The notes beneath the pieces were generated by a model. The model was not told where the DNA came from, ran no database searches, and worked only from the letters and a program-made list of their open reading frames with translations. A stretch of DNA of 64,000 nt from contig OZ038378.1 in the NCBI GenBank assembly GCA_964036045.1, forward strand, positions 13,826,001 through 13,890,000, in the 5' to 3' direction. Below are positions 1 to 64,000 of the stretch, piece after piece. Source of the stretch: Eutreptiella sp. 'Long Island Sound 2002'. Its lineage: Eukaryota > Protista > Euglenida. Both the position numbers and the translations under genes were made by a program. The first letter of the stretch is position 1; each line of letters opens with the position of its first letter.

Positions 1-99
1 ACAGTGTGAGAGCAAACACCCAAATCGCTGGGTAAGCAAGACACATAGACAAAACTGCTCGAGACGATGAATTGCACACTGTCCATGCTGACAGTTCTC

Positions 100-720
100 C
101 CATGCTGACAGCATTGGGTTCAGGAAATCCAATTTCTTCTTCCCCACACCTGAAGAACTGGATGGCTGGCAATTTGACACTAAGGATAAAAACCCTTTCC
201 ATGCGTGCCTCAAAGGAAGGGGAAAATAAAGTAACAGCCCCCGGGCACCCGACAAAAGTGAGTGATGACTCTCAATGAATTGGACGAACCAACGACCCCC
301 CCCCCCCGCCGCCAAAATGAAAAAATGTCGTTGAGCCTTTTCCTGGTTTTCTTGGAGCTTGAAGGGGGTGTTATGGCGGAGTGGGGTCCCAGTGGGGGGG
401 CGCCATTGCCAGAAGAAAATATGCGTCCACCAATACCGAAAACCGACAGCCACCACAACAGGATTTTGCATGGTTAGGGGCCAGATGGTGTGGGCTTTGC
501 ACGCATGCAGACAAGCGGTTTTGAAAACGGCAAAAAACTTCGCGCAGGTCCAACAGTTATGATCCGCGGCATCTAGTACCACAACACAAGCGTCTTCACG
601 GGTGTGGTGAACGAGGTCCCAACTTAAATCTGTCCTGCATGCCATTTGGTTGGCAGGGCGCGTTTCTGTTTTTGTGTTCCCAAAATGTCGTCCACTTCTG
701 GAGACAGTGATTCTGGCAAG
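100..720 (+). pseudogene. Possible highly decayed retroelement RT fragment
   Basis: Broken frames with MPFGW-like RT motif (LSCMPFGWQG); multiple stops. Confidence 0.22.
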
Positions 721-904
721 GGCAAAAGGCCAGTGAAGCGTGGCAAAGAACAGGGTGATGTGGAAGGACGGTTGGATGAAGTGAGGCTCCTGATTGCTTT
801 GCAGTGCCTTGGTTCAGCCTGCATGTCCTGTGTATCCAACAAGCATCCAGGGACCACCAGGAATCAACAGCAACCATCCAGGGACCATTTTGGAATGTCT
901 CCAA

Positions 905-1135
905 AGACCGCAATTTTACCGCAATTTAACCGGAATTACCCGCAATTTATCGCAATTTTTTGGGGGGTGGGTGGACCGCAATCCCCCCCCCAGGACATAC
1001 ACCGTACATTGTGCCTAGTGACAGCGAAGGGAGGGAATGACTTTTCCTCTGGGGACAAATGAAAATTTTGAATAGAAGCATCACTGAAAAATTGCGGTAA
1101 AATAGCGGTAATTTGCGGTAAATTGCGGACGTCAC
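905..1135. mobile_element. Foldback/MITE-like element with inverted CCGCAATTT repeat arrays
   Basis: ccgcaatttt repeats at 909-960 mirrored by aaattgcgg repeats at 1088-1130. Confidence 0.55.
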
Positions 1136-4089
1136 CCCCCCCCCCCCCTCCTGTCTGGCCAGCGGTCATTGGTGACTTGAAATCACTCGTAACATTTCTT
1201 CGCCGAAACGGTAGCAGTAACGACGTACTTATGCTCCATGAACTGCTCTACAGAGGCACCGAAAGCCTTCAGACAGCGTGTAGTTTAATTCCGACCCATA
1301 TGCATCGGATTCCTACCCATACATACACACATCATACATTGGAATATATTGGAATGGTGCCATAAAGGCGGCTGCAGCATCCACCGCGTGGCACACAACA
1401 ACGTTCCGTTTCAGACAAAAATGGGAACAAGGGGAATGTAAAAGACTAGCAGGCGGAAAACAACTTCAGTTTACCCCTGTTAGTCCCCAAAATACCGTCG
1501 CACACCCACATATCTAGCAGTTGCAATGCATGGTAAGGTGTCGCAGCAATATGCTTTAGCATGTACGAAGGACCATTGTTCGCTCAAGTAGCCTGCCTTC
1601 CTCAGACATCCAGCTGCATTTCAAACTCCCACCAATATCCCAACACCTCTAATTTGTGTGTAGGGGGTTGTGCAAAGCATCCCGTGCCTTTGTGTACTGC
1701 AATTGTGGCGCCAATGCAGTTGAAAAGAAAAGAATGAGCACTAAATATTGCATGCCTCACTCATGCGTGAACATAAACTTGTTGGGTTGGCACACCAACA
1801 TTGCGATGAGCTCAGTGTGAGAAACGGTGGGCTAAAATTGGGAGGAGTTGAAGTGTGAGGGAATCAAAAGTTGGTGGAATGAAAAAAAAGTGCGGGTGAG
1901 TAAAATTTGTGTGAGTTGGAGGGGAACTGAAATTATTCTGCATCATAACTTCGGGACGACATATCATAACTCTGGGGCACAGTATCATAACTCGCAGGCA
2001 TGCTGTGTATCATTGACATAGCGGCAAAAAATCGGCACCTTTGACTACCTTAAGCCCATCCTGTTGCCTGCCTGATGCCGACAATGGCCATGCATGGCCA
2101 CCGGCAACAAATATTCCTTCAACAACTGGGCTCGGGGTCAACAACAGAACGACGCGAGGGCCCACTGCCATCCTTTACTCTGCAAAGCTTTGGTTGCGGG
2201 CGGGTTCAGGAAGGTGCAACTGACGTCAACCCCGTTGCCGCATGGCAATGCTCGTGCCCCTACCCACTCCTATTCCAAGAGAAGGCATCCGCCTCTTGTC
2301 GCTTGCAAAGGGCTCATTTCTGACCCCAATCGGTTGCAGCCTCACTCCTGTCCCACAATGAATCGGCCGTTCACTAACTTCTCCTCTTCTTTCTCCTGCG
2401 CGTCGTTGGCGTACTGTCCATGGGCGACCCGCGCAAACCGCCAGGCTCTGTCGGCAACGAGAAGGAAGCAACCGGCGAGCACCTAAGGACGACTATGAAT
2501 GGCATGTGTGCCATGCGGCCGTAATATGACGTGCCCCTGCGAGTCCCTGCAACCGTGGCCCGGAGAAATCACGGAGCTATCAATGGGAGATTGTCGTTGG
2601 CTGGAGCAGAGCGGTCCTTGGTTGCAGAACGGAGCAACCACGGGGCAAATGATGCTTTGGGGGGTGTGAAAATTTTTGGTGATAAAAAAATGGGGGTTTT
2701 GGTGATCAAAAATGGGGGGGGGGCTCACGTTGTGGGGAGGCATAAAGATGAGGGGAAATACATTCTGAGTCGGTCAACGTTGGGGCTGGGGAGAGAGTGC
2801 CATTTACTGTAGACATTCTTGTTGGGGGCGGGAGACTGACCACTGGGGGGAACTAAAGCTGCGAGGAAATGAAAATTTTTGGGAGAAAAGCTTGGGGTGG
2901 AACCAAAACACGGGAACCGAAGTTTTTGAAAGAGATTCTATGCCTTCGGCCAGGCACCTCGCTGAGAGACGAGCGACATCATGGGGAAGTATTACACGAT
3001 AGGCTGACGAAGTTCCGCCCATCGCAGTGCAAACAGGCCCGAAACGGCACTTTCGGGAGCCATCAACCACCAGTTGGAGGGCCTAGTTGGTGCTGAAGCC
3101 TCTTCCCCCCCCCCCCGGGCCGGCCATCCGATGACGGCCCGACAACAGCTAACTCCTCACCGATGGGTCCCCATGAGGGGGGGGAGGGGATCTTGGAAAG
3201 TCGGAGATGGCACCCGGGACCCCCATCATTGGTTAGGGGGTCCATATAGAAGAAGAAAGTGGAATAGGGCCTGGGTCCAAAACGACGCACAATGGCGGCT
3301 ATAGGCCGCCAACCAAGTTTTGACCGCAGACGACCCCCCGCTAAAAGAAAGGTGCTACCCAGGCACAGGGGGGGGGTCGGGGGGGTGTCAAAATCGAAAA
3401 ATTCATTAGCGAATAGTTTTGTCTCCCAAATTGATAATTTTAAACGGGGTTAGACATCCGATATCATACATCGGAGTCTGCGACGCGAATGACCCCAGAA
3501 AAGGGGGGGTATCAAGCCAATTATTTACGGGGGTTTACAGTGGTTTTGGCCCCCGGCCCCCACATGGTGTAAATTGTTGTAAATTTTCCCAAAAGTGGCC
3601 TAAATATCTGTAAAAATAGTGTAAATTTAAAAAACGGACGGTGTCACTCAACAGCTCAACCAATTACAAAAACTCAAAACACTGTAATATGGTGTTTTGA
3701 ACATTGGTTGCTTGGGCCTTGTGACCCCAAGTGGCGTTTTCCCACCGTTTGTATGATTGGTTTCGTGTTTGGATTAAAAACATTTTTGTGTGTACATACT
3801 TATATAGACCGGCAGGCTGGGGTTTTTTTTTAGGTGGGTTTGCCCAAGCACTGCCGGGGGTGGAGGGGGTATCGTGGGCTGGGAAATGTACCATGGACCC
3901 AGGTTGTGGGCCAAAAATTGTGCTGTCACAAGGACAGAAAAATACCGCAAAAAAACTGCACAGCAAACTGCAAAAAGAGCGGCACATTCATCAAGGGAGA
4001 GGGGGGGAGGGTGGTTGGGGTGGGGTACGTACATTAGTTTCGCGATGTGGGTGGGATGTGATGTGGGCTTGCCCTGAGTATACCAACGC

Positions 4090-4830
4090 TCAATGCTCGG
4101 GTCGGGGTCCCAGCGGGGGTCCACGAAACAATGTCATTAAATAATTATTCATGACATGTGCAGTGGTGTGCGCCCTGTGCAGACCCTTGGTGTAATTCAC
4201 CGTGGACCACCCAGACTCCACAACTGCCGTGCAGTCCAGTGCACACAATGAAATTGACACCACGGCTTGGATGTCTCGATATTGTGATGCGTCCCAACGC
4301 AGAACTGCATCCCAAACCTGGTAGAAACCTGCAACAACATCTTTGACCAAGATCGGTTCAGGCTTGTCCTGAAATGCGTGGCATAACGGGAAAGCCCCCG
4401 CCTTGATTTGCTCACACAATCGCACCTTGAGAGTTGTAAACTGATGGATGGCCTGGGGCAGGTCACCAAGCACAAGGGAAAAATGTGTGGCAATTAGCTG
4501 GTGATCCCACAAAGTTGGCCGCGGCAGCTGCTGCAATACGACGAGCCCAAGACTTGGATGAAGTTGGTGAAGCCTTGGGTCGTAGAGGGTGTGGCGGCGG
4601 CTCGGGGCTTTGGGGACTGTTGTGGCGAGGCGGAGGCAGGGGGCTTGAGCAAGAACTCAAAGCCATTCCGTGGCTTTCCGTTCTTTGCGGCGCGTTTGAT
4701 TTGCACTTGTTGCAAAGGTGACGGGGCGCCTTCCGACTTGACATGGCGGAGAGCAGCAGCAGGGGTAGCAAACTCTTGCCACTCTGCAGCCGGGTCTTGT
4801 TTCCGCACCCACATTACATGAGAAAGCTAA
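4090..4830 (-). mobile_element. Decayed hAT-like transposase C-terminus (dimerization domain) preceded, with a frameshift, by a NUMOD1-like segment
   Basis: ISLCALDCTAVVESGWSTVNYTKGLHRAHTTAHVMNNYLMTLFRGPPL resembles hAT C-term (xPxSTAxxERxFSxMxxIKxxxRxxL...LM...GPxL). Confidence 0.65.
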
Positions 4831-4961
4831 GGCGACAGAGAACATTGAACGTAACCCCATACTTGATTCAACCTAGTGGCTATGAGGAATTCCCAAAAGC
4901 GTGGACTGGACCCCATACACCCATAACCCCATTACCCTGTCGGCCCTAAGCTTGCCACCCA

Positions 4962-5492
4962 AAGCGTGGATTGTGAGTCCCTAAACCCAACTCGAGGGGC
5001 CACGCAACAAAGCGTGGATTGAGAGTCCCTAACCCCAACTCGAGGGGCCACGCAACAAAGCGTGGATTGTGAGTCCCTAACCCCAACTCGAGGGGCCACG
5101 CAACAAAGCGTGGATTGAGAGTCCCTAACCCCAACTCGAGGGGCCACACCGAAGCGTGGATTGTGAGTCCCTAAACCCAACTCGAGGGGCCACGCAACAA
5201 AGCGTGGATTGTGAGTCCCTAACCCCAACTCGAGGGGCCACGCAACAAAGCGTGGATTGTGAGTCCCTAACCCCAACTCGAGGGGCCACGCAACAAAGCG
5301 TGGATTGAGAGTCCCTAACCCCAACTCGAGGGGCCACACCGAAGCGTGGATTGTGAGTCCCTAAACCCAACTCGAGGGGCCACGCAACAAAGCGTGGATT
5401 GTGAGTCCCTAACCCCAACTCGAGGGGCCACGCAACAAAGCGTGGATTGTGAGTCCCTAACCCCAACTCGAGGGGCCACGCAACAAAGCGTG
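4962..5492. repeat. 48-bp tandem array, about 11 copies, with 4-unit higher-order structure
   Basis: Unit aagcgtggattgtgagtccctaaccccaactcgaggggccacgcaaca; 46-bp variant recurs every fourth unit. Confidence 0.95.
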
Positions 5493-5844
5493 GGAAGGAG
5501 AAAGAAAGTTTGAACGAATGTGTTCGCCCCAGAAAGAAATTGGCGCTACACTCGGGCCGGGGTTTTGCTCCGAATGCAAGATCTTCAGGTAGCAACAAAC
5601 CATTTGTATAGTGCCCCGTCTTGCTAATCCGCGCCGAAAGCACCTCGCAACAAACGACATTTGTATAGCGCCTCGTCTTGCGAAATCTGGCGCTCAGTAG
5701 TAGTTCATGTTGCAATGTACCAGGTAGGCAGCAGCAACATGGTACAAACATGGTAAAAACAAAAATATACATCACATGTGGGCAATGTGGGGGGGTGTTT
5801 ATGATATTTCCCAACATCTAGTAGCATGCAAAAGACATGGGTTC

Positions 5845-5940
5845 CCGAATTTACACCGAATTTACAAAAATTTACAGAAATTTACGCCACTTTTTGCGCA
5901 ATTTACAAAAATTTACGTAATTTACAGCGTAAATTGGATT
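5845..5940. repeat. AATTTAC short repeat cluster (MITE-like arm)
   Basis: Repeated aatttac motifs. Confidence 0.6.
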
Positions 5941-7331
5941 TGGCCCCCGGCCCTACCCCCACTTTTAATCGGCTTGGGGGGTATATGGTTCAGATTTAAT
6001 AACCTCTCTTTGAAGCGATTTTGAGGAATGGTATTTTGGGGGGATGAAAATCAGAAGGGTAAAATATTCGGGGAATGAAAATGTACAAGCCACAGAATGT
6101 GCTTCGGCGAGCATTGTGAAACCGCAAATCAGTAGCTCGCGACCTTTAACGCTGAGTCCAAAGAACCCCCAGGTTACTTCATGCCATTCATGGCTGGAAA
6201 TACCTACGGCGGGACATGCGTTGAATTACTGCACTCTGGGCCAACCCACCATCATCGCTACCAGTAGCTGAGCTGCGCACATGGAAAACTCCAGCCTCCT
6301 GCTCAGCAATGCCATGTGCAAACCTGAACAGTATCAACACCCCGGGGTAATTCCTGAGATGCCCGCCCAGTTCCAGGACCTCTTGAACAATGCTGACGGC
6401 AACAACTACCAAGTCCAGTAGAAGGAAGGTCGACTGGAAAAAGGCTGTCCCAAGACCTGCGGTGCAAAGAACCTTGTAAGGGAAGGAAACAGCCCAGACA
6501 GCAGCTGTTCACGTGCAGCCACCAACAGTATTGCAGGCACAGCACCAACTAAGGGGTAGAAGCACCACAGACCGTTAGGCAGCTCAGATGTACGGCAAAG
6601 CAAAGCTATCCCATTCCCAGCCACAGCATATTTTGCTGCAACAAAGCGAAATAAAATATGTCCATTGCAACGAATAAAACGGTGGCACAAAACCCATGAC
6701 CCACGACACGAAACCACTCAGTGCTGTTTGGACCAAGGCGTTGTCCGTATAATTGGAGGAGTGGGGCGCCTGCAACGCAAACGGCAGCAAGGGGCACAGT
6801 GATGGCATCCTCATCTATTGGTATGACTAATTGCCTGTTCTGTCACTAGTTTGCTGCGAAAAGACCATGAAAACACAGAGCATGCCCATGCCCATGCCCA
6901 TGCCGATTCATCCCTTTGGCAACACGCAGTATGTAGTATTGTCGCGCAGTGCCGTGTACCAATGGGGGCTGGATCCGGTCATGGTGTAATGCGGCAAGGA
7001 AGGCTTCAGCAGGCAAATTTTCCGCAACAACAAAGTTGGGCGGACTCAAAATACACCGGAAAAGGTTTCTTGCATAAACAAAGGGCTTTCTTGCTCCTGA
7101 AGACTTGCGGGCTGCAAAATAGCGCCATCCAATGCCTTCCATTCCGTGTTGGCCCTGCTAAAAATGGTGGTGACAAGAAACAGGACAGCAGTTTTTATCA
7201 GACAGGAGGGGCAATCGTTGAAAGAGTACTTTTGTGCAAATGTGAACATTTTCAGAATTTCAAATTTTTCAATGCCATGTGAAAAGCGAAATTTTGGACA
7301 TGAAATAGTCCCGCTGCGGAACATCTCACAT

Positions 7332-7590
7332 GTAGTGCAGTGCAGTGCAGTGCAGTGCAGTGCAGTGCGGTGCAGTGTGGTGTAGTGGAGTGGAGTGGAG
7401 TGGAGTGGAGTGTAGTGTAGTGTAGTGTAGTGTAGTGTAGTGTAGTGTAGTGTAGTGGAGTAGAGTGGAGTGGGGTGTAGTGGAGTGGAGTGGAGTGTAG
7501 TGTAATGTGGTGTTGATTCGAGTCCTGCCGTGTCCTCTCATGTAGTGTAGTGGAGTGTAGTGTAGTGTACTGTAGTGGAGTGGAGTCGAG
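7332..7590. repeat. Compound pentanucleotide microsatellite (GTGCA/GTGTA/GTGGA)n
   Basis: Directly visible. Confidence 0.95.
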
Positions 7591-8049
7591 TTGGGTGGGA
7601 TTGGTATTGATATTGGTAGGATGGCGCATATTTGGGCTGGCATTCCCCCGTCGGTAGGGTGTGCCCCATAGACAAGTGCCGGCATGGGCCATTCTCCATC
7701 TTTGCTAGGGGGCAACGGGGACATGGGGGACATAAAGCCCTGGCAGCTCCAGGAAACGGAGGGGAAGGGGAAAGGCGCGCGGAGGGGGGGAGATCTGTGC
7801 GTGCAGACAGGGGTACAGGTGGGAAGGTGAAGGCACGTCCGGTGAAATGGAACGCATAGGGCAAGCATCCCCTTGTTGGCGCACATCACTCGCGCCAGGC
7901 ACCGCCAAATACATTTGTAGCTGCAGGAGCAGAACACTTACTCACTTCTCATTCTTGCCACACATGGACACCATCGTGAGGAAAGGAGGGCAGCTGAATG
8001 CATGCAACCACCGACCCACAGCCAGACACGCCATTGGCATGAGCTGTAG

Positions 8050-8595
8050 CACCGGGGGGATTGGGAACGTGCGGTATTCGGAATGGCGAAATGTGGTGCG
8101 GAGAAAAATTTGGCACCAATTTTTAAATACCACTGCAAAATTTTGGTACAAAATTCCCAGATCCAAGTAAACACCGCGAATGTTGCTTGTTATTTCCTTT
8201 TGGACTTTGGTTGGTTGCTGTTAAATCTTCTTTCTTGGCTTCTAGATGCTTGCTATTATTTCCTGGGGGCTCCTGGCTGTTGTCAAAAACGGACCACAGA
8301 TCACGCCCCTAGCACCATACAGCACAACATGTTGTGCTGAATTCTCTTGGAAATTGTGGACTACCCATCATGAACAACGACAAAATGCAGGCGGCAGTAG
8401 CCCCCAACTGGCCTACCAAAGGGTGCCTGTAGAGTACATTGTGCGTCACAAAGGTAATCTGCATACCAAGAGTGCTAAAAATGACACCTAGAAAAATGGC
8501 TCCGGTCCTTAAAACACCATGGCAAAATTTGGTACACTTTTGTTGTGCCAAATTTTGCCATTCCAATTTCGCCCATTCCCCCCCCCCCCCGGGTA
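8050..8595. mobile_element. MITE-like element with inverted subterminal repeats
   Basis: gaatggcgaaat...aaatttggcac (8082-8118) mirrored by gtgccaaattttgccattcc (8545-8565); G-run/C-run ends. Confidence 0.5.
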
Positions 8596-8652
8596 ATTGG
8601 GAATCTGTATCCCTGCATCCACCACCAGCACCCCATTGCGCGCACTTCAAAC

Positions 8653-8817
8653 CTATCATCAACAAAATGAGCTCCAAAAGGAAGGTCAGACAGACGGCAA
8701 GACTCAGGGATCCGACCATCTTCTCAGCGAATTCCAAATCGGGAAGCAGAGGATCTTCAATCCCAATCTTGCAAACATCTTTCTCTCTTCGAAGTATTTG
8801 AATTTGCAACTCTTCTC
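8653..8817 (-). CDS. Voltage-sensor (Hv1-like) exon, S1-S2 loop and S2: GEELQIQILRREKDVCKIGIEDPLLPDLEFAEKMVGSLSLAVCLTFLLELILLMI
   Basis: S2 FxxE (Hv1 F150/E153 equivalent); tgcag/gtttga, phase 1-1, in frame with the 12371 exon. Confidence 0.75.
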
Positions 8818-9493
8818 CTGCAGCACAGAGCATACACCCCATGGACCCTGCATGCAGGAAGGGCACATTGCACACAGAATTCGTCTTCGGCACTTAGTCC
8901 CGCCGTAGCCAAAATCCTGCCACAAGTGGCTCCGGGTGATGAAGTGTACGTTGTGTGTCCAGAACCGTTACCCCAAGCCGCATACAAGACACCAATGCAT
9001 GGCTTTTCCACAGGCACTACAGAGAGTGTCCTTGGTGCTGGACCACCTGTACGCATTGGGGAGTCTTGGTGCACATGCCAGGCGACCCCACACAGGCCAT
9101 GCAGGGAGTATCTTCATTCCGTAGGGAACCCCATTTTCCCCAAGACTATAGCTGGCCCGACCCAAGGCATCGCGGGCATTGGCATACGCCCACAGAGATG
9201 GCGAGGAGCCCCCCTTTAGGGCACGCTTCCAGTTAGGGCTGAATGCTTGGGCCTACTATGCACTCGTCATCACTGTCCACTGGACCCTCCATACCCAATG
9301 GAGTCCTCCCCCGCACCCCATCAGTTCAGCAAAGGGCCACTGCGGGTGGACAGGCGGGACAGCTTCAGGGAACGGCCCCGGGAAACACCCCCTGCCGTTA
9401 TGAAATCCCGCTCAGCCCTTCGGGAGTGTGGTTCGTGCCTGTGCATTGGCCCTCCACACCGGCATTTCTCCAGCACACTGCCACACTGCAGAG

Positions 9494-9495
<2 letters not shown>

Positions 9496-9560
<65 letters not shown>
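9496..9560. repeat. (GT)n microsatellite
   Basis: Directly visible. Confidence 0.98.
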
Positions 9561-9566
<6 letters not shown>

Positions 9567-10210
9567 CACACATGGGGTGTTTGGTGGCGCACCTGTCGAT
9601 GTTTCTGTGCACTCATACTGATTTCAACCCCTACTTGTTTGTCATGTATATCATGTGTGTGTGATGAAGGCGCTGTGTTTGAAAGGAAATGGCCAAGATG
9701 TCGTACCCAGGAGATAAGAAACGGCTGGGCCCTGGACCTAGCCCTGAGCTAAGTCTTAAACCTCCCAGCAGGAGCTGGTAGCAGTGTGGGGCCCGTTCCT
9801 GTGCCGACCTGCTTGCCCTTGTGGCTGCAGTCTGTCGTGGGTGGCCCTGGGCATCCCTTGCCTCTCTCTCCACTTGCTGGCAGAGCCGTAACTCTTGGAG
9901 GGCCCACACCATGGTGCCCTGATATCCCGCTTGGGCATTGAGGAGCGCGCTTAGCACCCGTGCATGGGCCCTGGACATCCACATTTCTGCAGTACACACT
10001 ATAGGGAGGAGAGTGTGTGTATGCACACACAGTTGTTTGGCGTTGCACATAACGAAGTGTCTGTGCACTCAGCTGAGATCTACCCCTGCTTGCTAGGGCA
10101 AGGTACCGTGGGCAATGTGGACGTTGGTGGGTGTGTTGGGGTGCAAATGCGAATGTGAGCACGTTTGGGGGGTTGTGGGAAAGTGTGGGAATGGGCTGTG
10201 GATGCGGATC

Positions 10211-10318
10211 TGTGTGTGTGTGTGCGTGTGTGTGTGCGTGCGTGCGTGCGTGCGTGCGCGGGCGGGCGGGCGGGTGTGTGTGTGTGTGTGTGTGTGTGCG
10301 TGTGCGTGTGTGCGCATG
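10211..10318. repeat. Compound (GT)/(GCGT)/(GCGG) microsatellite
   Basis: Directly visible. Confidence 0.95.
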
Positions 10319-11353
10319 TGGATGTGTGGTCAGACAATCCTGCCTCCCCGACGCCCTGGCTCCAGGGCCCACTTACCCTCAGCCCGAGCACAGAACCATC
10401 AGAGCGGTCTGGCCTATGGCACCAGGGCACAGTCCGCTAGCACCGCCACTGGCAAAATGCCGGAGCAGGGCGCCACTGATGTGCAACAGTCAATGATCAG
10501 GAACTGTGTTACATTCCCCCACATTATTTGTGGTGGAGAGCACCCTTCAAACTTCACGGTTAGAGAATACCAGTTGTAAAATGCAGTGTAGGTATACCAC
10601 CCGATAGTCCCAGTGCACCTTGTCCGGACCCTTTATTCGCTCTTTTGTGCCTCACTGTCCGCCGTGCCCACTCTGCACATGCTTTCCAAAATTAGGTGGG
10701 AGTTCATTTTGGACACTACAAATTCCTGAGTAACCGGACACTTGTCAAAACTGGCTATGTCAGCCTTGCCATCTGGGGGTCCCATCTCAGGAGACCAAAA
10801 ACGAACGAATCAAGAAGGCTACATAACCCCTACCGTCACATGGTTCTGCAGAGGGGAAGAATGAAAAAGGTGACTGAACGCAAACTGTCTCAATTTGGCA
10901 ATTCCATATTTCCGAATCAGACACGGGCCATGTATTTTCCTTGGAAGCTGCTGGGGATTCTGCACCATCAAGAAGTGGTGAAGTTCGGCCACAAAACATC
11001 GGATTTGCAGAAGGCCCCTCCTGTTTCTTTCCGCAAGATTGATGTATCCATAGCAGAGAAGATTTATGAGGTGGTGGAAAAGACGGGATTCCGGTGATAG
11101 GATTGCCAACGCATTTGAAACGTCCATGAAGGGATTGCCTCCAGTTCCAGTGAGCACCTAGTGCACAGAGCCTGACAGCAATGTGCCTCGAGGTGACCTG
11201 TTCCTCAATCTTTCCGTGGAAAGCTTCGGTCGGTCTCAAGGAGGTACCATCGTTTGTGGAGGCCGCCACAAAAAACCAGGCTCACGACCTACACCCAGTA
11301 CCACATATGCGCGCACGGTAACACACATCTTGTCTGTAGTTAATGGAGCCATT

Positions 11354-11752
11354 ATGCAGCTTCCCCTTGAAATGTGGAGAACCATTCTGCTGCACCTCAC
11401 GAACACCGATGCATGGCGCCTGTGCATTTGCAGCAGATATATGCTACAGCACTCACCGGATCTGATACGCGCGCCAACCGATCCCTGCCTGAGGTTAGAA
11501 CAGTTTGAACCACTGTACTGGAAGTTATCTAAGGTTAACACGTCCCTTTGGCCTCCCTGTTACGAAGTCGACTCCAGCTCCTCCGATAGCGACACGGATG
11601 GTACACAGGGAGCACCCCTGCCGGAGCTACCTGAAAATCTTACCATGCAAGGGATCCTGCAAGCGGATGCGGCCACCATACAGTCATGGCTGCCGATTCT
11701 TCAAGCCAGAAGTGTCTGGCTGTCACAGCGCCAACTTCAACTTACAGACTAG
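11354..11752 (+). CDS. F-box-like ORF/exon (132 aa), antisense inside the Hv-like intron
   Basis: MQLPLEMWRTILLHLTNTDAWRLCICSR fits the F-box consensus LPxExWxxIxxxLxxxDxxxLxxxC; pyrimidine-rich TAG acceptor at 11338-11339. Confidence 0.5.
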   Translation: MQLPLEMWRTILLHLTNTDAWRLCICSRYMLQHSPDLIRAPTDPCLRLEQFEPLYWKLSKVNTSLWPPCYEVDSSSSDSDTDGTQGAPLPELPENLTMQGILQADAATIQSWLPILQARSVWLSQRQLQLTD

Positions 11753-12370
11753 CTGCATGCCTCCACGCACACGACAACACACATACTGCGTGCGCCCAAC
11801 AAGCAACTAGATGAACGGTCAGGGTTGGCATACCACCCTGTACCCCCCCCTGAGTCCACGCCTGAGTGTATGCATTCCTTTGACGACCAGCCCAGGGTGT
11901 TTGTGTGCCAGCGGGACGCCGATGCTGACACCAAAATGGGCGCGTAGTTGTACCAGGTGCACCGGCTCACCCGGATGTGCTTTACGGACCCCCCCCCCCC
12001 CGGCTCCCTATAGCTTCAGGGCTTGGCTTCCTTACCTCTCGACACAACGGGAGCGGACACGATGGATTGTCCAGTCACAGGTACTCCAAGACGTGTCAAC
12101 ACCGCCCGTGGGTGGAGATGAGATTGGCCGGCGTGCGTGATGCTCTTCGATTCACGAACTACAAGCATGGATCACCCATCACTACCCTCACCCATCCCCT
12201 CCACCACTGATTACCCACTTACCCATCACAAAACAAAAGCACACGGGTATTATAGGGGACCTGAGAACCACTATTGCGGTCCCAGGGATCAAATTTAGAT
12301 CCCGTTGCAAGACGGCTCACACCACACCACTCTCCAAGACAGGTCCAAGGCGATAGGGTTGAGGCAGCAC

Positions 12371-12484
12371 CTATAATAACAAACACCACGTCCAAAAAGA
12401 GAAGAAAGGTCAAGAAGAAGTGCACTTTGTGGGAAAACACCCAATGGACTAGAGCCTCTCGCCAATTTGTGGTCGTCGCAGACC
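12371..12484 (-). CDS. Voltage-sensor (Hv1-like) exon, S0-S1: NWREALVHWVFSHKVHFFLTFLLFLDVVFVII
   Basis: Aligns to Hv1 [26 protein letters not shown] including the S1 Asp; tgtag/gtgctg boundaries, phase 1-1. Confidence 0.75.
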
Positions 12485-13499
12485 CTACAACAAGGGGGCG
12501 AAAGCATGTGTTACCACGAATAGAAAAAGAGCAGAAGAAGCTGTAACGTGCACGGTCAACCATTCACCCCGGGTCCACTCAATCTCTGGGGACAGGACGA
12601 CGAGCACGGCGGACTCGAAGAAGTAGTTTACCCTTGTGTTGGCATTTTCAAGGAGCGCCGGGTTTTTTCAACAGTACTTCTCAAGTAGGAGGGTTGAAGT
12701 GGCCTTCGCAATTATGTGCATCACAAGAGGGCAGGATCGCCTTGTGATGGGAGGGCGTAGTGTGGCAATTCATCCCCTAAATTTTCTGAAAATCCAAGAT
12801 TTTTGCACAGTTGTGTTTATTTAGCAGGGTGGGCACTGTGCACACGAGAAAGCACAGCACCAACCATACCTGGTCTAACATACACTCAAAAAAGTGAGCA
12901 GTGTCGACGGAGTATGACTCACTGTGCATTGGGATACTTTGACCGCATACATCGCGGAACGATGTCACCTCGCTCAAACGCGCACTTGAGATAAATCAAT
13001 GTGCTTGGTCACCCAAGGGGCGCCAGCTGGGGGGGGGGGGGGGTCACCCCGCCTAGCCAGCCCGCCAGCCAGCCAGCTACGGCTTGCTGGGGCTAGCCAC
13101 CAGAATTAATAGCATAGGGTCTTGGGCCTGGAACTTTGCCTCTTCCTCTGCTGATGTGGTTGGACGAGGGATTGGTAACATTTCTTCGCCTTGCACTTGC
13201 CGTTGCCATGTTTCTGAGTCACACAAACACCATGCATTGAGATGTCACACCACGACACGTGGCCCTTCGAACACTTTTTCTTTATCATCTGGATCATTTT
13301 TGGTTTGTGGTTGCTTTGCTTTTTTTTGTCTTGTGTTTGCTTCCCGTGCCTTCCATGCTCGTCTTTTCCGTTTAGAGGGGGTTTAGGGGTTTTGAAATTT
13401 TCGATTTGTGCACCTGGGCAAGGGGGGTTAGGGGTTGGGGGGCATTTCTTCAGACCGCTCCAATCTCGGGGGGGGGGGGGGCTGTTTCAGGACCTCCAA

Positions 13500-14760
13500 T
13501 CTGCGTGCATGGGATTGCCTAGTCCTCTATACACACCACACGAGCACAACGACATCCTATAATGACATGCAAGCACAAAGCAACAAACAATCCACGCATG
13601 CTTCTCCATAAAGAAAAATGTGATGAAATAGACAAGTACAAACCAACGGACAACCTGTTTCCTCACTCTACACCGTGGATCGGAATCCTCCCCACCAACC
13701 CACCCCCTCTCCCCAAGGACAATCCTTGCACACACAAAGCACAAGAGGCAGATCCCTGACAAGGGATGCACACAAAAACCTGCCAGAGAGCGTAGCAAAC
13801 ACTGGTTCAGAGTTTTGGTTTTCGCTTTGCACTCATCTTTCATGCGCTTTCTCATGGATGTGGTGCCATGCATGCATGACTCTGAACCCTGTCCAATGAA
13901 AGCCCTGCCCTCCCCGGCCCATTTTCTGACAAAGCAATTCGGGACCAGATCTAACTTCAACAATTATATCAAAGCACTTCTCATCTGTGGCCACCACCAA
14001 CTTTTTGGGCTCCAGGGAATGGAAGCCACGCACCAAGGTTGATTTGCCTATTCAGGTCGTTTCGTGCAAGCACCAAAGATTTGTGTGTGAGGGTGGGGAC
14101 CATGGACTTGATGACCGTGGGGGCGTTGGGGGAGAGCCTATCTACACCCACCTGTCCCACAGTGAGAGGTCAGATAGGGGGTTGGCCACAGATGGGTGAA
14201 AGGCACCGCCCTTTAAAAGCATACCACTTCAGGGGAGGTCACCAGGCGCACCTCACATCATGTAAGACTTGTGTGAAAGACAAGACCGGTTGCAAGAGGG
14301 GCAAACTGTCCAGATTACCCGTCAGCCCAAAAAATACTTGGTCTACAAAATGGGACACCAGAATTACATGGCACAATGAGCCGTTGTTGGATGCTTAACC
14401 CCCCGCCCCCCCCAGTTCCCCCCATGGCAAGCAAGATGTGGCCGGCTTACCAGGTTGGTAACCACCGGAAACAGCCGTCCGGGTAGCCAAAAATTAGTGC
14501 AAGGCATGGAAAGCCCGCAAGCACCATAAGTCCCTCTTTCGTAAAGTCCCTCTCGGTCTAAACACGTGTGTATCATACCAAGACGCATCGACCAGAAAGG
14601 GTATCATGGACTGTGTCATATGACCAACAACCATTAAGGCATGACACAATCTGGGATTTCACGCACAATGGAACGGCCTGTCTAACACCCATGGTTGACC
14701 TTGTCCTAACCCCCCACCCCACCCTACGGAACCGTTACCACGGAACCCTCTTGGGCCAAT
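13500..14760 (+). mobile_element. Highly degenerate LTR-retrotransposon pol-like remnant
   Basis: Broken frames; YHTKTHRPERVSWTV resembles the integrase zinc-finger HxxxGHPGxERT region; many stops. Confidence 0.3.
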
Positions 14761-15968
14761 CTGAACCCCCCCCCCCAAAAGAAAAATTATCCGGAGCCGG
14801 TCAACGAGGACCCGACCTGAAGTCTATAGGGGAGGGGGGGCGGGTTCCAACCCCCCCTCCCCCTTCTCCACCCCTGGATGTTTGCTATTAATCACCTTGC
14901 AGAGGTTGTTAGATGCAAATGGCAAAACACCACCCCACCCACCCCTTTGTGGGCCTATTCACGGACCCTACCGAGGTTGAATTGTTGGTTTAACCCGTGT
15001 AAAATCATTATTTTGTCGAAATAATGCATCCCCAAATGAGGTTTTGGTTGGGACCCCCCTAGACACCCCCCACTTGAAACCCACTTTTTTGAAGGGGTGG
15101 GGGGGATGGGGGGGGTATCAAAAAAAGTTGAAAAAGTATCCCCCCCTTTTTGGGGTCAAAATCACGAAATCTTTTGCTTTTTTTCGGTTTTGAGCAGAAA
15201 AACCGTTTTCGGGTCCGGACTCCAAAGGGCTTACCCATGTCACGACACGTGTTGCGGCACACTTTCCGATGACCCCCCCCCCCCTTCCCCCCCTCCATGT
15301 CATGGTGGCACAGCCGGCACGGGTGACACAGGTGACACAAGCACCACTCATCCTAGTACATGAACTAGTGCGCGGCGGCCCCATGACATGACACAGCCCT
15401 AGCCCCCCCGCCCCCCCTTCCCATGGATGGGTAAGCTCCTTAAATTGCGCAACCATGGAAAAATGCACCTTTCCCGGCGACCCTTGACGGTCCCCAGGGA
15501 CACTTCGGCCGTTGTTGGGTAATTATTTGCTGACAATGGGTGTGCATATAAACCACTGTAGCATGATGGATTGTCGAAGATGAAAACCGTGGAACCGGCG
15601 TGGTTTGAGCGAAGGAAGACCTGATGCCGTGTTGCAACAATAGATGGACAATTGAAAAAAATCCACGAAGCGTTCGAAAAAAAAATTAGTTGGCAAGCTT
15701 GTGTCATAAGAAATTGAACAATCTAGCTAAAACAATCAAACTTATGGTGCATCAAACAACAAACACGGGGGGGGGGGGGGGGTTGCACGGCCTTCCTACA
15801 AAAAATGATTAGGGGCGGGTTGTGTATGGGAGTGAGGCACAGTTCCATCTCTAACGTTCCACAAGGGCTGAGAGAGGGGGCTGAAATCCTATGGATTGTT
15901 CCGTAGCGTTCTGGAACAGGAGCTGGGGCCATTCCGGAACGGAATACAGTCTACTTCTCAAAAGTTAC

Positions 15969-16981
15969 AGTGCTTGTGGTAACCACAAAAACTTTTCCCC
16001 AGAAGTTTCATGGCTCATTGTCTTCCCTTTGTACGGATGTCACAGCACATCACCAAGTGCAAATTTTTTTCAAGAAATTACATTGGTTCTTGGTTTCCTT
16101 TCACCATTTCTGTGTTCGTTTGTTTGAAGCGGGTGCGAGCCATGCCCTCATTCTTGCTCTCCCCTCTGATGTGATTCTTGTCTTTTTTTGGGTTTCACAC
16201 AATCCTTGTCCTTCAACATTTGGCCGGCGTTTCCCTGCTAGGGTGGTTCCATGAAGCCGGTGTGGTACAATGCACGTCCGGTGCCATGTCCATTTGTGGA
16301 GAGGGGGCGGGTGGGCGGGACCCCCCCCTCCGCCTCCGGTCTTCTAACACATCCCTCAAGTTGGGTCCCGGGGGACAAATACGGAGCCGTTCGGGGGGGG
16401 GGGGTTCGCCCAAAACCGTTCCGTGCCAACCGTTCCAAGGGGGGTGGGGGTGGGTATTTAGGACCCGGGATTTCATGCGGAACGGCACGGAACGGTGTAC
16501 CTTGTAGTCTTTGAGCTATGCTCGCTGTCACGCGGCAATGTTGCATTGGTGGGTAGCGGGACAAACGTTTGGCTTGTCGGCCCCGTGTACCCCACAATGC
16601 CCCCATAATCGACCTCAATGACCTTGTTGAAAAAAAAGAGACCACCACCCCTTGGAAAACCTTGTTCAGGGTGCACAAGGTGATGTTATACGACATGGAT
16701 GCAATGGAAACTCTGGGAGAAAAAATTGCATCGTAACCACAATTGTTCATAAACCTTATGTGAAGGAAAAAACACTTCCAAAGTTCACAATACACAGAAT
16801 GTTATGAAACAATTGTTCAACGGCGCACCCGGTAATATGCAAGGTAAAAGAAATCAATAACCAATGCAACGTCCTGAAAAAAAAATTTAACGTGCACTTT
16901 GTGATTTTATATGACATGGGTGCCAATGGAAAGCAAGGAGCACTGAAACTTGTGAAGAACAAAATTGTCACCACAAGCACT
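15969..16981. mobile_element. Foldback element with about 150-bp degenerate inverted arms and GTTCCGGAAC-rich interior
   Basis: 15969-16115 is an imperfect reverse complement of 16840-16981; a third partial copy at 16620-16740. Confidence 0.6.
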
Positions 16982-19781
16982 CCACGATGAGCTGGTTCAG
17001 TGGTTCAGTAAAAACTGTTCCGGAACGGCACCAAAACTTTTCCGGACGGTTCCGGAATAGTGCGCATTGGATTTGAACCCCGCCCCCCCCCCCCTTGTGG
17101 AACGGTTGTTCCGGAACGGTTTTGAGCCAACCCCCCCCCCCCCCGTTTCGTACCTAACCTCCGGTTGTTTTCATACACACAAGGACATATGGCAAGAAAG
17201 TTTCTCTACGCTCTTGGGAAAGATGGAGAACGAAAGACTGCGCTGTTACTACCTAGGTGGGGGACAAGGATGTGTAATTCATTTGGCAAGGCCCACACCT
17301 GAGGTTAACGGAGGTATCCAACTTAAGTCCACGCATACCCATGCACGAGGCCGCAATTGCATTTTGGGCAACTATGACAAGCGTCGAGAGAAGCACAACT
17401 TGTGCGAGAATGCAAATACCAACCTTGAGCCACCGTGTCATTCGCATGACTCGATGCCTCTTTTTGTGCTTTCATGATTGTGGGGGAGGCTGTTTCTTCT
17501 TGAACATGGATTGATTGATGTCCCTCTCAAATAACACCACCAATGTTGGCAAATCCGGTGGACGCCCCTTCCTCATGGTGGTCTCCCATCCACGTGTGCA
17601 TGTGCATGTGCAAGTGTAGCACAAATCCATCATGCAGGACATAGCCTGGATTACAGCCCATATGGTTGGCATGGAGGCTTATCAAAGTGACATACAAACC
17701 AAGCTGATCGTGACAACCACGAAGTATGACTTTGAGCGACAAGGATTGTTTTTTGGCAAATTCTAGCACAAACCTTGGGTTATTTCTGAGCACGTGGGTG
17801 GTGATGCCATGTAAGGTTACCTTGTGCATTATGTCACACCGCCGGTGCCATTGGCGGCAACGCCATGGTAGTATGTCAGCGGACAGCACTTTCTACATTC
17901 ATGGCAGTAACATCACGACTGACAACAGCACAATCGAAAATATCGCGCTGTAAGATGCGACGAGAAATTTATCAAAATATCATAGAAGCTGAAATCTAAC
18001 TTGGCATTTAACTCGAAAAAAGAATCCGCCTTTCGAAGTTTTTTTTTGCCGGTAATCTGAAGCTCGCGACAGGGAGGTCGCATGACTCCCGGGTAGGGAG
18101 GTCGCATGGCTCCCGTGTCATTTTTTCATTTTCATGCGAAAAAAACTACAAGCAAATTTTGTTATTCGGAAGGCATGTCAGTGTTTTCTCAGATGCCGAT
18201 TGAAATTTAATTTCCAAGATGTGCTGTCTCCACCGCGGACTTTTTTCTTTATCCTTACTTTTTGATAAGTTCGGTTGTGGGACCAGGATGTACTGTATTC
18301 TTTATTTTTTAACTGAGCCGGAGCTCAGGGATGTATTTTGGTCTTTCCTCAATTGTTCTTGAAATGAACGTAGGCTAGCATGCATGAGCACAAAGCGCAA
18401 CAAGGAATTCTCAATGTGCGAACCACGGCTAACCATGTGACGGTGCACTCGGACTAGTCTCTGTGTACTTGATAGGAATGTGTGGTGCGTCCACGCGGGT
18501 GGTGGTGGCTTTAAAGCAATCGGCAAGATTGGTGGGCCATTGACGTTCTTGTGGGCAATTGATAACACTAGGGGGACGGATTTCGTCGACTGCTGATCAA
18601 CCGCCGCCCTCTTTCAGCCCGATGTGAATCCGCATTTTTTTTAGCTTCAGTTTCTGTTTGTGTTTTAGAAGATGGATTTAAAATCCGCATTTATTGTCGC
18701 GGTCTGTCGGCTGAAATTAGGTCTGTATTTTGCTTAAATTGTGCAGTATAGTGCAACCAAATGGTGTTAATGTGCTCGAGGAAAGAGCCTGCACCATCCC
18801 GTACCTGTAAGCTTAGGCCAACAGGGTTTTCAAGGGCGGTTTCCGAACTTCCAGACTTCAAATCCCTTGATGCACCAATTCATGCTCACCTGTAACACAA
18901 GACTGCACGGGCATCGTTTTCATCATGTGCTCACTTGCGAAAAATTTCCAAAAGCTGCTGTGCTGAAAGCATGTTGGAAGTTGTTTGTCAATGACGCCCC
19001 GTCGTTGGCTTGCCTACCCTCCTCCCCCCAACCGGAGTGGGTGCATAATAAACCAATGTTGGCCCCCCTCCCCCCACCACCAAAATGGACCCCCCAATTG
19101 CCATTTTTGCCCTAACGAAAACCCCATGCCCACCACCCTAATACCCATGGAAACCTTGAAGATGGGCTTCTCCTTCGCAAATGTTACGTTTGGACCTCAA
19201 TCTTGGTACAACTTTTATGTTGCAGGCCCTCATGGATGGATTTTACTTGCCACCACTCTTGTTGGTTGGGTGTTATCACTTCATAAGTAGGTTGAGCGCA
19301 CATGCACTTAGCTTGGCAATGTCACCCAGTTGTGTTTTGGTTTGCAGTGCTTTCGTCTATCTCTTTCTTTGTTTCAATTCATCCAACGATCTGAATGACA
19401 TTCAAATGCATACACCGTTTGTGCAATAGCCTGTGTTGACACAACACAGGAGGGGGAGGGGGGGGTACTTTTCACCTCTGTGTTGGCCGGCCGTGTTAAC
19501 ATGCCTTTTGCCCTAGATGCAGGCGCGTGTGGAATTTGTCGAGAAAACCAACTTCAGAATTACGGCCTACGTTTGTGTAACTCAGTAGTGCCCGTTGTAT
19601 TTGATTTGCCTTTGAATAGCTCTTTGACTACAGTGATGCTCTGCCATGTGTGGTCAATATGACTTCATTGCATTTCAATCTTTACCACCGATGCTCCTTC
19701 ACTTCATCCCAAGCGGAACACCGTCACTTTTTTGAAGCTTACATGCCTTGCTCAGACGCGATTTTCCTGCTCACATGCTGT

Positions 19782-19784
<3 letters not shown>

Positions 19785-19866
<82 letters not shown>
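19785..19866. repeat. (GT)n microsatellite
   Basis: Directly visible. Confidence 0.98.
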
Positions 19867-19868
<2 letters not shown>

Positions 19869-21348
19869 TTCGTCGCATACATCTCTTTTTTTGGTCTTAC
19901 GACATGCTACACCACTTGTGGTTGAAAATGTTTGTGATGAATTCGAACGTCCAAAAAAATTTATTGCAATGTTGTTGGTGATTGATTTGGCAAGTGCATG
20001 TGTTGCCGACCTATTGAAGGAGGTCTTGTAATGGACCAAGATGGAAGCTAGAGAAATAGCAAAAGACAGTACAAAAGGTTTAGGCACGGGAGCCTCTTTT
20101 GAGATAGGATTAGTCACGGGTGCCCCTTTTGAGGGGGAAGGGGACGGTTGGGAAAGGGGCTTGGGTGAACCCCACCCCCCGCGCATCAATTTTTCCGCAG
20201 CCCTGCCGCCTACCTGAGCAAACCGTTTGCGCCCGTGCCGTCCTCTTCATAAACGTACTCTTCGATAATATGAGGAGGGTTACGCACCGTCTACTCACAA
20301 TGTGCCTATTTGAGCCCTGGGGCAAACTGTGCCGTGAAGGTGGACACATGGTCGGTACAGTGTAGCACCCAAATGTAGCATTCAAGAAAGTTTGTTTCCG
20401 TCCGATGTTTCAGGGGTCACACGAAGAGTTGCCATTTGTTGGCATGTTGTTGTACACCGTGTAGTTTGTGTTGCCGCATGCTCATGTTGCCGAGTGCATG
20501 TGGTTGACATCATTGTAGCTCACGGGGAGGGGCGATGGGGAGGGGGAGGGCATGGACATGCGGACATGTGCCACACCCACAACTTGCACTGTTCATCTTC
20601 ATTGTCGGGTGCCTCGGGCGCCTGCAGACGGGTAAGTCTGGATGTGCGTCCTCCCGGATGCTCGATATGCGCCCCAGGCATCGCTTGTGACAGGCTGAAG
20701 TCATCTCACATCCCTCTCCGTTGGGCGGGCATACCTTCTTCTTCATTGATTTCGATTTGACCTAATGCCCAGCAGGCCCACATGTCGCCTTTTTTTTCAA
20801 TATGCTTTTACTTGCGTGGGCACCCACACTCCACCAGCGGGTGGGGGCAGCCTCAAGGCAGCCCCGGCTTGGGTGGCACTGTCTGTATTCTCAACATTAA
20901 GTGTATGTACCGGCGATTTTGTCTCGGGGGGGCTGAAGCCGCTAGTACACGCGCTGGGTGCAACGTGGGCTACATGTGTGAACGCACATCCGCACACGGC
21001 CGCAGCACAGATTTTCCACACTGGCTGCGCCGCTAACCACTCGCCGTGCCGTGCCGTGTTGGAACGCAAGCTAAATAGCCCCTAGACAAAAGGATCAGGG
21101 ATTGGGAAACGGATTGCATCAAGCCACGTCAGTGCACAGGCAGCCGCATGCGCCTGGACAAGCCAAGTGTAGCCACAAACATCCCGAGTACATACCACAG
21201 TGTGCATAACCGAACTTGCGAGGGCTCGCCGAGATGTTGACGTGGGTGTAAAAAAAAAGGCGTAAGCTGTGGCCACAGTGTGGATACGAAGGGCCGTGAT
21301 ATCTAATGCACCCCGAGGGACCGCGTTGCCATGAATGTTGCGTCATCG

Positions 21349-21359
21349 TTTCTCTCCAG
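21349..21359 (+). promoter_or_regulatory. Pyrimidine tract plus CAG acceptor a few nt upstream of the S1P ATG (5' UTR intron or SL trans-splice acceptor)
   Basis: gtttctctccag|ggccATG. Confidence 0.5.
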
Positions 21360-21363
21360 GGCC

Positions 21364-21502
21364 ATGCGAGGCCTCATAGCCTTCTTGCATTTTGGCACAT
21401 GGCTGTGGTGTGCCCCAACGTCTGTGGCCCAGTCTGTCACCCCAGTGCCCAACGAGTACATTGTCATGTTCTCTCAGTTCTGGCTGCCCCATGAACATGA
21501 AG
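21364..21502 (+). CDS. MBTPS1: S1P exon 1: signal peptide and prodomain start (MRGLIAFLHFGTWLWCAPTSVAQSVTPVPNEYIVMFSQFWLPHEHE)
   Basis: ATG at 21364, hydrophobic leader, EYIVxF prodomain motif, phase-1 GT donor at 21503. Confidence 0.8.
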
Positions 21503-21945
21503 GTGTTGCCTGAAACGCTGTGCGTGTTGCAGGGTCCCAACTGGGGGTATTTCTCTGCTCCGCGCCTCGCCCAAAGTTGTCCTGACCCCCCCCCTTTTCC
21601 ACCTGCGTAAGTGTGGCGAAGCCATGACCTCTGTTTTCGGACCCCTTCCCCCCCAAAATCCAAAATGGGCAAGTTTCAATACCGGCTTTTCGCTCGTGTG
21701 GCAGAACAGCAGGTATTCCAGCTACGGCCACAGTACCCGGCAGTGCTGAAGTGTATGACGAAGTGCTTGAAGACTGACCAAAGAAACCGATGGTTCACAC
21801 GAGGTCATCCCCTTGCTGAAGCCAAAGTCTCCAACATTAATGATCAGCAATCAGACGTTATTACGTTCTTGTTGATCAATGAACACCTGATTTTCCCGAG
21901 CAATCCCCAAAGAGCGCCTTCCGTATGCCTGATTCTGCTGAGATT

Positions 21946-22019
21946 GGAGGTGAGTGTTCCGGCGTATCTGCGGGCCTCGTTGCAACGAGGCGCGCAGATC
22001 CGCCCGAACACTCACCTCC
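21946..22019. repeat. 74-bp near-perfect palindrome (37-bp arms, 3 mismatches, no loop) in S1P intron 1
   Basis: ggaggtgagtgttccggcgtatctgcgggcctcgttg|caacgaggcgcgcagatccgcccgaacactcacctcc. Confidence 0.95.
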
Positions 22020-23733
22020 TGTCTGACATTGTACACACTGTCGGCATGTGATAGACGCAAAGTGACAACATTTGGGAAGGGGCCCCCGTTCCCCCAAAAA
22101 TGGGATGTCATTTATCTGGGCACACGGGCATGTCTCTCGAGCGAGGAAGGCGCATAGGGGCGGTGGGGGGGTTGGCGCATTTTTGTGGGTTTGGCGCACA
22201 GGGGTTTGGCACAAACGAGGCGCACGGACGGGGGTTTGGCGCAGGAGGCGCAAGGGCGGGGGGGGGGTTGGCGCAGACGAGGGGCATGGTGGAGTTGGGT
22301 GTGGCGCGCACAAGGCGCGCGTATCCAGGTGTGCCTCGTGTAACGAGGCGTGCAGTTTCGCGAAACACTCCGGAAGGGTCGTGAATCCTGTCATGATGTC
22401 GCTGATGCTGTCGAGCGCGTAGGCCCACACCCACCTGCAGAAGGCCACGCACAGCAATGTGCAGTCAGGCGTGGTCGCGGTGGGTGGCCGCGGGACGGGC
22501 ATGGCTCACACGGAAAACGGGGGGCAATGATTGCCCTGTGCCCAAGACACGGGAACCACCCACCCCTCTTGGCACACAACCTCGGGGGCGGGGGGAGAAG
22601 CACGCGCACGGAAAGCATTTGATCGCGCCACTCACAACCTGCAGGAAGCACCTTCGTGTGCCACATCAACATCTTCTCCCAGAAGCCGGCCGGTCAATCA
22701 TACTGAATGCAATACTCAAGGATGTCCTGAAGGGGGAGGGGTGCCAAGTGGTTCGGCATATCTCGTCCCCATGCAGCCCGAAGGACAGATTTGCCAAAAC
22801 CTGTGAAATGGGACAAAAATCCAGAATCTCAAAAAATGGCCAAAGTGGCAAGCAGCGTGCATTCGGTTCCCACTGACGGGAGCGCCGCCGGAGGCCTGGG
22901 AGCATATCATGTTCCAGGGGTACGAGTGCTCGCGTCATTGAATGTGATCCGTGGCTTTGGTGGTACGCGACCTGACCACAGCTGTTGTAAGGTGTAATGA
23001 CCCGCCCTAGACCCCAGGACAAGACCTACACATGACAGGCGGACCCAACAACACACACCGCCAAAAAAAGAAGCAACCCATACCCACAGCCACCAACACC
23101 GGCCCCAACACCAACTGAGGAACTCCCCCACCAACAAATGAAGTAAACTCGGAGCCCCCCTCAGCGGCGGAACTGGTGGTTTGGGTTCGGCGGGTCTTCC
23201 AAATCCGTTGGAGGAGCGTGAGTCCGCCGGGGGCACGCGGGCGAACGTTTGGCACGCCCATGCCCAGGGCTTCCCCGAACTTTGCTGTCGGCCGTCGCAA
23301 CGGACATGCACAATCTGTTGTCGAACAGTCGGCACGAAGTGGCGTCCTCATACGCCCGTGGCGGTGGCATGGGCCGTATTGACATGGGTGTCGTGTTTGT
23401 TGCTCAGGCGATGGGAGGTTGGACGGCGTGGGAGGGGCGACGCCAGACTTGGGCACGTGGACTTTGTTGGGCTACCGGCGGTGCAGCGTGAGGCTGGTCT
23501 ACGCTGGTGCACAGACCGCCTCCCGTTCGGAGCGTTCTTCGATTGGGGCTGCCCGTTCACCCGCGTGCACACTCGTCCCTTCCCTCAGGGCCCCAAGAGA
23601 GACGCCCGTGGCATCCTCTCGGCCACTCTCCTTTTGCCGGGTTCGGCACTCCTTCCCCTGCCCCCTCTTTCGCCTCCACCTCAATCGAACGCAAGCAGCG
23701 GCCCCACCGCCGATAACTTCCTGTGCTCTTCAG

Positions 23734-23803
23734 GTCTGATACGAGACGCCGTACGCGAAAGAGAGCCGTGCCAATACTCTTTGAAGGAGCGACCTTCGGC
23801 CAC
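23734..23803 (+). CDS. MBTPS1: S1P exon 2 (GLIRDAVREREPCQYSLKERPSA)
   Basis: ttcag acceptor, gtacgc donor; phase 1 to 2 bridges exons 1 and 3 exactly; length fits the S1P prodomain gap. Confidence 0.65.
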
Positions 23804-25034
23804 GTACGCTGTGCTTTCGCCCTTCAGTTGCACGCGTCAACAGCACGGGCCCAATGGTCTGTGGGACGGACAGTGCCTTGCATCCCCGCGTTTGGGGATA
23901 CGGCACAGCGGATGGGGCGTGTGCCCGCAGCTTCTCGGAGTTGCCTCTGGTTGTGCAGGGCACGGGGACAGCAGCCGCACTTACATTGAGCAGGCTGATC
24001 GGATGCACTCCCTGTGGGCGTAGGAACCTGGCTCGGGGCCGGGGACTTGGGTGGGGGGCTACTTCACGAATCCTCGACCTTCACTTACCCACCTCAACGG
24101 ATCCACTCGCAGCCCCTGCCCTGCACGCCCCCTCGCTCCCAACTCCCACACCCACCACCGACACCCACAATCCCGCCCCAGTACACCCGTGCCGACGCCG
24201 TTTAGTATGCACTGCAGGGGGCAGAAGGTGCCGGGCAATCTGCACCAAACATGGACAATTGGACCTGATGTGACCATCTTCTGGGGTAAATAGACCCACA
24301 GGAACACGCGGAACGCCGTTGGCTCAGTGTGTAGGGGAGGATATGTGTACTGCGGCGTCTGCCGGGCAGGGGCACCAGAACGGAGCTGTGCACGTGGGCA
24401 GTAGCTGAGAGCTATGTGTCAGCAGCAGCGGGAGTGGTGTATGTGTGCAGCAGCACGGGCCTGTGCGCAGTTCACTCCACGGGCCTACATGTAGTCAGTG
24501 ATGGAGACAACCGGTGCACGTATGAAGGATTGGGGTAGAGCTGGAGGGTTTGGGGTGATTCACAGAGGAGATAGCTCTCTTTCCTGGGGACAGACAGACA
24601 GGCAAACAGATAGACAGAGAGACAGACGGACCGACAGACGGGCATGGGTATGGGTGTAGGTATGGGTATGTTTGGCTGCCGCACAGGGCTATGGGGCTGC
24701 ATCGAGGCCACACATGCACCCCATAGCCCACGTCAGCCAGCGGAGCTGCAGCTAAAAGGGCTGACCTTGGCAGCCAGCCCCTTGGGAAAGGGGGGCGGCA
24801 CAAAAGCTGGGGGACGAGCACCCGCCGGCACACAAAGCCTCAGACTGCAGGGAGAATCACCAGCCACTTGGTGAGCGATGGCAGTGCCTGGGCCAGTGCC
24901 GAAAGACAATCCCAGAAAATTCGCGATTGTCCCATGACACTGTCCAGGGTAGACCACTGAGGGAACGGACTGAAGCAGCCACGGAAGGCATCCGCAATGC
25001 GCACACCTGTGGGCACGGGAGGAGCACAGGGGGT

Positions 25035-25114
25035 GTCGAAGCCGAGCGTCAGAGTGGTCACTGCCTTCGACGACGTCGAAGCCGAGCGTCAGAGTGGTCA
25101 CTGCCTTCGACGAC
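25035..25114. repeat. Two perfect 40-bp tandem copies, each with GTCGAAG/CTTCGAC inverted ends
   Basis: gtcgaagccgagcgtcagagtggtcactgccttcgacgac x2. Confidence 0.9.
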
Positions 25115-25181
25115 GTCCGCGTCTTCTGTCCACACGCCATTTGGGCTCAGAGGAAATTCAAACCGTCTCTCATGACCACAG

Positions 25182-25337
25182 GTTTCACGAACAAAAGACT
25201 GACTTCGCGCTCTTGGCCGTTCCGGAGCATTGTGCCGATGCGTTGGTCCGCGCGTTGCGCGGAAGCCCCTCGATCAAGGCCGTGTGGCCTCAACGGCAAC
25301 TTCAACTGCCCCCGCGCCCCGAAATGCAGGAGCCCGG
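25182..25337 (+). CDS. MBTPS1: S1P exon 3: prodomain (FHEQKTDFALLAVPEHCADALVRALRGSPSIKAVWPQRQLQLPPRPEMQEP)
   Basis: Aligns to S1P SDFEVIQI...HPNIKRVTPQRKVF; cacag acceptor and gtatgc donor. Confidence 0.85.
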
Positions 25338-25700
25338 GTATGCCTTGTGCACCCCCCCCGTCCTGTGTGCCTCGTGGGCCAGTGTTGGTGGGTGTGTGTT
25401 CGGGGGCCGGGGGGGGGGGGGTCGCACTGTGTCCTGTCGTGGCGGTGCAGAGTGTTAAATTCCCAGACACGCTGTGAATTGCTTTAACAGCTTGTCTGGG
25501 AATTTAACACAGAGGCTGCAGGGGTCGGTGACCTGGGGCACGCGGGACGGTCGTCTTGGGCGCTTCACGGCCCATGGACATGGGCCGTGTGTGAGAGGAA
25601 CGTGATGTGACGTGACGTGATCAAAAGCGTCGGTGTCAGCACGTGTTATTGCGGGGGGCATCCGCACCAGGCCTTTGCTTAGTGGCTGGTTGATACTATA

Positions 25701-25887
25701 CCCGGGGGGTGGGTGGGTGGGTGGGTGGGTCAGAGGCCAAAAAAAAGTTTGTGTACCTAAAATCGACCTCCAAGTTCGGGCCCCTTTGATAAATTTCATT
25801 TTTTTCCTGAGGAAAAATTTTCTGATGTGGGTGGGTGAGTGGGTCAGCCAAAATCCCGGGGGGCCAATTTGACCCCCCCCCCCCCAG
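25701..25887. mobile_element. TA-flanked MITE about 120 bp upstream of the sulfatase ATG
   Basis: TA|cccgggggg ... cccccccag|TA, imperfect G/C-run termini. Confidence 0.5.
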
Positions 25888-25983
25888 TATCAAGCAAAGG
25901 CCTGATCCGCACCATCCGCGACAGCGAGGCCGCACTGCCCCCTCGTCGGTGCCGGAAGGGCAGTGTGCTCTCCATCGCCGGCA

Positions 25984-25995
25984 GCTTTCGCACAG
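25984..25995 (+). promoter_or_regulatory. Acceptor-like site 12 nt upstream of the sulfatase ATG (candidate SL trans-splice or 5' UTR acceptor)
   Basis: gctttcgcacag|agcctatctcacATG. Confidence 0.4.
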
Positions 25996-26007
25996 AGCCT
26001 ATCTCAC

Positions 26008-26426
26008 ATGCCGCTGCGCCATGACGCCCCGCGGCCCTGCCTCTTCGGCCTCCTGGCGCTGCTGCTCGCCGCTCTTGTCGGCGCCCATGAGAGGCCCAAC
26101 GTCGTTCTGGTGATGGCGGACGACTTCGGATGGGGCGACCTCGGGGCATTCAACGCCCAGAGCCACTCCGGCGAGACCGTCCCCCCCGTCACCCCGAATC
26201 TGGACCGGCTGGTGCGCGAGGGCACCAGCTTCACCCACTTCCGCACCACAAACCCCGTGTGCTCCCCCTCCCGGGCCTCGTGGATGACGTCCCGCTTCCC
26301 CTCGGCGGAGGGCGTGCAGGCCCCGTTCATTTATCAGTGCACGAGGCAGGCCAATGCACAACTCGGAGTGGCGGACTGGCTGAACCTCTCCACGCCCGTC
26401 CTGACTCGCGAGCTGCGCAGCGCCGG
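26008..26426 (+). CDS. Sulfatase exon 1: signal peptide, PNVVLVMADDFGWGDLG, TPNLDRL, catalytic CSPSR
   Basis: CxPxR formylglycine motif (VCSPSRASWMT), metal-binding DD; gtatct donor, phase 2. Confidence 0.93.
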
Positions 26427-27554
26427 GTATCTGCTCCTTTCCCCCCCTGAAGACGGCCTGTAGCACGGCCCATGCGCTTGCCGCGCGCCTTCGTCGCCCG
26501 TGCACGTGCGGTCATGTGTTGTGTGCCCCTTGTTGGCCTGGGCCGGAGGGCGTCCGTGGAATGCAGTGCTCCGTTGCATGTGCACGTGCCCCGATGATCG
26601 CACCCCTTCCCCCTCATGCTCTTGCACATGCCTGACTACTTGTGGCGTGCAGAGTCCTCTGGGCGACGGGCTTGGCAAAGCCGGCCTCCGGTGAGCGAGG
26701 CCTGTCAGGGGGGTTGGGGGGTTGGGGGGTAAACCAACATCTCTGAGTCAAAAGGGTTAGGGTTACCCTCACAACGCGCCGATCATTTCGTGCACATGGG
26801 GAATTTGCCTTCCCCGACATTGCCTCTTCGGGCTGCGATTTCAAGCGGGTTTTCTGAGTCAATAGTGCCTCCGGTTACGGGAGCACGGGCAGAAAGTACG
26901 CTCGAACCCCCGCCCTCCCCCCCCTTCTCGCTTGCATTGCTCGGTGCTTGCTCAGGACCCCCAATGGCGACCTCGCTTGGGGGTCCCACAAACAGTGTCA
27001 TGCCGGTTGCAGGGCATCGTGCCATACGCACGCCTCGGTACGAGGCGCGCAGGGCATGGGATGGGGTTGGATGGACTCCCTTGAGGCGACAGATCTCGGT
27101 TAGGGGCTATGTCCTCCAGGAGCGGCGCCGCCATTCATGAAATCACCCACGCAGCACAACCCGCCAAGGCCATGGGTAGTGGGTGTACCACAAGCGTGCG
27201 ACAATACCAAGGCGAAGCTCAGCTCTTGCCAGGTAGACAAGGTCGTCTTTTATTGGCAGCAATCACCGCCAGCACGATACAGTGCAACTCAGTACGCATG
27301 CGCTTCAAAGGAGGTCGAAGGATTCGAAGGGCACACGCAGGAGTTGCGATCTCGCACACTGCATGTCATGCACACACCATCATCCGTGGCATGCACACCC
27401 TTTCACTTGCCCCAGTCGTTTGACCGACGCTTTTACAAACGTCCCACTTCTTTTGTTCATCTCTTGCCTTGCACACCCCCTCCGTATTGGGGCATATGCC
27501 TGCAGTACCCCGCAGTACCCTCACGCGCACTTTGTCCCCGACTTCGTTCGGCAG

Positions 27555-27987
27555 GTACCACACGGGCCATTTTGGCAAGTGGCACTTGGGCTGCACACCC
27601 GACGCGCCCTCCCCTGCCGCTTATGGCATCGACGCCTCCGTGACGTACGCCTCCAACCCTCGCAACTCCGCGCAGTTGGGGTCGTTCACTGACCCGTGGC
27701 TGCCTGCCAACAGCTCCCGGCTGATCGTGGATCACGCTGTCGACTTCCTGCAGCGCATCCCCACCGATGACCCCTTCTACCTCAACGTGTGGTTCCACGC
27801 GTCGCATGCGCCCATGAACCCGACCCACGCGCAGCTGCAGCAGTTCCCGGCCTCGCAGTACTGCGCCTGGTCCGGATTCAGCCCGGATTTGTTCTCCACG
27901 TTCTTCCCCTACTGCCCCAAGCAGATCCTGCGGGCCACTCAGTACGACCTGGACCAGCAAGTGGGGCGGCTCTTGGACTATTTGGAG
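27555..27987 (+). CDS. Sulfatase exon 2 (GYHTGHFGKWHLG...PFYLNVWFHASHAP...DLDQQVGRLLDYLE)
   Basis: GKWHLG and xHxP motifs; ggcag/gtggtg. Confidence 0.93.
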
Positions 27988-28333
27988 GTGGTGCACACCC
28001 AGTCTTGCACTGCAATTGTCATCGTTTGTGGACAAAGGAAAGTTGAGCGGAGTGCCTCCGGAGATCTCTAAGTGTTTTTGGGATATCACACGGGTCTGGC
28101 GTCGGAGCACCGAGGACACGAGAGTCTGATGGGGCATAGTGCGGCCTTCAGCGCGTGGGGCACCGTCCCGACCGCGTATGGGGACCGAAGAGGGGCGTGT
28201 GGTTTGGACACTAATCCTTCGTTTGCGTGGATTCGCCCCCCGGACTCTCAGTCCGACCCCCGGCCCAAATCCCCTCAGGCCTCCCCCCCCGGCCCATGGC
28301 AGCTCCAAGCAGACCTCTGACCCCCCTTCTCAG

Positions 28334-28748
28334 GTCTCGGGCCGCGCATCCAACACTTTGGTGGCTTTCGCTGCGGACAACGGCCCCGAAGACCCCGCCA
28401 TGTACCTCCACAGCGTTGGCAACCCCGGGCCGTTCCGCGGCCGCAAGCGGAGCCTGTACGAGGGCGGCATCCGCGTGCCTTTTGTTGTCCGGTGGCCGGG
28501 GGTCATCCCCGCGAACCGGCGCTCGACGGCGCCCCTCAGCCCAGTCGACTGGATGCCGACCGTGGCCCGCCTCGTGGGGCTGCGCCTTGCGCCCGCGGCC
28601 AAGTCCCTCATGAGCGGTGAGGACAACGCGGCGTTGCTACAGGGGCACGTGCACGCCGCCGCACCGCGCCGCATGCCTTTGATGTGGGACTATCGCTTCG
28701 GACAGATTGGGTCCTGTGTTAACGAGAGCCCCCGCGTGGCGATCCTGG
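28334..28748 (+). CDS. Sulfatase exon 3 (NTLVAFAADNGPE...GRKRSLYEGGIRVPFVVRWPG...SPRVAIL)
   Basis: DNG, GxKxSLYEGGIRVP motifs; ctcag/gtattg. Confidence 0.93.
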
Positions 28749-29096
28749 GTATTGCCCCCCCACCCGCTGTGACCAGCAGAGGGGCGCGTCAACCGAAGGG
28801 CTGGGGATGGCTCTGAGACGGTTCTCGGGGCCGCCCCCTCCGGAACCATAGCACAAGAGGGAGGAGGACGGGACAGCCACTACACACCACAAGCCACTGA
28901 CTGTCACTGCCTGACACACACCGCGAGGCAGGGCACTCTGCATTTGCAAGTCAGGGCACCTCGGTCCCGGTGGGAGTGGAAATGGGTGCGGGTTGTGGTC
29001 CTCGCCGTATCGCTGCATGGCAGCAGGTCTGGGGGTTTCAGGTGCTTCGGCGCCCGACGACGAATTGCCATCTGCCACCCAATGATCACGCACAGT

Positions 29097-29773
29097 TCAG
29101 GTCAGCAGACGGCCCCGCCGCAGCGATGCTGGTGAACGAGTGGGAGAACAGCAACAGCGGCACAAACGACACGAGACCCGAGCCGCGCTGCAAATCAACG
29201 AGCAGACGAAACCATTATCAGTTGGTGGGGCTACAATGTCAGCATGATAACAAAGGGGCACTTTCGCGCCACTCAAAGCAGGGCGACAAGGTTTCAAACG
29301 ATCAATACTATATACACGAGGGCCCTGCGGTGTGTCCACCAGATAACGATTTCCCCCTCCCATTTTAGAACTTCAAATCGACCCTGCCAAACCCGCTTCA
29401 GCTTGTCAAAATTTCTTTGTTCCGCCTTCGGCAGATCCCTCAACCAAACTCTATCACCCTCTTCAAAGCTCAGCGAAGAAATGGAGGATGAAAATCGCTT
29501 GGCCACAGCCGCATGCAGTGACTCCAGCTTATTTTTCACGCGCTGACGCTCATCTGCCAGGCGCGAAAAAAAATCCAGGGCGTCCTCACTGCCCTCCTCT
29601 GAAACATACGGAGGGCAGTCCCCAAACCCAGGGGGGTCCCTCCCAAACACCAGGCGGTGTGGGGAATAAGGGGCCACAATCCCGGGGAGATCGTTCAGGC
29701 CCCACACGGTCACAGGCAGTGCATGATACCAATCACCCTTCCGCTGACACAAGTACTTACGTAGGGCCATCAT
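29097..29773 (-). mobile_element. Gypsy-type LTR retrotransposon integrase C-terminal remnant inside sulfatase intron 3
   Basis: GDWYHALPVTVWGLNDLPG...YSPHRLVFGRDP...FEEGDRVWLR...KLKRVWQGRFEV, frameshifted to NRYLVDTPQGPRVYSIDRLKP (GPY/F module). Confidence 0.9.
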
Positions 29774-30688
29774 GACCCCCTATACAGCAGACTCCGCCCT
29801 GCCATTTCCACAACAAGTTCATCATGCCCATTGGCGGACGGATGTTTTCAGGGTCCATTATGGGCCCTGGAATGGGACTGGGCCATACGCCCGTGTTGTG
29901 GTGCGTTGTAGTGGCGTTGTTGTGCATTGGGGGGGCGCCTCCCACACATGCGACGATCCTTGACCTGCTGGAGGAGCTGCGCTGGGGGAGGCGTTGGGGT
30001 ATGTGACCGACCCTGTGAGAACGCTTTTCCTGTGGCGCCTGCAGCACGCCCTGCGGCGGGCAGTCTGGGAAACTTGCCTAATTGTGGAATTGCAGTTTCT
30101 ACATTGCTGACCAACAAAACGAAGCCCATGTGAGTTGTATTGAAGTTCTTGTTGCTCATTTTTCTTTTTGTTTTTCCCTTTTACAAAATACTCCATTGCC
30201 AGCACAGTGCCCAAACCCAAATCCGCGTGTGGCCAAACCTGAACCTCACGAAATGCAGTCTCCGCAGAGCGGTGGGAGTAGGCACTTGGGAAAGTATTTG
30301 CTGCAAAGCGACGGGGGTAGGCATTGTGTTGGTGGGTGCAATTAATGAGAACAGCATGACTAGGCTGCCACTAACACTGACACACAACCATGGTACAACC
30401 AAGTACTTTGCCATTGTGTGACATGTTGTTGCTTGAGCCAAGGGGTACGGGGAAAGAAGTAGCACCGAGGCCCTGCCCGAGGGGTTACTACCCCTCCTCC
30501 TTAACCACAGGACAAGGACGACATTCCCATCCACACTTCTGCCTAGTCTTCGCAGTGATCGAGCGATAGTGTCAAAAGATCACCGTGCACCATTCCTTAT
30601 CAGTCATCAGGCTTGTTTCCTCAACAGTCTGCAATAAAATAGGTTTCTGTGACCCTGCGGCGCAGAAAGCGTTCTTTGTGCCACTCAG

Positions 30689-30990
30689 ACCCTGCGAACC
30701 CCGACCTCAAGCTGCTTTGCAATGCGGACGGCTCCAGAGCCGAGCTGTACAACGTCACGGCGGATGTGTTCGAGACCAACAATTTGGCGGCGGCGATGCC
30801 CGAGACCGTGGCCACGCTGTCGAGGACTGTCATCACGTGGGCCCTGGCGCAGCCGCAGTCGCCGCCTGAGAGCGTGCAGATCGGGCCTGGCTGCGGGCTG
30901 CACATCGCGAGAGAAGGCTATCGCCCCGTGACTGTGGAATTCACGGACACGCTGCCCGAGTTCCTGCATCGCAGCGGAGGCCCGCAATGA
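30689..30990 (+). CDS. Sulfatase exon 4 (DPANPDLKLLCNADGSRAELYNVTADVFETNNLA...HRSGGPQ*)
   Basis: KLL...ELYxxxxDxxExxNLA C-terminal sulfatase motif; ctcag acceptor, TGA stop. Confidence 0.9.
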
Positions 30991-32217
30991 GGGCGGGGGC
31001 GCGGTGCACCAGACCCTCGGACAGATCTGCAGGGAGGCGCTTCTGCCTGCCCTCTGCTTTCTGGTGATGGTGGGCCAGGTGACGGCTACCCAGGAGCAGG
31101 GGCTGGGAGGGACAGGGCTTGAATTGCACGGGGTGGGGAAGGGACGCAGGGTGGTGTGGTGAGGGTTGGGGGGCACGGGGTATCAGCGGTGATCAGAAAG
31201 ACAATTCCGCAAATCGGCTGGAACATCTGGCGTCAAACACACCGCGCTATCACAGAGGCAAAGGAATGTATGACTACAGAGTGAGGAAGCGAGTCCGCAG
31301 CCATCGACCACGGTGTCTACTGCCAACAAGCTTCATATGCCGTCATTCTCAGTGAAGCGTGCTCTCCAAGAACCATAACACAGCACTAGGGGGTCGGTTC
31401 ACCATCATGAGTGGTGACCTTCATTTCCAAGGCATGCCGCCCTTAGCGCATTCTCGGGGAGGGGGGGCTCCCCGGCGTAAACCGGCCATTTTCTCCATTT
31501 TCATCCTTGCCACTTTCGACTCGCCTCAAGGTCTCTCATGGCCCGAGGAAACTATGCTGCCGCATGCCTTCGGTGATATTCACAGTCATGCACCTCCAAG
31601 TACACCAGGAATTGATCTCGAGGCTCCCGAGCGGTGCCCAAAGGCAAAACGGGGTCAGCCGCTGGATGCTGGAGTGACGCCCGTACCGCTGCGTTGTACA
31701 TTATTCTCGCTGTTGTTCGTTTTCCAGGTCAAATGCCCCTAGAAATGCCGGGGGGGCAGTGCCCACTGGAACATCGGTGTATTGGACCCAATTCCTCAAA
31801 GTGTGACCAATGCTGCAGCACAAATGGCCGTGCCCCCACCACGCCCACACCCCATCTACATGCGGTTTTGTTTGCAGGGGGGTGGCCCTCGTGAAGGGGT
31901 TTTGGGTTAAGAGTAGCGGCCCCGTTGGCATCAATGGTGTGGGGATGTTCGCACTCCCAGGGGCATTTGGTCCTCTTCAACCCACTTCCTTGGTGCAACA
32001 ATTGCTTCTGCAAGACACGCCCTCACCCCTACTTGTGCTCTGAAGACACACCCTCGCTTTGTGGCTTGAGGAACAATGCCTCCATGGTCATCCCCTTGTA
32101 TTGGACTGTGGTATTCAACCCTCCACTCTGGTCGGCATTTCTGGCTGCCGTCACGCAATTTATTGAGTCCACACCGGACACCTGCAGACAGGGCTCGTCG
32201 TGCACTATGGACCGCCT

Positions 32218-32322
32218 ATGAAACGTGATGAAACGCTCATTAAACGCCAGGAAACGCCCACGAAACGCTATGAAATGCGAATGAAACGCTATGGAACGCC
32301 CATTGAACGCTACGTAACGCTT
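32218..32322. repeat. Degenerate ~11-bp GAAACGC repeat cluster
   Basis: Repeated (t)gaaacgc motifs. Confidence 0.7.
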
Positions 32323-35300
32323 GTGCCTGGAATGAAATTTCATGCCCAGCTCTTTTAGCTTGTGGCTCTGCATCACAGTCCTCACAGTCTCAAAGCAACT
32401 CGGCGATTTGGGCCCTTGGGGTCCTGCAGCAGTTGAAGGAGTGCGTGTTCACCAAAAAAAGGACCCCAACCGCCCGGGCCACTTTTGCTGTGACTTGGGA
32501 GTTCCGTACAAATGTGCTGCAGACAACTCACATCCTCTGCCGCCCAGGAGGCTCCTGGCCTGAGCATACACGGGGCGGTATGATCACAGGGCTGATCACA
32601 GGGCATCGGGGACTTGGCGCTCAGAGGGACACGAAAGCAGCAGGCTCTACAGCCAACCAGCCCCCCGTCGCCCTTCCCGGGGGCCACAGGGCACGTAATG
32701 CCGATGACGGAGGAGAGGAATGCACTGCGGCCACACGGCACAACAGCGAGCACCTGTGCAGTTTGTTGTACCCCAAACAGACAGAAGACCGCAAACTGGT
32801 TCGGATCACCCTCTGATCTGATTGGGGGCAAAGGGGTGCATTGCGATTCCGAAGCTTTGATAACTCTCACGGGCACGCGGCGTGATGACCAAGCGGACTT
32901 CGCCGAAGATGATCCCCCAGACGACGACGTGTCCACCTCACCCTTCTGTGTCCAGCGGTCGCATTGTCCAACGATCACTTGGTGATCGCACCGCATTTTT
33001 TCGCTACCGAGTTCAATACGTCCTGTCTTTTGGGGAACAAGAGCCAGGCTTTAGGGTTGCAGAAATGAGGGCTAGTGTGCCATATCCTTGCACTGATGAG
33101 TGTGCAAAGGGTTGTCCTGGGTGTTATGCAACGACATAGGCAACACCAAGAAATCCCTCAAGCCGGGAGAGCATGTCCAGCTCTTTAGGATGAAGACGGA
33201 CCGCAAAAAGGGCCTCTACTCTGAGAAGTGCCAATTTGAAGCCTCTGGATCATGTTGTGCTTTGCATGGGCTGGGTGTGTTGTGCTCAGGGTGGTGTTAT
33301 GGGTCGAGGTATGTTGCCCACATGTTCACACGCAACAATCGTTGTGCCCAATGATAACTGTGTCCAACGATCATTAGGGGATTTTATTTTTTTTTGAGGT
33401 CTTTGGTGGTCGCTGGACATCGGGCGCGGGTACCCATGTCGACGCCCGGACTGGCTGGCGTCCAAGCCAGCCCTCAGCCATTTTGTTCTGTGGACAATGG
33501 CAATGAGGATGGCAGGACTGAGTTGGGGCCCCTCGCTCAACCCCCAGTGATTTTGTTGCCTGTGTCGGTCAGTGCCGGTGAGGCGGCGCCCTTGAGGGTC
33601 GTCACTATTGGGCGACCCCCCTCACCCGGGACAAAGACCAAAGTCAATGTGCAACATCGGTGGCGCTGGTAAAGAGGCACACTTCACACCATTCTAGCGC
33701 CAAGCTTAGGTATGTGTGTTTGGGGCGGAGCGGGCCCAGATGTGGGGATTTTGGGGTCACCTTCACAAAGACATGACTCGCCACGGCTACTACAGAAGGC
33801 CTTCAGGACAAATAAATTCACAGTACCACAGTTCTTCGTCGCTCTCTAGCAGATGGACGAGCCAATTCATCCGCAGGACCGAGTCGCCTAGCATCAATAC
33901 CACTTGATGTTCGGTAGCCCCAGCCTATGATAGTTGAAAAGTATTGATTCTTGGGCTCAAATACCAAAAAATGATGCTGTTTGGTGGAAAAACACCAGAA
34001 TCACGTATCTCCCCCCTTGCGGCACCGCCATGCGTCGTCCCCAATCCATCTTATTTTTGGAGAGAGGGACTGTTGTGCCCCACCTTGGGCACCAGGATCG
34101 AATCTGAAATCGATCCCAGATTTTGAGAGAAAATGAATTTTCAACATTTTTTGGCCAAACATTGAGAAATGCGGAACACCGTGTTGGGGCAGATCTTACC
34201 GCGGTCACAGGAGCAAGAGGACGATGCCAAACGACATAAGGAACCCCAAACTGCCAATGAATTGGACAGCATTCTGCTGGTTTTGTGCAACTAGCGTCTT
34301 TAGTCAGGCAATGCATTAAGAGGGAAAGTTAGTGCACGGGTGCACACTGGCCATCTGCTCAGGCCCAAACGCTCCTGTCTAGCGCTATACCAAGTGTTAT
34401 CCAAGAATTCGTGACCTGATACACCAGGAGCCAATGAACCACGTTGCTTTTCTTGACTTTGGAGTCCCCGATACGGAAGGGTCCATGCCGTATTACTCTC
34501 TGCTGGCAGGATACCCTTGCAGACACATGGTACCTCCCAAGACATTATGCCCCCGTTGAAGGCCTGCCCAAACTGCAGCTGCTCACCATTGGACACCGGA
34601 GCGCCTGTATTACCGTGCCATTCTCGGCCCACTTGGGAATTGAACTGGGGCCTGTTGATAAGCAGCTCTGCTGCATAACCACTAACACACGCACCAGTGA
34701 GCTGCAGACCTGCACCCTAATGCCTGGACTGGTCAGGGATAGGGGGTATCCGGCCCCGATAACCCCTACCCTAGGGCTTCTTCGACTTGAAGGATGCGTC
34801 ACATCAGACAGCATTGGCACCAAAGGCACCAAGGCAAGTGTGCCTGCGGTCACTTCACTGTGACTTGCAGATGATTGAGATGTGGAGCCAGAATCGGTAC
34901 ACTGAAGCACTCCAATTCAGCCAGACCACTTCCCCACCATCCGGGAACAAACAGTGTGCACAATTTCTTCTGGCATTCTTACATAGCCGTAATGGCTACA
35001 CCTTCCAGAACAGTGGCATTGCATTGGCTGAAAAATGCAATTTGCCCAGACTGTAGTCCATCCACAAGGTGCTACTCAAACCAGCCAAGGGAGATATGAA
35101 AGAAGACGCTTGGGCTTACTTTTGTGCCAAATGGTCGCTGCTTGCTCCAATTGTGACCGGAGGAATCAATGCTGTCCAACCAGATTGGCTGCCAACCAGT
35201 GTCGACTTTTTTTTGTTGGATTTTTGCAGTTCAGGAACACCAGTAGGTCACTCAACTTGGAAAATGGGGACACCAGTGTTTTCAGTGGTGAACAGAGCCC

Positions 35301-36288
35301 TTTTTGAGACTTGTGCAGCACAGTCCAGCATTCAACACCTCACGGAACATTGCAAGTCACGGGGTAGCTTGGCCAGTCACTCAGATTACTTTCATGAAGG
35401 GACGAGACTTGTGACAGCACAAAGCACACGCCTCATCCCAACCATCATCCCAACCATCTGCCTCATCCCAACCATCATATTGGCAGCTGTCCCATGGTTG
35501 CACCCCATCGTAGATAACGGGGGGAAACAGACCTGCCTCCGGAAACAAATTTGGAGACTCCAAACAGGCCATGGCCACCAGTTGTGTGAGAAATGCTCTT
35601 GACAACAGAATTACTATTGGCAACGTCCCTATGGGGTGTGCTTGCCTGGCACGCTGCTTTGGGGCAGTTGTCCGGGACTCTAGACCTCGATTTCCCATCT
35701 CCTGGAGACACCCCAAAGCACACCAAGAAATGGGCATCCTACCAGCCAAATCAACTCAAAGCCCATCCCTACAGAGCACACACACAAATGCAAGTATTTC
35801 ACGTTCAAATTGCAGCCATGACTGTGACCTTGTGACCATGTGACCTTTATTGTTCATAGTAAACACTTCTGTCCCCACAAGTGGGTGGGTCAATACATTC
35901 TGCACATAAATTTCTTTACACTCACCACACATTCTGGCGGTGCACAGGGGCAGTCGTGTCCGATTCGGGATGTGCATTTGTCTGCAAGCCCCTTGCCCTG
36001 CACAAACAAGGCGAATAGTCTGAAGTGCAGTGCGAGCGGTGCGATACAGTGCAGTAGTGCAATACAGTGCAGTACGGTGCAGTGCGGTGCCGTCATCCCC
36101 TTTGCATGTAGATGCTCGTGACTGAAGATATGGCAAAGGGGACCGGACTGCACCTCAAACCCACAGCACTCCCCACGTGATGCACGACCTGCCCTTGCGT
36201 GGCGTAGCGGCGCTCCTGTGTGTGTGTGGATTTGCAACTCCTCGAATACCTCAAGTGTCCCATCCGCCCTCCCGCATTTCTGCGTCAG

Positions 36289-36353
36289 GGATACTGAAGA
36301 CCAAGTCGACTCATGTGGGAACAGCACCGCGTGGCGCTTGTGGGAATCTGCGG
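36289..36353 (+). CDS. MBTPS1: S1P exon 4 (GDTEDQVDSCGNSTAWRLWESA)
   Basis: gtcag acceptor, gtttgc donor; phase 2 to 1 links exon 3 to exon 5; weak sequence conservation. Confidence 0.6.
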
Positions 36354-38473
36354 GTTTGCCATCATTTCCTTCCCAGCCCCGGCCCGAGCCCCAGGCCTGG
36401 CCCCTCCCGGTGCGATTCCTGTTTACCGGAGGTCCCCAAAGCGCGGATGCCGTGTCGATTGGTGCCGGCACGAGGGGTGCCGCAGGGGTCCCTACGCAGG
36501 CGAAGCTGAACCTGCCATTGGTTTGTGGCATTGTAACAGAGTCGGTGATGGTGCAGAACATCCACTCAAACAAGGGGATGTGGGTAGCTGCTTGCGAGCT
36601 CTCGTCGCTGACCTCTCGTCATACCTGTTGACAGCAGATCTGAGAAGGCATACGGTTCTGGTGCTGGTTTGCCTGCCTTGGTTGACCTGCAAGACCACGG
36701 TTGATGCAGGACAGAGAGGGCTGAAAGCGCAGGGTGGATCGGGTGCTGTGCAATACTGGACTCTTTTGAACCAGCACAACATGCAGCAACAGGCAGGGCC
36801 ACAGCCTACGGCCTCGACAGTGCACTGTGTTATATGCTCCGATGCAGCTTGTCCAAGCTCCACAAGGCGTGTGGGGCTGGATGAATTCCGTGCCTTGCTA
36901 CAGCTGCGACAGTTTGTCCGTCAGTGTTGACCACCATAAAGACATTATCTGCGTGGACAGCACGTCACTACTCCCCCCCGCATCATGGCATCAGTCAGGG
37001 GGTGTGTGAGTACCCCCCTTGCCATCCCCCATCCGGCGGGTGGCAACCCCCCCAACCCCACCCGCCGCCGCCCTGCTTTGGACTTTGCTCTTACAACCGC
37101 TGCGGAGGTGATGTGTGCCTTCGAGGTCTCAAATCGAAAAATTCCAGAAGGATGGTTCATTTGCCGTGAGGCTATGCCACGCGAATACCCCCGACAAGTG
37201 GAGGGTATGCAGCATTTTCCCATACCTCACCCCCAAAGGTATCCAAAAACCCTTTTCTTGTGGGCTCGCACCGTCGCCTGAGTGACTGCTGGGCAAAGGG
37301 GGTTGGGGCGGAGGATAGGCATGTCCTGCGGGCAGGCTATTCAAGGGGCTTTAAAACAGTTTGGATGGAGCGTGCGTTGTAGGCGGCGGTGAAGCTGCTC
37401 CCGCCTCTCTGCCCTGCGCGACGAAGAGGCCAAGAGGATATAGCAAGTCGCTAACAACCGCAGTGACACCGCACAAACAAACCGAACCTCCCCTAAGTGT
37501 TTGTTGCCGTTCATTTGACGCTCCCCGGCCCTCTGGGGGACGACGTGGGGTGGGAGCTGACAAGGAGGGGCGCTGGGGGGGGGGGGGTAATGCTGTTGCA
37601 ACCTGTGACCCCACTGAATCCCCGGCACAGCCTCGTCAAAACCCTTGCATGGTGCTTTTGATGGGTAGCGTCTGAGGCCGGAGGCAGAAGAACAAGTAGC
37701 GAGCGGTGTAGAGAAGGACAGAAAGAGACGGGTATCCCGTGCTTCAAAACGACATTGTTTTTGCGCGTGACCCACGGGCATGTGGTACTTGGGTATGTGA
37801 GGGCCATTCCTGTGGAAGGGCCCCAGCATGTGCAGGAGTTCAAGACTCTCGATGACTGAAAGAGGAAGTTCCACACTGCCCCTGTCACACACTCGGCCCA
37901 GCAGGCCTTGCAGTGCGTGGCACGATTTTGCGGCCTTATCTCTGTGCTTTGGACGGTCCTGGGCAGCCTCACAAAACACCCATCGACATCGGTGTCCAGC
38001 CCTCCCGTCGCCCCTTGGAAGGGGGGGTGCACAACTGGTGGGGGGGCGGGGGGGGGGCTGTATCCGTCCACTGTGTCTGACCGGAGGTGCTGTGGTCAAG
38101 AATGCACGTGTCCCGTTCTTTCAAGTCAAGTACGCCTGGGCCCAGCGATGAGCAGAGGTGATGTCTGGGGCCGACACAATGACGAAGACGAAAAGGCATC
38201 GGGAACTAACTCCGTTTGATGACCCCCCCGACCTGCCCCACACCTGCCGCTCCGCCCGTCGTTTTTTTTTTTTGAAGCGTCCCACTGGCCACTCTCTCCC
38301 ACAACCCTCTCGTCTTCTGCCCCCCTTCGAGCGCATCTCTGAGGACAGCCGTCGGTGACGTGTATCCCGTGCCCCACCGGATGTCCTGTGGTTCCGTGTT
38401 GCTGGTCCACAAACCTCTTGTGCTCCGGTCGGGTCTGCACACACCCCCACCCCCCCTCTTCCCCTCGGCGCAG

Positions 38474-38568
38474 GAGCCAGAACCCTCAAGACCACCCCTT
38501 TGGATGTGGTCACGGCACTGAACGCGAGGAACGTCTGGTCCCGGGGGACAAAGGGCAAAAACGTGAAG
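38474..38568 (+). CDS. MBTPS1: S1P exon 5 (GARTLKTTPLDVVTALNARNVWSRGTKGKNVK)
   Basis: Matches S1P [31 protein letters not shown]; cgcag/gtgtgt boundaries. Confidence 0.85.
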
Positions 38569-39171
38569 GTGTGTCGTGAAGCTCATGCGAAGGGCACGGG
38601 CCATCCTCTCGTAGCGGCTTGAAAGGGGCGGAGAATGCCCATCGCCAGGGGCCCGGCGTTCCCGGACTACGCGCAGGAGCCCCCCCCCCCCCGGGGGGCA
38701 GTGCACCGCTGATGGATACCACTTGGGGGTCTAGACTCACGGCACACTGCACTTTGGAAAAGGCCTCTCGCCGGTCGTTGCCCTGCCACCCCCCCCCCCC
38801 CCCCACACACACCACTGGCCCCAACAAATGCCCTCAACAAACAAAAGGAGGTTCTACAAAAGACATAGCACTGTACTTGCCGGTACCTGACCAGCCTTCA
38901 TCGAGCAGCCCTCGCACTGTGCCAAGGGGGCGGGGGCGTATGTGCGAGAAACCGTACGCCTTGTGGCTGGTCGGAGCCGATCAGTGAGAAGAGGGTGGGC
39001 AGATACGCATTTCAAAGCTGCCGACAAGCCATTTGACTGATTAATCACACAACAGCAGATTGCCGCCGTCGCTACCAAGCAAAGACTTGAGCGCCTCGGA
39101 GGGATAGGACGAGGGACGGAGGGAGTGCGCACTCCGACCCTCGCCCCAATGGGAGCTTTTGCTGTCTGCAG

Positions 39172-39256
39172 GTGGCAGTCTTCGACACCGGAATCAAACA
39201 AGATCATTCCCATTTCAAGGGCAAAGTCGTTGTAAAGACATGTGCCAGTTATACAG
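39172..39256 (+). CDS. MBTPS1: S1P exon 6 with catalytic Asp (VAVFDTGIKQDHSHFKGKVVVKTCASYT)
   Basis: VAVFDTG motif, tgcag acceptor; the 3' end is inferred from a GC donor (G|GCGTGC) that gives the required phase 1. Confidence 0.8.
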
Positions 39257-40373
39257 GCGTGCCCTTATGTCATCCCTTTGCCTCGTCCTTGGCACTGCGC
39301 TCACGCGCTCTGCACCACAGTCTCTTGCACTCTTGCCCCCTATCCAATCCAGAGAACATGATATTTGGAGGCGCACTGCGTATCATCACCAACCTCCGTC
39401 CCAAAAACACCGATTCGCTCAAACAGAACGGCAACACCGTCTCGGACAGAGAGGCAGGGGATCCGGGGCATCGTGGTGCTGGATTACGCGTCCGACACGA
39501 GCAGAGCACCCTGGGACTGGGGTCGTGCCATGCGGTGTCAGGGCGCCGCTGAGGCCGAAGTAGTCCAATGGCTATTGGGGACCAGCACAACCCCCCGTAG
39601 CACACTTCATTTCCACATCATAAACGGTGGCAAGCTCCTCCAAGCCCCGCGCTGATTTGAGTGACTGCAGATGAAATCCGCGTGGCGGGCCTCCAGCAAG
39701 GCATTGTGCTGCGGGGTGCGCCCTGGAACTGACTGCGAGGCGATGGTCCTTCACATTGGACCCCTCCGCATCCCTATGCCCCCCCGGCGATGCGTGGTGG
39801 TCCGGGGGACGCTCCGTGGCACCCTCCATCTGCAGAAAGCAAATGGACCGCTGCGGCTGTACCTCAACGACGGACATCGGCACGCAATGCCACACTGGCT
39901 GTCCTCTGGCGTACGGAATCCCCCGGCGGGAGGTCATGGGCGGGCGGCGGATGACGTAGCATAGCCCCCACACGCCGTCCCTCCATCGCACTTTGCTGCG
40001 AGGGAACTCGGGTCAAGGCTTTTCCTGCCCCTTCGGCCTTCGGGCTTCCCCCGGTATATCTGCGACACGGAGTGTGGGAGGCCACAGGGTCTCGGACGTA
40101 GAGACAAACAAGTGGACGTAAACAACACCGGGTATTGCACAGTGACCGGGGGTGAGGCTCCTGTAGGAGGCAGCCACGGGGTATGTTCAACGGGACGGAG
40201 GGACATCGTCCGTTTCGGGAGCCATGGGCCCTCAGTGCGGGGGCAGCAGATTTGCCAGGGGGTGCACCGGCGCGGGTGGTCGCAGTGAGAGTTTGCTTTG
40301 CAGCAATGCCTGCCTCCTCTCATTAGGCTTTGCGCATCCCCCGCTTCATCGTCCATGTCCGCCCCAATCTCAG

Positions 40374-40504
40374 ATGCGAAGACGTGTGAGGATGGGTTTG
40401 GGCATGGGACGTTTGTGGCCGGCGTGATTGCATCGGCGGAGGACTGTTTGGGCATTGTCCCGGACGCGGAGCTGTATATTTATAAAGTGTTCACTGACAA
40501 GCAG
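40374..40504 (+). CDS. MBTPS1: S1P exon 7 with catalytic His ([44 protein letters not shown])
   Basis: [12 protein letters not shown] motif, ctcag/gtcctc boundaries. Confidence 0.95.
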
Positions 40505-41549
40505 GTCCTCCCCACGCCCCCCTGGCGACGGTCCTGCATACACCTACACTTGACTCAAGCCCCATACATCAGCGCGCGACCGGACTTCCTCATGCAAGCC
40601 ACGCTCTGCTGATGCTGCCTCGTCACTTGCTGTCCTCGTGGCCCTTCCCAGGCCTCGTGGAGACTGGGATCCCCATAGAAGCATCATGAAGGAGGGTACG
40701 CGGAGCGTGAGCTGTAGTGGGGGGGGGAAAGGAGCAAGTCGTCTATAATCCCTACATTATATGCCCCTCCCGGGGGAGAACAGGAGGGCAGATCGGGGCG
40801 CCTTAGCTGGCCCCTGTGATCTAACATACCAGAGCCCCCTAACCCTCCCCTCGCAAGAGCGGCCAGGACATTAAAAGTCCCCAACCCTACATTATATGCC
40901 CGTGCATGTGCGCGCACACACATGCACGCACACACACACACACACGTGCGCGCGCGCGACATGCGTCAGTGCCACATTTCACCTGCCCCCCACTCCGCGG
41001 CTGACCGTCACACGGGGGGTCCAGTGCCGAAACACAGTGCAGATGTATGACCGCCCTCCTGACCCGGCCTTGCTGGTCCACTGGCTTGCCACTCGCGTTC
41101 ACATTTCACTTGCCCCCCCTCCCCCGGTCTCTGCCTCCCCACACTGCAGCCCCCCACGCTCACAACGCGGAACTCCTGCCGCCCCACACTAATGTGCCAC
41201 AGCACACCTGTGATATCTAGAAGCCGCTGATAAGAAACACACAAGCCCAGAGAATAGGCCATCCGCTGTCAACAACGAGCGCATGCAGCAATGATGACCA
41301 AGTACAACTGGCATCGTCCCAGAGCTCCCATTCGCTGAGGTCCAGCATACCACGGAACTTGCTCAGTCAGTAAACTCACCTAGACTGATTGCCTCCATAC
41401 TACCGTGCGCAATGCTCCCTGCAGCCCCCGGCTCCGGGAGCCTCGAATCGTTTCCTACTGAGACCAATCCCCCCTCTTTCTGTCAGGGTGCCCCCGGCAA
41501 AAACTAGGAGCTTGCTGAGCAACGGTCCGTTCCTATCCCCCCACTTTGC

Positions 41550-42225
41550 TCCACGGGTGCGATGCCCTGCCCCATGGGTGCAATGCCCTGCTCCACGGGC
41601 GCAATGCCCAAGAGGAGACTATAGGGGAAAAGGGTGAGTTGGTCAAGAGATTCACCAGCGCACAGTCATGTGGACTGGTGCATGGACTTGATGATGTTTG
41701 GAAATTTGCTGAGTTGCTCTGCGAGCGGTCAGCATAGTGCTGATTCCCCAGCACACAGTGCTGCAGGCTTGTGTGTAATGCTTGGTGAGTGTGGGGTTGG
41801 AAGGTGTCCGGAGGCTAGCTGAGTCGCTCTGCAAGCGGTTAGCACAGTGCTGATCCCCAACGCACAGTCGTGTGGGCTTGTGGGTAGTGCTTAGTGAGTG
41901 TGGGGTTCGAAGGTGTGCGGAGATAGCTAAATCCTAGCCCTGGCCATCAGCAATGGAATGGAGGCGTTAAGCCCTGGCCAGTTTTTGGTCAGCGGCAATG
42001 GAAAGGAGGCGTTAAACCTTGGCAGTTTTTGGCAGGCGTTCAGCCCTGGTGGGTTTTTTTGGCCAAAAGCAAATTGCGTCCGTGGAACAGGGTATTGCAC
42101 CCATGGAGCTGGGCATTGAGCCCGTGGAGCAGGGCATTGCGCCTGTGGAACAGGGCATTTCGCCCGTGGAGCAGGGCATTGCTCCCATGAGGTTGGGTAT
42201 TGCACCCGTGGAGTATGGCATTGTC
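41550..42225. mobile_element. Foldback element: 21-bp GCAATGCCCTGCTCCACGGGC arrays at both ends in inverted orientation, internal ~110-bp direct duplication
   Basis: 41551-41608 versus 42082-42222 inverted; 41710-41820 duplicated at 41820-41925. Confidence 0.7.
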
Positions 42226-42342
42226 CTCATGGGTTTCTTGTTTCCTTTGATCACCTGTCTTGGTTCTCACCTCCTGATCACTGAACCCACTCATTGCTGT
42301 CCACGTCACTTGAACACCTCAACATTGCAATGCATTGGCATA

Positions 42343-42558
42343 CAGGGGGGGGGGGGGTAAATTTGGTGGCACTTTAATTTCGCGTGGGAAATTTCGCATT
42401 TCAAATTGACCGCAAAATTTCCCACATCAAATTCAGGGTTCTCCGCGAATTTCTCTGGCGGGGGGTATCACACAAAATCCAGGTGCTGCGCAAAAATTCC
42501 CACAGAGGAATTTCCCACCGCAAATTTCATTTGGCGCGAAAATTTCCAACCCCCCCTG
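42343..42558. mobile_element. 216-bp MITE with CAGGGG...CCCCTG termini and TA target-site duplication (Tc1/mariner-type)
   Basis: gcaTA|cagggggg...aaattt ... aaatttccaacccccccctg|TAcc. Confidence 0.7.
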
Positions 42559-42801
42559 TACCTCTGGTCGCCGCCACTGCTGCCATCCATTGCATTGCCA
42601 CCATTTGCAGCCCGCGGCACATTCAGGTTACGCAGCACACAGTGCGACGCAAGCAACACGCGCATACTGTGGTCGGGGGTAGGGGCGCGACTCCCTCTGC
42701 CCAAAGCAGCACGTACCCTGCTGCTCCGGGAGCGTCTCTCATTGCTCCATCAGTAATCTTACCCCACAAGCTCCATTGTGTTGCGTTGCACCTCATACCC
42801 C

Positions 42802-42866
42802 ATGCACACGCACACGCACACACAAACGCACACACACGCACACACACACACACACATACACACACT
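42802..42866. repeat. Compound (CA)n microsatellite
   Basis: Directly visible. Confidence 0.9.
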
Positions 42867-43145
42867 GCATATGCATCATATGTACTGCAGTGCCGACACC
42901 CACACTCAACAAACTTCAACACCCCTCAGCTGCCCTCAACAACGCTGACCAAAGCTTATGCACACTCCACAACCTTCAACACCCCCTCTGCACCCACAAG
43001 TAATCCTTCAAAACCTCAATCAACCCTTGTCAGCCTTCAGCAGCCCCTGGTCTCCACCAGCATCACCGGTTCCTCGACCTCTTTCTAAATCATGTGTCCC
43101 ATTGCGGCGGCCTCCAATGGTCCAAGCACGTTCCTGTGGATGCAG

Positions 43146-43262
43146 GTGTCTTATACCTCCTGGTTCTTGGACGCCTTCAATCATGCCATCTTGGACGAGG
43201 TTGATGTGCTGAACCTCTCCATTGGGGGCCCTGATTTCCTGGACAAGCCTTTCGTCAACAAG
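43146..43262 (+). CDS. MBTPS1: S1P exon 8 ([39 protein letters not shown])
   Basis: Near-identical to the S1P signature segment; tgcag/gtattg. Confidence 0.95.
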
Positions 43263-44779
43263 GTATTGGACTGCCACGTGTCAACTGAGGAGGTGGGTGT
43301 CGTACCGCCTCTCCGGAGGCCGGTTTGCCTGTCCCGGAGCCCAGCCGTGGAGTGTGTGCGTTCCTGGACCCTACACACCCTGGCCAGCCTTGTGTCCCAT
43401 CAGGCACTCGGGCCATGCATCCCCGCACTGAGGACCCTGATATGGACCTTGATGCCTCCTTCACCGCAGTAGATGGGCGGGACTGCCGACACGCGTGGCA
43501 CATCGATGTGGTAGTTCGGGGCATGAGTCCTGTGCCTGAGGGCCATCCGCAAAAAAGAATGGGACACGACCTTCGGTCAGGTTGGCTTTCAGGTGGTTAT
43601 TGGGGACCTTCAGCTTTAGTCCTGCCACCGATTGAGCAGTCGTGTGTACCGGGTCACGTCCATTAGTTTTGTAACACAAGTGAGGGCGGCGTGCACTGCT
43701 TCCATCGATGCTCAAGTTGTGAGGTCCGAGTGGTCTGCTGCGAACCATTTCTTCACGTCTGGACGCCGCAGCTGAGCCTTTCTCCCCAGCCCCGCCATCA
43801 AGAGTTTTGCTGCCCTTAATCAGCCGGGCCTCTTCCACTGCACGGGTCTGTTGGGTGTACAGAGCCATCGTGTCAAAAGAGTGCGCATCTTTTCTCTCCC
43901 AGCCTTTACTCCCTGATATTACACAATGCAAGATATTGCCCTGCACCTACACCGCCTGCGGCATGCCAAAGGCTTTCTGCATCTGGAGCAAGGCCACCGC
44001 ACAACAAATTGTCCCCAGCAGGGGGTCCATCATGTGCCACACAACTGCAAAGGGATGGTGTCAATCACAAGACGGACGGGCCCACAACCGTCTCTGTTCC
44101 TCGTCCTGGATCACGCTCCATCAGAATTGGGTGATGAGTGACCAACAACGTCCACAATGTTGCAGCAGTCCACTAGTCCACTGGCGTCCACTCCACTCCT
44201 GCTCTCACATGCTGCCTGTGTCCAGAAAGGGACACAATATGCACACACAAATGCGTAGAAGATGTAATATTGGTGCACCGGTGTAGGTTTTCCAGTGGCC
44301 AGTGCCCACAAAATGTACAGTACAATGTCCAACAATGTCCCAGAAAAAAGTCTCGGTAATGCCCCAAATGGCCCTCATAATGCCCCAAGACTTCGGATTT
44401 TGACGTGTCTACTAATGTCCCAAATGGCCTAGTCAACACAAGGTTGGTGGGGAGAAAACTAGGCGCAAAACGCCGAGAACAACATTTTTTCCATAAAAAA
44501 AAAGCAGAGAGAAGGCCGAGGGCTTGTTGGCCGCTCTTTTGCACCCCCTTTTCAAAGTTCACATCCGCCCCTTTTTTTAACAATGTTTCTGCTGTTGCTT
44601 GTGCCAATAGCAAAAAAGTTCAAACGACAAGGGGTGCACAAGTCGACACCATCCGGGGTTTGATGAATGTCATGTGCACAGAGCTTTTGCACACCAAGCG
44701 CCACGTCATTCTAAGGGGGTGGGAATCTTTGGGTGTTGAGGTAGGGAGCAACCCCATCAAGGGCAACTGGATGAAGTTT

Positions 44780-45542
44780 CTTTGAATATGGGTAAACGTG
44801 CTGTACTGAGTTTGGGTGGTTTGGTGGTGTTCTGGTGGAGAGTTGGGTTGAGGCAAGCTTGTGTTTGTCTGAGAGAGTGTCTAGCTACGTGACGGCCACC
44901 GACTATGGCAAGAGCATGCAGCGCATGCTTGAGACATTGTGGGTGAGATGTAATGGGGAAGCACCAGAGGATTGGGGGCCATTTGAGGTGTTTGATGACC
45001 TCTAGAAGACCCTTTTTTGCCCACGGAAGCGGAAGCAAGGGCATGAGGTGGAGGTTGAGGATGGTGGTTTGCTTGGGTTTGCTGCTTTCAAGGACTTGCA
45101 AGTTTCTTTGGAAGAGGGTGTAGAGGCGTAGGTTCCTTTGAACATTCAAGATTTGTGGGTTGTCCCTAGGAGGGCAACTCATGACACCGATATTGAGGAT
45201 GTGTATGTTGTTGGGTTGGAGGACGAGGACGAGGATAGTGAGGATGAGGATTTGGAGCGGGTGGGTGAAGTTGCCAGTAGCTCCTCTTCTAACCTTCGGA
45301 ACCAACCATCCCTGTCTTCACCCGTGACCCAAGCCGAATCCTCTACCTCCTCTAACTCCCCTCAGTTGGTCTTCAAGTATGATGTGGATGAGGTGGTGTT
45401 GCGAGCAATTGAGAGGGGCAGGTTGCATGAGTGGATTGTTGTTGTCTTCGGGGCCATTTGCAGGAAGCATGGTTTGAGCGTGAGAGGGAGGAAGAGTGAG
45501 CTGATGGAGCGTGTCAAGGTTCACTTTGAAGGGTTGTACTAG
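44780..45542 (+). pseudogene. Decayed ORF ending in a SAP DNA-binding domain, probably transposon-derived
   Basis: ICRKHGLSVRGRKSELMERVKVHFE fits the SAP consensus; acidic tract upstream; in-frame stops further 5'. Confidence 0.6.
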
Positions 45543-46693
45543 CAGTAGGCAGTTTGTTATTTATCAAGACTTACAACTAGGATTGAGGATTGACTTACGA
45601 CTAGGATTGGGCTGGGTCCTAGTCTTGCTCAACACATAGGAAAATGCCTCGGAAAGAAGACGGCCTGCAGCAGAGATGCTACTGCATGATCACCACGAAC
45701 ATCTTGAAAAATAGTTCAAAAACAGCTCATTTTTACGTCAAAATGGACCACCGCGTGGCACGATGGTGTGGAAGACGCCTTATTGAACACCCATTCTTTT
45801 GATGGCCCAATCGCCATAGAAGAAGAACGGCCCTCATTGGAGATGCCTACCTCACGCACCGTCGATCGTCCGGAACTTTCAGGAAGATCATCCTAAAAAC
45901 AGCCCCAAAACGGCCATTTTTGGACAGTAAATTGGACATAAATTAGGCTAGATGGCTTGAAATGGCACAAAACTTGTCGCAAGTGATGGGCATTTGTTCT
46001 ATGGTTGTTTTGAGCTACTTGGATGCCAGTTTTGAGCCACAGTGCCCCCAAAAAGAGTTTTCTTGCGTCTGCTTGTTGCTTGCTGCTTGCTGCTTGCTTG
46101 CTGCTGTTGCTAGATGTGTTGCTCACCCTAGGACCCTAAGAGGGGTTGTAAAACCTCGACACGGTAAACCCAGCTTTATTACTCGCTGTGCCACCGGCGA
46201 TGGGACATTCGGGTGGTCGGCCACGGTGTCACTTCATTTGACGAAAAAAATAGCTTTTGATCATCTTGAATTGTGCAGGGTTTCAAGTAGGGTTGGGATG
46301 CAATCATGGAACACATGTGGGGCCAGCAAGAAATGTTTGAATGATTGAACACATATGGGGCGAGGAACCAATGTTTGACCAATTGGAAGCCCATGGGTGA
46401 AGCCATGAAGGGCCAGGAACCAATGGTCAAACACATGTAGTACCTGTGGGCTTTTTTGGGAAACTGTGTAACGGAACACTTTTTTTTTCCTTTGTCTGCG
46501 TTAAGGACTTCCCTGGCCAGCCCTTTCACTATAATGCGTTCCACCAACACCCACATAAATCAGTCCATCGCCTCTAAGAAGCTGTTGGTGGGCGCCTTTG
46601 TTGGGCGAAGGAGCTCCTCTGGATGCGACCCTCTGACCGTTCCTGTGACAGCCCTTCTTCCTTCTTCTCCCCTCTCCAACGCTGTGCATGCAG

Positions 46694-46799
46694 GTGTGGG
46701 AGGCGTCTGCCTCGGGCGTCGTGATTGTGTCCGCTATTGGCAACGATGGCCCGCTCTACGGGACGCTGAACAATCCTGCGGACATGATGGATGTCATCG
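46694..46799 (+). CDS. MBTPS1: S1P exon 9 with oxyanion Asn ([35 protein letters not shown])
   Basis: [18 protein letters not shown]; tgcag/gtgtgt. Confidence 0.95.
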
Positions 46800-47254
46800 G
46801 TGTGTGACCCCGGGGTCCATCAGCGAGTGAGGCTTCTGCGCTGCCCTCTATGGAGCAGGGGAGTGCGTACATGAGTGGGGAGAGGTCGCAGGCCAAACAT
46901 AGGGTTGTGACCCGAAGCTTGGCCTCGACTGTGTGGCCCCTTTCGTCCGTTGCATTGACCCATCTAGACAAAGGTCAACACAACAGCGCGCACAAAATTG
47001 CCTGACATCTGCAGCCCCCCACTGATGGGTACCACTTGGTGATGCGGAAGCCCCGGAGCGCCCTGGCGCTGCTGCAGTGCCCAGTCATCAGTGGTTGAGG
47101 GCACCCTCCGATTTTCAAGGTCATTGAATGGCCGTCTGTAAAGCCGTTCTTGCGCCAGCAGAGGAGTGGATGCCGCAGGCCCATGGGCTGCATCACTAGC
47201 CACGGCCACATTCATCTGAGACCCACAAAAGTGCACCCCTCCTCGCCCACCGCC

Positions 47255-47900
47255 GATAGACACAAATGACCCGCATCAACAAGAGCAGGACACTCAAATA
47301 CAAAGCGCCGGAGAGACGGGGGGTGGGTGAAGTTGGACTTCTGCAACTGACATTGGCCTCGAATTTTCGCCCGTGTGGTAAACCCCATGTTTCATGTGAA
47401 CAATGGTTTTCTGAACGGGTGGGTTGGTCGGCCGTGTTTGGCCAGCGCTCCCCAAAGACCGCCCCCTCCTCTGGCGACCTGAAAATTGCTCTGCGGGGGG
47501 GGGGGGGGGGGCTGACATGGACGCCCGCCGAAGGAGGGGGGGGGGGGTTTGGAGAAATGGGGTTCCATGTCGGGCCCTTTGTTTTGTGTAAGAACGGATG
47601 TTGGCGCCGAAGGCGCAGGAACACAAATTTTGGCCCGAAAAAGTTTTTTCCACCAATAATCCCCCACCCGCCCCCCACATTTGAGTAGTCAAAATGATCA
47701 GCGCGACGTGGGTATCATTTTGAGCCATAGATGTTGGGTTGACCCCCCCCCCCCGGCACGGCAGGTCGGGCACCCCCGCCCTGAACCCCCCCTCCTGTCA
47801 CAGCGGCCAAGGAGGGGGTTGGGTTGGGAAAATGGGCCTCCGTGTCACCCCCCCCCCCCCGCAGAGCAATTTTCTTCCCGCCTCTTCACAGGCATGTTCC
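47255..47900. mobile_element. Interspersed repeat/MITE-like insert with G/C-run blocks
   Basis: Composition and poly-G/poly-C blocks like the other short inserts; termini not resolved. Confidence 0.35.
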
Positions 47901-49530
47901 CCATGGGACGTGCGTGGGGTCCTCAGTCCAGACCAGGAAACGCCCCTCATGGATAAGCAACCACAACGCAGACAGTGAACAAACCTGCAAACCATGACGT
48001 AGGGTTGTCGGTGCATGTGAATCATGAGGGTGTGGCTTGCCCCCTGCGATCTCTGAGGCCACTGACATGGGCAGTCGAGAGGTGTGGGATTAGCAGGGCA
48101 CAGATGATAAGGATGCGCGCGCTCAGCTTCCACAATCTTTCGTGTCTGCCAACCACATATTCCCTTGCTCTGACCTTGCGGGTGGCAGTCTGGCACAAAA
48201 ACGTGTTACATTCACTTATCATAGCATCGTGCTCATGCATCCCAATACCATACATGGCCTGTCGCAGACAGGGACCGAGGTGATGAAATCATACCTAAAT
48301 GAGGACGTGTGTGCATCAAATCTTTGAGGGTACTCAGCAGCAGGTATCAGGGAGAAACAGAGAAATGTCTTTCTGCCATGGCAGAGTATGAGGTTGTGTG
48401 TTTGTGGCCTTGAGACTCGTGACGCGTGCCTCAGCTCACTTTTGACAATTTTCAGACACCGGCAAACGCTCTCTATGTTGCTTCCTGCATACCGGTGTGC
48501 GCCTCTCGTTGGTGTATTTTTTACGCTCCCATTTCACTGCTGAACACTACCGAGAGCAGTGATACCTCCACCGTGAATTTGAGGGCAACCGCAACCAAGA
48601 CGTCGCAGCAGAGCACCGGGGAGGTTCTGTCGAAAGAATTTATAAGGCAGGCCGGAAGTGTTTTGTCCCACCCAACAGTACGAGGTACAGCCCCCTGGTA
48701 TGACCCAATCAACCAGGAAAACAAAAGCGAAGGTAGCATAGGCCTCAGAAACAGGAAGCACACAGCAGTCGGAGTTGGACCGTGAGAGTGCAGCCCAGCG
48801 ACGGTGGACGGCAGATGCGCATACCATAGCACCACTGCCCTGGGGTTGGGTGGGCCAACGGCAACCTTGCGTCCGGTCCCTGGGGTGCCGATGAACAGGG
48901 GGGCAGGACCCACTCAGACGTGACCCTGTGGGCCGACCTGATGGAGTACGCATGGCGCGGGTCTGTTCAGGGCCTGTACGACATGCGTTTGGGACGCTTT
49001 GTCGTGAAGGGGCATAGGGTGTTTTCAAAAGGAGCCGTCACACATGACAGTGGGACTGGACTGACTGCCAGTCGCTGCTGTGGTCATGTGTATTGAGCTT
49101 TCCAGACCTGTGCCTCGGGGTGGCACGCTCACAAGCGGACCCGCAGGCGCTCGTCGGGAGACCCGCCATCTGGCATTGAGGCACCGAGCTGGATTTCAAT
49201 GGCACACGAGGGGCTCTGCCCTCAGGCATTCAACTCATGCCGCAGAAGGGCAATGGAATATGCGGCATTTCAGGGGCCCTTTTTTACCATTTCGTAACGG
49301 GCAAGAGTATCTGCGGTTGTCCATAAGACTGTGGCACAGTGCCTGTCCCTTCAATACAACGCATATGGACGCACACTGAGGCAACCCGCATGCTGTAGCC
49401 CCGTTGTTCCAGAGGGTTGCACGGCGATATTCCAGCGCTCAGCCACCCCCCCCCCCCCGCTGCCCCCCATCCCACTTCGTCCCTCATCTCCCCCCCCCTC
49501 TCTCTCTCCCTCTCCCTCTCCCTCTCTCAG

Positions 49531-49672
49531 GGGTGGGAGCCATGACGCAGGCTCAACAAATCGCACGTTTCTCATCGCGGGGCATGACCACTTGGGAGTT
49601 ACCTTGGGGCTACGGCCGCTTCAAGCCGGACTTCGTGACCTTTGGTGAGGCTGTGAGGGGCAGTAGCCACAG
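49531..49672 (+). CDS. MBTPS1: S1P exon 10 ([47 protein letters not shown])
   Basis: [21 protein letters not shown]; ctcag/gtgtcc. Confidence 0.95.
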
Positions 49673-50746
49673 GTGTCCGTTGTCGGAGGTGTTACGAGGA
49701 GGACTGTGACAACCCCCGACTCAGAACAGCGCGAGGGAGAGGGAGAGGGAGAGGGAGAGGGAGAGAAAGAGGGAGGAAAAGGCAGAGGTATTTATTGTGA
49801 AATTGAAGACAAGACTATGAGAATGGGGGCCAGAGAAGCACTGCGGTCATTAAACTCGATCAATCAATCAATCTTTTGAAATGCTGAAACACAATGATAA
49901 AGGATTAAGCTTCGCAGGTAGCTTGATGTCTTCCAAAACCGAGAGATTTCTAAAAACATGTGCCCATTTATCGTTTGGCGGTGCCCTACCCGGTAGAAAA
50001 AAAGATTTGTACCAAGAGACGTCGACGGCTTTATTTGATTTTAGGCACAGGTCCATGGTCGAAAATGAGTTTAGCGACCGTGGTGAGGGAGGTAAGGTTG
50101 CACGCGAGAGCGCGCGTGCAAGCAGGAAAGACACGGGCTGCACGTGAGCGTGGGGTCCGTGGCTGGGGCGGTAGGTCAACCACCATTTGGGTGGTGCGCT
50201 GCTTGGGCGAGCGCGCCTGCGTACTGACTGAGTGCTGCCTGCGTCGCTGCATGCGTGGGTGCGTGCGTGTGTCAGTGCCTGCCTGCGTGCAGTCCCTGAC
50301 CGAGGGCGGGACTGTGCGAGCACGTGCGCCTTTGCATCTGCTGGTGCGCAGATGAGTGACTGAGTGAGCGAGGGAGCGTTTTTGTGTGTGAACAAGAGAA
50401 AGGGAATCAGGGCAAGAAAGAACGGGCGGTGAGAAATCCCTGGTCCTTGTGTTTCCTGACCTCAAGGTCCATCCCTTGAAAGAGGTGAGGTGAGTCCCCG
50501 CCCTCCCGGCTTTTCCCGGCTTACAGGAGCCTGTCAATTCCGCCAACCACCCCATCCAGCCCTCAACTGCCATTCAATCCTTCTTTAACTGCCAGGGTTT
50601 GCCTTAACCGTCTTTCCAACTGCCAGAAACCGCTTTTATACTTGCTGCTAAGATCTTTTTTCGGCCCCTGTCCCCTGCAAGCACACGCCTGGTCATCCTT
50701 TACAGCGGCTCTGAAACCGGATACGTTCACCAATGTGCGTTCTCAG

Positions 50747-50946
50747 GGGAGGATGCAAGAGTCTCTCGGGGACCAGCGTGGCCTCTCCGGTGGCGGCGGG
50801 TGCAACTGCTCTGCTCGTGGCGTTGGCCAAGCAGCACTCCAGGGCCCACAATCCCGCGGCCCTCAAGCAAGTCCTCACTGCCTCGGCGAAGCCCCTGCAT
50901 CGCGTGGGCGTGTTCGAGCAGGGAGCCGGTGTTATGAATTTGGAAG
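50747..50946 (+). CDS. MBTPS1: S1P exon 11 with catalytic Ser (GGCKSLSGTSVASPVAAG...FEQGAGVMNLE)
   Basis: SGTSVASP, NPAALKQ, EQGAG; ctcag/gtgtgt. Confidence 0.95.
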
Positions 50947-52223
50947 GTGTGTCGGCTACCAACCATCGATCCCCACGCCCGAAGCCCGTCCGTGCACACG
51001 TATGACATGCAGCGGGCATCAAGGGCACCAAGACGGCATACGAAAGGCAGGCAAAGGGCCTGCCAAGGGCACACAGGAGGTACACGAAGGGCATGCAAAT
51101 GGCATAAACACGGCATGAGCAGTGGGTTCCCGTCGCTCCACGTGAGGTATGGTCGTTGGGAACCGCACTCGCCACCCCGTCCAGGCGTTTGGAGGGCGGC
51201 ATGGGTCCGGGTTGCGGCACATTTGCACTTAGGAACAGAACCATTGGGCTCTGAAAGGGGTGGCACACATCACACGGCAGAGAGAATTCGTGGGATGGGA
51301 GCGGGGTTGGCGTCTGAAGGGCTGTGCTGGACTCAAACGACCCTGTGCAGCCTCTTATTTTGCCGCTCTGAAGGACCAGCTGCCGTGCGCTGTGGGGTGT
51401 GGATCTGGACGCCGGTGGCGCAGGAGTGTCCCACCTCTCTATGGGGGCTGCTTTGCACGTGCAGTGCGAACATTCTGGATGCTGCAACACCCTGGCCTCG
51501 CATGCAGCATCGTGTTGCAGCATGTGATGCCCTATAGTAATGCACACTATTCCCAGCTGAGCCCCCGTGTTGTCTTGTGTGTGTTGGATCATCGCGGTTT
51601 GCATTGGGGTCCACAACAGGCACCCGGTGGCCATGAAGGTAAGGTATGACACCACTGATCATGCTCTCCCTTTGGGCTGATGACGGGTGTTCAGGCTTGT
51701 TGAAGGCCTTGCAAAGGGTCATTGTGGTTTGTTCGCGATTGTTGCAAAGGCCAATGGGCAGACAGGGGCAGGGGAGGCTGTGCACACAGGTGTACCACTA
51801 CGCCCTTGGTGGATCAATACGGTCTGTCACACACCTGGCTTCCTCTGCTCATCGTGCTCTCGCCAGGCGACTGTGGCCGGGTGAGCCTCTGTACTGCCCC
51901 ATGCGAGTTCCGATCCCTACTGAACCCCAGTTTTCTGCTCATAAACCAACAATGCAGGTGCATGGCCATGGCCATATGCCCTGATGCTGTCGGGGTGCAC
52001 TCACTGCACCCCCGTGCCTGCGGTCACAGAACCACCCAGAGACTCACCGCTTCCAGCAACCCAATGCGATACACTGCACCCGATACACCTCCAAGACCTC
52101 CCAGTTGCAGCCAGAGTCCGCAGCCCAAGTCAAAGGGGGTCCCTTCCTGCAGCATCGCTTCCAACACGAGGTTGCATGGCAGGGCAGGGCAGGGCAGCGT
52201 AGCTGCGAACCATTTTCTGTCAG

Positions 52224-52350
52224 AGGCTGCGAAGCTCATGGTGGAGTATGTGCCACAAGTCACTTTCTTGCCGCGGAGTCTGAATCTCGTGGACGAAGGC
52301 ATGTGGCCATTCTCTACGCAGCCCCTGTACTGCAGTGCGCAGCCACTCAA
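52224..52350 (+). CDS. MBTPS1: S1P exon 12 (EAAKLMVEYVPQVTFLPRSLNLVDEGMWPFSTQPLYCSAQPL)
   Basis: Matches S1P YKPQASLSP...YMWPYCSQPIY; gtcag/gtattg. Confidence 0.9.
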
Positions 52351-53599
52351 GTATTGCCTCGCCCCCTGCTCCGCGCGCCTGTGAGGCCCTAAGCCGGGCG
52401 TCGATCATGCCGAGGGTGGGGATGCAACTGCTGTGGGTCGCCGCCTGGGAGGCCGATGGTGCCACAGAATCTGCACACCCAGAGCCCGTGCCGGGATGTT
52501 CGACAATTTCGCCCGCTCGACGGAGGAGGTTGTTATTGTGGCGAAGATTGATGGTCCTTCAGAACGCGCCAATGCGCACTGCTGTATGCGTGTGTGCACC
52601 GCCGTTGTGTGCCAGTCAAGTGCACTCCCGACTGCGCCTCGCAAGCCCCTGGACCTCTTCTTTGAACTAGGCAGAGAGGCAGCAGGAGTTTGCGCCATCA
52701 AGCCCCCACTGTCTGGGCCACATGCACGTCTCCGCTACTGTTGGTGTTCCTCAGGCAACGTGGGGATGGTGGGGCGGAAAAGAAGCGCACGCATGGCTGC
52801 CACTCCTTTCCTGGGGGTAGGCCAAGTGCTGTACCTCCTGCCAAAAATGTGGGTGCTTGCCCTGTTCATTTGATTTTATTTGACCCCCTCCTCCCCTCTG
52901 TGACAAAGCAAAGCCCTGGTGCAGTCCCCCATTGCCTGTGTGGTCCCCTGCTGCCGGTATGCAACTCTTGAGCCTGTGTGCAGTCACCTGCTGTATTAGG
53001 GGCTTAAATGTTTTGTGAAACACAGGAACGTGTGCAAGACAGCTTGTGCTTGTTTCTCCCAATCACTTTGCTCATGTCTGGTTAGCTGCAAGACCATGAA
53101 ACACACGAACATCTGAAAGTGCATTTGTAAGTATCAAATGGCTCTTGTGCATGTGCGGTGAATTGGAAGTGTCTAGTGTAGGCCTCGTGCGACCGGCAGT
53201 TACCGCACGGATAAGTTATAGATAATTGGCCAAATCGCAGGTTCCAACCTCCAATATTTGTAGGTTCCAATCTCTAACATGTATGTTTGGCCAATACAAG
53301 GAAGCATGCTACACCACCCATATCTCCCAAGTGTTCTTATTCATGTGCTATGTGTGCATAGTGTTACTCATTACTACTTTTTATTGTTATTTCGCATATG
53401 CTACATTGTACTCTCTAGTATCATGATCATTGTACATTTCATTCTTGCTGTTCCCTTTTGTCCATGTTGGAGGGATATACCTCCAGCTTAGCTATCTAGA
53501 GCGTAGTATTTAGTCCATTTCAAGTCTACAAATTCTCTGCATTTCGCAACTGTGCCCATGCACCAACCGGTGGGACTGGTCCCACTCCAAAACCAAAGT

Positions 53600-54400
53600 T
53601 AGTTCGTGATGCTTGGTGTATTTCCTAGTGAGGACCATAAGAGCAGGCCATTCCTTGTGTGTGTGGCCGCCCCAAATTGACAAGATCCAACGCTTGGCCC
53701 ACTTCATCGATTTTTGTGGGACGTTAAATAACATCATTATAAAGGCTGTGGATGCCATCAAGCTTTGGGGTACGAATTTCAAGGATTGTGTACACCGCCT
53801 CCTTCGAAGCTGTTTTCCCCTTGACGACCCAATGCCAACATCAGCAGGCCTATTGGATCGCCGAACATGACTGTTGGCAGTCACTTTTGATGCTACCAAC
53901 ACCAAGGCCAAATTGTGATCTTTGGAGGAGATATCCAAGTTTTGGTGTTTAGGCGCAACGTACAGCGCCTGCAGTATAACCGCAAAAGGCATATTGCAGT
54001 TGCAGAATATGGTACAGCAAGCTTTGCAATGGAATGCGAATTCCAAGGGTTGCTCATTTACAGTGTGGTTGGGAAGTGTGTGTCTCTCACACTGTCACAA
54101 GCTGCCACAAAATCAATAAAGTTTAGCCTAAAACATCTTGTAGATGATCATTAACATTTTCTGCGGCCAAAGTGTGTAGCTACCGAGATGTTGATTCGCC
54201 TTGTGGGCCCAATTTTGGCTGGTGCCCGAGTACATTGTGCATTATGCACCGCACTAGTGGTCCTTGTTATAGGCTCGATGCTTTCTTCGAGGAGGCAATG
54301 GAGATCAAAGCACTGGTGGCAGCACAATTACTAGAAAGATACATGCAGCTCCAGGAGTGTGGTGACCCATTTTTCCATCATTACCTCTAATAGTCAATCC
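53600..54400 (+). pseudogene. Possible decayed hAT-like transposase core
   Basis: LLAVTFDATNT and IVHYAPH fragments resemble the hAT xxTDxAxN and HCxAH motifs; many stops. Confidence 0.3.
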
Positions 54401-55488
54401 TCAAACAGACAATGATGATGCAAATGGTGCCCTAAAACGATGTTGTGCCCGAATGTGCCATAAAGCCCAAGTGGCAGTCCAAGATGACAAGGAGCAAACA
54501 TCTTGAGAGAGCAAATGTGTTGACATCTTGACCATGACTTCTATCAATCCAAGATCTTTTTCTTTGTCTTTCCTTTTTTCCACAGAATATTCATACAATG
54601 TCTCATTTGTGTTGCCTCTAAATATGTTGGGTGTTGTTGTGGTTGTGTGTATGTGTGTGCTGCAACCCACTACAGTCCCGCTTGCCTACTTGTCCCCAAA
54701 ACTAGTTATGCTTGTCCCCGTTTGTCCCAGAAAAAGATGATGCTTGTCTCCACACCAAGGCTAGTTGCAAAATGAGATGGTTTCGCAAACCCTTCTGTTG
54801 AAATAATATCGTTGCAATGGTTTTGTTTGTGATCCAGATAACAAACACCATAGCAATGCTGTTTTGGTTGTGTGTTTGACAAGTTCAGCTTGGTTGCTGC
54901 TCTCCACCAGCGAAAATGATGCATCACCTGCGATTGACATCACGTCATGTCATTCAAAGGCTACTGCATTCCGTTGTTGTCTGTAGGTAGTACCGTACTG
55001 TCGGTATGCGGTTCCTTGCTGCATGTGTGTAGTTCCCTGACGTCCATTCGTGCCATCGTCTCTGCACCATTTCTTTGTGTCATTTCTTTGCTCCACCCTG
55101 CCCCCTTCTTCCCTATTCTTTCCCACCTTTTGGTGAGTGACATCCCAAGGAAATTGGTCCTTGGCACGCAAACGCACCCATCAACAAATACTGGACAATG
55201 TAACACCAGCACCAACGATTTTGATTATCATTTCCTCATTTTACTTGTACCACACGGAAAATGTGGTACAATGTGCGCAAAAAGGCAATTCTTACAAGAA
55301 TTGACCTTTTTTTTGGAAATCGGGGGGTGGCGACATGCAACTACCCTGGGAAACTATTTTAGGGGCCGGGCCCTGCCCTTCCCTGCCCTGCCTGGCTTTG
55401 TCCTCTCCTCTGCGGCTGTGCCCTGCCCTCTTCTGCCATCCAAGTTCCTTGACACACGGAAAAAGTGTGTGCACTGTCTTGTAAACAG

Positions 55489-55673
55489 GTTTAACGTCAC
55501 CCTTCTCAACGGTTTGGGAGTCAAGGGGCGGGTGGTCGGTGTTCCGCAATGGGTCTCGACGCGGGGCCCGGATATTCTTGACGTCCGAGTGGACTACTCA
55601 GATCAATTGTGGCCCTGGTCCGGATACATGGCAATTGACTTGACCGTGAAGACCCAGGGCTGCAAACATGACG
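55489..55673 (+). CDS. MBTPS1: S1P exon 13 (FNVTLLNGLGVKGRVVGVPQW...QLWPWSGYMAIDLTVKTQGCKHD)
   Basis: NVTILNGMGV and LWPWSGYLA equivalents; aacag/gtgtgc. Confidence 0.95.
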
Positions 55674-56177
55674 GTGTGCCTCCGCCCATACCAATAGAAT
55701 GTTGGATCGAGAATGCAAAACGTGGCACGTGACGTGCGAGATGTTGGCTGTGTGGCGTGAGGTTTGAGCTATGGAATGTGGGATGTGGGGTGTGGGATGT
55801 GGGGTGTGGGGTGTGGGAGTTCTGGGACGTAGGAGATTGAAGGTGTCTGGGGCACGATAATGGGACCCAGCGTTGGAACCGGTGGTTGTCCCCAGTAACA
55901 CCGAGAGGGGTTGCATGGAACGCCAGAAGAGCCTCATATCCTAAGCCCCACGGTCTGAAAGTCCATGTACGCGCTACTCCACAGAGCAGCCCGTCATTGC
56001 CCACAGGGAGAAGCCAGCGAGCAAACCATGCCAAGAAGGCAGGCAAATGTTCGGTTGGTGGCATGTGCAGGGACGCAAACGTTTCTGGCGGCGCCAAGAA
56101 GAAGAAACCCTCATTTCTCTTTATTCTTACTGCGTTCTTGTATTAGAGGAGCCCAATAGCGCTCAGAATCACCGGAA

Positions 56178-56450
56178 TTATACAACACGATGGTCTGAAG
56201 GGGCAAGGGTTCTGGTGGGTGCCCCAGCAGCACGTGCGAAATCGTACAGGAAGAGCCAAGGAAACACTTTGGCCTCGAGTTGTGGGTCTCTATCCGTAAT
56301 CTTCAAAACTGACCATATGCGATTCAAATCATTTCCATACGATGGCCAGCACGCGCCTCTGCAGAGCTCACTGCGTTTATCAGTGGGTTGAGTCCATGCC
56401 CCTTTTGCATGTCTTATCTGGGCTGCGATGGGGCACTTCTGCACTCACTC
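56178..56450 (-). mobile_element. Possible Helitron Rep remnant
   Basis: DRDPQLEAKVFPWLF resembles the ExxxFPxLFP motif preceding the Helitron Rep domain. Confidence 0.35.
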
Positions 56451-56580
56451 CCGGTATTACGTACCCGCAGCCTGCCACAGAAGTGAGGGCCCTCTCACAG
56501 CTCCCCAACTCCTCGGCATATTTCCGTCGGTTCCTCGCCTTGGACGGCTTTTCCACCGATGTACTCCTTGCTGTCTTCAG

Positions 56581-56653
56581 GGATCGTTGAGGGTGAATTG
56601 ATGGTAACAGTGGAATCGCACGTGCAGCGGCTCACTTCTGATCTGCAAAAAGA
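56581..56653 (+). CDS. MBTPS1: S1P exon 14 (GIVEGELMVTVESHVQRLTSDLQK)
   Basis: Matches S1P EGIAQGHVMITVAS; ttcag acceptor, gtaggt donor (phase 2); 3' end less certain. Confidence 0.75.
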
Positions 56654-57691
56654 CGTAGGTATTTCGCTGCACTCGCTCAGTGCACCGGCTGCGGTACGCG
56701 CTGATACGGGCTCCTCTTGAATTGAGATTTCCGGTACTCGGGCATGCGAAGGGCCTGCAAAGGCCTTGCAAGTCGTGCAAAGAGCATGCAAGGGGCATAC
56801 AGAGTTCCAATCACATACATAAGCACAGCGTTGATGACGCTGCAAGTAGAAGCGCTCATGCAACCGGCGGCTCCAGCAGTGCCCACGATATTTCGGGATT
56901 ACCTACCTTACCTGTGTCGATATTAGCTGCATCCACATTACGTGCACAATGGCCTTTCTCCCCACAAGGTTGATTCACAGCAGAGAACATCCCATTCCAA
57001 CATGTGCAATTGCATTCATGGATCAAGGGCTGCACCCGTATCGACCCGTATGGACAGGGTGCACCCATTTTGTGCTGGACCCGGCTCTGATCCGACCTGT
57101 AATCGTGAATGCTCACTGTGGGATGCGGGTGTTCTGGGGCAGAAGGTTAGTTTTAGGTGATACACATGCACACAGCATGGCACCGTAGACAGGCAGAAGC
57201 TAAATCTCGCACAGGAAGCAGCCGACTGTGTACCAGCACCAGGGATCTACCCGGCAGCAGTCGTCAACGCGCACTGTAAATCGGAATCGGGGTGCCGGGT
57301 GACCCTACCCAACCTCTCGGGGGAGACAGTAGTTTTGGGGGCTTGGTACCGGGGCAGGGACATGGCGACAGGATTGTTCCCCACTGGGCCACCCTACCCA
57401 GCCGCAATGTTGGGCTGACGCTTAAAGGGCTTGTTGCTGAGGCATGGGCATGAAAGGAGTTATGCATGATGGCCAGAGGGGCATTGCTATGCACACAGAC
57501 AGCAGGCAACTACACACAGTCAGCGGGGCTCTGTCAGCAGCGGGCTCCATCCTCGCATGTGAAGCAAGCTTTTTGCATAACCCATCGACACGACTCATGA
57601 AAACAGGTTTTGGCGGACCAGCGGTCATTGTATTTGCGCGCGCGCGCGCGTGCGTGTGTGTGTGTGTGCAACACCAAGTTCGATTCTACAG

Positions 57692-57711
57692 ATGGGTCAC
57701 AGCTTCCACAG
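57692..57711 (+). CDS. MBTPS1: Candidate 20-nt S1P micro-exon (T-WVTAST-G)
   Basis: tacag/gttccg boundaries supply the phase 2 to 1 bridge needed between 56653 and 58305; no homology support. Confidence 0.3.
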
Positions 57712-58304
57712 GTTCCGGATTCCGATCCCCCGTGCCTATTACCCACAAAGTCACCATACCCCATCTACACCTCCAGCCCCTGGGAGCCCTCCTCCGGCAT
57801 GTTGCCTGCTTTGGTCGAGCCGGACAGCCATTCAGTCGTGTTGGTCGGACAGCCATTCAGTCGTGTTGGTTGCTCTTGCAACATTGCCTCTGTAGCGGGG
57901 CCCTGTGGCGTGGTCAGAGAGGAGAGGTGGGGGTAAATGGAAGTGGAGAAGCGGGGGCGTGAGGGAAGAAAGGGGGGGATGGGTTGGGTGCCACAGGGTT
58001 GACCAGGGGAGGAGGGGGGGGGGGGCGGCGTTCCATAACGGCCGGTTGGGCGCCATGTAGTACACCCGGTGTGCAGTGCCATGTGTGTTTTGTGGGACCC
58101 GCTGTTGGTGATCGGGGTCGTTTGTGGGAGGGATGGGGGTTTGTTGCCGACACTGCTCACGCCACCGACCTGGCGAGCCCTGCCAGGGCCTTCACGCTTT
58201 ACATTTACGCCAGGGGTCGGGGGGTGGCAGCCACGCAGCGGGGGTTTTTCATTTGGCCAGCGCTGTTCTGTGTCGTGCTGCGTGCCCATGGTCTGCCATC
58301 TCAG

Positions 58305-58446
58305 GAGTCCCTGATGCCGAGGACGGCGTTGAATACGAAGGCCATGACATCGGCCAAGGGGACGCAGCGAATATAGACGAGTGTCATAAGATGTGCCGCC
58401 GGATGCCGCACAGTACTCACTGGACGTTTTCGAAGTATTACGCGCG
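58305..58446 (+). CDS. PAN/Apple-like domain exon A, probably part of S1P (GVPDAEDGVEYEGHDIGQGDAANIDECHKMCRRMPHSTHWTFSKYYAR)
   Basis: GVxYxGxDI...ECxxxC...WTF pattern of PAN_4/Apple domains; ctcag/gtgtgt, phase 1 to 2. Confidence 0.8.
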
Positions 58447-58794
58447 GTGTGTTCCGAGGGATGGCGTGGGACAGGGCAGGGGCTTGTGTGTAAGTCATGC
58501 ACTGTTTTTACTGCACAGCTGAGCAAATCCACCGGGGGTCAGCCCATTGTACTGGGCTGTCACGCACGTCCCCAAAGGGGCAGGTCAGCTGTGCAGAACC
58601 CGCAGGACTGCGAGAGGGTTGCGGAGAGAGCGTGGTCCTGGTGTGCGGGGACAGAGGAGGGGCAGCCCTGCCGGTCGGCGTGGGGGGGGGTCTAGTAATG
58701 AGGGGACGAGGGGGTGTTGTCCGTCTGTGGCACCCATGGGCCTGGGCATTGCGGTCTCGACTTTGCGGGCCGTCAGCACGTCTCGTATCTTCAG

Positions 58795-58868
58795 ATGCTA
58801 CTGCAAAAGTGCTGCATCTAAGCGCACCGCCGTTGAGGGCTACACCTCCGGGCCCGTAGTGCTTTCAG
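58795..58868 (+). CDS. PAN/Apple-like domain exon B (CYCKSAASKRTAVEGYTSGPVVLS)
   Basis: CxxK...GxxSGP C-terminus of Apple domains; ttcag/gtctgt; phase 2 to 1 joins exon A to the S1P exon at 61000 in frame. Confidence 0.8.
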
Positions 58869-60999
58869 GTCTGTTCGTGCGGGCGCGCGCCCATCACCTG
58901 CACCGCAAGGCACCGGCCCCCCCTCATCGCCGATGACTGTACGCCGCGTGCACCGCACAGCACGCCCTCGCCGCCCCCCCCCTACCGCCGACGTCGTACT
59001 TCCACTCCACTCCATTTGGATGAGGGGGCGGGGGGGGGCAGACGCCGGATGAGAGAGTCCCTCCCAAAACTCACAAATGGTGGTCATGCGCACGCCGGGG
59101 GCCACTCAGAGGCGGTGAGCCCACGGGCGTGCGTCTGCGATCAGACGTGCGAGGGACACAGTGGTCCGCGCGCTGAACGTACTTCAGGTGCCCGGAGCCC
59201 CAGGGCCCAGAGCCCCGGTGACTACCCCGAAGCCTCCGAAGGGGGGCGGGTACCCAAGACGGCGGAGGAAAGCGAAAACAGTGGCACGAGCGATGGGATC
59301 GCCTTGAGCCACACGCCGTTACGGGGCTTGTCCCCTCTGCAATCCTCTCGGGCCTGCACTCAGCCGCGCGGTGATACCAAACGGCAGCTCGGCCCACGCC
59401 ACGGAAACGGGTCAACAAGAGGCGGGCGGCCGCACAGCAGCCCCGTGAGGCCCCGGCAGGACCGTCACGGACTGTGCGTACGCCGAATCAAATCGTTGTG
59501 TACCGAGTGCTCATCGGAGGGGGGCTACTGCTGAGACACGTTGAATCTTTGTCGATGCCAGCTTGATAGTCGTAGGACACTAGGTGCAGAGAATGCTTGT
59601 ACTCCACGTACTTTGTTCACTGCAGCGAAAGGCGCCTATGACATGTCACTGAAGAGCTTTCCTCTTTGACTTTTGCTTTGCACTTCTGCTTTGTGCTGAA
59701 CAGCGCCGGTCGTGCACACGCATCTGTATCCCATAGCGGGGTACCCAGGCCATCTGCGCTGTCAATGTCTTGATCGCCGCCTCAAAACAAGTGGTCCACA
59801 ACGCACTTGACTCGTCCAAGTCGATGGACGTCCCTCCGCCGGGAGACGAGACGCACGGTTGTACGGAGGATCTTGAGGCCATACCCCTCCCTTGCCCCCC
59901 CCCCCCCAGCGCCCGCCCCCCTCCGCTGGCAGGCTACCCCCCCCCCGCGCCATGAGCGTTTTCCTGCCCACGTGGGCCCATGGGGGCACTCTCGTGGCTG
60001 AGCCTGTGAGCCTGCAGGACCACGGCCGCCGCTGCCTCGAGTACACCTCCGGCGGGGGTGTGCGCATTGAGGGATGCACTGCAGCCCATTGGGCCCTGTG
60101 CTGGACTGCGAAATCTGGTCATGTTCAGGAATCTTTGGAATCCCTCGATGACCGTTGTGCGTTGTGCTGTGGCATGCCCCGCACGTCATCCAGTCTTCCT
60201 TCGCCTGGCCCACCGCGTAGCAAACGTGCCACAGAGCCCCCCCCCCCCCCCACCAAAAAAACATCTGCGATGCGTCGTGTGAGATATTTGCAACTTCTTG
60301 GAGCGTACCGCACGTGTATTTCAGTGGTAGCGGCGATGCATCCTCGGGTCAGAGTGCGGGAGTGCCGGGCAGCATCGTCATGTGCAGTCTGCCGTCGCGT
60401 TTCCTGGAGCTGAGGTTTTACAGTGGGAAGTGGGGGCATCGGCTGGGACGGGAGGGGCGGCGTGCAGTTCCTGTTAGCAGTCATAAAGACACGGGTGGCT
60501 GTGCTGTCCAGTACTGCCAGGCACTGACAAACATATGCGCAGTCACACCCCAGCCCTCCCCTTGCGCAAGCACGGCGTTGTGTGACCGCCGCCTTTGCGG
60601 TGAATGTCACATGAAACATGACGCCGATGTGAGTCCAGCGACTCCGAAAGAGGGGCCGGGTCACGCATGTGACGCATGTGTCACGCATGCTCATGACACT
60701 CTACCTTGGAGGGCACCCATTTTCCGCACCGCGGATTGGGACCGGCGACAGGTCTATATTAAGGCTGGGCTTTGTTGACAGAGGCTTGTCGTACATATGA
60801 ATGGCCTCGTCGAAGCCCCGTCTGACCATTGGGTTCCCAGATTTCGGCCGAGAAGGGGAGGAGATGCGCATGCTCTTAATTTTGCAGGGGTGACCTAAAC
60901 CCAGGGGTGGCCTGTCCCTCTTTGGGTGTCGCTGACCGCGCCCTGCGGGGCCCTGGTTACCTCCACTGCACCTCTATGCCCTTCCCCGCTTTGCCTCAG

Positions 61000-61110
61000 G
61001 TGTAGTGACGGGCACTGCCACACTCCCCATCCGAGTGCATGTCGTGCCACCTCCGGCCCGGCGTTTGAGAATTTTGTGGGATCAGTTCCACAGCATTCAG
61101 TATCCACCAG
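61000..61110 (+). CDS. MBTPS1: S1P exon (GVVTGTATLPIRVHVVPPPARRLRILWDQFHSIQYPP)
   Basis: Matches S1P [32 protein letters not shown]; ctcag/gtgcct. Confidence 0.95.
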
Positions 61111-61135
61111 GTGCCTCCGTTGCGGCACCGCTGCC

Positions 61136-62135
61136 CAGGGGAGGGGCGACATGCTAATTCTCGACAGAGGGTATAGTTTGGCCAAACTACCCCGTTTTTT
61201 CGAAGGGGCTGAAAAATTTGGTTAACACCCGTTTCGCACATTTGAGTTTTGTTGATTTCTCCCTGCTTGCCACCGGTCCCCGGGTCCCAATTTCTGCACC
61301 CCGCAGCCCCTGCTGTCACACCAGCAATTTTTAATTTTTAGTCTGATGCTTGCCAGAGGTCTCAGAGTCCCAATTTCTGCACCCTGCAGCTCCTGCTGTC
61401 ATACCCGGGATTTTTAATTTTTAGTCTGATGCTTGCCAAAGGTCCCAGGGTCCCAATTTCCGCACCCCGTACCAGCAACCCGCAGTACCGCAACCGCAAG
61501 CAGCACACCAGCTGCAAAGCGGAAAAACTTGTCGGCCCCAAGTGTTGCGGCCAAGCAGCGCAAGACACAAGGCAGTGAAGGCGTACAGTCCCTGCATGTT
61601 GAATGTTACATGTGGGGCAAAAGTATCGCCACCGGCGGCCCCCCTAAAAATTTCCGCCGGTGTGCCAAAAATGGTGAGGCCGACCTACCGCAAAAAAAAA
61701 TCTGTCCCCAAAGTACTTTGTTGCATGACTCAAGCCCTGTTGCATGGCGGGAATACCCCAGCTCGGGTCACAAGGCGGAGCAGTCCCGGCACGTGCCCAG
61801 ATTAGCCGTGGAGTGACGCCACAAGAGAACTTTGTGAGCAACAGCCACACATCAGACTAAAAATTAAAAATTCCTGGTACGACAGCAGGGGCTGCAGGGT
61901 GCAGAAATTGTGGCCCTGGGACCTGTGCCAAGCATCAGTCTAAACATTATAAATTCCAGTGAGGGTCACGCGGTGCTTTTTTGTCTTGGTTTTTGTTCAA
62001 TACAAAAACTGTCCCTTTTTTCAGCGGGCAGGTTTGAAATGTGCAAAAACCCCCCAAACTACCCCTTTTTTTGAGGGGGCTGAAAAATTTGGTTACCACC
62101 CCCATGTGCAAAACTTGCATGTCGCCCCCCCCCTG
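61136..62135. mobile_element. 1000-bp non-autonomous hAT element with 19-bp TIRs and perfect 8-bp TSD
   Basis: TIR CAGGGGAGGGGCGACATGC versus CAGGGGGGGGGCGACATGC (18/19); TSD CCGCTGCC at 61128-61135 and 62136-62143; internal ~75-bp repeats present in inverted orientation. Confidence 0.92.
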
Positions 62136-63463
62136 CCGCTGCCTCTGGCATAATGGCTCCTCTTGGGGCTCGACCATTTTGTGTCTACGTGGGAGGCAGT
62201 GGGCATCGGCAGTGGTAGTGTGTCTGGCGTGGGAGTTGTGGCCATGAGAGTTGTGGTAATGAAAATGTGGGGTGCGTGAGGGGGCAGGGAGGTCCTCGAA
62301 GGACCCGACAACCAGGGGCATTGAGATGAAGCAGCGAGGGTTCTGGGAGCAACTAAGAAGACGTCCAAAGGTTCCGTGCCGGGCGTGGCCTGTGGCAAAA
62401 CGATGGAGCCCATCGGGGACGCCACAATGTAGATCATGGGACATTGGCTGGGGCTGGAACTGGGCATCACCTCAGCACCTACTGCCACCCCTTCAGTCAT
62501 GCACCAAGGGTAGCACTATGGCGATGTGCTGTGCCGTGCTTTAGACTACGCAGTGCACCGGAAGCGACCAACAGACTCATGCGCCAGGGCACACGGAGGC
62601 CGGCTTCCGGCATGTGGGTGAGAGTGGTTGGTTCTCATCCAGGAGGTCGCAGCGGCCGCCATCTCTTGGTGTCTCTTTTACACCCCATTTTGCTGCTGAA
62701 CACTCGTTCTTTTCATCCTCTTTGCCATGGGCCGGTCGCAGGACCTGTTTGCCCCAACAGGGCATGTGTGTTGGGAAGGTGGATGGCATCACAGCAAAGA
62801 TTTGCCCACCCATGAATCACATGCACACCACAGGAGTGCACAACACCGGAGGTATGTAGTTGATGGTCAACTTAAAGAGTCGCATCTACGGGGTTGCCTA
62901 GAGACGACCTGTGGCGATACCTCCGGGGCGAAAGTGAAAGCAGTGCGAGGCAAGCGAGCAAGGCTTGTCTTTGATGGGGTACCTGCAGCCTCCTTTCAAA
63001 AGAGAAGGCTGCCCTCCAGCTGCCGCTGTGAGGGCAACAGCACGGAAATCGAAGAATGGGACGCCTATGGCCCCACCGGTGTAAGGAGGGAGAGCAAGTC
63101 AGAGAAGAGAGCGGCCGTGAGGGCATCAGGCAGGCGCTACTTGGTTGTGCAGACCCCACCGCAACACCGAAGGACTGCAACGCAAATGACATGCCATTAC
63201 CAGAACGAAGTGGGGACGTGGCTTTATTCTTGGTTGGGTGTGTCCGTAGTATCGGGGGCAGAAGGAGGACAGTAATGCAGGGGTGGTGGAACTGAAGGGG
63301 GGAGGGGCCCTAATGCAAGCCCAGTGGAGGCCTAAATCCAAGGCCAAGCCCCACAGCACCAGACATGGCACCAGCCCCAGCCCCAGTGCCAGACCTGGGG
63401 CCGGGCCAGTGGGATTGCCGTCAGCTGGGCTTTGGCTCCGATTGCCTGCTTGGCATTTGTCAG

Positions 63464-63571
63464 GGTACATTCCTCGTGACGACCTGGATGACACGAGGGA
63501 TTTACTGGATTGGAACGGCGACCACCCACACACCAACTTCAGGGAAATGTATGGATTCCTGCGCCGACACG
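63464..63571 (+). CDS. MBTPS1: S1P exon ([36 protein letters not shown])
   Basis: GYxPRD...LDWNGDHxHTNF; gtcag/gtatgc; gene continues past 64000. Confidence 0.95.
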
Positions 63572-64000
63572 GTATGCCTTCTCTATGGCATCGGTGAGCT
63601 TGTTGTGGTGGCTCAGTGGAGCTGGTGTAAACGGCGGCTGTACCATACAGACCGGTTGAGTGTTGTGCGATACAAGCGGCGGTCCAGTGCCATGTCTTAC
63701 GTGTGACCTGCTTTTGTTGATCGACGTGGTTGTGAGGACAGTGTGCGGGGAAGGGGGGGGGGGTCGTATTGTGGGTGAGAGTGAGATGTTTGTCCCACAC
63801 CCCAGCCCACAGCAGTTTCGTCTCGGCTGGGGTATGGGGGCATGTCACGTATGGGAGCCCGGATGGGGGTGGGCTGGGGGGCTCCGGCCTTGAGCCGTGA
63901 GACAAATTTGGAAAGGGGTTCGTTGCCAGGCGCGTAGGGCTGGTGCTGTGAAGTCCGGTGTCCGAAAGTGTTTTCGAGGCCCAAACGATTTACAATCGGT

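Follow-up and report, generated by a model that had tools for sequence, protein, structure and literature searches.

An intron of a site-1 protease (S1P) gene harbours a complete sulfatase gene, and the arrangement is confirmed as a genuine feature of a euglenid nuclear genome. In the 64-kb stretch of DNA that we analysed (the window), an S1P prodomain exon ending at ~25337 is followed on the + strand by the sulfatase (26008-30990) and then by the S1P exon at 38474. The sulfatase coding sequence lies wholly between consecutive S1P exons, with ~25337 on its left and either 36289 (candidate) or 38474 (secure) on its right, and both genes are entirely on the + strand, which makes the nest sense-oriented. 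A full four-exon sulfatase on the same strand within an S1P intron had been proposed in an earlier, sequence-only reading, and the domain matches, the splice junctions and the flanking S1P exons bear this out. What the analysis demonstrated is the structure and strand of the two genes, the succession of their exons and the continuity of the underlying DNA. The host intron is about 11-13 kb long, depending on whether the candidate or the secure 3' exon is taken as its border, and the host gene comprises at least 20 exons over a span of at least 50 kb.

The sulfatase guest and its S1P host

Frame and splice-site analysis gave the sulfatase a coding sequence of 1569 nt, or 522 aa; the signal peptide and stop that had been attributed to the gene are both present in this four-exon translation, the stop being single and terminal. 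All exons are on the + strand and all introns are GT..AG. Exon 1 (26008..26426) carries the ATG, the signal peptide, the DDFG metal site and CSPSR, with its donor after 26426 (GG|GTATCT, phase 2); exon 2 (27555..27987) reads YHTGHFGKWHLG and continues through SHAP to LLDYLE; exon 3 (28334..28748) runs from NTLVAFAADNGPE to RGRKRSLYEGGIRVP, with its donor after 28748 (G|GTATTG, phase 1); and exon 4 (30689..30990) closes with the stop at 30988-30990. Three + strand ORFs matched Pfam PF00884 colinearly at profile positions 1-88, 92-228 and 227-300, and the scores in exons 1, 2 and 3 (57.5, 30.3 and 50.6 bits) each exceed the gathering cut-off of 25 bits. The four exon pieces all map in order onto solved sulfatase structures (exon 1, E 8e-15 to 3ed4; exon 3, E 1e-14; the C-terminal sulfatase segment in exon 4, E 0.004), and the translation holds the catalytic and metal motifs DDFG at 38, CSPSR at 85 (the C-x-P-x-R formylglycine motif), GKWH at 147, SHAP at 223 and DNG at 299. 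Judged by its sequence, the guest is an intact type-I formylglycine sulfatase gene. It is present in a single copy in the genome, and it is most similar to sequences from metagenome contigs and bacterial MAGs (50-55% identity in exon 3), ahead of the paralogs in its own genome, the nearest of which is ~40% identical.

Downstream of the guest, the S1P exon at 38474..38568 (+; ARTLKTTPLDVV...KNVK) encodes the RTLK motif and the beginning of the mature protease, and its junction was solved; the segment 38470-38571 matches an S1P homolog at E 1.9e-8, and comparison with an own-genome paralog gives E 1.2e-4. The catalytic Asp follows at 39172..39256 (+; VAVFDTG, homolog match, junction solved) and the catalytic His at 40374..40504 (+; GHGTFVAG, Peptidase_S8 25 bits, homolog E 6e-17). 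Further + strand exons, each colinear with the S1P of Euglena longa, lie at 43146-43262, 46694-46799 (oxyanion Asn), 49531-49672, 50747-50948 (catalytic Ser), 52226-52350, 55489 to ~55680, ~58261-58463 (PAN), 61000-61110 and 63464-63571. The catalytic set of Asp, His and Ser and the oxyanion Asn are all intact, with SGTSVASP as the Ser motif, and 11 of the 17 downstream junctions resolve to clean GT..AG borders without stops. Pfam scores were 66.7 bits for MBTPS1_3rd and 46.4 for MBTPS1_4th (cut-off 27 bits for both), 25 and 29.3 for Peptidase_S8 (cut-off 21.8), and 24.7 for PAN_4. The transcript-derived E. longa S1P aligns in 20 colinear segments from 25.2 kb to ~71.7 kb, and the host gene runs past the end of the window. 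The S1P exons flanking the guest are also colinear with an own-genome paralog whose entire N-terminus is one exon. Two further S1P paralogs, C9 and C14, are present in the genome, and C14 has an intron of ~8.4 kb at a position equal to that of the guest-bearing host intron.

On the 5' side, the prodomain exon (25182..25337, +; FHEQKTDFALLAV...IKAVWPQRQL...) was recognised with homologs by tblastn. The segment 25183-25338 aligns at E 2.5e-8 with the prodomain found in a euglenid relative (P0002), and the exon matches E. longa P0004 at E 6.5e-4 and the C9 paralog at E 2.6e-4; Pfam MBTP1_N gives a weak match of 17.4 bits, for a cut-off of 27. Its acceptor is at 25181 (alternatively 25150) and its donor at 25337/25338 (GG|GTATGC, phase 2). 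Exon 1 (approximately 21364..21502, +) carries a start codon, a signal peptide and the first prodomain strand (NEYIVMF...PHEHE), and sequence and frames place its donor at 21502/21503 (G|GTGTTG) or 21504/21505. Of the S1P prodomain exons that had been claimed for 21364-25337, the one at 25182-25337 is significantly similar to euglenid homologs, and the match of exon 1 is weak (tblastn with P0002, E 0.016). A possible exon 2 (21533..21606, +), in a frame different from that of exon 1, has a donor (GC|GTAAGT) in phase with the 25182 acceptor; behind exon 1 it would need either an intron of 28 nt or a frameshift of 1 nt, and its similarity to S1P homologs is not above that of shuffles (z 0.48). 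Such an intron would be shorter than the 41 nt of the shortest GT-AG intron reported in E. gracilis (PMC11170887). How exon 1 connects to the prodomain exon is ambiguous, as three solutions keep the frame; splicing from 21502, at the end of exon 1, to 25151 is in frame and fully canonical, and 5' models with the exons joined reach 51-60 bits with an HMM made from homologous prodomains.

Borders of the host intron and contiguity of the assembly

The donor of the host intron may lie at 25337 or slightly downstream, and its 3' end may be 36288 or 38473, because the candidate micro-exon between these last two positions lacks homology support. This candidate of 65 nt (36289..36353, +) has good splice signals (C-rich acceptor, GT donor) and, by leading from phase 2 to phase 1, restores the frame; among 2303 frame-compatible candidates its rank is 1527, and it has no PDB match. 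As an S1P exon it is plausible from its sequence, and many other in-frame joins to 38474 are possible, including direct ones. The proposal that S1P resumes at 36289/38474 can thus be kept for 38474, while the 36289 exon is without homology support. A Pfam search of the host intron gave no domain besides the sulfatase.

Several repeats lie within the intron. A palindromic element (25452..25510, a self inverted match) is found ~115 nt past the S1P donor, and a very high-copy short repeat (25600..25900), with a word depth of ~44,000 against ~40 in its flanks and with many loose ends, separates the S1P donor from the sulfatase start. Intron 3 of the sulfatase contains a dispersed-repeat fragment on the - strand (29210..29806; at least 40 copies, 77-89% identity) with an integrase-like ORF at 29294-29773 (-). 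If the S1P 5' exons had been wrongly joined to the sulfatase at the 25.6-25.9 kb repeat, the nest would be an assembly chimera, and short-read unitigs are indeed interrupted precisely at this repeat (25.69-25.87 kb), so that the piece between host donor and guest start is not bridged by them. We regard such a chimera as highly improbable: the repeat is just ~300 bp and long reads are far longer, the S1P exons on either side are colinear and correctly ordered for one gene, and a 1.02-Mb ENA contig (not a scaffold) has the same order without mismatches over 20.6 kb, being identical over 18201-38815 save for two simple-repeat indels. The unitigs themselves show zero differences over 25873-29450 and from 30374 to ~38.8 kb (an end taken from the record length). 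A mis-join at the locus is unlikely, since the 1.02-Mb contig and the short-read unitigs uphold contiguity.

Proposed expression of the nested pair

We consider it probable, at roughly 0.6, that this single-copy sense sulfatase, nested in a long S1P intron, is expressed as its own mRNA while the host splices over it. The sulfatase mRNA, separate from that of the host, would most likely start downstream of the host donor, acquire its 5' end by spliced leader (SL) trans-splicing at a C-rich/CAG acceptor 13-130 nt before the ATG, and be polyadenylated soon after 30990. Only polymerases that transcribe the whole guest and continue beyond it would yield S1P mRNA; in that transcript the donor near 25337 would be spliced to an acceptor at 36288 or 38473, and the four exons of the guest would be removed with the intron. 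That the host must skip the guest had been claimed from the sequence, and structurally this is upheld: comparison with the own-genome S1P paralog revealed neither an alternative prodomain nor a second signal peptide in 31-38.4 kb, so that a complete secretory S1P needs exons from both sides of the sulfatase to be joined. This join is predicted from the colinearity of the exons with the E. longa transcript and with the paralog whose N-terminus is one exon; a search for RNA runs of the organism gave none. Competition between the two mRNAs and their co-regulation, which the sequence-only reading also raised, are conjectural.

Trans-splicing of the guest is plausible, because thousands of copies of the Euglena spliced leader are present in this genome. 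A 20-mer that we take to be the 3' end of the Euglena SL occurs 2956 + 3073 times in the genome (~6000), against 1 for the reversed control. The window itself contains no SL copy, as expected for an unprocessed gene. Candidate SL acceptors are predicted within 25866..25995 (+), namely one CAG at ~25878 that follows a tract of 12 C and another at 25993-25995, and no ATG occurs between them and 26008. The outron acceptors of E. gracilis have a consensus of a C-rich tract and CAG (PMC11170887), and the acceptors of this locus are likewise C-rich with CAG. The acceptor at 25995, which the sequence-only reading had suggested for trans-splicing, is thus one candidate of two, as the CAG at ~25878 suits the C-rich euglenid consensus at least equally (PMC11170887). 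In C. elegans, outron experiments lead one to expect that an upstream donor on a shared pre-mRNA will cis-splice to downstream acceptors, here those of the guest. Simple co-transcription of host and guest with trans-splicing does not seem obviously workable, since the upstream host donor would be expected to act in this way.

A different view of the locus is that the S1P exons at 21.3-25.3 kb are relics, the gene having been cut from its 5' end by the arrival of the sulfatase or by later decay. Such an S1P copy would be a pseudogene or would yield only an N-terminally truncated product, secretory S1P would come from the C9 and C14 paralogs, and with no functional host there would be no splicing conflict. 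The weak homology of exon 1, the difference in frame between it and the next homolog-like segment (for which the 28-nt intron is the sole GT-AG rescue), the micro-exon of the earlier model that lacks homology support, the two additional S1P paralogs, and the E. longa transcript ORF, which begins exactly at the start of the 25182 exon, all favour this view. However, the supposed frameshift has no statistical support, the canonical join from 21502 to 25151 is available, and the prodomain exon is open and significantly conserved; the downstream exons are all open, with Asp, His, Asn and Ser intact and 11 canonical junctions, and the C14 intron at the equal position indicates that a long intron is normal in the S1P family. 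We regard the relic explanation as unlikely. It is somewhat more doubtful still that the guest is silent or dependent, either intact by chance or contributing exons only to chimeric S1P-sulfatase transcripts. The phases would permit in-frame chimeras, as exon 1 of the sulfatase and the prodomain exon of S1P each have a GG|GTAT donor in phase 2, and sulfatase exon 3 ends in phase 1, matching the need of the 38474 exon; the protein collections gave no transcript-derived protein of the guest sulfatase, nor of the host S1P. This absence is weak evidence, because the collections appear to be without the transcriptome of this organism, and a 100%-identical transcript-derived protein is absent for other queried genes too. 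A four-exon ORF of 1569 nt with all catalytic motifs and with a signal peptide and stop of its own would be unexpected under decay or exonisation, and it is the genome's sole copy of this sulfatase.

Separate expression of an intact guest could also be achieved in what might be called an 'intronic operon', in which the host pol II transcript would have two alternative fates, either cis-splicing across the guest to give host mRNA or SL addition at the 5' acceptor of the guest plus polyadenylation to give guest mRNA, and in which sense nesting would be recurrent and tolerated in the euglenid because of SL trans-splicing. Taken together, these propositions are speculative, and we think them improbable as a whole; if they were true, the choice between cis- and trans-splicing would set the ratio of two secretory enzymes. 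If both genes are expressed, the locus offers a natural test of a same-strand intronic gene in a cell with cis-splicing and SL trans-splicing, where one possible pre-mRNA contains the upstream donor of the host, the four acceptors of the guest and the guest 3' end. For gene prediction in euglenid genomes the locus is a caution as well: a gene there can reach at least 50 kb, with introns of at least 10 kb and other genes inside.

Comparison with known genes and gene arrangements

Both products belong to known families. The host carries the defining domains and catalytic residues of the S1P/MBTPS1 family (subtilase S8, MBTPS1 3rd and 4th), together with a candidate MBTP1_N prodomain, and differs from known members in a PAN/Apple insertion, which it has in common with Euglena longa. 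The guest product has the family-defining domain and catalytic residues of type-I formylglycine sulfatases (PF00884; GALNS- or arylsulfatase-like), and differs in being closest to metagenome and bacterial MAG sequences rather than to paralogs of its own genome.

On present evidence the locus appears to be an ordinary nested gene, a further example of an already known arrangement. As in the intronic nested genes of animals, a complete protein-coding gene sits inside one intron of a larger gene, and the host would likewise have to transcribe through the guest and splice over it, with transcriptional or RNA-processing interference expected. Unlike those, this pair resides in a euglenid protist with SL trans-splicing and mostly post-transcriptional control (PMC6366073), and the guest is a sulfatase with three introns in sense orientation. 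The term 'nested gene' occurred in none of the Euglena papers that our search listed. The sequence-only reading had held that nested genes are usually antisense; the bias exists but is mild, as PMC3192792, citing Yu et al. 2005, puts the human nested genes that run opposite to their host at ~63%, which leaves ~37% with the host's orientation, and those with a single exon at 41%. By these figures same-strand nesting is not rare.

The operons of C. elegans and the transcription units of kinetoplastids are polycistronic units resolved by SL trans-splicing. Like the genes in such units (for context see PMC6366073, PMC1657053), the two genes studied here are on the same strand with an SL acceptor, in this case predicted, before the downstream ORF, and in principle two mRNAs could come from one primary transcript. 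The second gene, however, lies within an intron of the first and not past its 3' end, and a transcript shared by both genes would be lost to the host once the guest mRNA had been made from it.

A sulfatase gene inside the site-1 protease gene

A complete sulfatase gene is nested on the same (+) strand inside a gene for site-1 protease (S1P/MBTPS1), as the sequence-only reading had proposed; the guest is within the host, and the two form a real gene pair. The S1P prodomain exon ends near 25337 at the donor GG/GTATGC, the next securely homologous S1P exon begins at 38474, preceded by ...CCCCTCGGCGCAG, and the entire sulfatase coding sequence falls between these two exons. For both genes the searches were run per exon, and the joined models served only to check frames and to score against an HMM locally.

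The guest consists of four + strand exons (26008-26426, 27555-27987, 28334-28748 and 30689-30990, with the frames read at the boundaries), separated by introns of 1128, 346 and 1940 nt, every one of which is GT..AG with a C/T-rich tract and CAG at its end. Three ORFs of the + strand match Pfam PF00884 one after the other along the profile (1-88, 92-228 and 227-300), and a phmmer search against PDB shows the four pieces to be colinear with solved type-I sulfatases (residues roughly 3-100, 106-290, 253-400 and 392-439). The junction LRSAG/YHTGHFGKWHLG matches a conserved block of the family. Local translation of the 1569-nt model yields 522 aa, with the terminal stop as the sole stop, a hydrophobic N-terminal signal, CLFGLLALLLAALVGA, and the motifs DDFG, CSPSR, GKWH, SHAP and DNG. 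The sulfatase is present once in the genome, where its next-best match is about 40% identical, and the DNA of the locus recurs elsewhere in the genome only as the 600-bp dispersed repeat of intron 3 and as short repeats. Scans for bacterial-type promoters and terminators 3' of the gene were discarded, as they hold no information for a eukaryote.

On either side of the guest, the S1P paralog on chromosome C9 aligns colinearly with the window by tblastn (21352-21522, weakly, then 25180-25320, 38470-38571, 39166-39252 and 40376-40507), and the same search found no prodomain-like sequence between 31 and 38.4 kb. A whole-library HMMER search retrieved two S1P relatives, P0002 (metagenomic) and P0004 (derived from a Euglena longa transcript), and the best full-length relative is the transcript-derived E. 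longa protein (EukProt EP00668); a search with the E. longa protein returned no closer euglenid S1P transcript. Against the window and a 10 kb extension, P0002 and P0004 give 20 colinear segments over 25.2-71.7 kb at 42-87% identity, including the exons for the oxyanion Asn and the catalytic Ser and a PAN insertion common to E. longa, and the S1P-specific Pfam domains MBTPS1_3rd (66.7 bits) and MBTPS1_4th (46.4 bits) lie above cut-off. From the 38474 exon onwards, 11 of 17 junctions tested are clean GT..AG and reproduce the E. longa sequence, and no homologous segment contains a stop codon. The host gene covers at least 50 kb, and from 38.5 kb onwards it looks intact. The PAN/Apple-like domain itself (58261-58463) scores just below cut-off (PAN_4, 24.7 bits). 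Since the insertion is also present in the E. longa S1P transcript, the sequence comparison identifies it as a conserved euglenid feature and not a local splice artefact.

The arrangement is unlikely to be an assembly artefact. Over 20.6 kb (18201-38815 of the window), a public ENA contig of 1,018,734 nt agrees with the assembly with 0 mismatches and two indels, one of 2 nt in a TG microsatellite at 19784 and one of 1 nt in a poly-C run at 38805. Logan unitigs from three short-read runs, which may share a sample with the assembly and so are not fully independent support, are identical over 25200-25691, 25873-29450 and 29639-30403. One 8.4-kb unitig is identical from 30374 to 31199 and by its record length reaches about 38.8 kb, a span that would tie sulfatase exon 4 to the 38474 exon. 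Breaks in the unitigs are confined to two places, a very high-copy repeat of about 300 bp (25.6-25.9 kb) and the repeat of intron 3.

Borders of the host intron and the 5' end of the host

The sequence-only reading had placed the host intron at 25338-36288. A long intron holding the guest stands, and its 36288 end is insecure. Phase 2 at the end of the prodomain exon does not suit the 38474 exon, which requires phase 1, and because of this mismatch a 65-nt exon had been added at 36289-36353. The splice signals of this candidate exon are good and it keeps the frame; neither a PDB match nor other homology supports it. Within the interval, 2303 open AG...GT/GC segments fit the frame equally, and ordering them by how closely they resemble the E. 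longa linker puts the candidate 1527th. Direct in-frame joins to 38474 are possible as well, for example from donors at 25381 (CCA/GTGTTG) or 25387. Given these equally fitting segments and direct joins, the host intron would be about 10.95 kb (25338-36288) or, with its end at 38473, about 13.1 kb as judged from the sequence. Pfam gave nothing above cut-off for other genes in the host intron or in the other S1P introns. When long ORFs were scanned across the window, the only other hint outside the S1P and sulfatase genes was a weak, sub-cut-off F-box match (17.6 bits) in an upstream ORF at 11162-11749 (+).

Exon 1 of S1P, with its ATG at 21364, a signal peptide and NEYIVMF...PHEHE, reaches the prodomain exon in-frame in three ways on the + strand: by a canonical join from 21502 to 25151, by a 28-nt GT-AG mini-intron and an extra exon at 21533-21606 that ends in GTAAGT, or by reading the segment 21533-21606 through a 1-nt frame change. 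The three routes differ little, scoring 51-60 bits with a prodomain HMM built from homologs. The candidate 28-nt intron is shorter than the 41-nt minimum reported for GT-AG introns of E. gracilis (PMC11170887). As evidence for a frameshift in exon 1, the visual likeness between the other-frame peptide and homologs was rejected, since it did not rise above that of shuffles (z 0.48). A rival reading is that the 5' S1P exons are decaying, and its main support is this ambiguous link between exon 1 and the prodomain exon.

A near-perfect palindrome, GTTAAATTCCCAGACA ... TGTCTGGGAATTTAAC (25452-25510), follows the S1P donor at a distance of about 115 nt, and just upstream of the sulfatase start the high-copy short repeat (25600-25900), which contains GGGT repeats, a core rich in A/T and a run of 12 C that ends in CAG, reaches a unitig word depth of about 44,000 vs about 40 in unique sequence. 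Sulfatase intron 3 contains, on the - strand, part of a dispersed element that has an integrase-like ORF (29210-29806), present in at least 40 genome copies at 77-89% identity and without a match in Pfam.

Age of the intron and origin of the guest

The genome has three S1P paralogs (C9:53116777-53117688, C14:34737815-34747124 and the copy in the window) with very different intron content. In the C9 paralog a single open frame, in one exon, covers signal peptide, prodomain, Asp and His, a stretch across which the window copy has at least 6 introns, and all three share an intron after '...DKQV'. At the guest-bearing position, between the prodomain and the ARRLQS segment, neither the C9 paralog nor P0002 has an intron, and the C14 paralog carries one of about 8.4 kb; no sulfatase matches fall on C14. 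From these comparisons the intron position is taken to be older than the nest, and the nest to be specific to the window copy. The C9 match to MBTP1_N was also considered as a retrocopy ('fossil cDNA') of the host and rejected, as it is not a processed copy but a paralog whose 5' end is poor in introns.

For the sulfatase, a query made of an alignment of an intron-less paralog, with the four exons entered as separate rows, produced no match above about 48% identity to the exons among the 120 matches listed, which were dominated by relatives of the intron-less paralog. Apart from the genome's own ORF, a search with the exon-3 ORF alone yielded nothing but bacterial-type fragments, 50-55% identical. 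The best matches of exon 3 (28334-28748) are metagenome contigs and bacterial MAGs, the named ones including Planctomycetota and Verrucomicrobiota and several being annotated as N-acetylgalactosamine-6-sulfatase. That exon 3 is nearer to these matches (50-55%) than to paralogs in its own genome (only about 40%) suggests an old horizontal acquisition, with spliceosomal introns gained later.

Expression and comparison with known systems

Words from the locus were absent from three tiny runs labelled 'RNA?', the other runs found being DNA, and the four runs aligned to 25200-31199 are all genomic contigs. The protein collections searched contain no transcript-derived product of either gene. A complete secretory S1P requires exons on both flanks of the guest, and host transcription would thus have to pass the 3' end of the guest while host splicing ignores four good acceptors. 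The prodomain exon (25337) and sulfatase exon 1 (26426) share the same GG/GTAT donor and the same phase, and the phase at the end of sulfatase exon 3 is the one needed by the 38474 exon, so two in-frame host-guest chimeras (25337 to 27555 and 28748 to 38474) are possible on paper.

Candidate spliced-leader (SL) acceptors of the sulfatase are predicted at about 25878, behind the 12-C tract, and at 25995 (+), with no ATG between them and the start. In C. elegans, acceptors that follow a donor on the same RNA undergo cis-splicing and not trans-splicing. By analogy with this rule, we judge it more likely that the guest transcript has its own transcription start, downstream of the host donor, than that it is released from the host pre-mRNA. 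A 20-mer that we take to be the 3' end of the Euglena SL has 2956 + 3073 copies in the 2.28-Gb assembly, vs 1 for the reversed control. These copies (about 6000) are dispersed on both strands, far above the need of tandem SL-RNA genes alone.

The splice sites of the window, with C-rich tracts followed by CAG at the acceptors and several GTGTG-like donors, are like those of E. gracilis (PMC11170887). Together with the SL copies and the E. longa relative, they mark the genome as that of a euglenid. The term 'nested gene' was absent from the Euglena papers listed by the literature search. This kind of arrangement is already known. Nested genes had been described as usually antisense; the bias is mild, at about 63% of human nested genes (PMC3192792), and on that figure sense nesting, as seen here, makes up a large minority.

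Follow-up and report, generated by a model that had tools for sequence, protein, structure and literature searches.

Two exons in the middle of a euglenid site-1 protease (S1P/MBTPS1) gene encode, to judge from their sequence, a PAN/Apple-type module of approximately 65 residues. They lie in a 64,000-nucleotide window of the genome of Eutreptiella sp. 'Long Island Sound 2002', which contains most of the S1P gene. Aligned with other S1Ps, the insert and its linkers take the place of a short surface loop, which precedes the final β-strand of the P-like subdomain and lies immediately before the GIFT subdomain. A counterpart at the same place in a Euglena longa mRNA indicates that the module truly belongs to the protein and was inherited. 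Our reading as a whole is that the PAN module has been carried in this S1P loop since before the split from E. longa and may serve as a binding exosite in the lumen; we would give this reading a probability of roughly 0.7. We regard the architecture itself as very likely right.

S1P is deeply conserved and acts as a gatekeeper in regulated intramembrane proteolysis (of SREBP, ATF6, bZIP17/28 and others). The first S1P structures date only from 2024, and to our knowledge the architecture of the ectodomain has been thought uniform. If our account is true, the S1P ectodomain would have its first described domain insertion, and a subtilase would have been joined to a PAN domain a second time, independently. 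In the literature that we searched, no paper pairs S1P/MBTPS1 with a PAN or apple domain, nor Euglena with S1P. By sequence comparison, the combination is genuine and restricted to one lineage, and as far as that literature shows it is undescribed.

The site-1 protease gene and its two PAN exons

The S1P gene lies on the + strand of the window, is made of many small exons spread over more than 38 kb, and continues past the 3′ end of the window. The genome measures 2.28 Gb in 2317 contigs. In tblastn with the E. longa S1P, the upstream matches within the window were at 25195-25305, from 38479, from 39166, at 40370-40507 and at 43131-43283; those in the middle were at 46682-46804, 49530-49673, 50745-50957 and 52217-52360; and the last were at 55487-55673, 58301-58429, 60984-61112 and 63463-63573. 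These 13 exons are colinear with the E. longa protein, as are two short ones placed by local alignment. The catalytic Asp, His, Asn and Ser motifs of an S8 peptidase are all present in window exons (VAVFDTGI, GHGTFVAG, SAIGNDGP and SGTSVASP, respectively). Pfam searches of single exons identified Peptidase_S8 on exon 50733-51002, MBTPS1_3rd (PF23094) on 55532-55729 and MBTPS1_4th (PF23090) on 61005-61154 and 63283-63594, so the window gene has the order S8, then P-like (MBTPS1_3rd), then GIFT or GATase-like (MBTPS1_4th).

Ahead of the insert, exon 55489..55673 (+; AG 55487-8, GT 55674-5, phase-1 end) encodes the middle of the P-like, or third Ig-like MBTPS1, subdomain (LWPWSGYMAIDLTVKT). It matches MBTPS1_3rd at E 2.5e-11 over profile positions 47-94 and E. 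longa S1P residues 399-462 at 58% identity by tblastn. The next exon, 56581..56658 (+; AG 56579-80, GT 56659-60, phase 1 at both ends; IVEGELMVTVESHVQRLTSDLQKDV), carries the penultimate P-like strand (IVEGELMVTVES) and a linker into the PAN module. Its best local match is E. longa S1P 463-480 (z 6.3), and its linker differs from the E. longa linker by approximately 3 residues in length, as counted from the sequences. The initial annotation had placed the donor of this exon at 56653, which is five bases off: the exon ends at 56658, and the donor is GTATTT at 56659.

Across the intron upstream of the PAN cassette (56659..58304, +; GT…AG, phase 1), the split codon g|ga gives a Gly before VPDAEDGVEY. 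PAN exon 1 (58305..58446, +; AG 58303-4, GT 58447-8, phase-2 end) has full codons at 58307-58444 for 46 residues (VPDAEDGVEYEGHDIGQGDAANIDECHKMCRRMPHSTHWTFSKYYA), which comprise the N-terminal strand, the helix with C-x3-C and the strand STHWTF. The intron that splits the PAN domain (58447..58794, +; GT…AG) is in phase 2, and read-through of it meets a stop at 58520-58522 (ORF 58124-58522). When it is removed, the split codon cg|a gives Arg. PAN exon 2 (58795..58868, +; AG 58793-4, GT 58869-70, phase-1 end; full codons 58796-58867) reads CYCKSAASKRTAVEGYTSGPVVLS and supplies a C-Y-C-K strand, where C-x-L-K is usual, and the tail GYTSGPVVLS. The GT/AG borders of both exons and the peptide that they encode, including the split Arg codon, are exactly those originally proposed.

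Downstream of the cassette, the intron 58869..60999 (+; GT…AG) is again in phase 1. The junction codon g|gt gives Gly, after which the frame is kept into VVTGTATLPIRV / VVTGTATLPIRVHVVP; the phase-1 end of exon 2 fits the S1P exon at 61000, as had been claimed. That exon (61000..61110, +; AG 60998-9, phase-1 end) encodes the last P-like strand (TATLPIRVHVVP) and, in RILWDQFHSIQYPP, the beginning of the fourth subdomain (GIFT or GATase-like). It matches MBTPS1_4th at profile positions 1-20 and E. longa S1P 550-592 at 58% identity by tblastn. The four introns after 55673, 56658, 58868 and 61110 are all in phase 1 and are consecutive but for the phase-2 intron within the PAN domain. The frame would therefore survive in several products of exon skipping. 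The introns adjoining the PAN exons also contain homopolymers, of nine G at 58682-58690, nine C at 58974-58982 and nine G at 59030-59038.

In the cryo-EM structure of mature human S1P, residues 187-478 form the S8 peptidase, 479-616 the P-like β-sandwich and 617-998 the GIFT subdomain (PMC11231238). These limits place the insert in the P-like subdomain, ahead of its last strand. The E. longa protein aligns with human S1P (E 7e-233) in two blocks, residues 63-476 with human chain residues 187-598 and 560-828 with 610-882. Between the blocks, human S1P has approximately 11 residues (598 to 610) and E. longa approximately 83.

PAN/Apple character of the insert

The PAN/Apple fold consists of one α-helix packed on an antiparallel β-sheet. 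Its core has a C-x3-C motif in the helix and one cysteine in each of the following two strands, and these form two disulfides. PAN exon 1 alone matched Pfam PAN_4 (PF14295) at E 3.5e-5 (24.2 bits, profile positions 1-38 of 51) and PAN_1 (PF00024) at E 0.024. The PAN_4 score is under the gathering score of 27, as expected because exon 1 amounts to three quarters of a domain; exon 2 alone (24 aa) had no Pfam match. Throughout, the queries were single exons or continuous natural relatives. When a profile of exon 1 and the insert of a paralogue on C14 (described below) was compared by hhalign with nine PAN_4 domains from the same genome, each above the Pfam cut-off, the match had a probability of 97% at E 1.1e-10. 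The window module and those nine domains have in common G-x-D, C-x3-C, the W in the following strand and the last Cys. These comparisons bear out the earlier description of the insert as PAN/Apple-like. The nearest language-model neighbours were PAN-domain clusters for both exon 1 (0.91) and the E. longa insert (0.93), which we treat as leads only.

The window module retains three of the four core PAN cysteines. The third is Ser (PHSTHW), and an extra Cys stands at the Leu position of C-x-L-K; both departures, already pointed out in the initial annotation, are visible in the alignment with the nine PAN_4 domains. All four core cysteines are present in E. longa and in the C14 paralogue. Elsewhere in the window gene, exon 52217-52360 (+) reads LNLVDEGMWPFSTQPLYCSAQPL at a motif that is L(D/N)LTDCPY(M/L)WPYC(S/x)QP in the consensus of the family and in E. 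longa. The two motif cysteines are absent together, and a new Cys stands six residues further on. Considered alongside the Ser that replaces a core Cys in the PAN exon, this loss suggests that the disulfides of the window copy have been rearranged.

Exon 1 is a single-copy sequence. Its best match elsewhere in the genome is a strong PAN_4 domain in a giant open frame on C11, at 41% identity and E 0.005. PAN_4 domains at C11:13552245-13552397 and C14:13724815-13724961 lie in uninterrupted frames of 5511 and 8233 codons, respectively. The genome contains at least 57 PAN_4 matches, and some of them lie in near-identical multi-copy arrays on C3, C5 and C21.

AF2 modeling of the E. longa S1P with 78 homologues gave a pLDDT of 84.6 overall and 35-60 for insert residues 482-555, where a helix (507-514) and two strands (520-526 and 531-536) were predicted at that confidence. 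The C14 insert, modeled from an 11-row alignment, had a core pLDDT of approximately 90 and the order strand-helix-strand-strand-strand; the alignment was seeded with genuine PAN_4 domains, which makes this model partly circular. Nine of its ten best matches among 48,161 PDB chains (VIA-align) were PAN/apple domains, with Z 5.2-6.6. They included SML-2 and TgMIC4 (Z 6.6), the apple domains of factor XI and kallikrein (Z 6.0), plasminogen and HGF. The top Foldseek matches were all PAN/apple structures. The model matches support a PAN fold without proving it, because the Z-scores are modest and the alignment held true PAN_4 domains.

Orthologue, paralogues and history of the insert

The E. longa S1P (EukProt EP00668_Euglena_longa_P016680, 971 aa) is the TransDecoder ORF of transcript GGOE01020970.1 and therefore comes from a spliced mRNA. 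The ORF begins at a position that corresponds to residue ~105 of human S1P and is probably 5′-truncated. Around the insert it reads VEGKLLLVVES…EEGVEYRG…ACRMLCRGHPHCTHWTF…WCYCR…FTSGP…AVLPIVVP. Its Pfam domains follow in the order S8, MBTPS1_3rd (to 477), PAN_1 (491-543), PAN_4 and MBTPS1_4th (from 573), with PAN_1 at 23.9 bits against a cut-off of 21.4 and PAN_4 at E 6.7e-5. The precomputed public Pfam annotation of EP00668_P016680 has only PF00082, PF23094 and PF23090, and so misses the PAN domain at 491-543. The initial annotation held that no S1P with a PAN domain was known. That is true of the searched literature, but EukProt holds this one, unannotated for PAN.

Five consecutive exon pieces of the window gene have their best matches at E. 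longa S1P 414-452, 463-480, 489-525, 532-550 and 559-591, in strict order and with no leftover residues (z 31, 6.3, 16.9, 5.0 and 20, each against 200 shuffles). PAN exon 1 is identical to E. longa at 16 of 37 positions and exon 2 at 8 of 19, with CYC and TSGP in common. Exon 2 on its own is borderline, with an alignment score of 44 against 46 for the best shuffle; its position is colinear. The PAN exons are less conserved than their neighbors, at approximately 42% identity against 57-80% in the flanking exons. Together, the fitting phases and this colinearity confirm the earlier claim that the insert is in frame within S1P, between the TVES and TLPIRV strands.

Protein homologue searches with three queries turned up no transcript or protein of the window's own S1P gene, and for this reason the inclusion of the PAN exons in this genome's mRNA rests on orthology. 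The 132-aa ORF that surrounds exon 1 had no match at all, and the E. longa insert region returned only the query itself. The ORF of a third paralogue, on C9, used to cover fragments of 177-562 aa, returned only genome-called ORFs and unrelated S1Ps.

The paralogue on C14 (about C14:34747671-34749143) carries the insert in one uninterrupted exon of 490 codons (1.47 kb), which runs from the C-terminal half of S8 through MBTPS1_3rd, a Cys-rich PAN-like segment and into MBTPS1_4th with neither stop nor intron; the insert in this copy requires no assumption about splicing. It occupies the same loop as the window insert and matches PAN_4 at E 5.5e-4 (residues 300-324). It is divergent, with five cysteines in the PAN core and seven across the inter-anchor stretch. 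The catalytic Asp, His, Asn and Ser motifs are intact. This gene is intron-poor: the single exon corresponds to at least nine exons, or approximately 17 kb, of the window gene, and there are further large exons upstream (203 aa, S8) and downstream (393 aa, MBTPS1_4th). The C9 paralogue (C9:53121956-53122345 region) has a short loop without a PAN insert, so two of the three S1P paralogues in the genome bear the module.

An exhaustive HMMER search, with the C14 ORF as query and 1.84 billion cluster representatives as targets, found 276 proteins at E ≤ 1e-30. We compared the loop in the best 150 of these 276 plus some cluster members, of which 151 sequences had both flanking anchors; the members with names included a diplonemid, chlorarachniophytes, Paulinella, a choanoflagellate, Thecamonas and Closterium. 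The inter-anchor segment was 20-50 aa long in 142 of the 151. In seven more it was 50-75 aa, mostly of low complexity and with at most one Cys. Among the 151 compared, only the E. longa S1P and the C14 ORF had a segment longer than 75 aa or with more than one Cys; theirs measured approximately 112-115 aa and had 5-7 cysteines. Other S1Ps therefore have only a short loop, as the initial annotation had it.

Since the insert is at the same place in the E. longa mRNA, it predates the split between E. longa and the species sequenced here. Our trees covered 208 shared columns and excluded the insert. E. longa, C14 and C9 formed a euglenid clade (SH-aLRT 94; 86/87 in a 20-row tree) in which C14 and C9 were sisters (86; 99/91). 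The topology (E. longa,(C14,C9)) would imply that the insert was gained once, ahead of the duplications, and that C9 lost it. The alternative in which the two PAN-bearing sequences group together was not rejected by an AU test (p 0.295). In a MAFFT alignment, the short C9 loop (TVRSQVPPRARKAGAADYVEGSATLP) partly aligns with ERAPRC and RAPGAVSGV of the C14 insert, a pattern that might be the remnant of a deletion. We favor an insert that is older than the paralogue duplication and was lost from C9.

Exon shuffling had been proposed as the origin of the cassette. The cassette is indeed of class 1-1, with phase 1 at both 56658|58305 and 58868|61000, but the neighboring introns are also phase 1 and the PAN domain itself is split by a phase-2 intron. 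Moreover, the C14 paralogue is intronless in this region, and no close donor was found, the best other copy in the genome being 41% identical. Shuffling is thus a conjecture about how the cassette arose.

Three other explanations of the two exons deserve weighing. They could be an optional cassette, with S1P made with and without the module, perhaps according to condition. Both flanking introns are in phase 1, so skipping from 56658 to 61000 keeps the frame, and we found no RNA from this genome to show constitutive use. However, the sole orthologous transcript on record, from E. longa, includes the module; the C14 gene cannot skip it, because there the region is one exon; and the splice sites of the PAN exons resemble those of neighboring constitutive exons. 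We consider optional use improbable. The idea that the exons are a separate small gene nested in an S1P intron draws on the fact that euglenid mRNAs can begin by trans-splicing at any acceptor. It is by far the least probable of the three. Both ends of the cassette are in phase with S1P exons, no stop follows exon 2 unless the intron is retained, and the homologous segment in E. longa is within the S1P mRNA. Eight ORFs from both strands of the two flanking introns (56659..58304 and 58869..60999) had no Pfam match, which also argues against a nested gene, and we rejected the idea.

The remaining alternative accepts that the module is spliced in and holds that it is a decaying relic, a long loop that no longer makes a disulfide-bonded PAN fold. 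At one core position E. longa keeps Cys but the window has Ser, with a codon (AGT) that differs from TGT in a single base, and the low identity of the PAN exons, the least conserved of the gene, could mean relaxed constraint. The C9 paralogue, without the insert, implies that S1P can do without the module. Against this, the frame is intact, as are both pairs of splice sites and the majority of the signature positions (G-V-E-Y-x-G-x-D, C-x3-C, H-W-T-F, C-Y-C and T-S-G-P). The window module also has an even number of cysteines, four, because of the extra Cys of C-Y-C; E. longa shares this Cys, and it could restore the disulfide pairing. We judge decay to be a little less probable than optional splicing, and we continue with an inherited PAN module as the preferred reading.

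Possible role and comparison with known systems

S1P in this organism would be a type-I lumenal Golgi/ER protease, in which case the PAN module faces the lumen. By analogy with apple domains, the module could give the enzyme an exosite of its own that binds a protein or glycan in the lumen, and through it substrates or a partner might be recruited or selected. We propose this specific binding role tentatively, as possible rather than probable. An extension of it, that an exosite in the P-like subdomain alters which glycoproteins or partners S1P engages and that the PAN-bearing and PAN-less paralogues split the substrate repertoire, is if anything slightly more doubtful.

SPRING1 is the S1P-activating cofactor known from animals. 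This genome encodes a homologue at C8:25917233-25917580 (+; PF10218, 111.5 bits, E 5e-29), in a single open frame of 218 aa, and an S1P-SPRING pair thus seems to be present in euglenids. We considered and rejected the PAN module as a stand-in for SPRING because this homologue exists. If it binds a partner, the module would act in addition to SPRING and not in its place. In the human complex, SPRING binds a ridge that spans all three S1P subdomains (PMC11231238).

A binding module inserted next to the junction of protease and GIFT subdomains amounts to a natural experiment on substrate choice by S1P and on how much insertion the P-like subdomain tolerates. The same genome supplies built-in controls in the form of a PAN-less paralogue and a PAN-bearing, intron-free one.

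Human, animal and plant S1P (MBTPS1/SKI-1; PDB 8UW8, 8UWC and 9CSD; PMC11231238) have the same order of S8, P-like and GIFT subdomains as the euglenid proteins. They differ at the insert, where the human gap is approximately 11 residues and the insert-bearing euglenid proteins have approximately 80-100, including the PAN/Apple module.

Another known combination is a secreted subtilase of Aphanomyces with a C-terminal PAN/Apple domain; in 2023 the union of subtilase and PAN was called unique to Aphanomyces (PMC10084794). As in the euglenid S1Ps, an S8 subtilase is joined to a PF14295 module, which the authors of that work consider a binding domain (PMC10084794). The Aphanomyces PAN domain is at the C-terminus of a secreted subtilase that is not S1P, whereas here it is inside the P-like subdomain of a membrane-anchored S1P from an unrelated lineage. 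If our account is true, the claim of uniqueness to Aphanomyces is corrected.

Factor XI, plasma prekallikrein, plasminogen and HGF also combine PAN/apple domains with a serine-type (trypsin-like) protease domain, and the C14 model superposes on their PAN/apple domains with Z 5.2-6.0. The apple domains of factor XI and prekallikrein are exosites for substrates or cofactors. These proteins have a chymotrypsin-like fold, N-terminal tandem apple domains and the full six-cysteine pattern, whereas the euglenid module lacks the outer disulfide and sits in a subtilisin-like host. Sarcocystis SML-2 and Toxoplasma MIC4, small PAN modules that bind galactose-type glycans, are the best matches of the C14 model (Z 6.6, rmsd 2.6-3.0 Å over 62-66 residues). 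They are free-standing adhesins and not part of an enzyme, and their identity to the C14 insert is only 12-20%.
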